Source: Heterodontus francisci | Lineage: Eukaryota | Direction of reading: 5' to 3' | Assembly: GCF_036365525.1 (NCBI RefSeq) | Contig: NW_027140453.1 | Span: 868,001 to 932,000 of the forward strand | Length of the DNA stretch: 64,000 nt | Part shown: one piece after another, positions 1-64,000 of the stretch | Numbering within the stretch: position 1 is the stretch's first letter | How the letters are laid out: each line of letters opens with the position of its first letter | Position numbers and translations under genes: made by a program | The notes under the pieces: model-generated | What the model was told of the DNA's origin: nothing | Databases searched by the model: none | The model's input: only the letters and a program-made list of their open reading frames with translations

Positions 1-129
1 AAGGGGATCATCGTCTACCCCAGCGGTGTCTGGAACATCAGGTATCCCCCTTGTGGGGTGCATTCGAAACAGATTCCACACCCAATGTTGCACCATAGAA
101 GATCAGTCCTCGAGATCATCCAGTCTCTT

Positions 130-2645
130 ACTGAGGGAAGTGGGATGGAGTGACTGCGGGAAGTGGAAGGGAGTGAATGAGGGAAGTTGGATGGAGTGAC
201 TGAGGGGAGTGGGATGGGGTGACTGAGGGAAGTGGGATGGAGTGACTGAGGTGAGTGGGATGGGGTGACTGAGGGGAGAGGGATGTGGTGACTGAGGGGA
301 CTGGGATGGAGTGACTAAGGAGAGTGGGATGATGTAATTGAGGGGAGTGGAATACATAGACTGAGGGGAGTGGGATGTAGTGACTGAGGGGAGTGGGATG
401 TAGTGACTGAGAGGAGTGGGATGCACTGACTGAGGGGAGTGGGATGCAGTGACGGAGGGGAATGGGATGCAGTGGACTGAAGGCAGTGGGATGCAGTAAT
501 TGAGGGGAGTGGGATGTAGTGACGGAAGGGAGTGGGATGCAGAGGCTGAGGGGATTGGGATGCAGTGACTGGGGAGTGGAATGCACTGATTGAGGGGTGT
601 GGGATGCAGTGACTGAGGGGAGTGGGATGCAGTGACTGAGGGGAGTGGGATGCAGTGACTGAGGGAAGTGGGATGCACTGATTGAGGGGAGTGGGATGCA
701 GTGACTGAGAGGAGTGGGATGCAGTGGCTGAGGGGAGTGGGATGGGGTGACTGAGGGGAGTGGGATGTGGTGATTGAGGGGAGTGGGATGCAGTGACTGA
801 GGGGAGTGGGATGCAGTGACTGAGGGGAGTTCTTTTGGGCCTCCTTATCTCGAGAGACAGTGGATACGCGCGTGGAGGTGGTCAGTGGTTTGTGAAGCAG
901 CGCCTGGAGTGGCTATAAAGGACTGAGGGGAGTGGGATGATGTAATTGAGCGGAGTGGGATGCAGTAATTGAGGGAAGTGGGATGGAGAGACTGAGTGGA
1001 GTGGAATGCACTGATTGAGGGGTGTGGGATGCACCGATTGAGGGGAGTGGGATGCAGTGCCTGAGAGGAGTGGGATGCAGTGCCTGAGAGGAGTGGGATG
1101 CAGTGGCTGAGGGGAGCGGGTTGCAGTGACTGAGAGGAGTGGGATGCACTGATTGAGGGGAGAGGGATGCAGTGACTGAGAGGAGTGGGATGGAGAGACT
1201 GAGAGGATTGGGATGTAGTGAATGAGAGGAGTTGGATGCCGTGAATGAGGGGAATGGGATGTAGAGACTGAAGGGAGTGCGATGTAGAGACTGAGGGGAG
1301 TTGGATGCCGTGACCGAGGGGAGTGAGATGTAGAGACTGAGAGGAGTGGGATGAGGTGACTGAGGGGAGTGGGATACAGCGTCTGAGGGTAGTATGAGAC
1401 AGTGACTGAGGGGTGTGATACAGTCACTCAGGGAGTGTGATACAGTGACTGAGGGGAGTGTGATACAGTGTCTGAGGGTAGTATGATGCAGTCACTGAGG
1501 GGAGTGTGATGCAGCGACTGAGGGTAGTGTGATGCAGCGACTGAGGGTAGTGTGATACAGTGACTCAGGGAGTGTGATACAGTTACGGAGGGGAGTGTGA
1601 TACAGAGACTGAGGTGAGTGGGACACAGTGACTGAAGGGAGTGTGATACAGTGACTGAGGGGAGTGTGATACAGTGTCTGAGGTTAGTATGATACAGTCA
1701 CTGAGGGGATGTGATGCAGCGACTGAGGGTAGTGTGATACAGAGTCTGAGGGGGATGTGATACAGTGACTGAGGGTAGTGTGATACAATGACAGAGGAAG
1801 TGTGATACAGTGACAGAGGGGAGTGTGATGCAGTGTGTGAGGGGAGTGTGATACAGTGACTGAGGGGAGCATGATACAGTGACTGAGGGGTGTGTGATAC
1901 AGTCACTCAGGGAGTGTGATACAGTGACTGAGGGGAGTGTGATACAGTTACGGAGGGGAGTGTGATACACTGACTGAGGGGAGTGGGATACAGTGACTGA
2001 AGGGAGTGTGGTACAGTGACTGAGGGGTGTGGGATGCAGTGACTGAGGGGAGTGTGATACACTGACTGAGGGGAGTGGGATACAGTGACTGAAGGGAGTG
2101 TGATATAGTGACTGAGGGGAGTGCGATACAGTGTCTGAGGGGAGTGTGATACACTGACTGAGGGGAGTGGAATACAGTGACTGAAGGGAGTGTGATACAG
2201 TGACTGAGGGGACTGCGCTACAGTGTCTGAGGGGAGTGTGAGACACTGTCTGAGGGGAGTGGGATACAGTGACTGAGGGGAGTGTGATACACTGTCTGAG
2301 GGGAGTGTGAGACACTGTCTGAGGGGAGTGGGATACGGTGAACTGAAGGGTGTGTGATACAGTGACTGGGGGAGTGTGATACAGTGACTGAGTAGAGTGT
2401 GATACACTGTCTGAGGGGAGTGGAATGCAGTGACTGAAGGGAATATAATGCAGTGACTGAGGGGATTGTGATACAGTGAGCTGAAGGGAGTGCGAGACAG
2501 CGACTGAGGAGAGTGTGATACAGCGACTGACGGGAGAGGGATACAGCGACTGAGGGGAGTGTGATGCAGTGACTGAGGGGAATGTGATAAAGTGACTGAG
2601 GTGAGTGTAATGCAGTGACTGAGGTGACTGTGATAGAGACTGAGG
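130..2645. repeat. Minisatellite, ~23-bp unit (GATGCAGTGACTGAGGGGAGTGG grading into GATACAGTGACTGAGGGGAGTGT)
   Basis: Tandem units directly visible; explains the His/Pro/Ser-rich ORFs 103-2682. Confidence 0.95.
831..920. mobile_element. Short non-satellite insert interrupting the minisatellite, probably a retroelement end fragment (RTE-like)
   Basis: About 90 bp of unique sequence (TCTTTTGGGCCTCCTTATCTCGAGAGAC...GGCTATAAAG) between satellite units; family is from recall only. Confidence 0.4.
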
Positions 2646-2765
2646 GCAGCATGATGCTCAAACTCAGGAATCCGAGGAACAATCGACTAGAGAATCTACT
2701 GAGGTTTCATCCACTACCCACCGGGCTCTAGAAGCTAAGGTATCTGCTTTGTGGGGTTATCATCG

Positions 2766-3625
2766 CAGAATCATGGAATCAAAGACTGGTTACGGCACAG
2801 AAAGTTTCTGTTCAGCCCATCTTCACCGTGCCAGCTCTCTGGCAGTGCAACTCACCTACTCCCACTCCTGCCATTTTCCTGTCGCCCTGCAGATTTTTTC
2901 TGCCATGACAATTATCCAATTCCCTTTTGAAAGCCTCAATTAAACCTGCCTCCAGCACACTCTCATGCAGTGCATTTCAGATCCTAACCACTCACTGTGT
3001 GAAAAGGTTTCCCTGTCTCTGTTGTGACTTTTACCACTCACCTAAAACCGTTGCTCTCTCGTTCTGGATCCTCCCACCAAGAGGAACAGTTTTTCCCTGA
3101 CTACTCTGTCCAGTTCCCTCTTGATTATGAACATCTTGCTCAAATCTCGTCTTAATCGTCTCTTCTCCACGGAGAACAGCCCCAGCTTCTCCGATCTATT
3201 CATGTCACTGACGTCCCTCATCCCGGGAACCATTCTGGTAAATCTTCTCTGCACCCTCTCGAATACCTTAACATCCTTCCTAAGTATTGACAGCTCTCTC
3301 GACCTGTCTTGCCACCTTCAATGATTTGTGCACATGTCCCCCCAGGTCCCACTGCCCCTGCATCTCCTTTAGAATTGTATCCTTTATTTTATATTGCCTC
3401 TCGTTCGTCTGACCAAAAATGAATCACTTCACAATTCTCTGTGATAAATTTCATTTGCCAGTGTCTGCCCATCCCACCAGCCTGTCTATAACCTCCTGAC
3501 GTCTATTGCTATCCTCCTCACAGTTCACAATACTTCCAGGTTTTGTGTCATCTGCAGATTTTGAAAGTGTGCCCTGTACGCCCCAGTCGATGTCATTAAT
3601 ATACATCAGGAACAACAGTGGTCTG
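2766..3625 (-). mobile_element. CR1 LINE 3' fragment, degraded
   Basis: Minus-strand peptides QRRFTRMVPGM..KLGLFS.EKRRLR and PLLFLMYIND..ADDTK, typical of the CR1 ORF2 RT and C-terminus. Confidence 0.9.
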
Positions 3626-3734
3626 AGCATTATTAGAGAGCAAAACATAGATGCACAGAGAATTAGGAGGGACAGATAACAAAGGAGTCGATAAGAGTAT
3701 CGTATGAGACGGGGACAGTGTAAGAGGAAAGGAG

Positions 3735-3980
3735 ATGAGCTGTAAATTCAGTTTAATGTGTGTGTATATGGATGCACGGAGAGTGGTAAATAAGGTTGTT
3801 GAGCTTCAGGCGCAGATAGCCACGTGGAAATATGATGTTGTGGCAATTACAGGGTCCTGGCTCGAAGAGGGGCAGGACTGGGTAGTGAATATTCCTGACT
3901 ACAAGGTGTTCAGGAAAGAGAGGGGAGGAAGGAAAGGAGGAGGGGTATCAGTATTGATTAAGGGGAACATTACAGTGCTG
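3735..3980 (+). mobile_element. CR1 LINE endonuclease N-terminal fragment
   Basis: ARRVVNKVVEL..YDVVAITGSWL..YKVFRKER..GGGVSVLIK matches the start of the APE domain. Confidence 0.85.
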
Positions 3981-5291
3981 TTTTCTTTTCTCACTCTTGT
4001 TCACACTCATTCCAGATCTCCCTTACTCTTTTCTGTCTCACACCTGTCGCCTTCCCTCCTTTTCTCTCACTCCTGCTCTCTGTTGTTCTCTGACTCCACT
4101 TTCCCCCTGTCGTTTCGCTGATCACTTTGATAATCTCGTGAGTTTTCTCTGTTAGTTTTTGTTTCTTGTTGGAGTAGTAACTGATTCTGCAGCCGATGAT
4201 ATCTTGTGTCCCCCCTCAGTAAAGGCTGGTATACATTGATTCAGTGTGTCGAGGGAGTTAGATTACATACGAGAGGAGGTTCTGTGTTGAAACACTTCTG
4301 TCCACTCATCCAGCGTTCTGAATCCCAGTGAAATTCCTCTTGTCTTTATTTGATCCTCTCAGACTCGGGGATTCCGTCTACTCCCGAGGAACCTCCCGAC
4401 TCCCAGCCTGTTTCTGATGACGGTGGGAACGTTTCAGATCCTCCACATTTCAGGAATATTAAATCGCTCCTGCTGTCTCAGTCTGGCACAAATATATCAG
4501 GACCGAGGGCCTCCAAACAGCTGTGTGATCGTTCTGTGTAGGGAAACCCATCGTTCTCACTCTCTCTGTGTCTCTCTCTCTGTCTTGTCTGTGCTGTCAG
4601 ACAAGAGTTGCAATCACTTGTGTTCAGTATGAGTGGATACATTGGGAAACACAGAAACGTAAACGTTCAGAAATATCTTTGAGCTTCTATCTCACATCCC
4701 TCTCTCTGTAACTCTCAGTTTTATCTCTGTCTCTCTGTTTCTCCTTTATCTGCCTTTCACACGCATATATAAATATATTTCATTACTGTAACCGCCTCTC
4801 TCCTATCTGGCTCTCAGTTTCTCCAGCTCCCTCTTTCACTTCACTCTGTCTCCCACTCTCTCTGATGTTCTGTCTCCCTGTCTGTCTCTCTGACTCTCAC
4901 TTTCTCTTTCTCTGTCTCTCTCACAGATGCTCTTTGTCTGTCTCTCTGTCTTTGTCTTTGTCTTTGTCAGAGGGACAGAGAGCATCAGAGAGAGAGAGAG
5001 AGTGAGAGTGATCGACAGAGACAGAGAAAAGGGCAGTGAGACCGGAGTAAACACGGAATGCAAATGATCTTGGGAGATGGAACAAGAGGCAACAGAGAAG
5101 AGAGTGCAGGATAGAGGATGATAACACAGGGAGGGCAGATTAGAGACAAGACGAGTTGAGATAGAGAGAATAACAGAGACAGATGAACAAACGAGTGGTT
5201 GACAAACTGGAGGAAAGAGAGTTTAAATTAGAGAGGAGAGATCATTCGAAATACGTCCCGTGCCCTGTGCTAAACTCTGGGTGTGTTCAAC

Positions 5292-5418
5292 CTGTTGATG
5301 TTGTGACTGTTGTGTTTAGATACCAAATACAAGAGGATTAATGTGAAGATCACTTCAATGACTGATCTGGATGATGAAACTGCAAAGAGAATCGTTGTGG
5401 AGAGGGTGAGAGACTGCA
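5292..5418 (-). other. Candidate orphan transmembrane exon resembling a TCR-beta TM region
   Basis: Pyrimidine-rich acceptor TTCTCCTCTATACAG, phase 1; reads QSLTLSTTILFAVSSSRSVIEVIFTLILLYLVSKHN; possible donor AG|GTTGAA. Confidence 0.3.
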
Positions 5419-6829
5419 CTGTATAGAGGAGAAACACGGGCGGCAACAGATCCTCTCTCTCACTGTCTGTATTCACTGAATGGGAACTCCAGGTCATTAT
5501 TTAAACAGCTCTAATTCCCCCTCTGCTTATCTTCTGGTCCCCCAGAACAGGCTTGTGAGGGGTTGAATGGGCTTCCTCCTGAGCCTGTGTGAAAGGCTGG
5601 AGAGGGGGTGAGGGGGCTGAATGGCCTTCTCCTGTTCCTGTGTAATAACTCGAACGAGGGGCTGAATGGCCTCCTCCTGTTCCTGTGTAACAGACTAGAG
5701 GGGATGAATGGCCTCCTCGTTGTACGGTAACCTCTCTCTGATCTTCCCTCTCACTCTCCCCATTCTCTCTTTATGTCCTTTCTATCTCTGTCTCTTTCTC
5801 TGCCTCGCTCACCCACTCTGTATTTCTCTTTCTTTGTCTTTCTTTCTGTCTGTGTCTGTCTCTCCCTCACTGCATCTCTGACGACCTCTCGCTCTCACGC
5901 CCTCTGTTTCTCTACCTCTGTCACAATCCCTGTAGCTCTCCCACCCTCCCTCTGCATCTCTCCCTCTATCTGAGTATCTTTGCCTCACCCTGTCTCTCAC
6001 TGTCTTGTCCCCACCCTCTCTCCCGATCTCTGTCTGTATGCTCTCTGTCTATTTCTATTCACTCCTCCCCTTGCAGTAATACTCATCGTTTCTCCTCTCT
6101 GCGATGCAGATGAAGCACATGTTCCAGGATGTGTCCACACACGAAGCTCGAATTGGATCCAGAAGACGTTCAGTGCTCGGCTAGTGAGCCTGTGGAAGTG
6201 TGAAGGTGTTTGGACATGTCAACAAGCACCCGACACGTGTGATCCAGTCTCTGTGTGTTTTACATCCTCACTCAATCACTGTACCATCTTATCTTCACCT
6301 TGTTTAACTCAAGGAAATTGTCAGCAAAGGGTTAATCTCCGACTAGAAGTATGCTAATGTTATACTGTAATTGGTGTGTCTTTATACCGCAGGGGTGTGG
6401 GAGCTTTAAGCTATTGCTTTGTTAAATAGAGAAGTACGATCCCATTTGTATATAGTGACCACTGGTCAGCTGAACCCAGACTAACCTGACAGCTCTGGCC
6501 ACTTTCAGGATGAAGTGATCTCAGGTTTAATGAGGGAGTTTCTTTAAAGATCTACCATTGAGTAGAGGTCCCTAAGCTTCATGGAGCTGTCAGCACTGAG
6601 AACAGAGGCAAGGAAAACAGTTCGTCCTTGTCCATGGAGAACCTCAGGGTAGATAACATCTTTTAAATTGAGGGCTCATGCAGAATGGGGGATTGGTTGA
6701 TGCTGAACTTTGCAGGATCAAAATATATTGAAAAGGAAAGCTTTCATTGAGTACAAAGCATTTATGTGTGGCATATGTCAAATGTTTAATAACAAAGGAA
6801 GGGAGTTATACTGAGCTCAGGAACCTAAT

Positions 6830-7350
6830 GCTGACAACACTCCATCTCAATAACACCTCTGTGAATGCTTCCATTGTCTCTGCTCTGCCACACTGCTTGT
6901 CTAACATCCAATACTGGATGAGCAGTTATTTTCTCCTACTAAATATTGGGAAGACTGAAGCCATTGTCTGTGGTCCCCGACACAAATGTCATTCTTGGAC
7001 CACCGACACCATCTCTGGTACCTGTCTGAAACTGATCAAGACAGTTTTCAGCCTTTGTTGTTGTGTTTGACCCCGAGATGAGTTTCCGACTACATATCCA
7101 CACCATCACCAAGACTGTCCATTTCCACCTCCATACCATCTCTCGACTCCGACCCTGCTTCAGCTCATCTGCTGCTGAAACCCTCATCCGTGCCTCTGTT
7201 ACCTCCAGACTGGACTATTCCAATACTCTGCTGGCCAACCGCACATCTTTCACACTTCCTGATCTTATCCTCATACAAACATTTGCTGCCTGTGTCTTAA
7301 CTCACTCCGAACCCTGTTCACCCATCACCCCTGGAACTATTGCCATTCAC
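6830..7350 (+). mobile_element. L2-clade LINE RT C-terminal fragment
   Basis: WMSSYFLLLNIGKTEAI..., FHLHTISRLRP..AETLI..VTSRLDYSNTLL. Confidence 0.85.
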
Positions 7351-7391
7351 TGACTCCCTGCTCCTCTCCAATTTCCCAATATTAACATCCT

Positions 7392-7916
7392 GATCAGTCT
7401 GTTGAACTGTTGTGAAATGACTCATTGGTCACAACTCTCTGGTGCAACAATGTAAAACGTCTGCAATAAGTGAACATGGCTGTGTATCTTCCATTGATGG
7501 ACATTCAAACAAGGAGTGCTGCAGCATGGAAAGGCCTTTTAACGTGTTTGACTCCCTGACCACCCAGTGTGATTGTAAATCTGATTGTAAACTGTGTGTT
7601 TAAAGTTTTATTGCATTCTCTGTCTGCTCAATATATCTATGAACGCTAAACCTGACCGTCTCAAGAAGATTATTGATTTTGCTGGAATGACTTTCCCATC
7701 TGATCATGGAAATCCAGTGTTTTTTTGTTCAGGGAGGGAACACTCACTGTTAAATGATTGCTGAGGGCTGAGATCAGAAGGGATGTGACTGTACATAGTG
7801 GGACTGCCCAGCATTCCCCAAACCTTGTGCTACTCCATTCTATTCTGGTCTGTGCTTCCACCCTGGATAATCCAGCTCATTCAAGGCCTGACAGAGGAAA
7901 ATGAGAAATCCTGGCA
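7392..7916 (-). repeat. Copy A of a ~525-bp inverted segmental duplication (partner 16716-17238)
   Basis: Reverse complement aligns by eye along its whole length with scattered mismatches. Confidence 0.9.
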
Positions 7917-9530
7917 TTTCAAAAGGCATTTGATACAGTTCCACGCATCAGACTTGTGAGCAAACATGTAGCTCTTGGAATACATAGGACGGTAGCAACA
8001 TGGATTACGAAATTGGCTGAGTGACAGGAAACAGAGAATAGTGGTTAATGGATGTTTTTCGGACTGGAGAAAGGTTTGTAGTGGAGTTTCCCAGGGATCA
8101 GTGTTGGGACCCTTGCTTTTCCTGATATATATTAATGTCCTAGACCTCGGTGTGCAGGGCACAATTTCAAAATTTGCAGATGATACGAAACTTGGAAGCA
8201 TTGTGAACTGTGAGGAGGATAGTGTAGAACTTCAAAAGGACAGAGACAAGTTGGTGGAATGGGCAGACAAGTGACAGATGAGGTTCAATGTGGAGAAATG
8301 TGAAGTGATTAATTTTGTTAGGAAGAACATGGAGAGAAAATATAGAATCGAGGTTACAATTCTAAAGGGGGTGAAGGAGCAGAGAGACCTGTGTGTTTCT
8401 GTGCATAAGTCATTGAAGATGGCAGGACAGGTTGAGAGAGTGGTTGATAAAGCATACAGTATCCTGGGCGATATTAATAGGGGCATAGATTACAAGAGCA
8501 AGGAAGTTATGTTGAACTCGTATAAGACACTAGTTTGTCCTCAGCTGGAGTATTGCCTCCAATTCTGGGTGTTGCACTTGAGAAAAGATGTGAGGGCATT
8601 TGAGAGAGTACAGACGAGATTCACAAGAATGGTTCCAGGGTTGAGGAATTTCAGTTATGAAGATAGATTGGAGAAGTTCGGACTGTTTTCCTTGGAGAAG
8701 GGAAGGCTGGGAGGTGATTTGAGAGAGATATTCAAAATCATGAGGGGCCTGGACATAGTAGCCAATGTTCCCACTCGTGAAATTATCGAGAACGAGAGGG
8801 CACAGATTTAAAGTATTTGGTAAGAGAAGCAAAAGTGACATGGGGAAACAAGTTTTCATGCAGCGAATGGTTAAGGTCTGGGATGCGCTGCCTGGGAACA
8901 TGGTGGAGGCAGATTCAACTGAAACATTTAAAATAAAATTAGACAGTTACATGAAATGGAAGAATTTGCAGGGTTGCAGGAAGAGGCCGGGGGAGTGGAA
9001 CTGAGGGCGTTGCTCTTTCAGAGAGCCGGTGGGGAGACGATGGGCCGAATGGCCTCCTTCGGCATGGTCACAATTCTGTGATTCTTTGATTATTATGAGG
9101 AATGTTTGAAGAGGTTGGGCAGATACTCATTGGAGTTTAGAAAAATGAGCCACGTAAGATTCTGAGGGGGCTTGACTGGGTAGATGCTGAGTGGATGTTC
9201 CTTCTCGTTTGGGAATCTAGAACTAGGCGTAACAATTTCAGAATAAGGGGGTCTCCCATTTAAGATGGAGATGAGGCGGATATTTTTCTCTCAGAGAATT
9301 GTGAGTCTGTGGAACTCCGTTCCCTGGAGAGCAACGGAGGCTGGGTCATTGAATATATTCAAGCCTGACTTAGACAGATTTTGATTCGACAAGGGAGTCG
9401 GGGTTATCGAGGGCAGAAAGGAAAGTGGAGTTAAAGCGACAATCAGATCAGCCATGATCTTATAGAATGGCTGAGCAGGCTCGAGGGGCCGAATGGCCTA
9501 CTCCTTGCTCCCATTTCGTATAATCTTACT
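7917..9530 (+). mobile_element. CR1 LINE 3' portion plus a second CR1 3' end
   Basis: SGVSQGSVLGPLLFLIYIN..FADDTK; FNVEKCEV; QLEYCLQFW; stops and frameshifts. Confidence 0.93.
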
Positions 9531-9869
9531 GACTGCCCAATTCAATATCGGGGTAGTTAAAGTCTCAAATCATCACATAATTTTTTTCACCCCTCAGTTA
9601 TTTCTTTACAGCTCTGCTCCTCTATGTCCTTCCTGCTCTATGGCAGCTGATAAAATACCTGCAAAGTAAAAATGTTTGTCAGAAGATGCTCACAGTCGGA
9701 GAACAGTGGACTGTTCATATCAGAGGCACAGATAAGATCTCCCACAGGCCACAGGTACACATTCAGCAACATATGCAAACAACAATGAGCAAAGCCAGAG
9801 AGCTGGGAGAAGACTTTTGTAGGCAGTACACACGACACTGTGAGGCCCCTGAGCAGATATCAATGTCCC

Positions 9870-11640
9870 TGCTGCGGCCACCAGTGGTTGAACCATTAAG
9901 GTCGGGGTTGCTCAAAAACCCAGTATTAGAGGAGTGCAGAGATTGCGGGAGGTTGTCGGGGCTGGAAGACGTTACAGAGGGAGGGAGGGATTTAGGTGCA
10001 GGTGGAGGTTACAGAAATAGGGAGGGCTCGAGGTGCTGGAGGTGGTAAAAGATATGGAGGGCTCTAGGGACTGCAGGAGGTTTCAGAGATAGGGGGGCTG
10101 TTGGGGCTGGAGGCGGTTACAGAGATAGGGAGGGTTTTCGGGCTGGAGGCTGTTACAGAGTTAGGGAGGGTTGCAATGGCTGGAGGAGGTTACAGAGATA
10201 GGGATGGCTGTTGAGACTGTAGGAAGTTTCAGATATAAGGAGGGCTGTCAGGGCTGGAGGAAGTTAAAGAGATATCGAGAGTTGGAGGGACTGAAGGGGG
10301 TTACATCGATAGGGAGTGTTGTAGGGCTGGAGGCAGTTACAGAGATAGGGAGGGTTGAAATAGCTGGAGTAGGTTATAGAGACAAGGGAGGGTTGTAGGT
10401 GCTGGAGGACGTTACAGAGGAAGCGAGGGCATTAGGGGATGGAGGCAGTTACAGAGATAGGGAGGGTTGTAGGAGCTGGAGGTGGTAACAGAGATAGAGA
10501 AGTTGCAGACACTGGTGGAGGTTACAGAGATAGGGAGGTTTGCAGAGACTGGTGGAGGTTACAGAGATAGGGAGGTTTGCAGAGACTGGTGGATGTTACA
10601 GAGATAGGGAGGGTTGTAGAGACTGGAGGAGGTTACAGAGATAGGGAGGGTTGTAGAGACTGGTGGAGGTTACAGAGATAGGGAGGTTTGCAGAGACTGG
10701 TGGAGGTTACAGAGATAGGGAGGTTTGCAGAGACTGGTGGAGGTTACAGAGATAGGGAGGTTTGCAGAGACTGGTGGAGGTTACAGAGATAGGGAGGTTT
10801 GCAGAGACTGGTGGAGGTTACAGAGATAGGGAGGTTTGCAGAGACTGGTGGAGGTTACAGAGATAGGGAGGTTTGCAGCGACTGGTGGAGGTTACAGAGA
10901 TAGGGAGGTTTGCAGAGACTGGTGGAGGTTACAGAGATAGGGAGGTTTGCAGAGACTGGTGGATGTTACAGAGATAGGGAGGTTTGCAGAGACTGGTGGA
11001 GGTTACAGAGATAGGGAGGGTTGTAGAGACTGGAGGAGGTTACAGAGATAGGGAGGGTTGCAGAGACTGGTGGAGGTTACAGAGATAGGGAGGGTTGGAG
11101 AGACTGGTGGAGGTTACAGAGATAGGGAGGGTTGTAGAGACTGGTGGAGATTACAGAGATAGGAAGGGGAAAGGCCATGGGGGGATTTGAGGGCAAGGAC
11201 GAGACGTTTAAAATGTGGATGTTGCTTGATCGGGAGCCAATGTAGGGCAGCGAGCACAGGAGTGACAGGGGAACGGGACTTGGAGTAGCTTAAGACACAG
11301 ACAGAAGAGTTTTAGATTACCTCAGGTTTACAGAAAGTGGGAGAGCATCAGGAGTGTCTTGACATTGTGAAGTCTAGAGCTGACAGAGGCGTGAATGAAG
11401 GTTTCAGCCGCAGATCAGCTGAAACAGGGGCGAGTGTGGGTGATGTTACAGAGGTGGAAATGGGCAGCGTTAGTGATGGTGCCTACATGAGGTCAGAAGC
11501 CCATTTCGGCATCAAATGTGACACCAGGCTTTCGAACAGACTGCCTTAAACTCAGACTGCTGCCAGGGAGAGGGATAGAGTCAGTAGTAAAAGATTGGAG
11601 TTTGGAGCGGAAACTGGAAACAATAGCTTCAGTCATGAGG
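9870..11640 (-). mobile_element. L2-clade LINE fragment with an internal minisatellite expansion
   Basis: 11340-11630 is the reverse-complement homologue of the 6950-7230 L2 RT segment; element sequence continues on both sides of the array. Confidence 0.7.
9945..11165. repeat. Minisatellite, 37-bp unit GGAGGTTTGCAGAGACTGGTGGAGGTTACAGAGATAG
   Basis: Near-perfect units at 10500-11160, degenerate units to the left. Confidence 0.95.
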
Positions 11641-12330
11641 GCAGTACTGAGGGAGTGCTGCACTGTCAGAGGGTCAGTACTGAGGGCGTGTTGCACTATC
11701 AGAGGGTCTGTACTGAGAGAGTGCTGCACTGTCAGAGGGTCAGTATTGAGAGAGTGCTGCACTGCCTGAGGGGCAGCACTGAGGGAGAGCTGCACTGTCA
11801 GAGGGTCAGTATTGAGAGAGTGCTGCACTGCCTGAGGGGCAGCACTGAGGGAGAGCTGCACTGTCAGAGCGGCAATACTGATGGAGTGCTGCAGTGTCAG
11901 ATGGGCAGTACTGAGGGAGTGCTGCACTGAAAGAGGGGCAGTATTGAGGGAGTCCTGCACTGTCAGATGGGCAGTACCAAGAGAGTGCAGCACTGTTGGA
12001 GGGCCAGTACTGAGGGAGTGTCGCACTGTCGGAGGGTCAGCACTGACGGCGTGCCACACTGTCAGAGGGTCAGTACTGAGGGAGTGCTGCACTGTCAGAT
12101 GGTCAGTACTGAGGGAGTGCTGCACTGTTGGAAGGTCAGTACTGAGGGAATGTTACACTGTCGGAGCATCAGTACTGAGGGAGCGCTGCACTTTCAGAGG
12201 GGCAGTACTGAGGGAGTGCTGCACTTTCAGAGGGGCAGTACTGAGGGAGTGCTGCACTGTCAGAGGGTCTGTACTGAGTGAGTGCTGCACTGTCAGAGGG
12301 TCAGTACTGAGTGAGTGCTGCACTGTCAGG
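11636..12330. repeat. Minisatellite, 33-bp unit GAGGGAGTGCTGCACTGTCAGAGGGTCAGTACT
   Basis: Tandem units; gives the VLRECCTVRGS 11-aa periodic ORFs. Confidence 0.95.
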
Positions 12331-12640
12331 ATGCCCTCTTTCAGATGTCACATTAAACAGAGACTCCATCCTCTTACTCCCGTGGATATAAACGATCCCA
12401 TTGGACTATTTTGAAGAACAGCAGGGGAGTTCTCCCTGGTGTCCTGGCCAATAATTATCCCTCCATCAACGTCATTAAAACAGATTACCTGGTCATTCTC
12501 ACATTGCTGTTTGTGGGAGCTTGCTGTGCACAAATCAGCTGCCATGATTCTTACATTACAACAGTGACTGCACTGCAGCAAAACAAGCATTTCATTGGCT
12601 GTAAAGCACTTTGGCGGGTAGTCATTAGGGTGTTATAAAA
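12330..12640 (+). mobile_element. Deu-domain SINE body (SacSINE1/AmnSINE1-like)
   Basis: GATCCCAT..ACTATTTTGAAGAA.AGCAGGGGAGTTCTCCCTGGTGTCCTGGCCAAT...CACATTGCTGTTTGTGGGAGCTTGCTGTG matches the recalled Deu core; shorter reverse copies near 57340-57490, 58280-58369 and 60960-61045. Confidence 0.7.
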
Positions 12641-13519
12641 TCTTCTGTCAATAATTCCCTCTTTCTATTTGAAATTGAATGTCCAAGTGAATCGCTGTTT
12701 AACCTGGAAGGAGAGTTTGGGGTCCTGGACGGTTGCTGACATATTGAAGCAATTTATCATGAGAATGATCTGTCTGGGACACTCAGTGTCCATTTATGAT
12801 CTAATATAAACAGCCTATTGCTCAATACTGACACATTACTGATATGGGAGGTATTTATCCTGTGAATATTTTCTGTCGGATACTCAGTGTCCATTAATCT
12901 GAGAGGATACAGAGCACATTGCCACAATATGACCCAGTACTGATGTCGTGCCAGTCAGATGAGTCTCACAGACTGAGGACAATGGACTGTTTAGATCAGA
13001 GGCACAGATAGGATCTCCTGAAAAGGCACCGGAACATATTCAGGTACATAGGCAAACAAGAGTGAAGACAGCCAGAGAGAGAGAGTGAGAGAGGGAGAGA
13101 GCTGTGAGAGTCGCTGTGTAACCAGGAAACGTGACATTGTGAAGCCTCTGCCCAGCTATCAATGGACCAGACACTGACTGCTGGTCACACCCTAACATTG
13201 GGACAGTGATGGGACTGCGATGGGCTCTGTATTTAAATGTCAAGTCAAACATTGCCAAGGGTGTATTTCTCGAAGCATTAGTCTGTATATCTGAGGGAGT
13301 TATTGACAGGCTATTGTCAAATACTGACCCATTACTGATATGGCTGGGATTAATATCAGAGCCATAGCAAGGGGCTGATGGATTCAAACATGGAATTCTG
13401 GGAAAGATGGGCACAGCTTGTTCCAGGATTTCGGAGAGGAAAGGGATGTTGGAGATGGGACAGTATTTTGTAAGGACAGAGGAGTCAAGGGTTGCTTCTT
13501 TTGAAGGAGGCATCGAGCC

Positions 13520-15310
13520 ATTTACGGCACTGAAGAAGGCCATTCGGACCATCGAGTTCATGCTGGCTGTCCACGGTGCTGTGAAGTAAGTCCACTCCCC
13601 AAGCTCGATCCCTGCAGCCCTGCAAGTCTATTTCTCTCAGGTGGAAATCCAACTTCCTCTTGAAGTCATTGATCATCTTCGCTTTCACCACCCTGTGGGC
13701 AGCGAGTCCCAGGTCATTAACACCCGCAGTGCCAAAAAAGTTCTTCCTCATATTCCCCTGCATCTCTAACCCAAACCTACAACCTCCCTATTGTACCATT
13801 AGTTAATGGGAACCGTTTTTTCTTGTCTGAGTTATCTAAGTCTGTCATAATCTTGTACATTTCTGTCAAACCACCTTTGTTCTAAGGAGAACAAACCCAG
13901 TTTTTCCAACCTAACCTTGCAACTAAAGTCCCCCATCACTGGAACCATTCTGGTAAACCTTCTCTGCACCCTCTCAAGGACCCTCATATCTTTCCTGAAG
14001 TGTGGTGATCAGAACTGGACACAACTCTCCATTTGGGGCCGAACCAGAGCTTTATAAGGTTCACAATGGCTTCACTGCTTTTGTGCCCTATGTCTTTATT
14101 TATGAAGCCCAAGATCCCACATGCTTTCCTAACCACTCTCTCACGATGTCCTGCCACCTTCAAAGATGTGTGCACATACACCCCCAGGTCCCTCTGTCCC
14201 TGCACAATCTTTACAACTGTGCCATTAAGTATATATTGCATCTCCCTATTCCTTCTGCTAAAATGCATCACCTCACACTTGTCAGTATGAAATTCCATTG
14301 ACCACCTCTCTGTCCATTCTGCCAGCCTATCTATGCCCTGATCCAGGCAGTTCATATCATCCACACTGTTTGCCGCACCTCCAAGTTTGGTGTGGAGAGC
14401 AAAGTTTGAGATTCTGCTCTGTATTTCAAGATCCAAGTCATTTATATATAGCAGAAAAAGCAGTGGTCCCAGCACTGACCCATGGGGGAACACCACTGAC
14501 TACCATCCCTCAGTCTAAAAAGCAACCATTTACTACGATTCGCTGTTTCCTGTCCTGACGGCACTTTTTCACCCAATTGAACACTGACCCTCTCATCCAT
14601 GAGCCTCAGTTGTGTTAACCAGCCTTTTATGTGGTACCTTGTTAAGCGCTTTCTTAAAATCCACATATACAACATCCACCACATTCACTCCATTGACCTT
14701 CTCTGTCGCTTCATCAAAGAATTCAATTAGATTAGTCAATAATGTCCTGCCTTTTGAAAATCCATGCTGGCTATCCTTAATTAAACTCGAACCTCTCTAA
14801 CCGTCTATTGATTTTTCTCTGATTATTGTTTCTAGAACCTTACCCATCACTGATGTTAAACTAAGTGGCCTGTAGTTGCTCGGACTGTCCTTACACCCTT
14901 TCTTGAATATGGGTTTGCCACTCTGTCATCCTCTGGCACCTCCCCCATAACCAGGGAAGATTTGAAGATTACGGCAAGCCCTTCTTCTATCTCTACCCCC
15001 CACTTCCTTTCGCAAACTGGGATACAGGTTATCTGAACCAGGTGACTTATCCACCCAAAGCATAGCCAGCCTTTTTAGTACCAGCTCTCAATTGTTATCC
15101 CATCCATTGCCTCTACTCTCTCTGCTTCTACAGATAATTTTCAGCCTCCAGTTCCTTCGTGAACACTGATGCAAAGTTCTCATTAAGTATATTAGCTTTG
15201 CCCTGTGCCTCAAAGCACATATTACTCTCTCCATCCTTACTTGACCCCTCTTTACCTCCTACTACTCACTTACTATTTACGTGCTGGTAGAAGATCTTTG
15301 AGCCCCTTTT
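13520..15310 (-). mobile_element. CR1 LINE fragment, degraded
   Basis: PHGSVLGPLLFLLYINDLD, MEFHTDKCEVMHF, GILGFINK. Confidence 0.9.
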
Positions 15311-15444
15311 ATGAATCTCCCTCTCCCCTTTCCACATTGAGGCTGAAATGGGCTTTGTTTGCAACAATTACATCATGCAGGTCTGATCAGATACTCGGAG
15401 CTTTTGTGAACGAATTCCCATCAACCTCAACAAGTTGTGCAATT

Positions 15445-15895
15445 TCCCCATTTGTCAGTGTTTTACCCCCTTCTGATGTTGTTCAATTTGTTAGTGTTTT
15501 TCCCCTGCTGAAGTTGTTGCTGTATTTATTGTCTTTTTTTCACTGAAGTTGTTGTTGAACTTGTTGGTGTCTTTGCCCAGCTGAAGTTGCTGCTGCATTG
15601 CTTGATGTACTTCCCTAAAGTTGTTGGTGAAGTTGTAGGTGTTTCCCCTGCTGACGTTGTGAGAATATTAGTTGTTTTCTTTACTCCCCCCTTCCCCTAA
15701 AGTTGCAGGATTTGTTGGTGATTGCTTCCTGAAGTTGTTGTTGAATTTGTTGGTGTAATTTTCCTGTTGAAGTTGTTGTGATGTTTGTTTTTAATTCTCC
15801 TGAAGAAGTTGTTGAATTTGTTGGTGTCTTTCTGCTCCTGAAGTTGTTGTATTTGTTGTTCTTTTTCCCCCTCCTGAAGTTGTTGTTGAATTCCC
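15445..15895 (-). repeat. Degenerate GTT-rich tandem repeat (reverse copy of the 20.1-21.1 kb AAC-rich array)
   Basis: Units like CTGAAGTTGTTGTTGAATTTGTTGGTGT. Confidence 0.85.
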
Positions 15896-16109
15896 CTGTT
15901 CCTCCTGAACATGTTACACTCACCACCCCTCATGACTCAGCTTACACTATAAGTGTATCCCTGAGTGAAATCTCTCTAATGTGCAGGTAATATCTGCTTC
16001 CAGCGTCTCCCTGGGACCCTGTTCCACAGAGCGACCTCCTGCTCATTGAAATAACCTTTCTGCAGGTTCGTTTCCAGGTCAAATAATTAAAAAATTAAGT
16101 AACTATTAC

Positions 16110-16715
16110 AACAAAGAGTATTGTCCCTTTTCCCTCAAGGGGGCTGGAATAGAAAGCGCTGGATGTTGTGTTACTGTTGTATGCAGCTCGGATTAGTCCC
16201 CTTCTGGAGAAACCATCTTCAGTTCTGTGCATCAAAACTCAGGAAGGATGTCTCAGCCTTGGAGGTAATGACACCAGGTCTAAAAGGGTTAAATTAGCTT
16301 CACAGTTTGCATGGCCTAATGTCATATTCTCTTAAGTATAGGAGATTAAAGGGTGATCTCATTGAAATATTTAGGACGATTAAAGGATTCGATGGTGTTA
16401 ATGGACAGAAACAATTTCCTCTGCTGGGGGAGTCCAGGGCAAGGTGGGGTGGGGCTGTTCAGGAGTGATGTCAGGAAACGCTGGTTCACACAGCAGGTAG
16501 TGGAAATCTGGAACTCTCTCCCTCAAAAAGCTCTACAGATGGGGGTGTGAGGGGGGTTAATCAGACATTACAAAGCAGAGCTTGCTAGATTGATGTTCGG
16601 TGAGGGTATTAAATGATATGGAACCCAGATGGGCAAATGGAAATAAGTTGTAGATGATCCATGATCTCCCTGAATGGCGGAACAAGCTTGAATGGGCCGA
16701 ATGGCCCACTCCTGT
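16110..16715 (+). mobile_element. Old CR1 3' fragment
   Basis: FRSDVRKRWFTQQVVEIWNSLP; 3' UTR-type GGGCCGAATGGCC.ACTCCTG. Confidence 0.75.
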
Positions 16716-17238
16716 TGCCAGGATTTCTCATTTTCCTCTGTCAGGCCTTGAGTGAGCTGGATTATCCAGGGTGGAAGCACTGACCAGAATAGAATGGAGC
16801 AGCACGAGGTTTGGGGAATGCTGGGCAGACCCACCATGCACAGTCACATCCCTTCTGATCCCAGCCCTCAGCAATCATTTAACAGTGAGTGTTCCCTCCC
16901 AGAACAAAAACACTGGATTTCCATGATCATATGGGAAAGCCATTCCAGCAAAATCAATAAACTTCTTGAGACGGTCATGGTCAGCGTTCATAGATGTATT
17001 GAGCAGACAGAGAATGCAATAAAACTTTAAACACACAGTTTACAATCAGATTTACAATCACACTGGATGGTCAGGGAGTCAAACACGTTAAAAGGCCTTT
17101 CCAAACTGCAGCTCTCCTTGTCTGAATGTCCATCAATGGACGATACCCAGCCATGTTCACTTATTGCAGACGTTTGACATCGTTACACTAGAGAGTTGTG
17201 ACCAATGAGTCATTTCACAACAGTTCAACTGACTGATC
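16716..17238 (+). repeat. Copy B of the inverted duplication (partner 7392-7916); may contain a V-domain relic
   Basis: Reverse-complement match to copy A; 17782-17818 also matches 7349-7386. Confidence 0.9.
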
Positions 17239-17817
17239 TGGGTGGAGATGTAAACATGTGCTTTTCACTTCCTCAGGAATACAATTCCGTGTCAGGAGAA
17301 TCTCATCGGGCTCGCTGCTGATCAGTAACGTCAATTAATAAAGCTGGTCCCCTTACTTTTTCCGTTACACCAACAACAACTTACATTTAAGTAGCACACT
17401 TAATGCAGCAAAATGTCCCAAGGTGCTTAGCAGCAGTGATACCAATAAGAACATTTCTGACGTTTTTGGAAATCGAGCCACAGAACGATATTTCGGGCGA
17501 GATAACCAGAGGCTTGATCAAAGAGAGAGTTTTTAACGGAGCATTTTAAAAGAGGAGAGAGGGAGGTCGAGAGGTGGAGAGGGTTAGTGAGATAATTCAG
17601 GATCTTAATACCAAGTCAGCTTAAAGCATGACCGCCAATGGTGGAGTGTTAAAATCGGGGATACACAAGAGGCCAGGAATTGGATGAACACAGAAGATGT
17701 CAATGTCTTGTGGGGCTGGAGGAGGCAACAGAGATAGGGAGGGGTGAGGCCATGGAGGGATTTGAGAACAAGTCTGAGGAAGTTAATATTGGGAAATTGG
17801 AGAGGAGCAGGGAGTCA

Positions 17818-18220
17818 TTGGATGTGGGTGTCACTGGCTAGGCTAGGCCAGCATGTATTATTTTTCGTTAATTGACCTCTGAGAAGGTGGTGGTGAGCTG
17901 CCTTCTTGAACCGCTGCAGTCCATGTGGGGTATGTACACCCACAGTGCTGTTAGGAAGGGAGTTCCAGGATTTTGACCCAGCGACAGTGAAGAAACGGCC
18001 GATATAGTTTCAAGTCAGGATGGTGTGTGGCTTGGAGGGGAACTTGCAGGCAGTGGTTTCCCCATGCGTCTGCTGCCCTTATCCTTCTAGTTGGTAGAGT
18101 TCGTGGGTTTGGAAGGTGCTGTCAAAGGAACCTTGGTGCATTACTGCTGTACATCTTGTAGCTGGTACACACTGCTGCCAATGTGCGTCGGTGGCGGAGG
18201 GAGTAAATATTTAAGGTGGT
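17818..18220 (-). mobile_element. Non-LTR retroelement 3' end (same family at 23590-23760 minus and 28175-28690 plus)
   Basis: Shared GAGAAGGTGGTG..GAGCTGCCTTCTTGAACCGCTGCAGTC; the plus copy encodes QVRSVMEYSPFAWM. Confidence 0.8.
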
Positions 18221-18377
18221 GCTTGTTTGGTTTGATTATCCCAGCTGCTGTGGTGGGATTTGAGCTCCAGTGCTCTGCATCATTCGGTCGAAGCCTCTGG
18301 ATTACTAGTCCCAGTAACATAACAGCTATGCTACCGTACCCCCAGAGACTGGGGTAAGATGTATTACACAATTCCCA

Positions 18378-18416
18378 AGTTTTTGCCCTGTTTCCTTCCA
18401 TTCTAGTTACACTGTG
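18378..18416 (-). promoter_or_regulatory. 23-RSS of V pseudogene
   Basis: CACAGTG + 23 nt + GCAAAAACT. Confidence 0.9.
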
Positions 18417-18705
18417 TGTATCCTTGTGAGCCCTGCAGTAGTAAGCGCTGTTGTCTTGGACCCAGGAGCTTTTCAACGACAGAGGGAAAGTGTTGGCCTG
18501 AGTCTCGTGCTGGGTTTCAATCCATTTCCTGTTGTTAGATGCAGAAAGTGCACTCCATCTGATCCATCCCAGGCAGTCACCAATCTGCAAGTACCAGTCC
18601 AAACAACACTCAGTCATGTTGCCCTGCCCAATTCTGCTGTGGAACGTGGTTTCCTCCCCAGGAACCAGGGCGTTGGCCGCCGGGGACTGGAGAACCATCT
18701 AACAT
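18417..18705 (-). pseudogene. Antigen-receptor V pseudogene of a divergent family
   Basis: VLQSPA..PGEETTFHSRI (first Cys codon is AGC)..WYLQ..DNSAYYC followed by a 23-RSS; in-frame TAG just before the ORF; no leader found. Confidence 0.8.
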
Positions 18706-19181
18706 CTGACAATATTCTTCATACAGGATGGCAGATCAATGGGGAGAGAACGATAGAGGGTTACAGGGAGGGACAGAGGCAAAAGCAGAGGAGACAAATT
18801 ATTTTCCTCCAGTCACGCTGCTACCTTCACGCTTATATTTGCTCCATAGGTTAAGCCCAATTATAAAGCAGATTTTTGACAGTGGTAAAACTATAAAAGC
18901 GCCAAACTCGGAAGGATGAATGCAAACCAGCTCAGTCTGCATCTGAGCAAAAGGAAAATAGGTAATGTTTAAGGATGATACTCTGTTAAAATAATCCTAA
19001 CTGCTGTTCGGATCAAGCAGCAGTGAATTATTTCAGTTTGGTTGACGAGGTGATTACATATAACAATGCATAAAGTAACTATTACGAACATTAATTTCAT
19101 CAACAATGGTACCAAATGGGGACAGTGGTGTTTCCTGTCTTAAAGGTGGAAAGCAGGAATATGGAAAGGGAAGGAATTGTG

Positions 19182-19434
19182 ACCAGTATCTCCGAATAAC
19201 ACTTCAGTATCTTCTGTCAGCAGATCTTTAACTACTTTGAGATTCTTTTCAGAGGAGGAGGCTCGTTGTAAGCAGTGTGATCAAACCGCCCCTGCTGCTG
19301 TGGAAACTGCAGACAGGGCGAGTAATCACTGCCTCTGGCGTTGTATTCCTTACGGAGCACCCTCTGACCAGATCATACCAACAAAAGCTTAGCAGGGATC
19401 AGCGCCGTACAGGCAGAGGCCATCCCAGGGATCC
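19182..19434 (-). pseudogene. Highly degraded V-exon relic
   Basis: Acceptor TTTTCCCTATGTAG; IPAKLLLV*SGQRV..GSDYSPCLQFPQQQG; later NLKVVKDLLTEDTEVLF (FR3-like); no valid RSS. Confidence 0.4.
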
Positions 19435-20094
19435 CTACATAGGGAAAAATAAAGAGAAAATGAGAGAGAGAGAGAACAGCTGAGAGGGAGCAAGGGAGAG
19501 GTAGAGTGAGGCAGAGACAGAGAGAAAGAGAGACAGACTGATCGACAAAGCCACTGAGAGATGGAATGATTCAGGCAAAATAAGTTAGACAGAGAGAGAG
19601 AGAGAGAATGAGAGACATAGTGACAGATAGAGAGAATGAAGCAGTAGGAGGTGTAGAGACAGACAAGGAGAGACAGAGCGACACAGAGACAGGAAATGAG
19701 AGGAGATTGTCAGAATTAATGAGAGAGAGAGAGAGAAAAATGAGTGAGTGTGTGTGAGAGAGAAATAGAGACAGACAGCAAGAGTAAGTGAGAAAATGAG
19801 AGGCGAGAAAGAGAGGGGAAGGATAGAAGACAGTGAGATAAAGAGAGAGAATGAGAATGTGTGTGTGTGTGAGAGACAGAAAGAGCAACAGAGCAGAGAG
19901 GAACTGAGAGAAGGAAAGACAGACAGGGATAAAGAAAGAGAATGAGAGTGAGTGTGTGTGAGAGAGGAAAGATAACAAGGGCAACAGAGACAAAGAAACA
20001 GACATGAAGAGAGAGAAAGGAAACAATTTTACAGAACAATGAAAACCATGTTTTTTTAATCAATATTGGTGAAGTCTGATGGGTTTCCTGGTCC

Positions 20095-20118
20095 TAGCTC
20101 GCCCTCTGCTGTCCCCCT
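20095..20118 (-). promoter_or_regulatory. CTCF-like motif downstream of the minus-strand TRBV
   Basis: Minus strand GGGACAGCAGAGGGCGAGC, homologous to 33681-33712 and 36190-36220. Confidence 0.55.
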
Positions 20119-20124
20119 GGAGGA

Positions 20125-21150
20125 GAAAACCCCCAAAAAGACAAAAACAACTGCAGCAGAAAAAAACACTCACAAATTCAACAACAACCTCAACAGGGAA
20201 AACGCCAACAAATTCAACAACAACTTTAACAGAAGAAAAACACCAACAAATTCAACGACAACCTCAACAGGAAAAACACCAACAAATTCAACAACAACCT
20301 CAACAGGAAAAACGCCAACAAATTCAATAACAACTTCAGCAGGAGAAAAACACCAACAAAGTCAACAACAACTTCATCAGGAGAAAAACACCAACAAAGT
20401 CAACAACAACTTCAACAGGAGAAAAACACCAACAAATTCAACAACTTCAACAGGAAAAACACCAACAAATTCAACAACATCTTCAGGAGAAAAACACCAA
20501 CAAATTCAATAACAACGTCAGCAGGTGGAAAAAACACCAATACATTTAACAACAACTTCAACAGGAAAAACAACAATAAATTCAACAACAACATCGAGAA
20601 AAAACACCAATAGATTCAACAACAACTTTATCAGGAGGCAAACAGGAAAAAATACAAAAATAACTGAAGCAGAAAAATAACCCACTAACAAGCTCAGCAA
20701 TAACTTCAACAGGAGAAATATAAAATACTAATAAAATCAACAACAACTTCAACAGGAGAAAAACACCAACAAAGTCTACAACAACTTTAGCAGGAGAAAA
20801 ACACCAACAAAGTCAACAACAACCTCAAGAGGAAAAGCACCAACAAATTCAACAACAAGAAAAACACCAACAAATTCAACAGCAACTTCAGCAGGAGAAA
20901 ACAACAACAAATTCAATAACAACCTCAACAGGGAAAACGCCATCAAATTCAACAACAACTTCAACAGGAAAAACTCCAACAAAGTCAACAACAACTTCAG
21001 CAGGAGAAAAACACCAACAATTTCAACAACAACCTCAGCAGGAAAAACAGCAACAAATGCAACAACAACTTCAACAGGAAAAACACCAACAAAGTCAACA
21101 ACAACTTCAGCAGGAGAAAAAAACCAACAAATTCAACAACAACTTCAGCA
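20125..21150 (+). repeat. AAC-rich degenerate tandem array, ~36-39-bp unit (CAACAACAACTTCAACAGGAAAAACACCAACAAATT)
   Basis: Directly visible; reverse copies at 15445-15895 and 22965-23570. Confidence 0.92.
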
Positions 21151-21269
21151 GGATCTGCACATTGTCTGTTCGTGGGATCTTGCCTTGTAGAAACTGGCTG
21201 CCACACTTCCTGCATTACAGCAGTGGCTGTACTTCGAAACAGTAGCAAAGAGTATGGGAATAGCAAAAC

Positions 21270-22170
21270 ATATGAGATTAGCAAAACTGTGAGATCTTGG
21301 GCTTCATAAATAGAGGCACTGCCTACAAAATATGAGAAGTTATGCTGAATCTTTATAAAGCTCTAGTTAGGCCACAACTGGACAATTGCATCCAGTTCTG
21401 CGCACCACACTTTAGGAAGGAGGTGAGTTTCCTTGAGAGGGTGTAGAGGAGATTGACCAATATGATTCCGGGGATAGGGGATTTTAATTACAAGGTTAGG
21501 TTGGAAAACCTGGAGAAAATGAGATTGAGTGGAGACCTGATAGAGGTGTACAAGATTGTGACAGGTTTAGATGAGGATCACAAAGAAAAGCAGCTCCTCA
21601 CCCAGGAGTCAGTTCCCCAGCTCCACTGACTAGTCCCACAGTGTTGGTGTTCCTGCTCCTCGCTCCAGCTGCAGGGAAGTTACAGCACAGAAATAGATCA
21701 TTCGGCCAGACACGTCCATGCAGGCCTTTTTGGTCCACACGAACGTCGTTCCACGCCCACTTCATCTCGCCACAAGCCACATCTCCTTCTGTTCCTCTCT
21801 CCCTCATGTCCTATGCAGCTTCCCCACCCCACCCCCCAGCTTAAATACATCTTGCCTATTCCCCTCAGCCTGTGGTAATGAGTTCCACATTCTCCCCACT
21901 CTCTGGGTGAAGATGTTTCTCCCGAATTCCCAATTGGATTTATTGGTGACTGTCTTATATTGATGACCCCTCCCCCTTTTTCTGGACTCACCCGCAAATG
22001 GAAAAAATCTTCTCTACATTTATCTGATCAAAACCACTTTCATAATCTTAAAGAGCTCTATCAGGTCACTCCTCAGCCTTCTCTTTTTTGGAGAAAAGAG
22101 CCCCAGTCTGTTCAGTCTTTTCCTGATCATTATCACCTCTCAGTTCTGATATCATCCTTGAACATCTTTC
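21270..22170. mobile_element. Two CR1 fragments in opposite orientation (21270-21595 plus; 21680-22170 minus)
   Basis: CR1 C-terminal coding and 3' UTR motifs. Confidence 0.75.
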
Positions 22171-22269
22171 TGTGTCTTCTTCATGTCGAAGACATGTTCA
22201 CACTGCAATAGATAAACCAAACAGGATACAGAGCTGCGGGCTTTTATCTGAAACAGGTATTTCTGTTGG

Positions 22270-22308
22270 TGTTTTTGTTGAACTGCTCCGTCTCTCTGAG
22301 TCACTGTG
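22270..22308 (-). promoter_or_regulatory. 23-RSS
   Basis: CACAGTG + 23 nt + ACAAAAACA. Confidence 0.95.
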
Positions 22309-22801
22309 CTGACTCCAGGCACAGAAATACAGGGCCGAATGATTCTCCCGCAGGCTGGTGGACTCCAGGTTGAAGTGGGAGCCAGTCGGTCGCTTGGCAT
22401 TGAAACCCTCCACAGTTCCCTCTGAGTTCACACTTGGTGTAGCTGCGGAGTAAAACATCAGCCGCGGCTCCTTCCCCGGGTCCTGTCTGTACCAGAACAT
22501 GGAACCGCTGCTCTCACCCTCCACACGGCACTCCAGTCCCACTCCCTCCCCAGGAAATCTGGAGACGGCGGTGGGAGCCTGGCGGACCCTCACTGAGATT
22601 GCGCCTGGGGGAAGAGACCGGGAGAGAAGAAGGTCAGTGAACAGGGACAATCTGGGATGTGAAGAATGAAACAAGGAGAGAAAGATAGAGAGAAAGAAAA
22701 TAAGAAAGACAGCTGTTAACACAAATAATGGGGGTGTGGGGTGGTGGTGAGAAAGATCCCTTACTTTGAAATAAGACCATGAGACTCAGTAACAGATACA
22801 T
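22309..22801 (-). CDS. TRBV: TCR beta V gene segment (CAWS family, TRBV30-like); leader 22801-22765, V exon 22604-22309; apparently functional
   Basis: Leader MYLLLSLMVLFQ ending A|GTAAG; acceptor CCCCCAG; VRQAPT..LECRVEG..MFWYRQ..NHSALYFCAWS; intact 23-RSS. Confidence 0.93.
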
Positions 22802-23100
22802 CTTTCACTGGAAGCTGAACCTGCAATTGGGAAATCAGTGGAAAGAAGAGAGTTGAGTCTTGTGAGAAGCCACATGAAGACTCAAGCAAGTGATTGAGGT
22901 TTGCCCAACACCTCCCTCCCTGATGGGGAACCCACGCCCCTCTCTCTACCATTGGCTGCCAGTAGTTGCTGTTGCATTTGTTGGTATCATTCTGCTGCTG
23001 AAGTTGTTGTTGTATTTGTTGTTGTATTTGCTGGTGTTTTTCTCCGACTGAGGTTGTTGGATTTGTTGTTGCTTGAATCTCCTTCTGAGGTAGTTGTTGT

Positions 23101-23425
23101 AATAAAAGCAAAATACTGCGGATGCTGGAAATCTGAAATAAAAACAAGAAATGCTGGAACCACTCAGCAGGTCTGGCAGCATCTGTGAAAAGAGAAGCAG
23201 GATTAAAGTTTCGGGTCAGTGACCCTTCATCGGAACTGACAAATATTAGAAAAGTCACAGGTTATAAGCAAGTGACGTGGGGGTGGGGCTAGAGGTAACA
23301 AAGGAGGTCTAGATTGGACCAGGCCACATAGCTGACCAAAAGGGCACGGAGCAAAGGCAAACAATATGTTAATGGTGTGTTGAAAGACAAAGCATGAGTA
23401 CAGATTAGGTGTTAATACACTGGTG
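23101..23425. mobile_element. Truncated retroelement end (possibly Penelope-like) inserted in the GTT-rich repeat with a 14-bp target duplication
   Basis: GAGGTAGTTGTTGT at 23087-23100 and 23426-23439; a related end AAAATACTGC.GATGCTGG recurs near 56600; family is from recall. Confidence 0.7.
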
Positions 23426-24392
23426 GAGGTAGTTGTTGTTTTTGTTGGTGTTTTCCCCGCTGAGGTTTTAGTTGTACTTGGTTCCTTCCCTGCTTAAGTT
23501 GTTGTTCAATTTGGTTTTTGCATGTTGAGGTTGTTGTTGTATTTTTTGGAGTTTTTTTTCCCCTGCTGAGTTTATTTTCTCTTTTTCAATTCATTCATGA
23601 GATTTTGGTTGAGGCCAGCATTTATTGTCCACCCCTAATCATCTAATTGAGAAGGTGGTGCTGAGCTGCCTTCTTGAACCGCTGCAGTCACGTGGGGTAG
23701 GTAAACCCACAGTGCTGTTAGGAAGGGAGTTTCAGGATTTTGACCCAGTGACAGTGAAGAAACTGTCTTGGCCCCAAAACAAGGCAGCAGGTTGACGGGT
23801 CTTATTGGGTCATAGTGTCATGCAGGTCAAATCCAGGCCATTCAGCCCATCGATCCTGGCCTGGCAGCTCGAAAGAGCGACCTCCTCCCATCTTTCTTCA
23901 TCTTACCCTATCAACAGATTCTTCTATTCCTTTCTCACTCATGTATTTATTCAGCTCCCCTTTAACTGCATCGTCTCTATTCGACCTCAACCCATTCCAT
24001 TTGGTCTGTAATTCCACATTCTCACCGCTCCCTGGGTTAAAGAACCTCCTCCTGAATTCCCAATTGGATTTATTAAGGACTACCTTAAATTTATGATCCC
24101 TGGTTTCATCTTCCCTGTCCAATTACTCCCACTCCCTGTTCTTTCTGAATGACCCTGCACTTGATCTTGCAGCTTGTCTGCCTCCTTCCCTACATTCCAA
24201 CACTTCAAAATGTATTTGACTGGTTGAGGCTTGAGTGAAGCAGAGAGCTGTCGGGCCGAATGGCGCGGATGTATGCATCAACTTCCATCTAGTTCTGGGC
24301 CACAAGCGCCAACACGAGTCGAGTAGGAGAATATAACTGATGACTGAAACAGGTTCAGGGTCTGACACTGAAACGCCTGCAGAATCGGTGCT

Positions 24393-24425
24393 TGCAGTTG
24401 CACCTGGAGCCACTAGGTGCCAGTG
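24393..24425 (+). promoter_or_regulatory. CTCF-like site with upstream TGCAGT module, between the divergent V genes
   Basis: TGCAGTTGCACCTGGAGCCACTAGGTGCCAGTG; one mismatch to CCACTAGGTGGCAG. Confidence 0.5.
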
Positions 24426-24842
24426 TTACTCCACTGCAGCCGCTGCCCAGAACATGCTCAGACAGAGTGAGCTTTACCCACAGCAGCTCCACAGGTCAAC
24501 TTGGCTGCTTCTGAAATGTTTCACTTCTCAACTATTTGACAGACACACACAAAAAAAAGCAGTTAGACTTCATCATGTTTGGTCTTTAATATTGACCAGA
24601 GGCCCCCTGGATTCCCATGAGGCCTCCTTAGCTCAGCCCCGGAAATGACCTGTCAACATGTCAACATGTGGGAACCAATGAACCATAAGGAAGTTGCCCC
24701 TCCCCCCGCCTCCCCCCCAATGGGAACATGAAACACTGGGGAGGAGGGGACAGTAAATGTCACTCAGAACATTGAGATATTCTGCAATAAAACTGCTCAG
24801 TGATTTCACACAATGAACACATGGATCTGTCTCCCTCCAGAG

Positions 24843-25738
24843 ATGACTGTGTCTCACCTCTGGGTTGTGTTGCTGGTGTTAAGGGGTAAGGTGGAACTCG
24901 ACTGAGAGATGCCAGTCATCCTCACTGCTCTTTGCCTGTGTGACCCCATTGGGGGTTTACCCCCTTACTAGGCACCGTCACTGTGATTGTTAATTTAGCT
25001 GCTCTCTTTCTCGTTTTGTATTCCTTTCTCTCTCCCCCTCTCTCTTTCTCTCTGTCTAACGATATATGTACCTCTATGTCTGTCCTTCCCACTCTCCTTT
25101 TCTTTCTGTCTCTCTTGCTCTCTCTCCCTGTCCTCTTAGTTCCTTCATGTATGTTGCCCATGCATAGATTGTTGCTGTGTTTCTCCCTCTGTGTGTTTGC
25201 TTCCCCCTCTCTCTCTCTGTCTCTGCTTCTCTCCTTTTCTCTCACTCTTTTTCATTCTCTCTCTCTCTCTCTGTGCATCTCCCCGTCTCCCACCTCTCCC
25301 TTCTTACATAGGAACACGGGACATTTAGAACACACAGGAGGTCATTCAGCCCATCGTGCCTCTCCCCTCTTTGTGGCCGATGTCAATTTAAACATTGTCC
25401 CTGGGTTTATCTTTCTCTCTCTCTCTCTCTGTTTTACAGATGTGGGGGCCGTGCTGATACAACAGACTCCCGCTTCCCTATCCCATTCCCCAGGTTCTCC
25501 AGTCAGTATCCAGTGTATTTACCCTGAAGCAACAGCTGGCTCCTATTTCTACTGGTACCGGTGGCATCTGGACCGTGAGCCCGAGAACCTTTTCTATTCC
25601 AACGTCCCCGGAACGGTCATTCCCTCCGGTGAGGTGGACGGTTTCACCGCCAGGAGACCCGACAACACCCATTTTTACCTGGAGTCCTCCAGCCTGTGGG
25701 CGAATCAATCAGCCGTGTATTACTGTGCCTGGAGTCAG
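24843..25738 (+). CDS. TRBV: TCR beta V gene segment (CAWS type); leader 24843-24885, V exon 25440-25738
   Basis: Leader MTVSHLWVVLLVLR ending G|GTAAG; acceptor TTTTACAG; IQQTP..IQC..FYWYRW..NQSAVYYCAWS. Confidence 0.9.
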
Positions 25739-25777
25739 CACAGTGACTCAGAAAGGCGCCGGAGTTCAGCAAATACT
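25739..25777 (+). promoter_or_regulatory. 23-RSS with a degenerate nonamer
   Basis: CACAGTG + 23 nt + GCAAATACT. Confidence 0.9.
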
Positions 25778-25809
25778 CTAAAGGGGGAGGAAAGCACTTG
25801 TGGGAGATA

Positions 25810-26175
25810 AACCTGTCTGTCTATCTCAGTGTCTTTCTGTCTCTCGGACTATCTGCGAGTTTCTGTGTCTCTTTGTGCGTCTCTGCATCTATCTATCTGT
25901 CTATCTGTCTATCGATCTGTATCTATCTATGTCTATCTATCTTTCCATCTATCTACGTGTCTATCAATCTATCTATAAATCTATCTGTATCTATCTATCT
26001 TTGTGTTTACCTGTCTGTCTGTCTGTCTCTCTGTCTCTATCTATCTATCTGTATCTATCAATCCATCTGTATCTATCTATCGATCCATCTGTATCTATCT
26101 ATTTATCGATCTCGCTGTCCATTTTTGGTTATTTGCACCATTTATCTATCTATTTATCTCGATCATATATATATA
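25810..26175. repeat. Degenerate (TATC)n microsatellite
   Basis: Directly visible. Confidence 0.9.
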
Positions 26176-26955
26176 TTTGTCATCTCTGTCTCTCACAGTT
26201 TCATCTTCTTGCTCTCCTTCGACTCAGAGTACATCAATACATTATGAATTATTAAAAATGCTGCAGCAATGTGCTCAGATCCTTCTCGTTAAGGCAGCCT
26301 CTACCTGTAAAGAACAGATTCAGAGGTGGGGTAAATGGGCTCATGGTCCTGTTGAATGAGCTGTCGGTGGTATGTGACAAGAGTTACACATAGCTCCCTA
26401 TTGTACATGTCCACGATGATTCATACAATGCAAAAGTGAGACACCTCCCCAGATAGGTCTCTCACTGGAACACCTGCCTCCTGACGGCGGTTTGAGCATC
26501 TGTTTAAAACAGTTAACCCACTTCTTCATGACACTGTCGCTTTTCAAAGTATCTAACATTTCACCCCAATGTAAAACACAGCCCTTGAATTGTCGTTTAG
26601 CACAGGGGAAATAACTTTTGATCTGCCGAATACAAACAAGCAACTTGATGTGTCTTATATATTTATAGAATCATACAGCAGAGCCGAGGCCATTCAGCCC
26701 ATCGAGCCTGGCCCAGCTGTTCGAAAGAGCTACCCTATACAACACCAATCAGACACAACCAACGAGAGCCAGATACAGACGGGAAGCAGTTCCTTATTCA
26801 AGCTCCTTCCGACCAGTGGGTGTTATTATTCTGTCATACCCAGAAGTGAGGGGTCAGAAGGAAACCCTGTTTCCAGTGCTGTCATTTCCGCTCTCTGCTT
26901 TATCTTCAGCCGCCTGATATTGGTTCATGAACAGATTCAGCCCCCAGTCTGCAGG

Positions 26956-27771
26956 ATGCAGTTAGTCAAACTCTTCCTAATCGTCTGTTCTCTTCTTCCA
27001 TGTAGGTATTCATTGTTCATAAAGATACCTGTGCTAAATACTTGCTGTGTTTTCATTCACTACTAACTTCTATCAAACTAGATTGATAAAACATCATTGC
27101 AGTCGATTTTCTGTCATTTCTTAAACTACATACTTTACTTTCACTGTAAATAATATTTACTTAATGAAATTTTTGACTGAATGAAAGTTACTTATATATT
27201 CGTGACGCTACTACAGCTATCTTTAACCGATAAGTTTGCCCTAATTCTGGGTTAATTTGTCTCTCTCATGTCACTTGCTACATTATTTTTCAGTCACTAT
27301 ATCTATCTGTTTATTATCTATATATCTACCAATATATCATTTAACTATATATTGTCTGCCTATATAGTTATCTAGTATTATCTAATTATCTATTTTGATA
27401 GTTATAGTTGGTTATCATATGTCACAATATGTTCTAAACTTTTTTAAACTATTCTCCTTATTTCTCAAGGCAAAACTCTAGCAGAGGTGATACACCAGTG
27501 GCCAACTCTGGTGGTGGTGAAGAGAGGTGAACCAGCAGAATTAAACTGTTACCAGAATGACAGTAGTAAGAGCGTTATGCTGTGGTATCGGCAGTATGCC
27601 GGGCAGGGGCTCACCCTAATGGGCTATTCTTACACTGGAAGCTCACCCACGTACGAAGGAAAATTTGAAGAGGAGGTGAAGATTATAAGGCCCGAGGACA
27701 AACGATGCAGCCTGAGGGTCCTCAAGGTTAAGGCTGTGGATGCGGCGGTGTATTACTGTGCAGCCAGGGAG
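26956..27771 (+). CDS. TRBV: TCR beta V gene segment; leader 26956-27001, V exon 27470-27771; apparently functional
   Basis: Leader MQLVKLFLIVCSLLP ending T|GTAGGT; acceptor TTCTCAAG; VIHQWP..LNCYQND..MLWYRQ..GLTLMGYSY..DAAVYYCAAR. Confidence 0.92.
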
Positions 27772-27810
27772 CACAGCGCTGCAGACTGCCTTAGTGCCAG
27801 TACAAAAACC
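27772..27810 (+). promoter_or_regulatory. 23-RSS
   Basis: CACAGCG + 23 nt + ACAAAAACC. Confidence 0.95.
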
Positions 27811-29034
27811 AACAGGGTGAACAACACAACTGACTGACATACAGGAGCAGTGACAATGGTTAATGTCTCTCCCTGCCTCACCGGCCGTTTTCCAAGCTGG
27901 TGATTCCCGGATTCCTGAACCTTCATCATGGGCTGAATGACAGGGAATAGCACAAGGTCCGAGGAACAGAGAGAGAAGGAAAGAGAGAGATGTGTCTCAG
28001 ATCCCCTGCAAAATTTCAAAGTCCTCGTCTACACCGTTTAATTTCTGGCACTGAGTATGTTAAAACTGAGTCACAGTCTCTGTCCTATACTTGATTAATT
28101 AAAAGGTTAATTAATGATGTAAATAAGACAGATAGTTTACATCACCATTGTGAAGCGATGGATAGAGTATCAATCATCTACAAGGTACAAGTCAGGAGTG
28201 TGATGGAATACTCTCCATTTGCCTGGATGATGCAGCTCCAACAACACTCAGGAAGCTCAACACGATCCAGGACATAGCAGCCCGGTTGTTCAGTACCCCA
28301 CCTACCACCTTCAACACTCACTCCCTTCACCACAGTGGCAGCAGTGTATACCATCTACAAGATGCACTGCAGCAAAGCATCGAGTGTCCTTAGACAGCAC
28401 CTTCCAAGCCCACCAACTCTACCACCAGAAGGACAAGGGCAGTAGACTCATGGGAACACCACCACCTGCAAGTTCCCCTCCAAGCAACACACCATCCTGA
28501 CTTGGAACTATATTGCCGTTTCTTCACTGTCACTGGGTCAAAATCCTGGAACTCCCTTCCTAACAGCACTGTGGGTGTACCTCCCCCACATGGACTGCAG
28601 TGTTGCAAAAAGGCAGCTCATCACCACCTTCTCAAGGGCAAATAATTGCTGGTCTTGCAAAAGAAATTCACGTCCCATGAACGAATAAGAAAAAGAAATT
28701 ATTTCAGCTCTTCCACGACTTCAAGACGCCCCAAGACAGTTAACAGCCAATTAAGAACTGGACAATGATGGTCAGATCCTCTGCTATCTCTTCTCTTGCT
28801 TTGATTTTTTTTTATTCATTCTGGGGACCAGGGTCCCTCTGAGAAGGCCAGCAGTTATTCAACATCGCTAATTGCCCTGGAGAAGGTGTCTGCTGCCTTG
28901 TAGATAACTGAAGGGCTTGCTGGGTCATTTCGGAGAGCAGTGTACTTAAAATACGGAATTCAATTGGTGTACAGCACCATTCCATAGGCAGCATAGACAG
29001 ACAGATAGCTGGCGAGGAAGGTAGACAGACAGAC

Positions 29035-29069
<35 letters not shown>

Positions 29070-29329
29070 CGATCGATCTATCTCCTGGCTTCGGTGTGAA
29101 CACGAGCTCAGAAAGTGGCGAGGGGGGAGACAAGGGGAGAGAAGAAAGAAGGAAAAGGTAGCATAAGGAAGCAAGCAAAAGAATGGGGGAACAACTTAAA
29201 GGTAGGGGCGGGGATCATTGCCTTGAGATAACTTCCTCTTCTGACGATCCGATCTGCCTACACCTCATCTCTCTCCCTCCCTTAAAACCCAGAGTAACCA
29301 GCAGAAAGTCTCTCAGATCCACCGCAAAC

Positions 29330-30055
29330 ATGCCTTTCAGTTTCATCCTCTTTGCTATTTCCCTTCTGGCGCTGAGTAGGTTAAAATTCTGTCCCAATCA
29401 CTCTTCTACATTTGATCAACTGAAAGGGATGATTAATGATCTCAATAAAACTGAGCGGCGGTGACTTGTGAAATCAGTAATCGATTATTTCATATCAGAC
29501 AGTGAACTCATTCATCTGTCCCCTAGTTCGGGAAGACAAGTGTTATTAATATGATGTTAACTCTTTAATGTTTGCACCCACTTGCAAGCTTGTGGATTCC
29601 ACAATTCTATTTTACAGTTGTAAAGATCCAGGTGCTTGTAGGAAATTAGGACACAGACTGAATTTCCGTCGTTAATTTGGTGCAACACCGACGTCCATCG
29701 TCGCAATTGTAACTCCATCGATACTAGTTCATTCCCTCTAATTTCTCTTTCTAGGTGTTTGCCGGGGTGATGTGATACATCAATGGCCTCAGTCACTGGC
29801 TGTTAAACAACGAGGACCCGTGGAAATGAACTGACTGCAGAAAGGAACAGTTCGCAATATCATGTACTGGTATCGTCAGTCCCCCATTCCTCTCAATGGG
29901 CTCTGTTTACCTAGGCAGTGAACCTCAGTATGAAGAGGGTTTTAAGAGCGGGTTTGTTATTACCAGGACTCTGGACAATAAGAAATCCACTCTGACGATC
30001 GAGAGTGTGAACGCCACGGACGAGGCGTTGTATTTCTGTGCAGCTGGTGATGGGA
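29330..30055 (+). pseudogene. TRBV: TCR beta V pseudogene; leader 29330-29375, V exon 29755-30055
   Basis: Leader MPFSFILFAISLLAL; DVIHQWPQ..EMN* (TGA at 29832-29834 in the first Cys position); frameshifting deletion after WYRQSP; DEALYFCAAG. Confidence 0.9.
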
Positions 30056-30094
30056 CACAGCGGTTCAGAGTCATTGGCCGCCTTGACAAAAACC
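30056..30094 (+). promoter_or_regulatory. 23-RSS, intact
   Basis: CACAGCG + 23 nt + ACAAAAACC. Confidence 0.95.
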
Positions 30095-30294
30095 CTCACA
30101 CGTCTCCCTTTAAACGGGTGCATTTAACCCAGCATTCGGTGAAGAGCAGCCCTGGCTGATCGGTTGCGGATCTGCATCTGTTCAGTGCCCGTTCGAGTGG
30201 CAGAACGCCCATGTTCTAACTCCCCACAACCTCCAGACAGACAACACACACTCTCTGTGCCCACACCTGTCTAATGGTTCATAGAACGGCTCTT

Positions 30295-31440
30295 CAACCC
30301 GTACCTCGGTTAGACCACACCTGGAGCACTGTGCACAATTCTCAGCTCTATATACTTTGTTTAGACGACACCTGAAGTGCTGAGGACAATGCTGAGGGTG
30401 ACCTGATAGAGGTGTTCAAGATTATGAAGGAATATGACAGGGCAGAGAAAATGCCTGCACTTGTAGGGAAGGTCATGAATACATCATACTCACTAATAAC
30501 TCCAAGAAATGAATTTACACAGAGTGGTAAGAATGTGGAATTCACTAGCACACAGAAATAAATGATGTGTATAACCAGATATATGTAAATGGATGCTGGA
30601 TAAAAACATTAGGGAGCAGGAAATAGCACCTCATACTGATAGGGCTGGGTGAAGACATTGTTTATGTTCTTTCATCAGATGTGGGAATAAAATGTGAGAA
30701 TAAGCTAACCAGCAATATAAACACAGATGGTAGGAGCTTTTACATAAAAAGTAAGAGAGTAGCTAAAGTTGACGTTGGTCCCTTAGAGGGAAAGACAGGA
30801 AAAATCATCATGAGGAATGGGGAAATAGCAGGGGAATTGAACTAATATTTTGTGCCTGTCTTCACAGTCGAAGACACAAGTTCCATCCCAGAAATATGCA
30901 GTTATCTGGGGCCTAAAAAGCGGGAGGAAATTAAGGATATTCATATCAATTGAGAAAAAGTTTTGGAGAAACTTGAGGGATTAAAATCTGACAAGTCCCC
31001 TGGAACAGATGGATTATATACCAGAGTTCTAAAAGAGATAGCTGCAGAGAGAGTGGGGGCGCTGGTTATGATTTTACAGAATTCCTTAGATTCAGGAATG
31101 GTCCCATCGGATTGAAAGCTGACAAATGTTACACGGCTTTTCAAGAAAAGAGGCAGCGAGAAATCTCAGGATAAGGGATCAATCATTCCGGACTGAGATG
31201 AGGAGAAATGACTTCACTCAAAGGGTTGTGAAACTTTGGAATTCTCTATCCCAGAGTGTTGTGGATGTTCCTTCATTGAATACATTTAAGGCTGGGAGTT
31301 TTGATCCCTCAGGAAATAAAGGGATATGGGGAGCAGGCAGGAAAGTGGAATTGAAACCCAAGATCAGCCATTATTGTATTGAATGACGGAGTAGGCTCGA
31401 TGGGATATATGCTCTACACCTGCTCCTATTTCTTGTGTTC
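30295..31440 (+). mobile_element. CR1 fragments
   Basis: DKSPGTDGLYTRVLKEIA; FTQRVVKLWNSL; internal deletion. Confidence 0.8.
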
Positions 31441-32344
31441 TGTGGGTCTGGAGTCACATGCAGGCCAGACCAGGTAGGTACGGCGGATTTCCTTCCCTAA
31501 AAGACATGAGTGAGCCAGCTAGGTGTCAGGGCGCCTTAACTGAGACTAGCATTCAATTGCAGATTTTCCAATGAAATAATTGTATTTATTCATTAATTGA
31601 ATTTAAATTCCACCATCTGACCTCATGGGATTCGAACGCATGTCCCCTGGGGATTCACCCCAGCCTCTGGTTTGCTCGCACAACTACACTGCCATCTGCT
31701 CCAGCCTAGTCTGGAACATGGTCCCATCGGGCCGAATAGCCTGAATCTGTGCTGCAAATTCTATCTAATTCGATGTCACCAGCATCACCAGCCGAAGCAA
31801 TGTATTAAAAATGGGAAGACGGAGCAATTTCAAAGCATGTCTTCATAATGCCTATTTTATCAATTGCACTGCGCAAATCTCAGGTGCCTGTAGTTACACA
31901 TTACAGCCACGAGATGGGGATGGAGCTCTACCGCAGCCTGAGTCCCACTTGCTTCTGCAAAGACTGAGCGAACAATACAGCAGTGACTTGACCCATCTAC
32001 CTAATAGTCAATTCCACTAACTGTGAAACAGATTCAAATCATAACCATTCCACACAAAATAGACAACTGGATTTTCCCAAGTCTGCTCGTTCATAGTGAA
32101 TGGTTTGAGCAACACTTGTGAGATACCAAAACAGATGATCTGAAGGAAGTAAAGAGGGGAAGCAAAGTCAGAAAACAGTGAAAGAAAAATGGAGAAGGAA
32201 TAATTTTATATAAAATACGCACATTCAGGGATGTGCACATCACTGACAAGGTCAGCATTCATTACCTATGCCGAATTGCCCTGAACTGAATGACTTGCTA
32301 GCCCATTTCAGAGGCAGTTAACAGTGAACTACATTGTTATCAGG

Positions 32345-33300
32345 AGATACATTTTGGCAGAAGGGAGACAGAGAGGAAATACAGACTTAATGACACAGGC
32401 CTAAAGAGTGTTCAAGGACAGAGGGACCTGGGGTTATTGTGCATAGATCTTTGAAGGTGGCAGGACATATGGAGAAAGAGGTTCACAAAGCTTATGGGAT
32501 CTTGGGATTCATGAATAGAGGTATAAAGTACAAAAGCAGGGAGGTTATGCTCAACATATATGAGGTTCTGGTTAGGCCCCAACTTGAGTACTGAGCTCGG
32601 TTCTGGTCACCACACTTTCGGAAGGATGTAGGGTCCTTGAGAGGGTGCAGAGGAGATTTACTGGAATGGTTCCAGGGATGAGAGAGTTTAACTGCATGGT
32701 TAGTTTGGTGAAGCTGGGGTTGTTCTCCTTGGAGCAAAGGAAATTGAGGGGAGATTTGACAGAAGTGTACAAAATGACGAGAGGTTTAGATAAAGTAGAC
32801 AAAGAAAAACTGTTCCCATTAGCTGATTGTACAAAGACTAGGGGACGAAGAGGATAGGAATAAAACAGAGAATAAAAGCTGAGAAAAACTGAAATCCGAT
32901 AGGGAGTTGAGGAGAATTCTTTACCCAAAATACAGAATTCAATGCCAGCAGAAACTGCTAAGACAAAGGCAGGAACAGGAAGGGGCCATTCAGGCCCTCA
33001 ATTCTGTACCACCATTCAATGAGACCATGGCTGATCTGTGATCTAACTCCATATTCCCGCCTTTGCCCCATATCCCTTAATATTTATTTTGGATCACAAA
33101 AACCTATCCATCTCCGATTTCAAATTAACAATTGATTCAGCATCAATTTCCCTTAGCAGAAGAGAGTTCAAACCTCTCCACCCATTGTGTGTAAAAGTGT
33201 CTCCTAATTTCACTCCTGAAAGGTCTGGCTCTAATTTTTAGTCTTTGCCTCTTAGTCCTAGATTCCCAAACCAGCGGTAATAGTTTCTCTCTATCTACTC
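32345..33300. mobile_element. CR1 fragments (32345-32930 plus; 32960-33300 minus) abutting the truncated V
   Basis: QRRFTGMVPGM..LGLFSLEQRKLRGDL; reverse 3' UTR. Confidence 0.85.
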
Positions 33301-33319
33301 CCAAAGACTAAATAAATAC

Positions 33320-33427
33320 AACTTCAAACTGGAGACCTCCAGCCTGCAGGAGAATCACTCGGCCGTGTATTTCTGTGCCTGGAGAGATCACAGTGACTCA
33401 GAGAGATGGAGCAGTTCAACAAAAACA
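33320..33427 (+). pseudogene. TRBV: 3' fragment of a CAW-family TRBV with intact 23-RSS (33389-33427)
   Basis: FKLETSSLQENHSAVYFCAWRD then CACAGTG + 23 nt + ACAAAAACA; 5' part missing. Confidence 0.92.
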
Positions 33428-34540
33428 TCAAAGGCAGCAGGAAACACCTGTTTCAGATAAAATTGCTCGGTACCTTGACCGACTGTTCCCTGATGCAGAG
33501 TGAAAGTGTTTATTACAATAAAAAGAGTTGAGTTATGATTGTAGTGACACACTAGATTTACAGGTACTGCCGAGGGTGCAATGAACGATTAATAAAGATG
33601 TCACGAGATTTCAGAATGTAACTATCAGGAATCAATGACAATAATCTGGGTATTCTTACACTGACCCTGTGTTTACCTTCTCCACAGGGACAGCAGAGAG
33701 GGATCCAGGACCATAGACCGGACAATGGCTTTGAGAAGGATTTAGTGAGAAAACTAATAGAGCAGGAGATCATGTAGATCCAGCTTGATATACATCAACA
33801 GGACAAGGACACCCACTCCTTTAGAGAGAGACAGAGAGTGTATGTGTGTGAAAGAGAGAGCGAGATCCAGTGAGAGAGAGGAAAAACGACAGGTAGAGTT
33901 AAAGAGACTGAGACAGAGAGGGAGACGGAGATAGAGGCAAAGACAGTGAGACAGCAAGAGACACATAATGAGAGAGAGAGAGAGACACTGAGAGAGAGAC
34001 GGAGAGAAAGAGAGACTGAGCTAAAGAGCCTGCGACAGATAGGAAGTTAGATCAAGAGAGAGACAGAGACAGGGAAATAAACTGAAGAGATAACAAGAGT
34101 AAGAGAGAGGGAGAGTCAGAGAGAAGGAGGGAATGGGAGACATAACCTTAGATACATGAGGAGACAGAGAGTCAGAGAGAAAAAGTGAGCGAAGATAGAC
34201 TGAGATAGAATGGGAGAGAGAGTCTGAGAAAGGAAGAGAGTGGGAGACATAAACCTAGACACATGAGGGGAGAGAGAGAGAGAGACAGAGAGAGAGTGCA
34301 AGAGAGCGGAAGGTAAACTGAGATAGAGATAGATAGAGAGAGAGAGAGAGAAGCAGAATGGCAGCCAATTCAATTCTGATTTGTTGAACTGGGTGAATGG
34401 GCGTCTCCAACATTGTATCACATCCTAATGCTCTTCATGTTCCTCCCAATGATTTGTAAAGAGTGGATTTGGACCGTTACAAGACTCGAAGCTCCTGATC
34501 TCACTCCTGTGTCTATTAAGAGAACAGGTTATAGTGAAAG

Positions 34541-34993
34541 ATGTATCAGTTACTGGGTCTGATAATCCTGTTTCATTGTGAGTGAGTGTGAAGTGCAAAA
34601 ACTATTGTTAATAACTTTCCTCTCTTCTCCCTGTCTCCCTTTCATTCCCAGAAGTTTCCTGTTTACTGATCTGCTCTTCTCTCCATCTCTCTCCCAGATG
34701 TGAACTCACAGACTATCCACCAGACTCCCGCCGCTGTCTCCAGATTGCGTGGAGAGGCAGTGGAACTGAGGTGCACAGTGGAGGGCAGCAGTACTGCTAG
34801 AATGTACTGGTACAGACAATATCCGGGGAAGGAGCCGCTGTTGATGGTTTACTCCACTACTGCTAACTATGTGGATCCAGAGGGGATGGTGGGCGGTTTC
34901 ACCGCCGAGAGACCAACTGACTCCCAGTTCAACCTTGAGTCCTCCAGCCTGCGGGAGAATCACTCGGCCGTGTATTTCTGTGCCTGGAGTCCT
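34541..34993 (+). CDS. TRBV: TCR beta V gene segment (TRBV30-like); leader 34541-34577, V exon 34698-34993; apparently functional
   Basis: Leader MYQLLGLIILFH ending T|GTGAGT; acceptor CTCCCAG; SQTIHQTP..LRCTVEG..MYWYRQ..NHSAVYFCAWS. Confidence 0.94.
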
Positions 34994-35032
34994 CACAGTG
35001 ACTCAGAGAGATGGAGCAGTTCAACAAAAACC
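34994..35032 (+). promoter_or_regulatory. 23-RSS, perfect consensus
   Basis: CACAGTG + 23 nt + ACAAAAACC. Confidence 0.96.
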
Positions 35033-35309
35033 CCAAAGGCAACAGAAAACACCTGTTTGAGATAAACCCAGACGGTGCTGCATCCTGCTGGCTGTTTTTG
35101 TCATTGGGAACATGTTTTTCACAAGAAGACAGGGCGGATTTAGATAGAAAGAGATTAGATTTGGAGACAGTGGAAAATTGCGAGATAGAATTTCGAGGAA
35201 TGATACCGATACTGAGAAGTTATAGCGATCAAAGAAGTCTGAACCAGAAAAGAGAAGACTGAAGGATAAACCTTTAGTGTTCTTAGAGAGATTCTGAAAG
35301 GGTTTAATG

Positions 35310-35504
35310 NNNNNNNNNNNNNNNNNNNNNNNNNNNNNNNNNNNNNNNNNNNNNNNNNNNNNNNNNNNNNNNNNNNNNNNNNNNNNNNNNNNNNNNNNNN
35401 NNNNNNNNNNNNNNNNNNNNNNNNNNNNNNNNNNNNNNNNNNNNNNNNNNNNNNNNNNNNNNNNNNNNNNNNNNNNNNNNNNNNNNNNNNNNAGACGTGT
35501 AGGG

Positions 35505-35564
<60 letters not shown>

Positions 35565-36060
35565 CGATAGATAAATAGACAGACAGACAGACATATAGAC
35601 AGGTANNNNNNNNNNNNNNNNNNNNNNNNNNNNNNNNNNNNNNNNNNNNNNNNNNNNNNNNNNNNNNNNNNNNNNNNNNNNNNNNNNNNNNNNNNNNNNN
35701 NNNNNNNNNNNNNNNNNNNNNNNNNNNNNNNNNNNNNNNNNNNNNNNNAGNNNNNNNNNNNNNNNNNNNNNNNNNNNNNNNNNNNNNNNNNNNNNNNNNN
35801 NNNNNNNNNNNNNNNNNNNNNNNNNNNNNNNNNNNNNNNNNNNNNNNNNNNNNNNNNNNNNNNNNNNNNNNNNNNNNNNNNNNNNNNNNNNNNNNNNNNN
35901 NNNNNNNNNNNNNNNNNNNNNNNNNNNNNNNNNNNNNNNNNNNNNNNNNNNNNNNNNNNNNNNNNNNNNNNNNNNNNNNNNNNNNNNNNNNNNNNNNNNN
36001 NNNNNNNNNNNNNNNNNNNNNNNNNNNNNNNNNNNNNNNNNNNNNNNNNNNNNNNNNNNN
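35310..36060. other. Assembly gaps around a (GATA)n tract; further gaps at 40220-40367 and 62343-62479
   Basis: Runs of N. Confidence 0.99.
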
Positions 36061-36189
36061 AGATAACTAGATGGATAAATGGGTGGATAGATAAGTAGAT
36101 AGGTAGGTAGATCAATCGGAACAGAGATAGTTAAGTAAATAGATATACAGACACTGTTGTGGTTTATTCACTGACAGTGTTGTCTTTCT

Positions 36190-36220
36190 CCACAGGGACA
36201 GCAGAGGGCGGTGTAGGACC
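36190..36220 (+). promoter_or_regulatory. CTCF-like motif downstream of the last TRBV
   Basis: CCACAGGGACAGCAGAGGGCGGTGTAGGACC. Confidence 0.55.
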
Positions 36221-36896
36221 GTGAAAAGTATCTGATTATTGATGATGTTTCAATAGGGACTTTGAAACGTGTCTATGAACATCTCCTGATAATTAAATAA
36301 CTACATCCCTGTTACAGTCTGGTGAACTGAATACAAGGTACCGCAGATGCTGGATGGTTTAGGTTCTGGGCGCTCTGTCACTATATTGGTGCTCGTTGCA
36401 TTTCTGGGTTATAAATAAATAAGGATGGAAATGTTAATCAGATCAGACAGCCTCTGTGGAGGGAGAAAAAATATTAGCATATCAGGTCGTAGATCTTTCA
36501 ACAGAACTGGAAGGATTTAGAGATCTATTAACTTTTAAGCAGCACAAAGTCAGAGAGACGGGCAATGGGAGAAATGCAAAATAGATTGAATAACAAAACT
36601 GATGCTGGTGCAAGACAAAAGGGATGTTAATGGGTCAAGTAAAGAACAAACGATGGGTCCAGAAGAGGCAGAACTGGCAGAAACACAATCATTACCAACA
36701 AGCCTCTGTCCAAATAAACCGGAGCAGTGGTTATGATCAGAAATTGTTAAACTAGCTGTTGAGTTCAGAAAGCTGTAAAGTGCCCAATTGAAAGATGAGG
36801 TGCTGTTCTTCGAGTTTCTGTTGAGCTTCATTGGAGCAGAGAAGGAGGTCGAGGACAGAGAGGTCAGGGTGGGAGTTTACAGAGTATCTGCACCCC

Positions 36897-39800
36897 GTGC
36901 AGATACTATAATAACAGACCCACACAGTGACTCTCCCTGTGGAGATATTATAATAACAGACCCACTCAGTGAATCTCCCAGTGGAGTCGGTCTGTTATTA
37001 GTGTATCTCCAAAGGGAGAGTCACTGAGTGCGTCTGTTGTTATAGTATCTCCACAAGGAGAGTCACTGAGTTGGTCTGTTATTATAGTATCTCCACAGTG
37101 AGAGTCACTTTGTGGGTCTGTTATTATTGCATCTCCACAGGGAGAGTGAATGATTGTGTCTGTTATTATTGCATCTCCACAGGGAGAGTCACTGTGTCTC
37201 TCTGTAATTATAGTATCTCAACTGGGACATTCATTGAGTGGGTCTGTTCTTATACTATCACCACAGGCAGTGTCAGTGAGTGGATCTGAAATTGCAGTGT
37301 CTCCACAGTGAGAGTCACTGAGTGGGTCTGTTATTATAATATCTCCACAAGGAGGGTCACTGAGTTGGTCTGTTATTATAGTATCTCCTGAGGGTGAGTC
37401 TCTGAGTGCGGCTGTTATTATAGTATCTCCGCAGGGATGGTGAATGATTATGTCTGTTATTATAGTATCTCAAGTGGGAGAGTCAGTAAGTGTCTCTGTT
37501 GTTGTAGTATCTCCACAGGGAGAGTCACTGTGTGAATCTGTTTCTTAGCATCTGCACAGGGGGAGCCACTGAGTGGGTCTGTTTTTGTATTATCTACACA
37601 GGGAGAGTCACTGAGTCTCTCTGGTATTACAGTATCTCCACAGGGAGACTGAATTATTGTGTCTGTTATTATAGAATCTCCACAGGGAGAGTCACTGAGT
37701 TGGTCTGTTATTATAGTATCTCCACAGGGAGTGTTTCTGAGTGGATCTGTTATTAGAGTATCTCCACAGGGAGAGTCACTGAGTGGATCTGTTATTAGAG
37801 TATCTCCACAGGGAGGGTGTATGATTGTGTCTCTGATTATAGTACCTCCTTGCGGAGAGTCATTGAGTGTGTCTGTGTCTGTAGTATCTGCACAGGGCGA
37901 GTCATTGAGTGGGTCTGTAATTATAGTATCTCCACAGGGAGAGTCACTGAGTCGGTCTGTTATTATAGTATCTCCAGTGGGAGAGTCACTGAGTGGGTCT
38001 GTTATTATAGTATCTCCACAGGGAGAGAAACTGAGTGTGTCTGTTATTATAGTATCTCCACAGGGAGAGAAACTGAGTGTGTCTGTTATTATAGTGTCTC
38101 CACAGGGAGAGTCACTGAGTGGGTCTGTTATTATAGTATCTCCACAGGGAGAGTCACTGAGTCGGTCTGTTATTATAGTATCTCCAGTGGGAGAGTCACT
38201 GAGTGGGTCTGTTATTATAGTATCTCCACAGGGAGAGTCACTGAGTGGGTCTGTTATTATAGTATCTCCACAGAGAGAGTCACTGAGTGGGTCTGTTTTT
38301 GTATTATCTACACAGGGAGAGTCACTGAGTGGGTCTGTTATTATAGTATCTCCACAGGGAGAGAAACTGAGTGTGTCTGTTCTTATAGTATCTCCACAGG
38401 GAGAGAAACTGAGTGTGTCTGTTATTATAGTGTCTCCACAGGGAGAGTCACTGAGTGGGTCTGTTATTATAGTATCTCCACAGGGAGAGTCACTGAGTCG
38501 GTCTGTTATTATAGTATCTCCAGTGGGAGAGTCACTGAGTGGGTCTGTTATTATAGTATCTCCACAGGGAGAGTCACTGAGTGGGTCTGTTATTATAGTA
38601 TCTCCACAGGGAGAGAAACTGAGTGTGTCTGTTATTATGGTATCTCCAGTGGGAGTGTCACTGAGTGTCTCTGGTATTACAGTATCTCCACAGGGAGAGT
38701 TAATGATTATGTCTGTTATTGCAGTCTCTGCACAGGGAGAGTCACTGAGTCGGTCAGTTATTATAGTATCTCCACAAGGAGAGTCACTGAGTGGGTCTGT
38801 TGTTGTAGCATGTCCACAGGGAGAGTCACTGAGTGGGTCTGTTGTTGCAGCATGTCCACAGGGAGAGTCACTGAATGGGTCTGTTATTATTGCATCTCCA
38901 CGAGGGGAGTCACTGTGTCGGTCTGCAATTATAGTATCTCCACAAGGAGAGTCACTGAGTGGGTCTGTTATTATTGCATCTCCACGAGGGGAGTCACTGT
39001 GTCGGTCTGCAATTATAGTATCTCCACAGGGAGAGTCACTGATTGGGTCTGTTATTATAGTATCTCCACAGGGAGAGTCACTGAGTGGGTCTGTTATTAT
39101 AGTATCTCCACAGGGAGAGTCACTGAGTGGGTCTGTTATTATTGCATCTCCACGAGGGGAGTCACTGAGTGGGTCTGTTATTATAGTATCTCCACAGGGA
39201 GAGTCACTGAGTGGGTCTGTTATTATAGTATCTCCACAAGGAGAGTCACTGAGTGGGTCTGTTATTATAGTATCTCCACAAGGAGAGTCACTGAGTGGGT
39301 CTGTTATTATAGTATCTCCACAGGGAGAGTCACTGAGTGGGTCTGTTATTATAGTATCTCCACAGGGAGAGTCACTGAGTGGGTCTGTTATTATTGCATC
39401 TCCACGAGGGGAGTCACTGTGTCGGTCTGCAATTATAGTATCTCCACGAGGAGAGTCACTGAGTGGGTCAGTTATTATAGTATCTCCACAGGGAGAGTCA
39501 CTGAGTCGGTCTGTTATTATAGTATCTCCACAAGGAGTGTCACTGAGTTGGTCTGTTATTATCGTATCTCCACAAGGAGAGTCACTGAGTTGCACTGTTA
39601 TTATAGTATCTCCACAAGGAGTGTCACTGAGTTGGTCTGTTATTATCGTATCTCCACAGGGAGAGTTACTGAGTGGGTCTGTAAATATCGTATCTCAACT
39701 GGGACAATCATTGAGTGGGTCTGTTCTTAAACTATCACCACAAGGAGAGTCAGTGAGTAGATCTGAAATTGCAGTATCTCCGCAGGGAGATTCACTGAGT

Positions 39801-40040
39801 GCGTCTGTAATCATAGTATCTCGACAGGGAGAGTCACCGAGTGAGTCTGTTATTATAGTATCTTTAGAGAGAGAGTCTGTGAGTGTGTCTGTTATTATAG
39901 TATCTCCACTGGGAGAGCTACTGAGTGGGTCTGTTATCATAGCATCTCCACAAAGGAGAGTGACTGAGTGGGTCTGTTATTATAGTATCTCCGCAGGGAG
40001 TGTCTCTGTGTGGTTCTCTTATTATTGTATCTCCACCGTG
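36897..40040. repeat. Minisatellite, 42-bp unit GTTATTATAGTATCTCCACAGGGAGAGTCACTGAGTGGGTCT; first two units inverted
   Basis: 14-aa periodicity in the 637-794 aa ORFs on both strands. Confidence 0.97.
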
Positions 40041-40499
40041 TGATATCTCTCTCTCTTTCTCGCTCTCCCTTTCTGTGCCTCTCCTTCTCTCTTTCTGTCT
40101 CTGTCTCTCTTTGACCCTCTCCTTGTCACTGTCTCTCCCTCTCTCTGTCACTCTTATTCTGTCTGAATACTTTACTCTGTTTTTCTCTCACATCATCTCT
40201 CCCTCCCACGCTGTCTCCTNNNNNNNNNNNNNNNNNNNNNNNNNNNNNNNNNNNNNNNNNNNNNNNNNNNNNNNNNNNNNNNNNNNNNNNNNNNNNNNNN
40301 NNNNNNNNNNNNNNNNNNNNNNNNNNNNNNNNNNNNNNNNNNNNNNNNNNNNNNNNNNNNNNNNNNNACTTTGCCACTGCCTGCCCCTCTCTCTGTTTCA
40401 CCTTCTCTGTCTCTGTCTCTCTCACATGCTCTCTCTCCCTCTGCCTCTCTCTCTGTCTCTTCCCTTCTCTCTTTCTCTGCCTCTGTATCAGAGTTGTTG

Positions 40500-41885
40500 C
40501 AGTGCTTAAGGAGGCCATTCGGGCCATCTTGTCTGCACTGGATTTCCGAGAGTGCAATTCTCTCAGTTCCATTACCCTGCCTTCTCTTCATAACCCTGCA
40601 CATTCTTCCTTTTCATATCACTGTCTAATTCCCTTTTGAATGCTTCAATTGAACCTGCCTCCACCACGTTCTCAGGCAGCGCATTCCAGACATTAACCAC
40701 ACACTGCATGAAAAAGATTTTCCCCATGTCACTTTTGCTTCTCTGACCAAATATTTTCTGTCTGTGTCATCTCGTTCTCGATCCTTTCACAAGTGGGAAC
40801 AGTTTCTCCCTATCTGCTCTGTCCAGATCCCTCATGATGTTGAATACTTCTATCAAATCACCTCTCAGCCTTCTCTTCTCCAAGGAAAACAGTCCTAACT
40901 TCTCCAATCTATCTTCATAACTGAAATTCCTCATCCCTGGAACCATTCTCGTGAATCTCTTCTGTACTCTGTCCAATGCCCTCACATCTTTCCTAAAGTG
41001 TGGCTCTCAGAAATGGACGCAATACTCGTGCTGAGGATGAACTAGTGTCTAATACAAGTTCTACATAACCTCCTTGCTCTTGTACTCTGTGCCCCTATTA
41101 ATAAATCCCAGGATACTGTATGCTTTATTAACCACTCTCTCAACCTACACTGCCACTTTCAATGACTTCTGCACATTTACACCCAGGTCCCTCTGCTCCT
41201 GCTCCCACTTTGGAATTGTTCCCTTTATTCTATATTGTCACTCCATGTTCTTCCTACCAAAATGAATCACTTCACATTTCTATGCATTGAACGTTATCTG
41301 CCACCTGCCTGCCCATTCCACCAACTTGTCTATGTCTTTTTGAAATTCGTCACTATCGTCCTCACAGTTCACAATGCTTCCAAGTTTCGTATCATCTGCA
41401 AACTTTGAAATTGTACCCTGTACACCGAGGTCTCGGTCATTAATATACATATGAAGAAACTCAAGGGTCCCAACCCTGACCCCTGGGGAACTCCACTACA
41501 AAACTTCATTCAGCCTGAAAAACATCCATTAATCACAACTCTTTGTTTCCTGCCACTCAGCCAATTCCGTATCCATGTTGCTACCGTAGTATTTATTCTA
41601 TGAGCTACAAGTTTGCTCACACGTCTGTTGTGTGGCACTGTATCAAACGCCTTTTGAAAATCCATGTACACCACATCAACAACATTGCCCTCATCAACCC
41701 TCTCAGTTACCTCCTCAAAAAACTCCAGCCAGTTTGTTAAACATGATTTTCCCTTATGAAATCCATACTGCCTTTCCTTAATTAACTCACATTTATCCAT
41801 GTGACTATTGATGGTGATCCGAATTATTTTTTCTGGATATTTTCTACCACCAAAGTTAAAATAACTGACCTAAAGTTGCTCTGGT
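40500..41885 (-). mobile_element. CR1 LINE 3' portion
   Basis: QYGFHKGKSCLTN..YMDFQKAFDTVPH; RVQKRFTRMVPG. Confidence 0.93.
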
Positions 41886-41889
41886 AGTC

Positions 41890-42725
41890 TGCCCACTCTC
41901 TATCTCTGTCTCTCTCTATTTTTCTATCTTTACTCTCTTACTCCCTCTCTCTCTCTCTTTGCCCTGTCTCTCTCTCTCTCGGTCTCCCCGTCTCTCTCTG
42001 TCTCTCTCTCTGTCTCTCTGTCTGTCTCTCCCTCTGTCCCTCCCTCTGTACCTCCCTCTGTCTCTCCCGCTCTGCCTCGCTCTCTCTTGGTCTCTCCTGC
42101 TTTCACTCTCCCTCTCTCTGCCAATCCCTATCTCTCCCATCTTTCTCTTTGTCTCGGTCTCTCCCTCTACCCTGTCTCCCCCAATCTCTGTCTCTCCCAA
42201 TCGTTCTCTCTGTCTCTGTCTCTCCGTCTGCATCTGTCCCTCTGTCTGTCTTTCCCTCTCCCTCTGTCCCTCCCTCTCTCCCTCTACCGCTCTATCCCTC
42301 TCTCTGCCACTCCCTCTCTGTCTGAATTTCCCTCCCCTCTGTCTCCCTTGTCTCTATCTCCCCTGTTTCTGTCTCTCCCACCTTCTCTGTCTCCCCTCTC
42401 TGTCTGTCCCTCCGTCTGTCTTTCCCTCTCCCTCTGCCCCTCCCCCTCTCCCTCCCTCTCTCTCTGTGCCGCTCCCTTTCGGTCTTTCTTTATCTCCCTC
42501 GCTGTCTCTGTCTTCCCTGTCTCGATTTCCGCTGCTTCTGTCTCTCCCTCCTTCTCTGTCTCTGTTTCTCTTTCTCGCTCTGTCTCTGTCTCCCCCCTGT
42601 CTCTCGGTCTGTTTCTTCCCTCTCTCTCTGTCTCTCCCTCTCTCTCTGTCTCTCCCTTCCCCCTATTTCTCTGCCTCTCTCTCGCTCTCTCTCTCTCTTT
42701 TCATCTCTCCCTTCCTCTCTCTGTC
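41890..42725. repeat. CT-rich low-complexity tract (similar tracts at 19.5-20.0, 33.8-34.35, 53.6-54.3 and 62.05-64.0 kb)
   Basis: Polypyrimidine composition. Confidence 0.95.
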
Positions 42726-42785
42726 CCAGGACAGCAATGCTTTCAGACATGTCTTTGTTAATTTAGAACCAGTAACTCTTTCCTT

Positions 42786-43388
42786 TAGAATCACAGAAAT
42801 TTTAAGGCACAGAAAGAGGCCACTTGTCTCATCGTATCTGTGCCAGACAAATAACGATCTTCCTACTCTAATCCCACCTGCCACCCTTTGTTCCGTAGCC
42901 CTGTAGATTCAGGCACTTGAGGTGCATATCCAGACTCCTTTTGAATGACTTGAGGTTTTCCGCCTCAACTCCCCTTTCAGGCCATCTGTTCCAGACCCTC
43001 ACCACCCTCTGAGTGAAAAATATTTTCCTCATCTCCCTTCTAATCTTTCTACCAATCACTTTAAGTCTATGCCCCTTCATCGCTGAGCTCTCTACTAAGG
43101 TGAATCGACCCTTCACTTCCACTCTATCCAAGCCCTTCACATTTCAGTCAGATCTCCCGTCAGCCTTCTCTGTGCCAAGGAGAACAGCCACAGCCGATCC
43201 AATCTTCCCTCGGAGCTGCATTTTCCAGTTCTGGCAACATCCTCGTAAATCTCCTCTGTACCCTCTCCAGTGCAATTGCATCCTTTCTGTAATGATGTGA
43301 CCAGAACTGCACACAGTACTCGAGTTGTGGTCTAACCAATGGGTTATACAGTTTCAGCATAACCTCCCTGCTCTTCTATTCTATACCT
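42786..43388 (-). mobile_element. CR1 3' end
   Basis: VRPQLEYCVQFWS..LERVQRRFTRMLP; FFTQRVVRVWN. Confidence 0.9.
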
Positions 43389-43757
43389 GCCTTGTTGGGA
43401 AGGTCACTGCAGTGTGAAAATATCAAACACTGATCCAACACTCACGCGTAAAACATTCACACTAAACTCCCAACACAGGACTGGGCAGATAATGAGGATT
43501 GTTACTGACTGTTACATCTTGTCTCATCCTCTATCTGTCTCTGCCTCTCATGTCTGTCTCTCTCCATCTCTTTCTCTCTCTCCCTCGATCTCCTTCTCCC
43601 TCTTTCTCCGCCGCAGTCCATGACTGTGCCTGTGACTCTCTCACACCATCTCTCCCTCTCTCTCTCCTTGGACAGAAATGGTTTCGTCCATTTATTGGTT
43701 AATTTTGAACCTGCAATTCTTGCCCTTGCTGGGGACGTCCCTGCAGTTTGAAAATAT

Positions 43758-44100
43758 GTGGGTGGCACAGTGGTGCAGTGGTTAGCACCGCAGCCTCACA
43801 GCTCCAGCGACCCGGGTTCAATTCTGCCTGTGTGGAGTTTGCAAGTTTTCCCTGTGTCTGCGTGGGTTTCCTCTGGGTGCTCCGGTTTCCCCCGACATGC
43901 CAAAGACTTGCAGGTTGATAGGTAAATTGGCCATTATAAATTGTCCCTAGTATACGTAGGTGGTCGGGAAATATAGGGACAGGTGGGGATGTGGTAGGAA
44001 TATGGAATTAGTGTAGGATTAGTATATAAATGGTGGTTGATGGTCGGCACAGACTCGGTGGGCCGAAGGGCCTGTTTCAGAGCTGTATCTCTAAACTAAA
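43758..44100 (+). mobile_element. tRNA-derived SINE (HE1-like)
   Basis: A box TGGTGCAGTGG, B box GGTTCAATTC, CR1-like 3' end GGGCCGAAGGGCCTGTTTC, (CTAAA)n tail. Confidence 0.9.
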
Positions 44101-44874
44101 CATTTATTGGTTAATTTTGAACCTGCAATTCTTGGCCTTGCTGGGAACGTCACTGCAGTTTGAAAATATCAAACACTGATCAACACACGCTCCCTAAACT
44201 CTCACACTAAACCCCCAATACAGGACTGGGCAGATAATGGGAATTTTTACTGAGGTTCTGTCAAGGTCCCCTCACACCCTGTCTCCCTTTTCCCCTACTT
44301 CTAAAGTTTGTCAATTTTTGATAATATATTGTCCACAATAATAACTGTCCCTGCAGTTTGAAAATATGAAACACTGATCCAACAGTTCCCTCCAAAACAC
44401 TCACACTAAACCCCAAATGTTTCCTTTCAAATTTAGTTTTTGCACACAGCCAGTTTTAGTTTTTAATTTTCTCTTTTTTCAAACATTATTAGATCTAAAG
44501 TTTCTCATTTAATCCCGCCCTGTCACACTCTCTCTGTCTCTCTCTCCCTCTGTCTCTGTCCCATTCTGTCTGTGTCTCTCTCCCTCCATCTCTGTTTCCC
44601 TCTCTCCATGGACAGCAATGCTTCGAGCCATTCCGTTGTTAATTTTGAATCTGTAACTCTTGCGCTTGTTGGGAATGTCACTTCAGTTTGAGCAAAAACT
44701 CAGCCCTAAAGCACTCACACTAAATCCCCAATACCAGACGGGTCAGACAATTGACATTGTTTCTGGGGTTCTGTCAAGGTCTAATTTTACTAACTCTACT
44801 GTCCCTCAGTCTTTCACTTCGTTTTTCTCTCCAATACTCCATTTGTTTACATTTCCCTCTCTCCTTTGTCCTGA

Positions 44875-45358
44875 CTCGCCCTCCACTTTATACGTAGAGC
44901 GAGAGCTCCCTCCACTTTATACGTAGAGAGGGAGCTCACTGCACTGTATACATAGAGAGGGAGCTCGCTCTACTGCATACGTACAGAGGGTGCTCACTCC
45001 AGTTTATACGTAGAGAGGGAGCTGCCTCCACTTTATACATAGAGAGGGAGCTGCCTCCACTTTATACGTAGAGGGGGAGCTCCCACTATTTTATTCATAG
45101 AGGGGGAGCTCGCTCCAATTTATACATAGAGAGGGTGCTCCCTAAACTATATACATAGAGAGGGAGTTCCCTCCTCTTTATACATAGAGAGGAAGCTCCC
45201 TCCATTTAAGACATAGAGAATGAGCTCCCTCCACTTTATACATAGAGAGGGAGCTCCCTGCACTTGAAACAAAGAGAGGGAGCTTCCTCCACTGTATACA
45301 TACAGAGGGAGCTCTCTCCACTTTATGCAGAGAGAGGGAGCTCCCTCTATTTTATACA
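44875..45358. repeat. 29-bp minisatellite built on the palindrome GAGGGAGCTCCCTC
   Basis: Unit GCTCCCTCCACTTTATACATAGAGAGGGA, about 16 copies. Confidence 0.92.
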
Positions 45359-45924
45359 GCTGCCAAGGTGAGTTTTGAACCCTGTCCCCAGCACATCAGG
45401 TTGGGCCTCTGGATTACTTGAGCAGTGATATTATCAATATGCGACTGCCTCCCTAATGGCTGTGTACAGTGTCTGACCCCCAATATCACCCACAGTAGTT
45501 TCTGGGCTGTAACCCTGAACACTGTCCTGAATCAGATCCACAAAGTTCACATTTTAACTGGGGAAAAGACAGGAACAGAGTGAAACGTAATTGCTTTTGT
45601 CCCTGGATTCAGTGTCCACTGCAGACAGATCAGTTACATTTACAACAGAAATGCCAGGAGTGAATAAGGTCAATACAATAATATGGCAAATATAAATGAC
45701 GCCTCTCATAATTGTAGCATCCGTGCAGTATGAGGACGGTTTTCAGGTTCATTCCCGAGAGAGGCCTTACAAAGAAAATGTCATTGACATTGAAATGATT
45801 GTGTTTTATCCACCACATTATTTACATCAGCATCAAAGCTGCTGATGTAATGTGTTTGTTGAGGTGAGTATAACTAATAGCAATGATTAGGAGTATCACC
45901 GTGTCAGTGGAGACTTATCCCCTG

Positions 45925-45930
45925 TATAAA
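45925..45930 (+). promoter_or_regulatory. Candidate TATA box of the GPCR gene
   Basis: TATAAA about 90 bp upstream of ATG 46016. Confidence 0.5.
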
Positions 45931-46015
45931 TTAGGACCCAATGGATTGGATCAGCTCAGAGTGCCTGGTGGAGCTGTGGATTCCAGGCTAATAGAAGCCT
46001 CTGCTTCTCACAGGA

Positions 46016-49000
46016 ATGGGATATCCAGTAATGTATCAGTTCATATTCATTTACTATCCAGTACTTGCAGCAATTGGAGTTCCTGGTAAGCAGAATCTCA
46101 GCTGTTAATGGTGTAAATCGATGTTAACTGTGCTGCTGTACTCGGTATTATTTCTCACTGTGTGTGTTACACAGCCACCTATTCTTTTCCAGCAATTTAC
46201 TGATGGAATCTCCTCATTGTCTATTCTTTCAGTGCTGCAGGAGATGTGTCATGTCTTTTATTGTATTGGTTTCAGTAACCGTGGCATTCTTACTGGATTA
46301 TTCTGTGTATTGACTGCATTCAAATCATGTTCTCTGTTACGATTAATAATCAGACCATTCGGAGTTTTTAACATTTTCATGATGTGGATCTAACCGGTCC
46401 TGGAATATTTTTATGATATCTTTTTAGTGATTGATAATGAGACATCTCACAGTCTCAGTGTTACAAGGGAACAGAACAATATCCTCCCTCCCCAATAACA
46501 TGGCTCAGTTTAACTGGGATTTCAATGTATTTATTGATTATCACTGTTATCAAACATTATTTCACTCTGTGTGTGCCTGACACTGCTTCAGAAGTCTGGC
46601 TACTGAACTGAGTTTGCTGCTGACACTTTCACTTCCCCTTCTCTGCTTCACTGTGGACCCTTCACTGTCACTGGACTACATTGTAAAATAGAAAGTATTG
46701 ATATGATGTTTTATTGGTTTTCACTCGATCAGTTGGAATCAAGAGTCTTTCTGTAGATTATCAGCTGCAGCGCTGATGTTGGTGTTTTATTAATTAAACA
46801 ATCCCACATTCTAACAGATTACTTTATAATTCCAGGAGAAGTAATTTCAATGACTGTGAGGTTTGTCTGGAAGTAGCTTTCGATCCTGTTTATTCCATAT
46901 GTTGTAGATGAAGTGAAGAGTGCAGGTGAACAGGTGGAGACTTGAATGTTCTGTAGATGCATTAAATTATTCACAGAGGTTTCACCGTTGAACAAACTTA
47001 CTCTGAGAATAGAATAATTGAACCTGGGGCTGGTGAACAGAACACAGACGCAGAATGTTAGAAATAAATCCTATGTGAAAAGCATCATTAAGTAACAATT
47101 TACAGGGTGTGAGAGATAGGGAAGGAGAAAAGGAGCAGGGGGAACGAAACCGATGGAAAGAGATAAGCAGAAGTAAGAGAAAGAAGCAGCAGTGTAAATA
47201 ATTCGCTATCATAAGGTGCTGGAATGTCCAGAACAATTAATGAGAGAAACTGTGAGTTGAAGTTGTCTGCTGTCAGATTGTGTTCATTTTCCTGTTGGAC
47301 TTGATCATCTGTGATGATTTCTGTCAGGTCCTCATTTTGTTTTGTAGAAAGTTCCTATTCCTTACTTAGTGACTGAATAAACAGAATAGAATCAGTTCTA
47401 CACTGATAGAACATAGAACATAGAACATTACAGCGCAGTACAGGCCCTTCGGCCCTCGATGTTGCGCAGACCTGTGAAACCATCTGACCTACACTATTCC
47501 ATTTTCATCCATATGTCTATCCAATGACCACTTAAATGCCCTTAAAGTGGGCGAGTCTACTACTGTTGCAGGCAGGGCGCTCCACGCCCCTACTACTCTC
47601 TGAGTAAAGAAACTACCTCTGACATCTGTCCTATATCTATCACCCCTCAACTTGAAGCTATGTCCCCTCGTGTTTGCCATCACCATCCGAGGAAAAAGAC
47701 GCTCACTATCCACCCTATCCAACCCTCTGATTATCTTAAATGTCTCTATTAAGTCACCTCTCCTCCTCCTTCTCTCAAACGAAAACAACCTCAAGTCCCT
47801 CAGCCTTTCCTCGTAAGACCTTCCCTCCATACCAGGCAACATCCTAGTAAATGTGGGCGGCACAGTGGCGCAGTGGTTAGCACTGCAGCCTCACAGCTCC
47901 AGGGACCCGGGTTCGATTCCGGGTACTGTCTGTGTGGAGTTTGCAAGTTCTCCCTGTGTCTGCGTGGGTTTTCTCCGGGTGCTCCGGTTTCCTCCCACAA
48001 GCCAAAAGACTTGCAGGTTGATAGGTAAATTGGCCATTATAAATTGTCACTAGTATAGGTAGGTGGTAGGTAAAAATAGGGACAGGTGGGGATGTTTGGT
48101 AGGAATATGGGATTAGTGTAGGATTAGTATAAATGGGTGGTTGATGGTCGGCACAGACTCGGTGGGCCGAAGGGCCTGTTTCAGTGCTGTATCTCTAATC
48201 TCTAATCTCTAATCTCTAAATCTCCTCTGCACCCTTTCCATAGCTTCCACATCCTTCCTATAATGCGGTGACCAGAACTGCACGCAATACTCCTGGTGCG
48301 GTCTCATCAGAGTTTTGTACAGCTGCAGCATGACCTCGTGCCTCCGAAACTCGATCCCCCTACTAATAAAAGCTAACACAGCATATGCCTTCTTAACAGC
48401 CCTATTAACCTGGGTAGCAACCTTCAGGGATTTATGCACCTGGACACCAAGATCTCTCTGTTCATCTACACTACCAAGAATCTTCCCATTAGCCCAGTAC
48501 TCTGCATTCCTGTTACTCCTTTCAAAGTAAATCACCTCGCACTTTTCCGCATTAAACTCCATTTGCCATCTCTCAGCCCAGCTCTGCAGCCTATCTATGT
48601 CCCTCTGTACCCTACAACATCCTTCGGCACTATCCACAACTCCACCGACCTTAGTGTCATCCGCAAATTTACTAACCCACCCTTCTACACACTCTTCCAG
48701 GTCATTTCCAGATTGTGTTCATTTTCCTGTTGGACTTGTTCCTCTGTGTTGATTTCTGTCAGGGCCTCATTTTGTTTTGTGGAAAGTTCCTGTTCCTTAC
48801 TTAGTGACTGCATGATCTGAATAGAATCAGTTTTACACTGATGGAAATTTTTTATTTAAATACTGCACTTTAAAATCTCTGTGACTACTGAATTCAATAA
48901 AGAGCGAGGCTGATATCAGAAATATATTTAAATTTATATTTAATTGCCTCTACAAACTAAATATATTGACGATATTGTACAAACTGTGCTCCAACACCAA

Positions 49001-50698
49001 TTACCACAGGGATTATTGTTTGAATGTATGAATTGAGTTGTATTGCTGGGATCTATATATTAGATTTCCTCTAACACTCTGCTGCAGTCTCTCTCTGTGA
49101 ATCTCAGCCTCTCCTCTCACTGTATTGAATCTTCAGTCTCCTCATCATCCATTGCTTCAGTTTATCCACATTCCCAAACCATTTGCTCCAGTCTCCCCTC
49201 CAGCTCCAACATGTCCTTTTCCTTCTCTCCCTCCCAATTACCCTCACTGGCTCCACCTCCTGCTGCCTCGTCCAACCTGATAGGAATACAGTAACATATG
49301 AGTAGGAGGAGGCCATTCAGCCCTTCGGGCCTGCTCCACCATTCTGGATCATGGCTGATACTCAAACTCAGCGCTGCAGTTTTCAGCCTTTTCCCATTTG
49401 ATAACAGTCCCTAAACCCAGAGCAACAAACCATCCCGCTCTCCACAAACCTTCCTAACCAACAGTCTGGAGACACATTCTCAATTAACACATTGGATTCC
49501 ATCTCTGTAAAACCCCTTCTCATTTCCCCACTGACACTGCATCCTCACGCAGTACTTTCAGTATATCCAGTGCTGACTTTATTCACTTTCTATATCAATT
49601 TCCCAATTCATTATTAATAATTGTGTTTTCAAACATTTCACTTTGACAAAGCACTGCCCAGTTCAATGAATCAGTTTTCACTGCTCGATGCAGCAACAAA
49701 GCTGGAAATTTCAGCCCAGATCCTGTCAAACTGCTGCTTTGTCTCCAGGTCTGATCAGTAATTTCTCTGCTTCCTTTTCTCTCTCTCTTCCAGTTAACTT
49801 GGTGGCGATTGTGATCCTGTCCCGAGGAAAGTGCGGTCTCTCCAAATGTATCACTGTCTACCTGGTGGGAATGGCAGTGTCTGATCTCCTGGTCGTTATC
49901 ACTAATCCCATATTGAGATGGATTGGATCAATTTATTTTCCATATTCATTCCTGAACATTACTCCTGTCTGTTCTCTCCTTGCCGTTTTGATTTCTGCAT
50001 CCACAGTTGTTTCTGTCTGGCTCACAGTCACTTTCACCTTTGATCGATTTGTGGCCATTTGTTGTGAGAAGCTGAAAACAAAATATTGCAGCGAGAAAAC
50101 GGCGGCTGTGGTTGTTGGAACAGTGAGTGTGCTGGGCTGTTTAGAGTCTCTCCCCTGGTACTTTACACAGGAACAATATTACATTATTAATAATGTTCCC
50201 ATGGGTTGTGTTTATAAACTGAGTTTCTTTACTTCCCCCATATGGGGGGCATTTGAATTGTTTAATTACATTTTAACCCCTTGTGTCCCGGTCTTTCTGA
50301 TGTTGCTGCTCAATGTTCTGACTGTCAGACGGATTTTATTCTCCAGTAAAGTCCGCAGGGGATTCCGGCGCCACAGCAATGCAGAGAATCACAAGGACGC
50401 AGAGATGGAGAATCGCAGGAAATCAGTTATTTTACTCTTCAGTATATCCGGCAGTTTTATCCTGTTATGGGTGACCCGTGTTGTGTTTATCATTTATTGT
50501 CGAATTGCAGATATTCTATATTATTCCTCCCTCACTGACCCTCTCTTTATCACAGAACAAACATCAAAGATGCTGCAGATTCTCAGTTCCTGCACCAACA
50601 CATGTATTTACATTGTGACCCAGACTAAATTCAGACAGGAGCTGAAGAAGGGGGTGAAATACCCTCTCAATCTCATTGTTAAATTAGTGAAATCATAG
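46016..50698 (+). CDS. Class A GPCR, GPR139/GPR142-like orphan receptor, 324 aa; exon 1 46016-46085, exon 2 49794-50698
   Basis: Exon 1 MGYPVMYQFIFIYYPVLAAIGVP ends G|GTAAG and joins in frame at TTCCAG|TT to VNLVAIVILSRGKCGLS; MAVSDLL (TM2), FTFDRFVAIC (TM3), SCTNTCIY (TM7); seven hydrophobic segments; no stops. Confidence 0.9.
47408..48707 (-). mobile_element. CR1 3' portion in the GPCR intron, with (ATGTTCT)n tail and a nested SINE
   Basis: WQMEFNAEKCEV..EYCVQFWSPHY..RVQRRF resumes as FTRMLPG after the SINE. Confidence 0.95.
47853..48216 (+). mobile_element. tRNA-derived SINE (HE1-like) nested in CR1, TSD TAAAT
   Basis: A box TGGCGCAGTGG, B box GGTTCGATTCC, (AATCTCT)n tail; TAAAT at 47848-47852 and 48217-48221. 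Confidence 0.93.
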
Positions 50699-50805
50699 AA
50701 AGAGCTGAAGGGTTTCAAACACTGTAACTAAATCCCATTCCCCCCTCCCCCCCCAGACCCCCAGCTCCACCTCCCACCCTCCACCCACCTTTGTGATTAT
50801 TTGAC

Positions 50806-50910
50806 CGGCGCCATCTTTAGTCCTGGCAGCTGCCTGCACGTGGCAGACCATGACGTTTAATTGGAACAGTGTACATTTGCGCATGTGCTAGTACAGCGCC
50901 ACCTAGTGGT
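50806..50910 (-). promoter_or_regulatory. Motif cluster: YY1-like, CRE half-site, NRF1-like and consensus CTCF (50895-50909)
   Basis: GGCGCCATCTT; TGACGT; TGCGCATGTGC; AGCGCCACCTAGTGG (= CCACTAGGTGGCGCT on minus). Confidence 0.65.
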
Positions 50911-52944
50911 TGCCTTGTCAACAACCGCCGCCAGTGGACAAAGCTGCAAATGGCAGTGATTGTGAGGTGGGGAGAGGGGCAGTAACTGCAGTGAGGCAGG
51001 GACACCAGCAGATGGAGATGGTGAGAGGGGGCAGCAACTGCAGTGAGAGAGGGACACCAGCAGATGGAGATGGTGAGAGGGAGACTGTAACTGCAGTGAG
51101 AGAGGGGCACCAGGAGATGGAGATGCTGAGCCGTTGCTGATCGAGATTCTGTGTTGCTGAATGTTTGAAAGTTTTTACAAGTTTGCGGAATTTTCTTTCT
51201 GTAAACTTGAGATGCTCAATAAAATAATTTCAATACAGTTTGTGTAAAGTGGCTATTTTACTACGATGTAAACACTTGTAACATTAAACTCGTTACTGTT
51301 TGGAAAATTATTTTAAATGATTAAAGGTAATGGATAAATAAATTAACAGCATCAAATTAAACTCAATCATTTTCAAATAAAAACTCTCTATATAAGTGGT
51401 GTTCAATTCTTCATCACTATGGTTATGGCATCTCTGTCTCGCTCTCACTTCTCTCTGCTGGTATCTTCTCTACTATAATTCAGAGAAATTGAAGTTTTGA
51501 TCCGATTGTATTTTGAAAGTTAATATTGAATCTGCTTTCAGAAACCTGTCAGACAGTGAATTCCAGACCAGAGCAACTCCCTGCCTATTTGTTTCTCCCC
51601 TCTGCTAGTGAAAACAGTCTCTCCTCATATCTCCAAACTGAGGGAAAGATTTTGAATACAATATAATTAATTTCTCCAGGACAGCAGCTGCAGAGGAATG
51701 TGGACAAACAATGAACAAAAATCCCTCTGAATCCCCCAGGAGAACAGAGGAAAGAAACAGTCAGGAAGCAAATGGAAACAAGTGACACTTTATTGCAGCA
51801 GTAAAAACTCTTTGTCAGAATGTAGAGGTCTTTATCACTGAACTTTATATAAACTGGAGGTGAAAAGTGGAAGATCTTAAATATCATTTAAGATAAATGT
51901 CCATTTCCCAGCTTTGTAAACCCTTGTAACATTAAACTGGCGAATGTTCAGGAGGTTTTTTCGATTGATTACAGGCTAATGCATAAATACAGCAGCAGCA
52001 AATAAACTACAAAGAATCATTGACAAATATAACAGTAAATTTGGGTACGAATTGTTGTGTGAAATGTCACTGGTTATAAAAGTTCTCTTGGCTGCCGCAT
52101 TAACCTGGCTCCAGTTTCACTCTTTGTCATACAGTGAAATTGAAAAACCGAATAAAAACTGCCTGTTTATACTGCAGTCAAACCGGCCTCTCCAGCAATA
52201 ACACTTTGTCACAATTTCAAGGTAATTGCAGTGAGTCATTTTCTGAACTTTCTGTTAACTGGATGTGAATAGTGAAAGACATTTAATACAATCAGTGTTA
52301 AATGCCCATTATCCAAACCGGCCCCTCCAGGTTTTAAATGACAGCAGCTTTTCTGCTCTGTTCATGAGGTTTTTGGGGGAGGGAGAGAGAGACAGACAGA
52401 CAGACAGGTTTCTGTCTGGAATGGTCCATTTGGGATATGGCTGGAATATCCCTCTCTCTACCATTCCCTGTTTGCACAGAAACTCACCTTGGACTGTCTC
52501 ATACCTGGGAGGGAGTGTCCAGATGGAGGAAGCTTGTAGCTGGTTGGATAAGCTGTATTTTGGGTGGACTGGCTGTTTTGAGTGACAGGTTCTGGGATAT
52601 ATTAGGACAACATCAGCCTCCATTCTTTCTTTCCATGCGGCTGGTTTCTGAAGGAGAGTTTCTGTGTTTCAGTCTCTGTGTCTCTGTGCCCAGGTGAATT
52701 GCAAGCTGATTACAGTGTATGTGTGTGTGTGAATGTCCAGTCTGATTCCCCTGCTCTCTCTGTCCCAGTCCTGACGCTTATCTCCAAATCCCACCCCAAT
52801 GCCCCTCTCCAGGATCCTTTCCCCATGGATGAGTTGATGGAGAGATGGTGTTAGAGTCCAACGATGGAACGCAGACGGTGTGGGATGGTGTGTATCACAT
52901 CTTTATTGTCTCTCTCTCCCTTTCTCCCTCCTTCTGACTCAGTT

Positions 52945-53600
52945 TCTTTCACTCAGTCTCTCTCACTGAATCTCCCTATCACTGAATCTCCCTCTCACTG
53001 AATTCTCTCTCTCACTCAGTCTCCCTCAGTCAATCTCCCTCTCACTGATTTCTCTCTCTCACTGATTTCTCTCTCTCACTGAATTCTCTCTCTCACTGAA
53101 TTCTCTCTGTCACTCAATCTCTCTCTCACTGAATCTCTCTCTCACTGAATCTCCCTCTCACTGAATCTCTCTCTCACTCAATCTCTCTCACTCAATCTCT
53201 CTCTCACTCAATCTCTCGCTCTCTCAATCTCTCTCTCACTCAATCTCTCTCTCACTCAATCTCTCTCTCACTCAATATCTCTCTCACTGAATCTCTCTCT
53301 CTGAATCTCACTGAATCTCTCTCTCACTGAATTCTGTCTCTCACTGAATTCTCTCTCTCACTGAAATCTCTCTCTCTCTCACTGAACTCTCTCTCTCTCG
53401 CACTGAAATCTCTGTCTCTCGCACTGAAATCTCTCTCTCGCACTGAAATCTCTCTCTCTCTCGCACTGGAATCTCTCTCTCTCTCACACTGAAGTCTCTC
53501 TCTCTCTCGCACTCAATCTCTCCCTCTCTCTCTCTCGCACTCAATGTCTCTCTCTCTCTCGCACTCAATCACTCTCTCTCTCGCACTAAATCTCTCTCTC
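52945..53600. repeat. Tandem repeat CACTGAAT(CT)n, ~18-24-bp units
   Basis: Directly visible. Confidence 0.9.
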
Positions 53601-54414
53601 ATTCTCTCTATTTCTCAATCTCTCCCTCACTTTGTATTTCTGACTCTGTTACTCTCTCTCTCTCTGTTCCTCAATCTCTGCTCTCTGTATTTCTCCCTCT
53701 CTGTGTTCCTCCATCTCTCTCTCTCTCCCTCACTTTGTGTTTCTCTCTCTCTCTGAGTGATTGTGCGTCTTTCTGTCTCAATGGCTTTCTCTGTCATCTC
53801 TTTCAATCTCTCTGTGATTCTCTGTGTCTTTCTCATTGGCTTTCTGTCTGTCTCTTTGGTGCCTGCAATTTCTTTGAGTCTTTGTTCTTTCCCTCCACTT
53901 TTTCCCCTCCTCTTTTTCTTTCTCTTTCTGTCCTTTTTCTTATTCTGACTTTCCTTCAATTCTCTATTTCTGACTTTTTCTGTCTTTTCTCTATTTCTGT
54001 CTCTCTGTCTTTTCTCTATTTCTCTGAGTTTCTCTCTCTTTTCTGTTTCTGTGTCTTTCTTTCTTTTCTATCTTCTCTCTTTCTATTTCTATCTTCTCTC
54101 TTTCTCTTTCTATCTTTTCTCTCTTTCTTTTACTCTCACCTTGTCTCTCTCTTTCTTGTCTACTTCTATCTTTTCTCTGTCTCTTTCTATCTTTTCTCTC
54201 CTTCTTTTTCTCTCTCTTTCTTTGTATCTTTCTGTCTTCTCTATTTCTCTTTCTATCATTTCTCTCTCTCTTTCTGACTTTTTCTGTCTTTTTCTGACCC
54301 TATCCACCCCATCAATTTATCCACCCCTCAATTTATCCACCCCCTGCAATTTTTGTGCACCAAGCAAATCTTTTTCCCTGCAATACTTCCCCCCCCAGAA
54401 AACATCTCCCCCTT

Positions 54415-55082
54415 GCACAGACCCCCCCCAATCTAAATAATCCTCGTCTGCAGACCCCGATCTGATATCTCCTGTTAACTGACCCCCATCTAATACCCTC
54501 ATTATCAACAGAACCCATCTAATTATCCCCTTCCCTCTGTTACAAGACAACCCATCGAAATACCCCCAGACAGACTCCCATCTAAATATCCCCCCGCGAA
54601 CAGACCCCCATCAAAATACCACACCCCCCCCCCAGACAGACTCCCATCGAAATACCCCCCGGGAACAGACTCCCATCTAAGTACCCCCCAGGAACAGACT
54701 CCCATCTAAATACACCCCGAGAACAAGCTCCCATTTAAATACCTCCCACCCGTGAACATACTCCCATCTAAATACCCCCCAGTAACTTGCTTCCATCTGA
54801 ATAAACCCCCCCTCAGGACCAGACCCCCATCTAAATACCCCCCCAGGAACAAACTCCCATCTAAATACCCCCACCAGGAACAAACCCCTATCTGAATACA
54901 CCCCGGGAAAAATTTCCCATCTGAATAGCCCCCGGAACAAACACCCATCTAAATACCTCCCGGGAACAAACTCCCATCTCTATACCCGTCCGCAACAGAC
55001 CCCCATCTAAATACTGCCCCCTTCTGTGAACAGACCCCCATCTAAATACCCCCAGGAGCAGACTCCCATCCAAATACCCCCA
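54415..55082. repeat. ~30-bp C-rich minisatellite (AAATACCCCCCAGGAACAGACTCCCATCT)
   Basis: Directly visible. Confidence 0.88.
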
Positions 55083-58000
55083 TTAACTGACCGTAATCTA
55101 ATTCTGCCCCCTACCCTCCACTGTAAACACTTCCCCTTTCTGAATACCCTCCCTGTCGTGTAAAAGCAACCCCTTTATTTAATCCCACACTGTATCATCT
55201 CCCCCGTGAACAGCCCCCTCCCCGCACCCCTCCACCCCCCCCCCCCCGTGTTATTCCCACCTCCATCACTTACCTCGGTTTGGCTCCGTCTCCCGACAAC
55301 CCTTCGTTCACTTTAATTCCTGATCTGGATAAGCCAGTGGAATTCCATCAACAGGCTCCCAGAGCACCGGCACCTTTAACTCATGTCAGGCCAAACACTG
55401 GGCCGGGCATAGAGCAAGGACCTTCAGAGGCTAACTGGCATTCTGAGCCTTTAATGCACAGGAAGATCCCAGCTCCAGACACATCCCTCTCTGCAGAAAG
55501 GTGTTTCACCTGTTCTCCCCATCGGCTTCAGGGAATCAAACAGAGGGAGACACACACAAACACTCACACACTGACTGGCACAGGGACGGGAGGAGGCCAT
55601 TCAGCCTTTTGAGCCTGCCCACCCATGTTAGATCATGGCTGATCTGTCCCTTCCCCCATTGAGCCACAAGGAGACAGGCAGAGACAGTCAGGGAGCAGAT
55701 ACACAGAGAGTCAAAGAAACACTGGGCTGGACTCGGACTTGGTGCCAATGGTGCAAACCAGGATGGAGGGGAGGAGGGTGGTTGTGAATCGGCTGTCCGT
55801 TCAGCTCCTCCCCCCTGTTTTTACATCAATGGGAGCAAAACTGGGCAGAGATGGAAAGCAGGATCCCACTTCACAATCACCCTGTACAACACCAAGGCAG
55901 CGAGTTCAAATCCACCCCCAGACAGAGGGAGAGTGACACAGAAAACAGATCCCAGGATTAGGACAGAACAGAAAGAGAGAGAAATAAATGGAAATGGAGC
56001 TGGAGTCCGAAACCAGTGAGAGAAACTGAGAACAGAGGGACAGAAATACCGAGAAGGGCAGAGAGAGAGAGAAATGGAGACATACACAGAGATGTAGATA
56101 TTGAGAAAGATCGCAGACAAAGAGAGATGCAGAGACAGAAAGAAGTGGAGGGGCAGAGATACAAAGTAAGACGCGTTTCCAGATAAGAGAGGGGTGTCCC
56201 GGGATGGGGGAAATGCAGAGATAATCTTGCAGGAAAGGAGGAGCAGAGATGGAAAGATTCAGGGATTTGGAAGTGAGTGGGAGAAGAGAGAGAGAGACAG
56301 ATAAAGAAGCAGAGAATCGCAGAAAGAGAGTGACAATGGAAACCTGTGAGACTCTAGCGAGGGGCAGAGAAAGAAAGGATGTTGAGAGATAGAGATAGAG
56401 ATTTAAAGATGTGAAGAAAAAGAACTAGGAACAAGGAGGAAGGTGCAGGGAACATGTTGCAGCAAGAGATGGAGAAAGGGAAATCTACGGGATTACATTG
56501 ACTGTTCTGGAGCAGCGCTTCCCAAACTATTCCCTTCGGGAGCGCCCTCCAGCCCCCTCCCTATTGGGAGAAAAGCCACAGACCCCCGAAAACACAAAAT
56601 CAAAATACTGCAGATGCTGGCAATTTGAAATAAAAACCGTGCTGGAAATACTGAGCATTTCCAGCACTTTGTTTTTCTATCAGCCCCGAAATCACACACA
56701 GTCTTCTTTTTTGTATTTAGAAATGAACTTGACAATGACAAATATATATTTATTATTATTTTCCCTCCCTGGTTAAAGCTCTTGTCTGAGAATTCCACGT
56801 GGCCTAAAGATTCTACCTTTGCATCATCACAGCTGCAGCTTCCGAAAAGATTCTCCTTGGGAATAAGAAATAAATTAGATTCAAATAAAGCAAAGCATTT
56901 TTGAACAGAAATAAAACACAGCGAGAGCCCAGGGCTCTTTCTCTCACTCACTGACAGAAAACAATCTCCCAGTGACTCCCCATCTTACTAACACATCCCC
57001 GACACAGAGCCAGAGACTGGGAAGTGTGGATGTGTTTACCCTGTCATTTCCTGCTGTCTCTCCCTCCCTCTCTCTCTCTCTCTCTCTCTCTATTTCTCTG
57101 TGTGTCTCTCTACATCTGTTTCTGCCTCATTGTAAAAACACACAAACACTGGTGACCCCCATCCTCTCTCCCATAGAAGGATAGAGAGAGAAATCCACAT
57201 TCCCATCCCTGAAACTCTGCCAGGTGATTCATTTCACTGTCAAATTCAGCCCACAGCCTAAGACACCAGCATTATTCGGGAATGAGAACAAGCCTTTCCA
57301 AACCTTCACATTTCAGCCATTTCATTGCTGATTCACAGAAGTATTTGACACTCAATGAATTAATTTTTAAAGTGCTCGTCACTGTTGCAATGTTGGAAAT
57401 GCTGCAGGCCATTGGTACACAGCAAGATCCCACAAGCAGCAGTGTGATAACAGCCGGCAAGCTGTGCACAGCAAGATCCCAGCAATGGTGCCACTTCAAC
57501 CAAGGTTTTGCACCAAGGCTGCTCCTTTAACCCCAGGCTTTCAACCTATTTAAAACAGCAGGGCCCCAATCCGACAGGAACTGGTTAGCCCAGGACCCCA
57601 GACATGAAATTAAACCACGGCCTAATAAACAGACACAACTCACGTGGGCCCTTTGGGTGCAGCCTGTGGACAAGGCCTCAGTCCGTCCCCTCAGGAGGAA
57701 GCTCCTGTCCAAGGATTCCTCGTCCCAAACTTTCCCTCTTTTCATCTTCACCATGCAGTTTTCAGAATGAAAATTCCTAAGGCAAGACGGAGAGAGAGAA
57801 AATTGATTAAAATACATTGTTAAACAAAATAGCACAGCAAGAGCCCAGGAATTGCCCTCGGTTACACAGACACTCTCTCAGCAACACCCAAATACAAACA
57901 AATCACAGTTAATAAACCAAAGGATAAAAGGATTGTGACAGCAACTTCCACCTGTGTGTGTGTGTGTGTCTGTCTGTCTCATTATCTCTATCTCCACTGT

Positions 58001-58369
58001 CTCTGTATCTCTCTCTGTTCCTATCCCATTCGTCCCCTGTCTCTCCTTCTCTTTCTCTGTCCATATCTGTTTTTGTCCCTCTATCTCATATGTAGTGTTG
58101 ACTGAAAATAGTTATGAAATACTTCTGTCTCACCATTTAAACCAACAACAAATCACCCTGCTGTGTGTGTTTTTAACTATTAAAGGTTTAATTAGAGAGA
58201 CAGAGGGAAAGAAAGCTGGAGTGAGACAGAGAGACAAATCGAAACTCAGAACTTCAGTAAAATGAACTGAAATGAATCGGGAACATTTGACACTCAGTGA
58301 ATTGATTGTTAAAGTGGTCGTCACTGTTGCAATGTTGGAAACACTGCATGCCATTTGGTCACAGCAAGA

Positions 58370-60377
58370 ACAAAGAACAAAGAACAAAGAAAATTACAGC
58401 ACAGGAACAGGCCCTTCGGCCCTCCAAGCCTACGCCGATACAAATCCTCTATCTAAACCTGTCGCCTATTTTCTAAGGGTCTGTATCTCTTTACTTCCTG
58501 CCCATTCATGTATCTGTCTAGATACATCTTAAAAGACGCTATCGTGCCTGCGTCTACCACCTCCGCTGGTAATGCGTTCCATGCACCCACCACCCTCTGC
58601 GTAAATAACTTTCCACGCATATCCCCCCTAAACTTTTCCCCTTTCACTTTGAACTCATGTCCCCTTGTAATTGAATCCCCCACTCTGGGAAAAAGCTTCT
58701 TGCTATCCACTCTGTCTATACCTCTCATGATTTTGTACACCTCAATCAGGTCCCCCCTCAACCTCCGTCTTTCTAATGAAAATAATCCTAATCTACTCAA
58801 CCTCTCTTCATAGCTAGCGCCCTCCATACCAGGCAACATCCTGGTGAACCTCCTCTGCACCCTCTCCAAAGCATCCACATCCTTTTGGTAATGTGGCGAC
58901 CAGAACTGCACGCAGTATTCCAAATGTGGCCGAACCAAAGTCCTATACAACTGTAACATGACCTGCCAACTCTTGTACTCAATACCCCGTCCGATGAAGG
59001 AAAGCATGCCGTATGCCTTCTTGACCACTCTATTGACCTGCGTTGCCACCTTCAGGGAACAATGGACCTGAACACCCAAATCTCTCTGGACATCAATTTT
59101 CCCCAGGACATTTCCATTTACTGTATAGTTCACTCTTGAATTGGATCTTCCAAAATGCATCACCTCGCATTTGCCCTGATTGAACTCCATCTGCCATTTC
59201 TCTGCCCAACTCTCCAGTCTATCTATATTCTGCTGTATTCTCTGACAGTCCCCTTCACTATCTGCTACTCCACCAATCTTAGTGTCGTCTGCAAACTTGC
59301 TAATCAGTCCACCTATACTTTCCTCCAAATCATTTATGTATATCACAAACAACAGTGGTCCCAGCACGGATCCCTGTGGAACACCACTGGTCACACGTCT
59401 CCATTTTGAGAAACTCCCTTCCACTGCTACTCTCTGTCTCCTGTTGCCCAGCCAGTTCTTTATCCATCTAGCTAGCACACCTTGGACCCCAAGCGCCTTC
59501 ACTTTCTCCATCAGCCTACCATGGGGAACCTTATCAAACGCCTTACTGAAGTCCATGTATATGACATCTACAGCCCTTCCCTCATCAATCAACTTTGCCA
59601 CTTCCTCAAAGAATTCTATTAAGTTGGTAAGACATGACCTTCCCTGCACAGAACCATGTTGCCTATCACTGATGAGCCCATTTTCTTCCAGATGGGAATA
59701 GATCCTATCCCTCAGTATCTTCTCCAGCAGCTTCCCTACCACTGACGTCAGGCTCACCGGTCTATAATTACCTGGATTATCCCTGCTACCCTTCTTAAAC
59801 AAGGGGACAACATTAGCAATTCTCCAGTCCTCCGGGACCTCACCCGTGTTTAACGATGCTGCAAAGATATCTGTTAAGGCCCCAACTATTTCCTCTCTGG
59901 CTTCCCACAGTAACCTGGGATAGATCCCATCCGGACCTGGGGACTTGTCCACCTTAATGCCTTTCAGAATACCCAACACTTCCTACCTCCTTATGCCGAC
60001 TTGACCTAGAGTAATCAAACATTTGTCCCTAACCTCAACATCCCTCATGTCCCTCTCCTCGGTGAATACCGATGCAAAGTACTCGTTTCGAATCTCACCC
60101 ATTTTCTCTGAGTCCAAGCATAACTTTCCTCCTTTGTCCTTGAGTGGGCCAATCCTTTCTCTAGTTACCCTCTTGCTCCTTATATATGAATAAAAGGCTT
60201 TGGGATTTTCCTTAACCCTGTTTGCTAAAGCTATTTCATGACCCCTTTCAGCCCTCTTAATTCCTCGTTTCAGATTGTGCCTACAATCCCGATATTCTTT
60301 CAAAGCTTCGGCTTTCTTCAGCCGCCTAGACCTTATGTGTGCTTCCTTTTTCCTCTTAGCTAGTCTCACAATTTCAC
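58370..60377 (-). mobile_element. Young 5'-truncated CR1 LINE with an intact 508-aa RT frame, (TTCTTTG)n tail and TSD CAAGA
   Basis: KSPGPDGI, NYRPVSLTS, YMDFSKAFDKVPH, GVPQGSVLGP, FADDTK; one in-frame TAG at 59983-59985; CAAGA at 58365-58369 and 60378-60382. Confidence 0.97.
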
Positions 60378-61814
60378 CAAGATCCCACAATTTCATTTCA
60401 CCCTCAAATTCAGGGCACTGCCCAAAACACCATCATTACTCCGGAATTGTACTGGCTTCAAGCTCAGGACTTTAATTCCAGGCCTTCAGATAATGCAAAT
60501 ATGCAGATAATCTGTTTTTAGTGCACAGCAAGATCCCAGCAATGTTGACACTTCAATATTCAGTGTACCAAGCTTTTGAGTGTGGATTTCTCTCTCTCTC
60601 GCCCTCTCTCTGTCTTTCTCCATCTTTCTCTGCCTTCCCTCCCTCACCCACACTCTGCCTGTCTCTCTCTCTCTCTGTTTAACCTGCCACCTCCAGCTGT
60701 TTCTCACTCTCTCTCTTTTTCTCTCCATCTGTTTCTGCCTCAGTGTTGGATGCAGGAATTGATTCAGGGAATGTATGCACAGCAGGATCCCACAATGTGA
60801 TCATAGCCAAATATCCCATCACAGTCCTCAGAAAATGCTAAACTCCATCGTTAAACTAATGCCAAGTCTTTATACAGCTTCACGTTCAGCTCTTGCAATT
60901 ATTGTAAAATTCTTCTAAAAACACAGATAAATCCACACTCAGACCCTCAGGAAGCTGAATTTGAAACTGTTGTCATGGAAGAAATGCTGCAGGCCACTAG
61001 ATGCACAGCACGATCCCACAAGCAGCAATGTGATAATAGCCAGATTTCAGTCCCCAGAAAGAGCGAATCCCTCCTGAAACTGGGAACAAGCTGCTGATTC
61101 CGTCTCACTATTTCAAATCACGACAAATCGCATTGCTGTGTGTGGCATGTTTTTTTATTTGTTAAAGCTTTAAATGGAGAAGGCGAGTGTGAAACAGAGT
61201 CAGAGAAGAGAAAACATGGCGGGAGATAGAGACACAGGGAAAGAATGTGGAGACAGAGAGAAAGCTAACTTCAGAACTACAGTAAAATGAATTAAAATGG
61301 GCATCGTGCATCTTTTTTCTCTAAGTTCACGAAGCATTGCCCAAAACATCAGCAAACCTCACAGACAGGGCTGGATGGAACAAGTGCAAATGGGACCCTC
61401 AGGGTTTTTTTGTGTGCTGAAACCTTTTTCAGTGTCCAGTCCCTTCAACTTTTAATAAAATCTGTTGAACACAAATAAATGTAAGGTTTCTCCTACAAGC
61501 TGTTTTGTCCTCCTTCTTCCACTGTCACTTACCGTCACTCCCTATCTCTCTCTGTGTCTCTCACAGGACTGGGCAGACACAGGGGATTGTTACAGAGGTT
61601 CTGTTGGCCATTGTTAGTGTCATCAGTGTGGATTGTAAAATTTGTGTGTGTGTGTGTGTGTGTGTCTGTCAGTCTCTGTGTGTGTCTGTGTGTGTCTACA
61701 TGTTTGTGTGTGTGAGAGAGAGAATCTCAGGGTCACCTCTCTGCATCTCTATCTCTCCTTCTCTCTCCGTTTCTCCTTCTCTCTCGATCTCTCCCTCTCT
61801 CAGTCTGCCCTTCT

Positions 61815-62048
61815 CATAGAAACATAGAAAATAGGAGCAGGAGCAGGCCATTCGGCCCCTCGGGTCTGCTCTGCCATTCAATAAAGATCATGACCAATGG
61901 GCTAATTCAGTACCCTGTTCCTACTTTCTCCCCATAGCCCTTGATCCCTTTGACACTAAGAAATATATCTCTTCCCTCCTTGAATATCTTTAATGACTTG
62001 GCCTCCACTGCCTTCTGCGGCAGAGAATTCCACAGGTTCACCACCCCC
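61815..62048 (-). mobile_element. CR1 3' end fragment
   Basis: CATAGAAACATAGAAA tail followed by GGCCATTCGGCCC. Confidence 0.8.
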
Positions 62049-64000
62049 TTCCCCATCTCTCTCTCCCCCTCTATCTCCCTCTCCCCCTCTATCTCCCTCG
62101 CCCCCCTCTATCGCCCTCTCCCCTCTATCTCCCTCTCCCTCTTGATCTCCCTCTCCCCCTTGATCTCCCTCTCTCCCCTCAATCTCCCTCTCCCCCCTCG
62201 ATTTCCCTCTCCCCCCTCGATCTCCCTCTCCCCCCTCGATCTCCCTCGGCCCATCCATCTCACTCTCCCCCTCTATCTCCCTCTCCCGCTCTCTCTGCCT
62301 CTCCCCCTCTATCTACCCCTCTATCTCCCTCTCCCCCTCTAANNNNNNNNNNNNNNNNNNNNNNNNNNNNNNNNNNNNNNNNNNNNNNNNNNNNNNNNNN
62401 NNNNNNNNNNNNNNNNNNNNNNNNNNNNNNNNNNNNNNNNNNNNNNNNNNNNNNNNNNNNNNNNNNNNNNNNNNNNNNNCTCCCCCCTCTATCTACCCCA
62501 CTATCTCCCTCTCCCCCTCTAGCTCTTTCTCCCCACTCTCTCTCCCTCTCCCCTCTTTCTCCCTCCCCCTCTCTCCCTCCCCCTCTCTCTCCCACTCCCC
62601 CCTCTCTCTCCCCTTTCTCTCTCTCTCCCCCTTTCTCTCTCTCTCCCCTTTCTCTCCCTCGCCCCCTCTCCCGCCCTCTCCCCCTCTCTCGCCCTCTCCC
62701 CCTCTCTCGCCCTCTCCCCCTCTCACCCCTTCTCACCCCTCTCTCACCCCCTCTCACTCCCTCTCACCCCCTCTCTCTCCCTCTCCCCTCTCTTTCATCC
62801 CCTCCCCCTCTCTCTCTCCCCTCTCTCTCTCCCCCTCTCTCTCTCCCCCCTCTCTCTCTCCCCCATCACTCTCTTCCCCCTCTATCTCTCTCTGCCCCCT
62901 CTATATCTCTCTTCCCCCTCTATCTCTCTCTCTTCCCCTACAACTCTTTCTCCCCATCTCTCTCTGTCGTTGTCTTTCGCTATCACTGTCTCTGTCTCTC
63001 TCTCTCACTGACGCTCCCTTTCTCTCTGTTTCTTTCTGTGTCTCTATCTCTCTCTTTCTGTCTTTCTCTCTCTCTCTGACTCTCTCTCTCTCTCTCTCTT
63101 TCATTCTCTGTTACTCTTTCGCTCTTTGCTTCTGTCCATGACTCTATTTGTGTCTCTCTCGCACCATCTCTGCCATTCTCTCTCTGTATCTCTCTCTCTC
63201 ACTGTCTCTGTATCTTCCTCTCAGTATCTCTGTCTCCCTCTCTATTTCTACCGCTTCCTCTCAGTCTCTCTCTCTCTGTCCCTCCATCTGTCTTTCCCTC
63301 CCTGTCACTCCATCTCTCTCCTTCTCTCTCTGTCCCTCCATCTGTCTTTCCCTCCCTGTCACTCCCTTTCCTTCTGTTTCTGTCTCTCCCTCTCTCTCTG
63401 TCTCTCCCTCTCTCCCTCTCTTTCACTGCCTCTGTCCATAACTCTGTCTGTGTCTCTATGACACCATTTCTCCCTTTCTGTTTCCCCGTCTCTCTTTCTT
63501 TTCATCTCTCCCTTCCTCCCTCGCTCCCAATAGAGCAATGGTTTCAACCATATTTCCTTCTTTCTTTACCCCTCCCTCTCTGTCCCTCTCTCTCCTTCTA
63601 TCTCTGCCTCTGCCTCTCTCTCTGTATCCCTCAGTCCCTCCATCTGTCTTTACCTCTCTGTCACTCCCATCTCTCCTTCTATCTCTGCCTCACTCTCTTT
63701 CTATCCCTCCATCTGCCCTTCCATTCCTGTCAATCCCCCTCACTCCTTCTCTCTCTGACTCTCTCTCTCTGTCCCTCCATCTGTCCTTCCCTCCCTGTCA
63801 CTCCGTCTCTCTCCTTCTATCTCTGTCTCTCTCTCTGTCCCTCCATCTGTCTTTCCCTCCCTGACACTCCCTCTCTCTCCTTCTATCTCTGTCTCTCTCT
63901 GTCCCTCCATCTGTCTTTCCCTCCCTGACACTCCCTCTCTCTCTTTCTATCTCTGCCTCTCTCTGTCCCTCCATCTGTCTTTCACTCTCTGTCTCTCCCA

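Follow-up and report, generated by a model that had tools for sequence, protein, structure and literature searches.

Predicted CTCF sites downstream of V genes of a TCR-beta-like subfamily in the shark Heterodontus francisci

Control of V choice by CTCF is documented in mouse and human. In a 64,000-nucleotide stretch of the genome of Heterodontus francisci (RefSeq assembly GCF_036365525.1, contig NW_027140453.1, positions 868,001 to 932,000 of the forward strand; hereafter the window), a short CTCF-like element recurs behind V segments, raising the question of whether it is a CTCF site that was copied, and inverted, together with its gene. The original prediction placed such a motif 3' of three paralogous V genes in the V's own orientation, and the three 26-bp islands were confirmed there (Table 1).

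Table 1. Coordinates of the V segments, island copies, and neighboring features within the window
Feature	Position	Strand	Details
Island copy 1	20090..20115	-	core 20097-20115; abuts 36-bp tandem array
36-bp tandem array	20121..21153		between V22308 and copy 1
V22308, intact CAWS-type V	22270..22801	-	leader 22801-22765, V exon 22604-22309, 23-RSS 22308-22270; partner of copy 1
CTCF-like site, unrelated	24407..24425	+	13.9 bits (approximate matrix), upstream module; not an island copy
V25739, fourth CAWS V, intact	24843..25777	+	RSS at 25739; no island copy; control
CAWR V remnant, 5'-truncated	33305..33427	+	23-RSS 33389-33427; partner of copy 2
Island copy 2	33649..33712	+	26-bp island 33687-33712; upstream branch-point-like sequence and pyrimidine tract; broken core
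V34994, intact CAWS-type V	34541..35032	+	leader 34541-34577, V exon 34698-34993; partner of copy 3
Island copy 3	36161..36220	+	26-bp island 36195-36220; CTCF-like core 36195-36213

V genes and island copies

The window contains seven V segments, four of them of the CAWS type (CAWR included), and the segments near the island combine a V-set domain with a 23-RSS, that of V34994 (34994-35032) being perfect. V22308 runs opposite to the V genes on its right and differs from V34994 at 6 of 29 fourfold sites, while V25739 is more distant, being 60% identical to the other CAWS V genes. The best single-domain PDB matches of the V were beta chains of the Mel5 TCR, a receptor that uses TRBV30. A J motif is present in both of the relatives P0001 and P0007, and P0007 also has a C1-set constant domain of TCR-beta-like look. 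The GT..AG splice from leader to V exon of V34994 was found in contigs of a relative's RNA-like sample. Searches of the 64-kb window revealed no D, J, or C, and a Pfam scan of 134 of the 164 listed open reading frames detected no C1-set domain. In a tree of 14 V domains, 8 of the 11 inner branches stayed open, and the CAWS lineages did not separate. In a metagenome scan, 426 pattern matches to the V protein were obtained, none of which was confirmed, and the island had no match.

A pattern search of the window recovered the three island copies and no others at up to three mismatches, with matches in 0 of 100 shuffles, a result that establishes uniqueness only, because the pattern was written from these three copies. 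Ungapped identity over the 26 bp was 23/26 between copies 1 and 3, 22/26 between copies 1 and 2, and 21/26 between copies 2 and 3; for each pair, the six 26-bp blocks around the island gave 4-12/26, with the exception of 17/26 just upstream in copies 2 and 3, whose likeness extends over 64 bp. Within the masked 3' flanks the island scored 34-53 against shuffle maxima of 27-32, the pair of copies 1 and 2 being marginal (34 vs. 32). The island lies on the strand of its upstream V in all three cases (23-RSS heptamers at 22308, minus; 33389, plus; 34994, plus), at nonamer-to-island distances of 2155 bp for copy 1, 260 bp for copy 2, and 1163 bp, including 636 N, for copy 3. Given three homologous copies that all agree with their V in strand, it is likely that the island was copied, and once inverted, along with the V gene, as had been proposed.

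The proposed link to the CAWS family was borne out in part, since the island is present at three of the four CAWS-type V (three of all seven V segments) and is missing from V25739, which is intact. An nhmmer profile trained on the three copies found none at V25739 or at three other V segments, the next match (E = 0.045) lying in a repeat; the segments lacking it include V27772, also intact. The intervening DNA, which had been described as otherwise unrelated, proved not to be wholly so: the flanks of V22308 and V34994 can be aligned for ~200 bp beyond the RSS, in addition to the 64 bp shared by copies 2 and 3. An association with the 5' side of V genes was also considered, copy 2 lying ~850 bp before the ATG of V34994, and was dropped because V22308 and V25739 have no copy on that side. 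A D-segment reading was ruled out by the lack of a 12-RSS upstream.

The island might instead descend from the decayed 23-RSS of a lost V duplicate or be a repeat fragment, for instance from the 42-bp satellite beside copy 3. Copies 2 and 3 contain a heptamer-like CACAGGG (one mismatch) with the island ending 23 bases later, six of nine nonamer bases stand at the correct place in copy 1, and the satellite (36984-40036) has 12 bases in common with copies 2 and 3. We consider this origin extremely improbable: the likeness to the CAWS RSS did not reach significance when 287 other CACAG windows served as background (p 0.07-0.9), the nonamer matches (3-6/9) are not kept among the copies, and copy 1 lacks the CAC. 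The satellite matched the island profile at E 0.1-0.9 only, and copy 2 lies under few contigs of the relative, unlike the repeat at 33250-33318.

Match to the CTCF motif

In the cited portions of PMC5504073, the CTCF motif is the same in lamprey, chicken, and mammals, and in Hox clusters CTCF sites were not reproduced by motif prediction alone; skate TAD borders are marked by oriented CTCF motifs in the parts cited from PMC10115646. Scored with an approximate CTCF matrix of the MA0139.1 type, as for all bit scores given here, the core of copy 3 reached 18.4 bits (p 3e-7 per position; second in the window) and that of copy 1 13.6 bits (p 7e-6; seventh), whereas copy 2, two of whose high-information positions are broken, reached 2.4 bits. 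Mismatches to the consensus of PMC6746451 numbered one, two, and four in copies 3, 1, and 2, respectively. Thus, the prediction of CTCF-like motifs held for copies 3 and 1 and failed for copy 2, and the best matches do stand behind the intact genes, the poor one being behind the truncated V.

The strength of these matches differs with the yardstick. None of 60 blockwise dinucleotide shuffles yielded a site of at least 18 bits, and the chance of a 13.6-bit match in a given 60-bp island is ~0.001-0.01 (by hand). Copy 3 is one of three sites in the 64 kb with one mismatch to the PMC6746451 consensus, a count of three at up to one mismatch being attained in 5 of 100 shuffles, and copy 1 is one of 14 with two. 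The window contains nine sites of at least 12 bits against a shuffle mean of 2.7, so that part of the matches of copy 1's strength would arise by chance. Over the first 16 positions of the core, copies 1 and 3 are the same, and their differences are confined to positions 17-19, which carry little information, although this sparing of high-information positions is not significant on its own (three changes in 26 columns; ~0.14 by hand), and both keep their CpG in a window with a CpG o/e of 0.30. Copy 2 differs at positions 13 and 15; it retains the invariant 3' bases and the upstream part and yet is without these two key core bases.

The upstream module of CTCF sites is optional, as CTCF binding does not need it. 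Searched for in a likewise approximate form, it was absent from all three copies (at 12-13 nt in copies 1 and 3) and present at four other sites of the window (24407, 51002, 51054, and 51107), the first of which sits between the back-to-back promoters of V22308 and V25739. Copies 1 and 3 are likely to be core-only CTCF sites, as predicted from their letters, 3' of one TCR-beta V subfamily. A search of 19500-37000 returned no match to Rfam families.

Conservation of the island goes beyond what CTCF would account for, taking in six bases 3' of the core and, in copies 2 and 3, about 35 bp upstream. A different factor could bind here, or a composite of a CTCF half and a second factor, for example as part of a V-gene enhancer or as a transcription stop. 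No change among the three copies, the broken-core copy included, affects the 11 bases at the core's 5' half or the six bases that follow the core, and all three retain a non-consensus A where the core should have its first conserved C. We nevertheless regard this as quite improbable, given the good CTCF match in both copies behind intact genes.

It is very improbable, in our estimate, that the island is a neutral leftover of the duplicated flank, spared by repeats and resembling CTCF by chance. The few fourfold differences between V22308 and V34994 would leave room for some unselected flank to remain alignable. Identity nonetheless falls from 21-23/26 to chance immediately next to the island, one and the same 26 bp persists in three of three flanks, and the chance match computed above for copy 1 is small. 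In the CTCF reading, selection would have preserved the 26 bp while repeats took over the flanks.

The splice acceptor alternative

The original prediction offered a splice acceptor as its alternative, and we asked how the island would fare as the beginning of a non-coding exon under conservation, with a 3' splice acceptor used by germline V transcripts and an incidental CTCF likeness. The sequence features of an acceptor were found in copies 2 and 3, each of which combines a branch-point-like pentamer with 12-13 pyrimidines in 17 positions and a CAG|G, a set present at just 30 of about 126,000 strand positions; copy 2 has the full set despite its broken CTCF core. Copy 1 lost the shared AG and has another 2 nt upstream, lacks the branch-like pentamer, and owes its pyrimidine tract to the last unit of the tandem array, from which part of its resemblance to an acceptor thus derives. 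Owing to the 2-nt shift, the TAG that copies 1 and 3 have in common falls in a different phase in each, which argues against a coding exon; a coding terminal exon was rejected on this unequal phase and on the absence of the peptide, by eye, from the Chiloscyllium and Mobula models P0002-P0006.

Splice evidence concerns copy 2 only and comes from one sample of a relative, in the form of contigs, which lose rare forms, with 17 of 109 loose ends listed; the run search gave three runs of one sample, none recorded as RNA, with shares of 0.05-0.15. Two minor X1 contigs start at 33688, the first base past the AG. They are also explicable by a bubble opening at 33718, because the leftover depth in the bin equals 38 bases of a contig from 33677. 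X1 records 1 (33414-33706) and 2 (33677-33849) run unspliced across the AG of copy 2, as does X2 record 10, which is unbroken from 33414 to 33809, and none of the four listed joints ends at 33688, yet the leader-V joint (GT..AG) is present. Among the X3 contigs listed, none lies over the copy 2 core. In the relative's copy 2 core, no gap stands among the 40 of 115 difference rows listed, and the counts of record 1 allow for four substitutions at most. The acceptor alternative thus keeps its sequence features and loses ground where copy 2 is bridged unspliced, and we judge it distinctly unlikely.

Comparison with known loci and implications

The closest parallel is found in mouse Tcrb. In the portions of PMC10772921 considered here, a CBE downstream of Trbv1 is required for loops and recombination, and Tcrb V elements serve as loop anchors with orientation-independent synapsis; the mouse V-beta segments include 18 CBEs (cited parts of PMC10772921 and PMC5859386). 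The island resembles the Trbv1 and V-beta CBEs, as far as these sources describe them, in its TCR-beta locus, in a CTCF motif 3' of the V at no fixed distance from the RSS, and, by analogy, in an expected role as loop anchor. The mouse elements are bound and all face the D-J elements, whereas the island is a predicted site with one unit inverted and, unlike them, a paralogous copy moved along with its V. The element near mouse Trbv31 (CBE3) is placed by its description between enhancer and V, the island 3' of V.

RAG scanning, the analogy drawn originally, is a poor fit, because the scanning-type Igh sites described in the cited sections of PMC6746451 lie at a fixed 17-19 bp from the RSS nonamer, against 260, 1163, and 2155 bp here, and because mouse Tcrb V elements are loop anchors. 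The island also has three mismatches (by hand) to the mVH-CTCF consensus, above the limit of two given in PMC6746451. In common with the mouse and human Igh V-clan sites of those sections, it stands 3' of the V in the V's orientation, occurs within V families, and is conserved above its surroundings; there too, sites are kept at functional genes and typically missing at non-functional ones. The TRBV30/Trbv31-like V clade of amniotes, which the cited part of PMC11754216 describes as inverted and 3' of the constant gene, shares the CAWS end, the Mel5 TCR beta chains as best PDB matches, and the inversion with the V genes described here, and differs from them in that this window has four members in a cluster of mixed orientation and no C gene in 64 kb.

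By analogy with these mouse elements, we moderately favor the reading of the island as a CTCF site downstream of the V, carried along in the V's duplication and inversion, that would act as a Trbv1-like loop anchor rather than as a RAG-scanning stop. As at mouse Trbv1, CTCF on the island would stall cohesin directly beyond the V, and loops anchored there would carry the V close to the D-J center in thymocytes; bound CTCF may also shield the V from the repeat-rich DNA beyond. Copies 1 and 3 face opposite ways, so no more than one of them could be convergent with a lone D-J center to one side, and the other may be a weaker, orientation-tolerant anchor, a local barrier, or a site in slow decay. 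A bolder reading, in which the V with its own CTCF site is a duplication cassette of cartilaginous fish, CTCF-anchored folding of the TCR-beta locus dates back to the first jawed vertebrates, and an inverted working site serves as a natural experiment that indicates orientation-tolerant V-beta joining, would have shark joining proceed via loop anchoring and diffusion instead of linear RAG scanning; we think it unlikely.

A specialist would expect a V-linked CTCF-like site here and not be surprised by it. Downstream V-linked CTCF anchors are already known from mice, and a search mostly outside subscription journals found no report of such CTCF sites in antigen-receptor loci of cartilaginous fish. 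If bound, the copies would provide a small test set comprising a strong site with an intact V, an inverted site with an intact V, a broken site with a truncated V, and an intact V that is siteless, and V-associated loop anchors would extend back to the most ancient surviving lineage that has V(D)J recombination.

The V segments and their locus

Seven V-like segments with a 23-bp-spacer RSS, named here by heptamer position, lie in two orientations within 17 kb, and scans of about 18 kb to the left and about 29 kb to the right of this span found no V, D, J or C. Five of the seven match Pfam V-set; the remnant of the 5'-truncated V33389 is too short for such scoring, and no Pfam family was assigned to the 18416 segment, an odd V-like pseudogene ending in YYCRAHKDT that has a good 23-RSS and is unlike the other V genes. 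Four of the seven (V22308, V25739, V33389 and V34994) end in CAWS or CAWR; V22308 and V34994 are 77% identical and V25739 is 60% identical to both. A tree of the V domains left 8 of 11 inner branches unresolved. V34994 has seven longer relatives, the top ones being proteins of Chiloscyllium (4) and Mobula (1) that are 54-63% identical to it, which points to a cartilaginous fish. Two of the seven carry a J motif, and one of these also a constant domain. The best single-domain PDB matches were the Mel5 TCR beta chains, which use TRBV30. Because of these relatives and structural matches the locus is taken as TCR beta; the window, with 134 of 164 ORFs scanned for domains, yielded neither a J motif nor a D segment nor a constant domain.

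Features of the V-segment region and its surroundings
Feature	Position	Strand	Remark
V-like span	18378-35032		seven segments
V-like pseudogene	18378-18720	-	heptamer 18416, 23-RSS
V22308 heptamer	22308	-	23-RSS
Other V-like heptamers	25739, 27772, 30056, 33389, 34994	+	23-RSS
Island copy 1	20090-20115	-	partner V22308
Island copy 2	33687-33712	+	partner V33389
Island copy 3	36195-36220	+	partner V34994
AGATAAA	22243-22249	-	behind V22308
AGATAAA	~25805-25811, 33455-33461, 35060-35066		behind V25739, V33389, V34994
Two-part CTCF-like site	24407-24425	+	between back-to-back V22308 and V25739, ~420 bp before V25739 ATG
CTCF-like cluster	50894-51125		directly 3' of 7tm_1 receptor ORF (~49795-50697)
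Leader-like hydrophobic ORF	36347-36415	+	130 bp past copy 3
42-bp satellite	36984-40036		73 copies; also inverted at 36893-36986
36-bp array family	20121-21153, 15450-15892		inverted copies (20.6 kb, 15.5 kb); remnants near 23.0 and 23.5 kb

A conserved island behind three V segments

Each of the three copies of a 26-bp island was found where the original prediction had placed it, 3' of a V segment and on that segment's strand, at 2155 bp (V22308), 260 bp (V33389) and 1163 bp (V34994) from the nonamer. The copies agree with one another at 21-23 of 26 positions. The claim that the intervening DNA is otherwise unrelated stands for the adjoining 26-bp blocks, which match at 4-12 of 26 positions (except 17 of 26 directly upstream in copies 2 and 3), but fails for the flanks of V22308 and V34994, which can be aligned over roughly the first 200 bp beyond the RSS. 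A module travelling with the whole CAWS family was also too broad a claim, the island being present at three of four CAWS-type and three of seven V segments in all; a profile of the three copies found no fourth in the window (next match E 0.045), and thus the intact, more distant V25739 and the three non-CAWS segments are without it.

Selection appears to act on the island, which is real, small and probably regulatory. Its neutral survival is improbable given the sharp island edges, even though just 6 of the 29 fourfold sites vary between the V22308 and V34994 exons. That it is a relic of an RSS or a repeat we consider highly improbable. Likeness to a decayed 23-RSS and to a satellite fragment was tested and was not significant, and no Rfam family matched.

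Copy 1 adjoins a 36-bp array whose last unit is the copy's pyrimidine tract; this array family flanks the inverted V genes. No V exon was found between the leader-like ORF and the satellite. A GATA-like AGATAAA lies some 25-35 bp beyond the nonamer in each of the four CAWS-type V genes, with an E-box or near E-box in front of it (CACCTG twice, TACCTG, CACTTG), and this element tracks the family better (4/4) than the island does. Behind V33389, the contig of a relative retains the E-box and not the GATA word.

CTCF likeness and the splice-acceptor reading

Scored with a CTCF count matrix that approximates JASPAR MA0139.1, the best copies accompany the intact V genes, as had been predicted: copy 3 reaches 18.4 bits (second in the window) and copy 1 13.6 (seventh), against 2.4 for copy 2 behind the truncated V. 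Two window sites score at least 18 bits, with none in any of 60 shuffles, and nine at least 12 bits (shuffle mean 2.7, maximum 8). Mismatches to the genome-wide consensus printed in PMC6746451 number two, four and one in copies 1, 2 and 3; 14 window sites have at most two and three have at most one, the latter count being matched by 5 of 100 shuffles. Positions 1-16 of the 19-bp core are identical in copies 1 and 3, and both keep their CpG in a window with a CpG o/e of 0.30. Against CTCF, an A replaces the first conserved C in all three copies, the upstream module present at four other window sites is absent, CTCF offers no explanation for the six invariant bases 3' of the core, and core positions 13 and 15 are lost in copy 2, where the remainder is retained. 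The motif is reported to be identical in lamprey, chicken and mammals, and Hox-cluster CTCF sites to be poorly predicted by motif scans alone (PMC5504073); in skate, TAD borders are marked by CTCF motifs in a defined orientation (PMC10115646). We lean towards a predicted CTCF site, with copies 3 and 1 presumably bound, and give little weight to binding by another factor.

In the cluster at 50894-51125, a perfect minus-strand core (22.7 bits) precedes three sites on the plus strand that have the upstream module. This divergent layout resembles a domain border; its minus-strand site faces copy 3 in convergent orientation at a distance of 14.7 kb. The site at 24407-24425 could serve the island-less V25739.

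The alternative that the island is a splice acceptor draws on copies 2 and 3, which have acceptor features shared by 30 of about 126,000 strand positions; copy 1 lacks a branch-like pentamer. Contigs from three runs of one sample, aligned to 33250-35300 (which covers copy 2 of the three), look like those of a relative whose non-coding DNA is about 90% similar. The GT..AG joint between leader and V, 34577 to 34698, occurs in them, which shows that the sample includes spliced molecules. Over copy 2 the main contigs cross the AG unspliced (run X1 33414-33706 and 33677-33849; run X2 33414-33809, unbroken and with no gap at the island among the differences listed), and not one of the four joints listed leads into 33688. 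Two minor contigs of X1 start there; because the leftover depth in that bin equals 38 bases of a contig beginning at 33677, a fork at 33718 would explain them better than a junction. This evidence takes in 17 of the 109 loose ends, 40 of the 115 differences and 24 of the 397 pieces; rare forms are lost in contigs, and some of the material may be DNA. A splice acceptor is unlikely, if a little less so than another bound factor. The contigs also show that a copy-2-like island behind a CAWS-type RSS exists in a second organism.

Comparison with mammalian V-associated CTCF sites

V-associated CTCF sites that track V families are already known in mammals; among the papers listed by literature searches, none deals with them in cartilaginous fish, and the main text of PMC12227049, on elasmobranch receptor loci, does not mention CTCF. 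PMC11754216 deals with inverted TRBV. Igh RSS-associated sites track V families and functional genes and are found at 17-19 bp from the nonamer (PMC6746451), whereas the island lies at 260-2155 bp; it thus misses the distance that defines the Igh type, and the proposed analogy with RAG scanning fits poorly. Copy 2 may have decayed alongside its truncated V, a single case. Copies 1 and 3 point away from each other and therefore cannot both converge on one D-J centre. In mouse Tcrb, only 2 of 18 V-region CTCF sites are near an RSS (PMC5859386, Table 2). Loss of the CTCF binding element downstream of mouse Trbv1 almost abolishes Trbv1 loops and reduces its recombination, and Trbv1 joins with an RSS in either orientation (PMC10772921), so scanning is not the sole mode in mouse. 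Trbv1 behaviour, the Tcrb site positions and the Igh-type distance together favour an anchor role, and by this analogy the shark-like sites would most likely act as anchors of the Trbv1 type.
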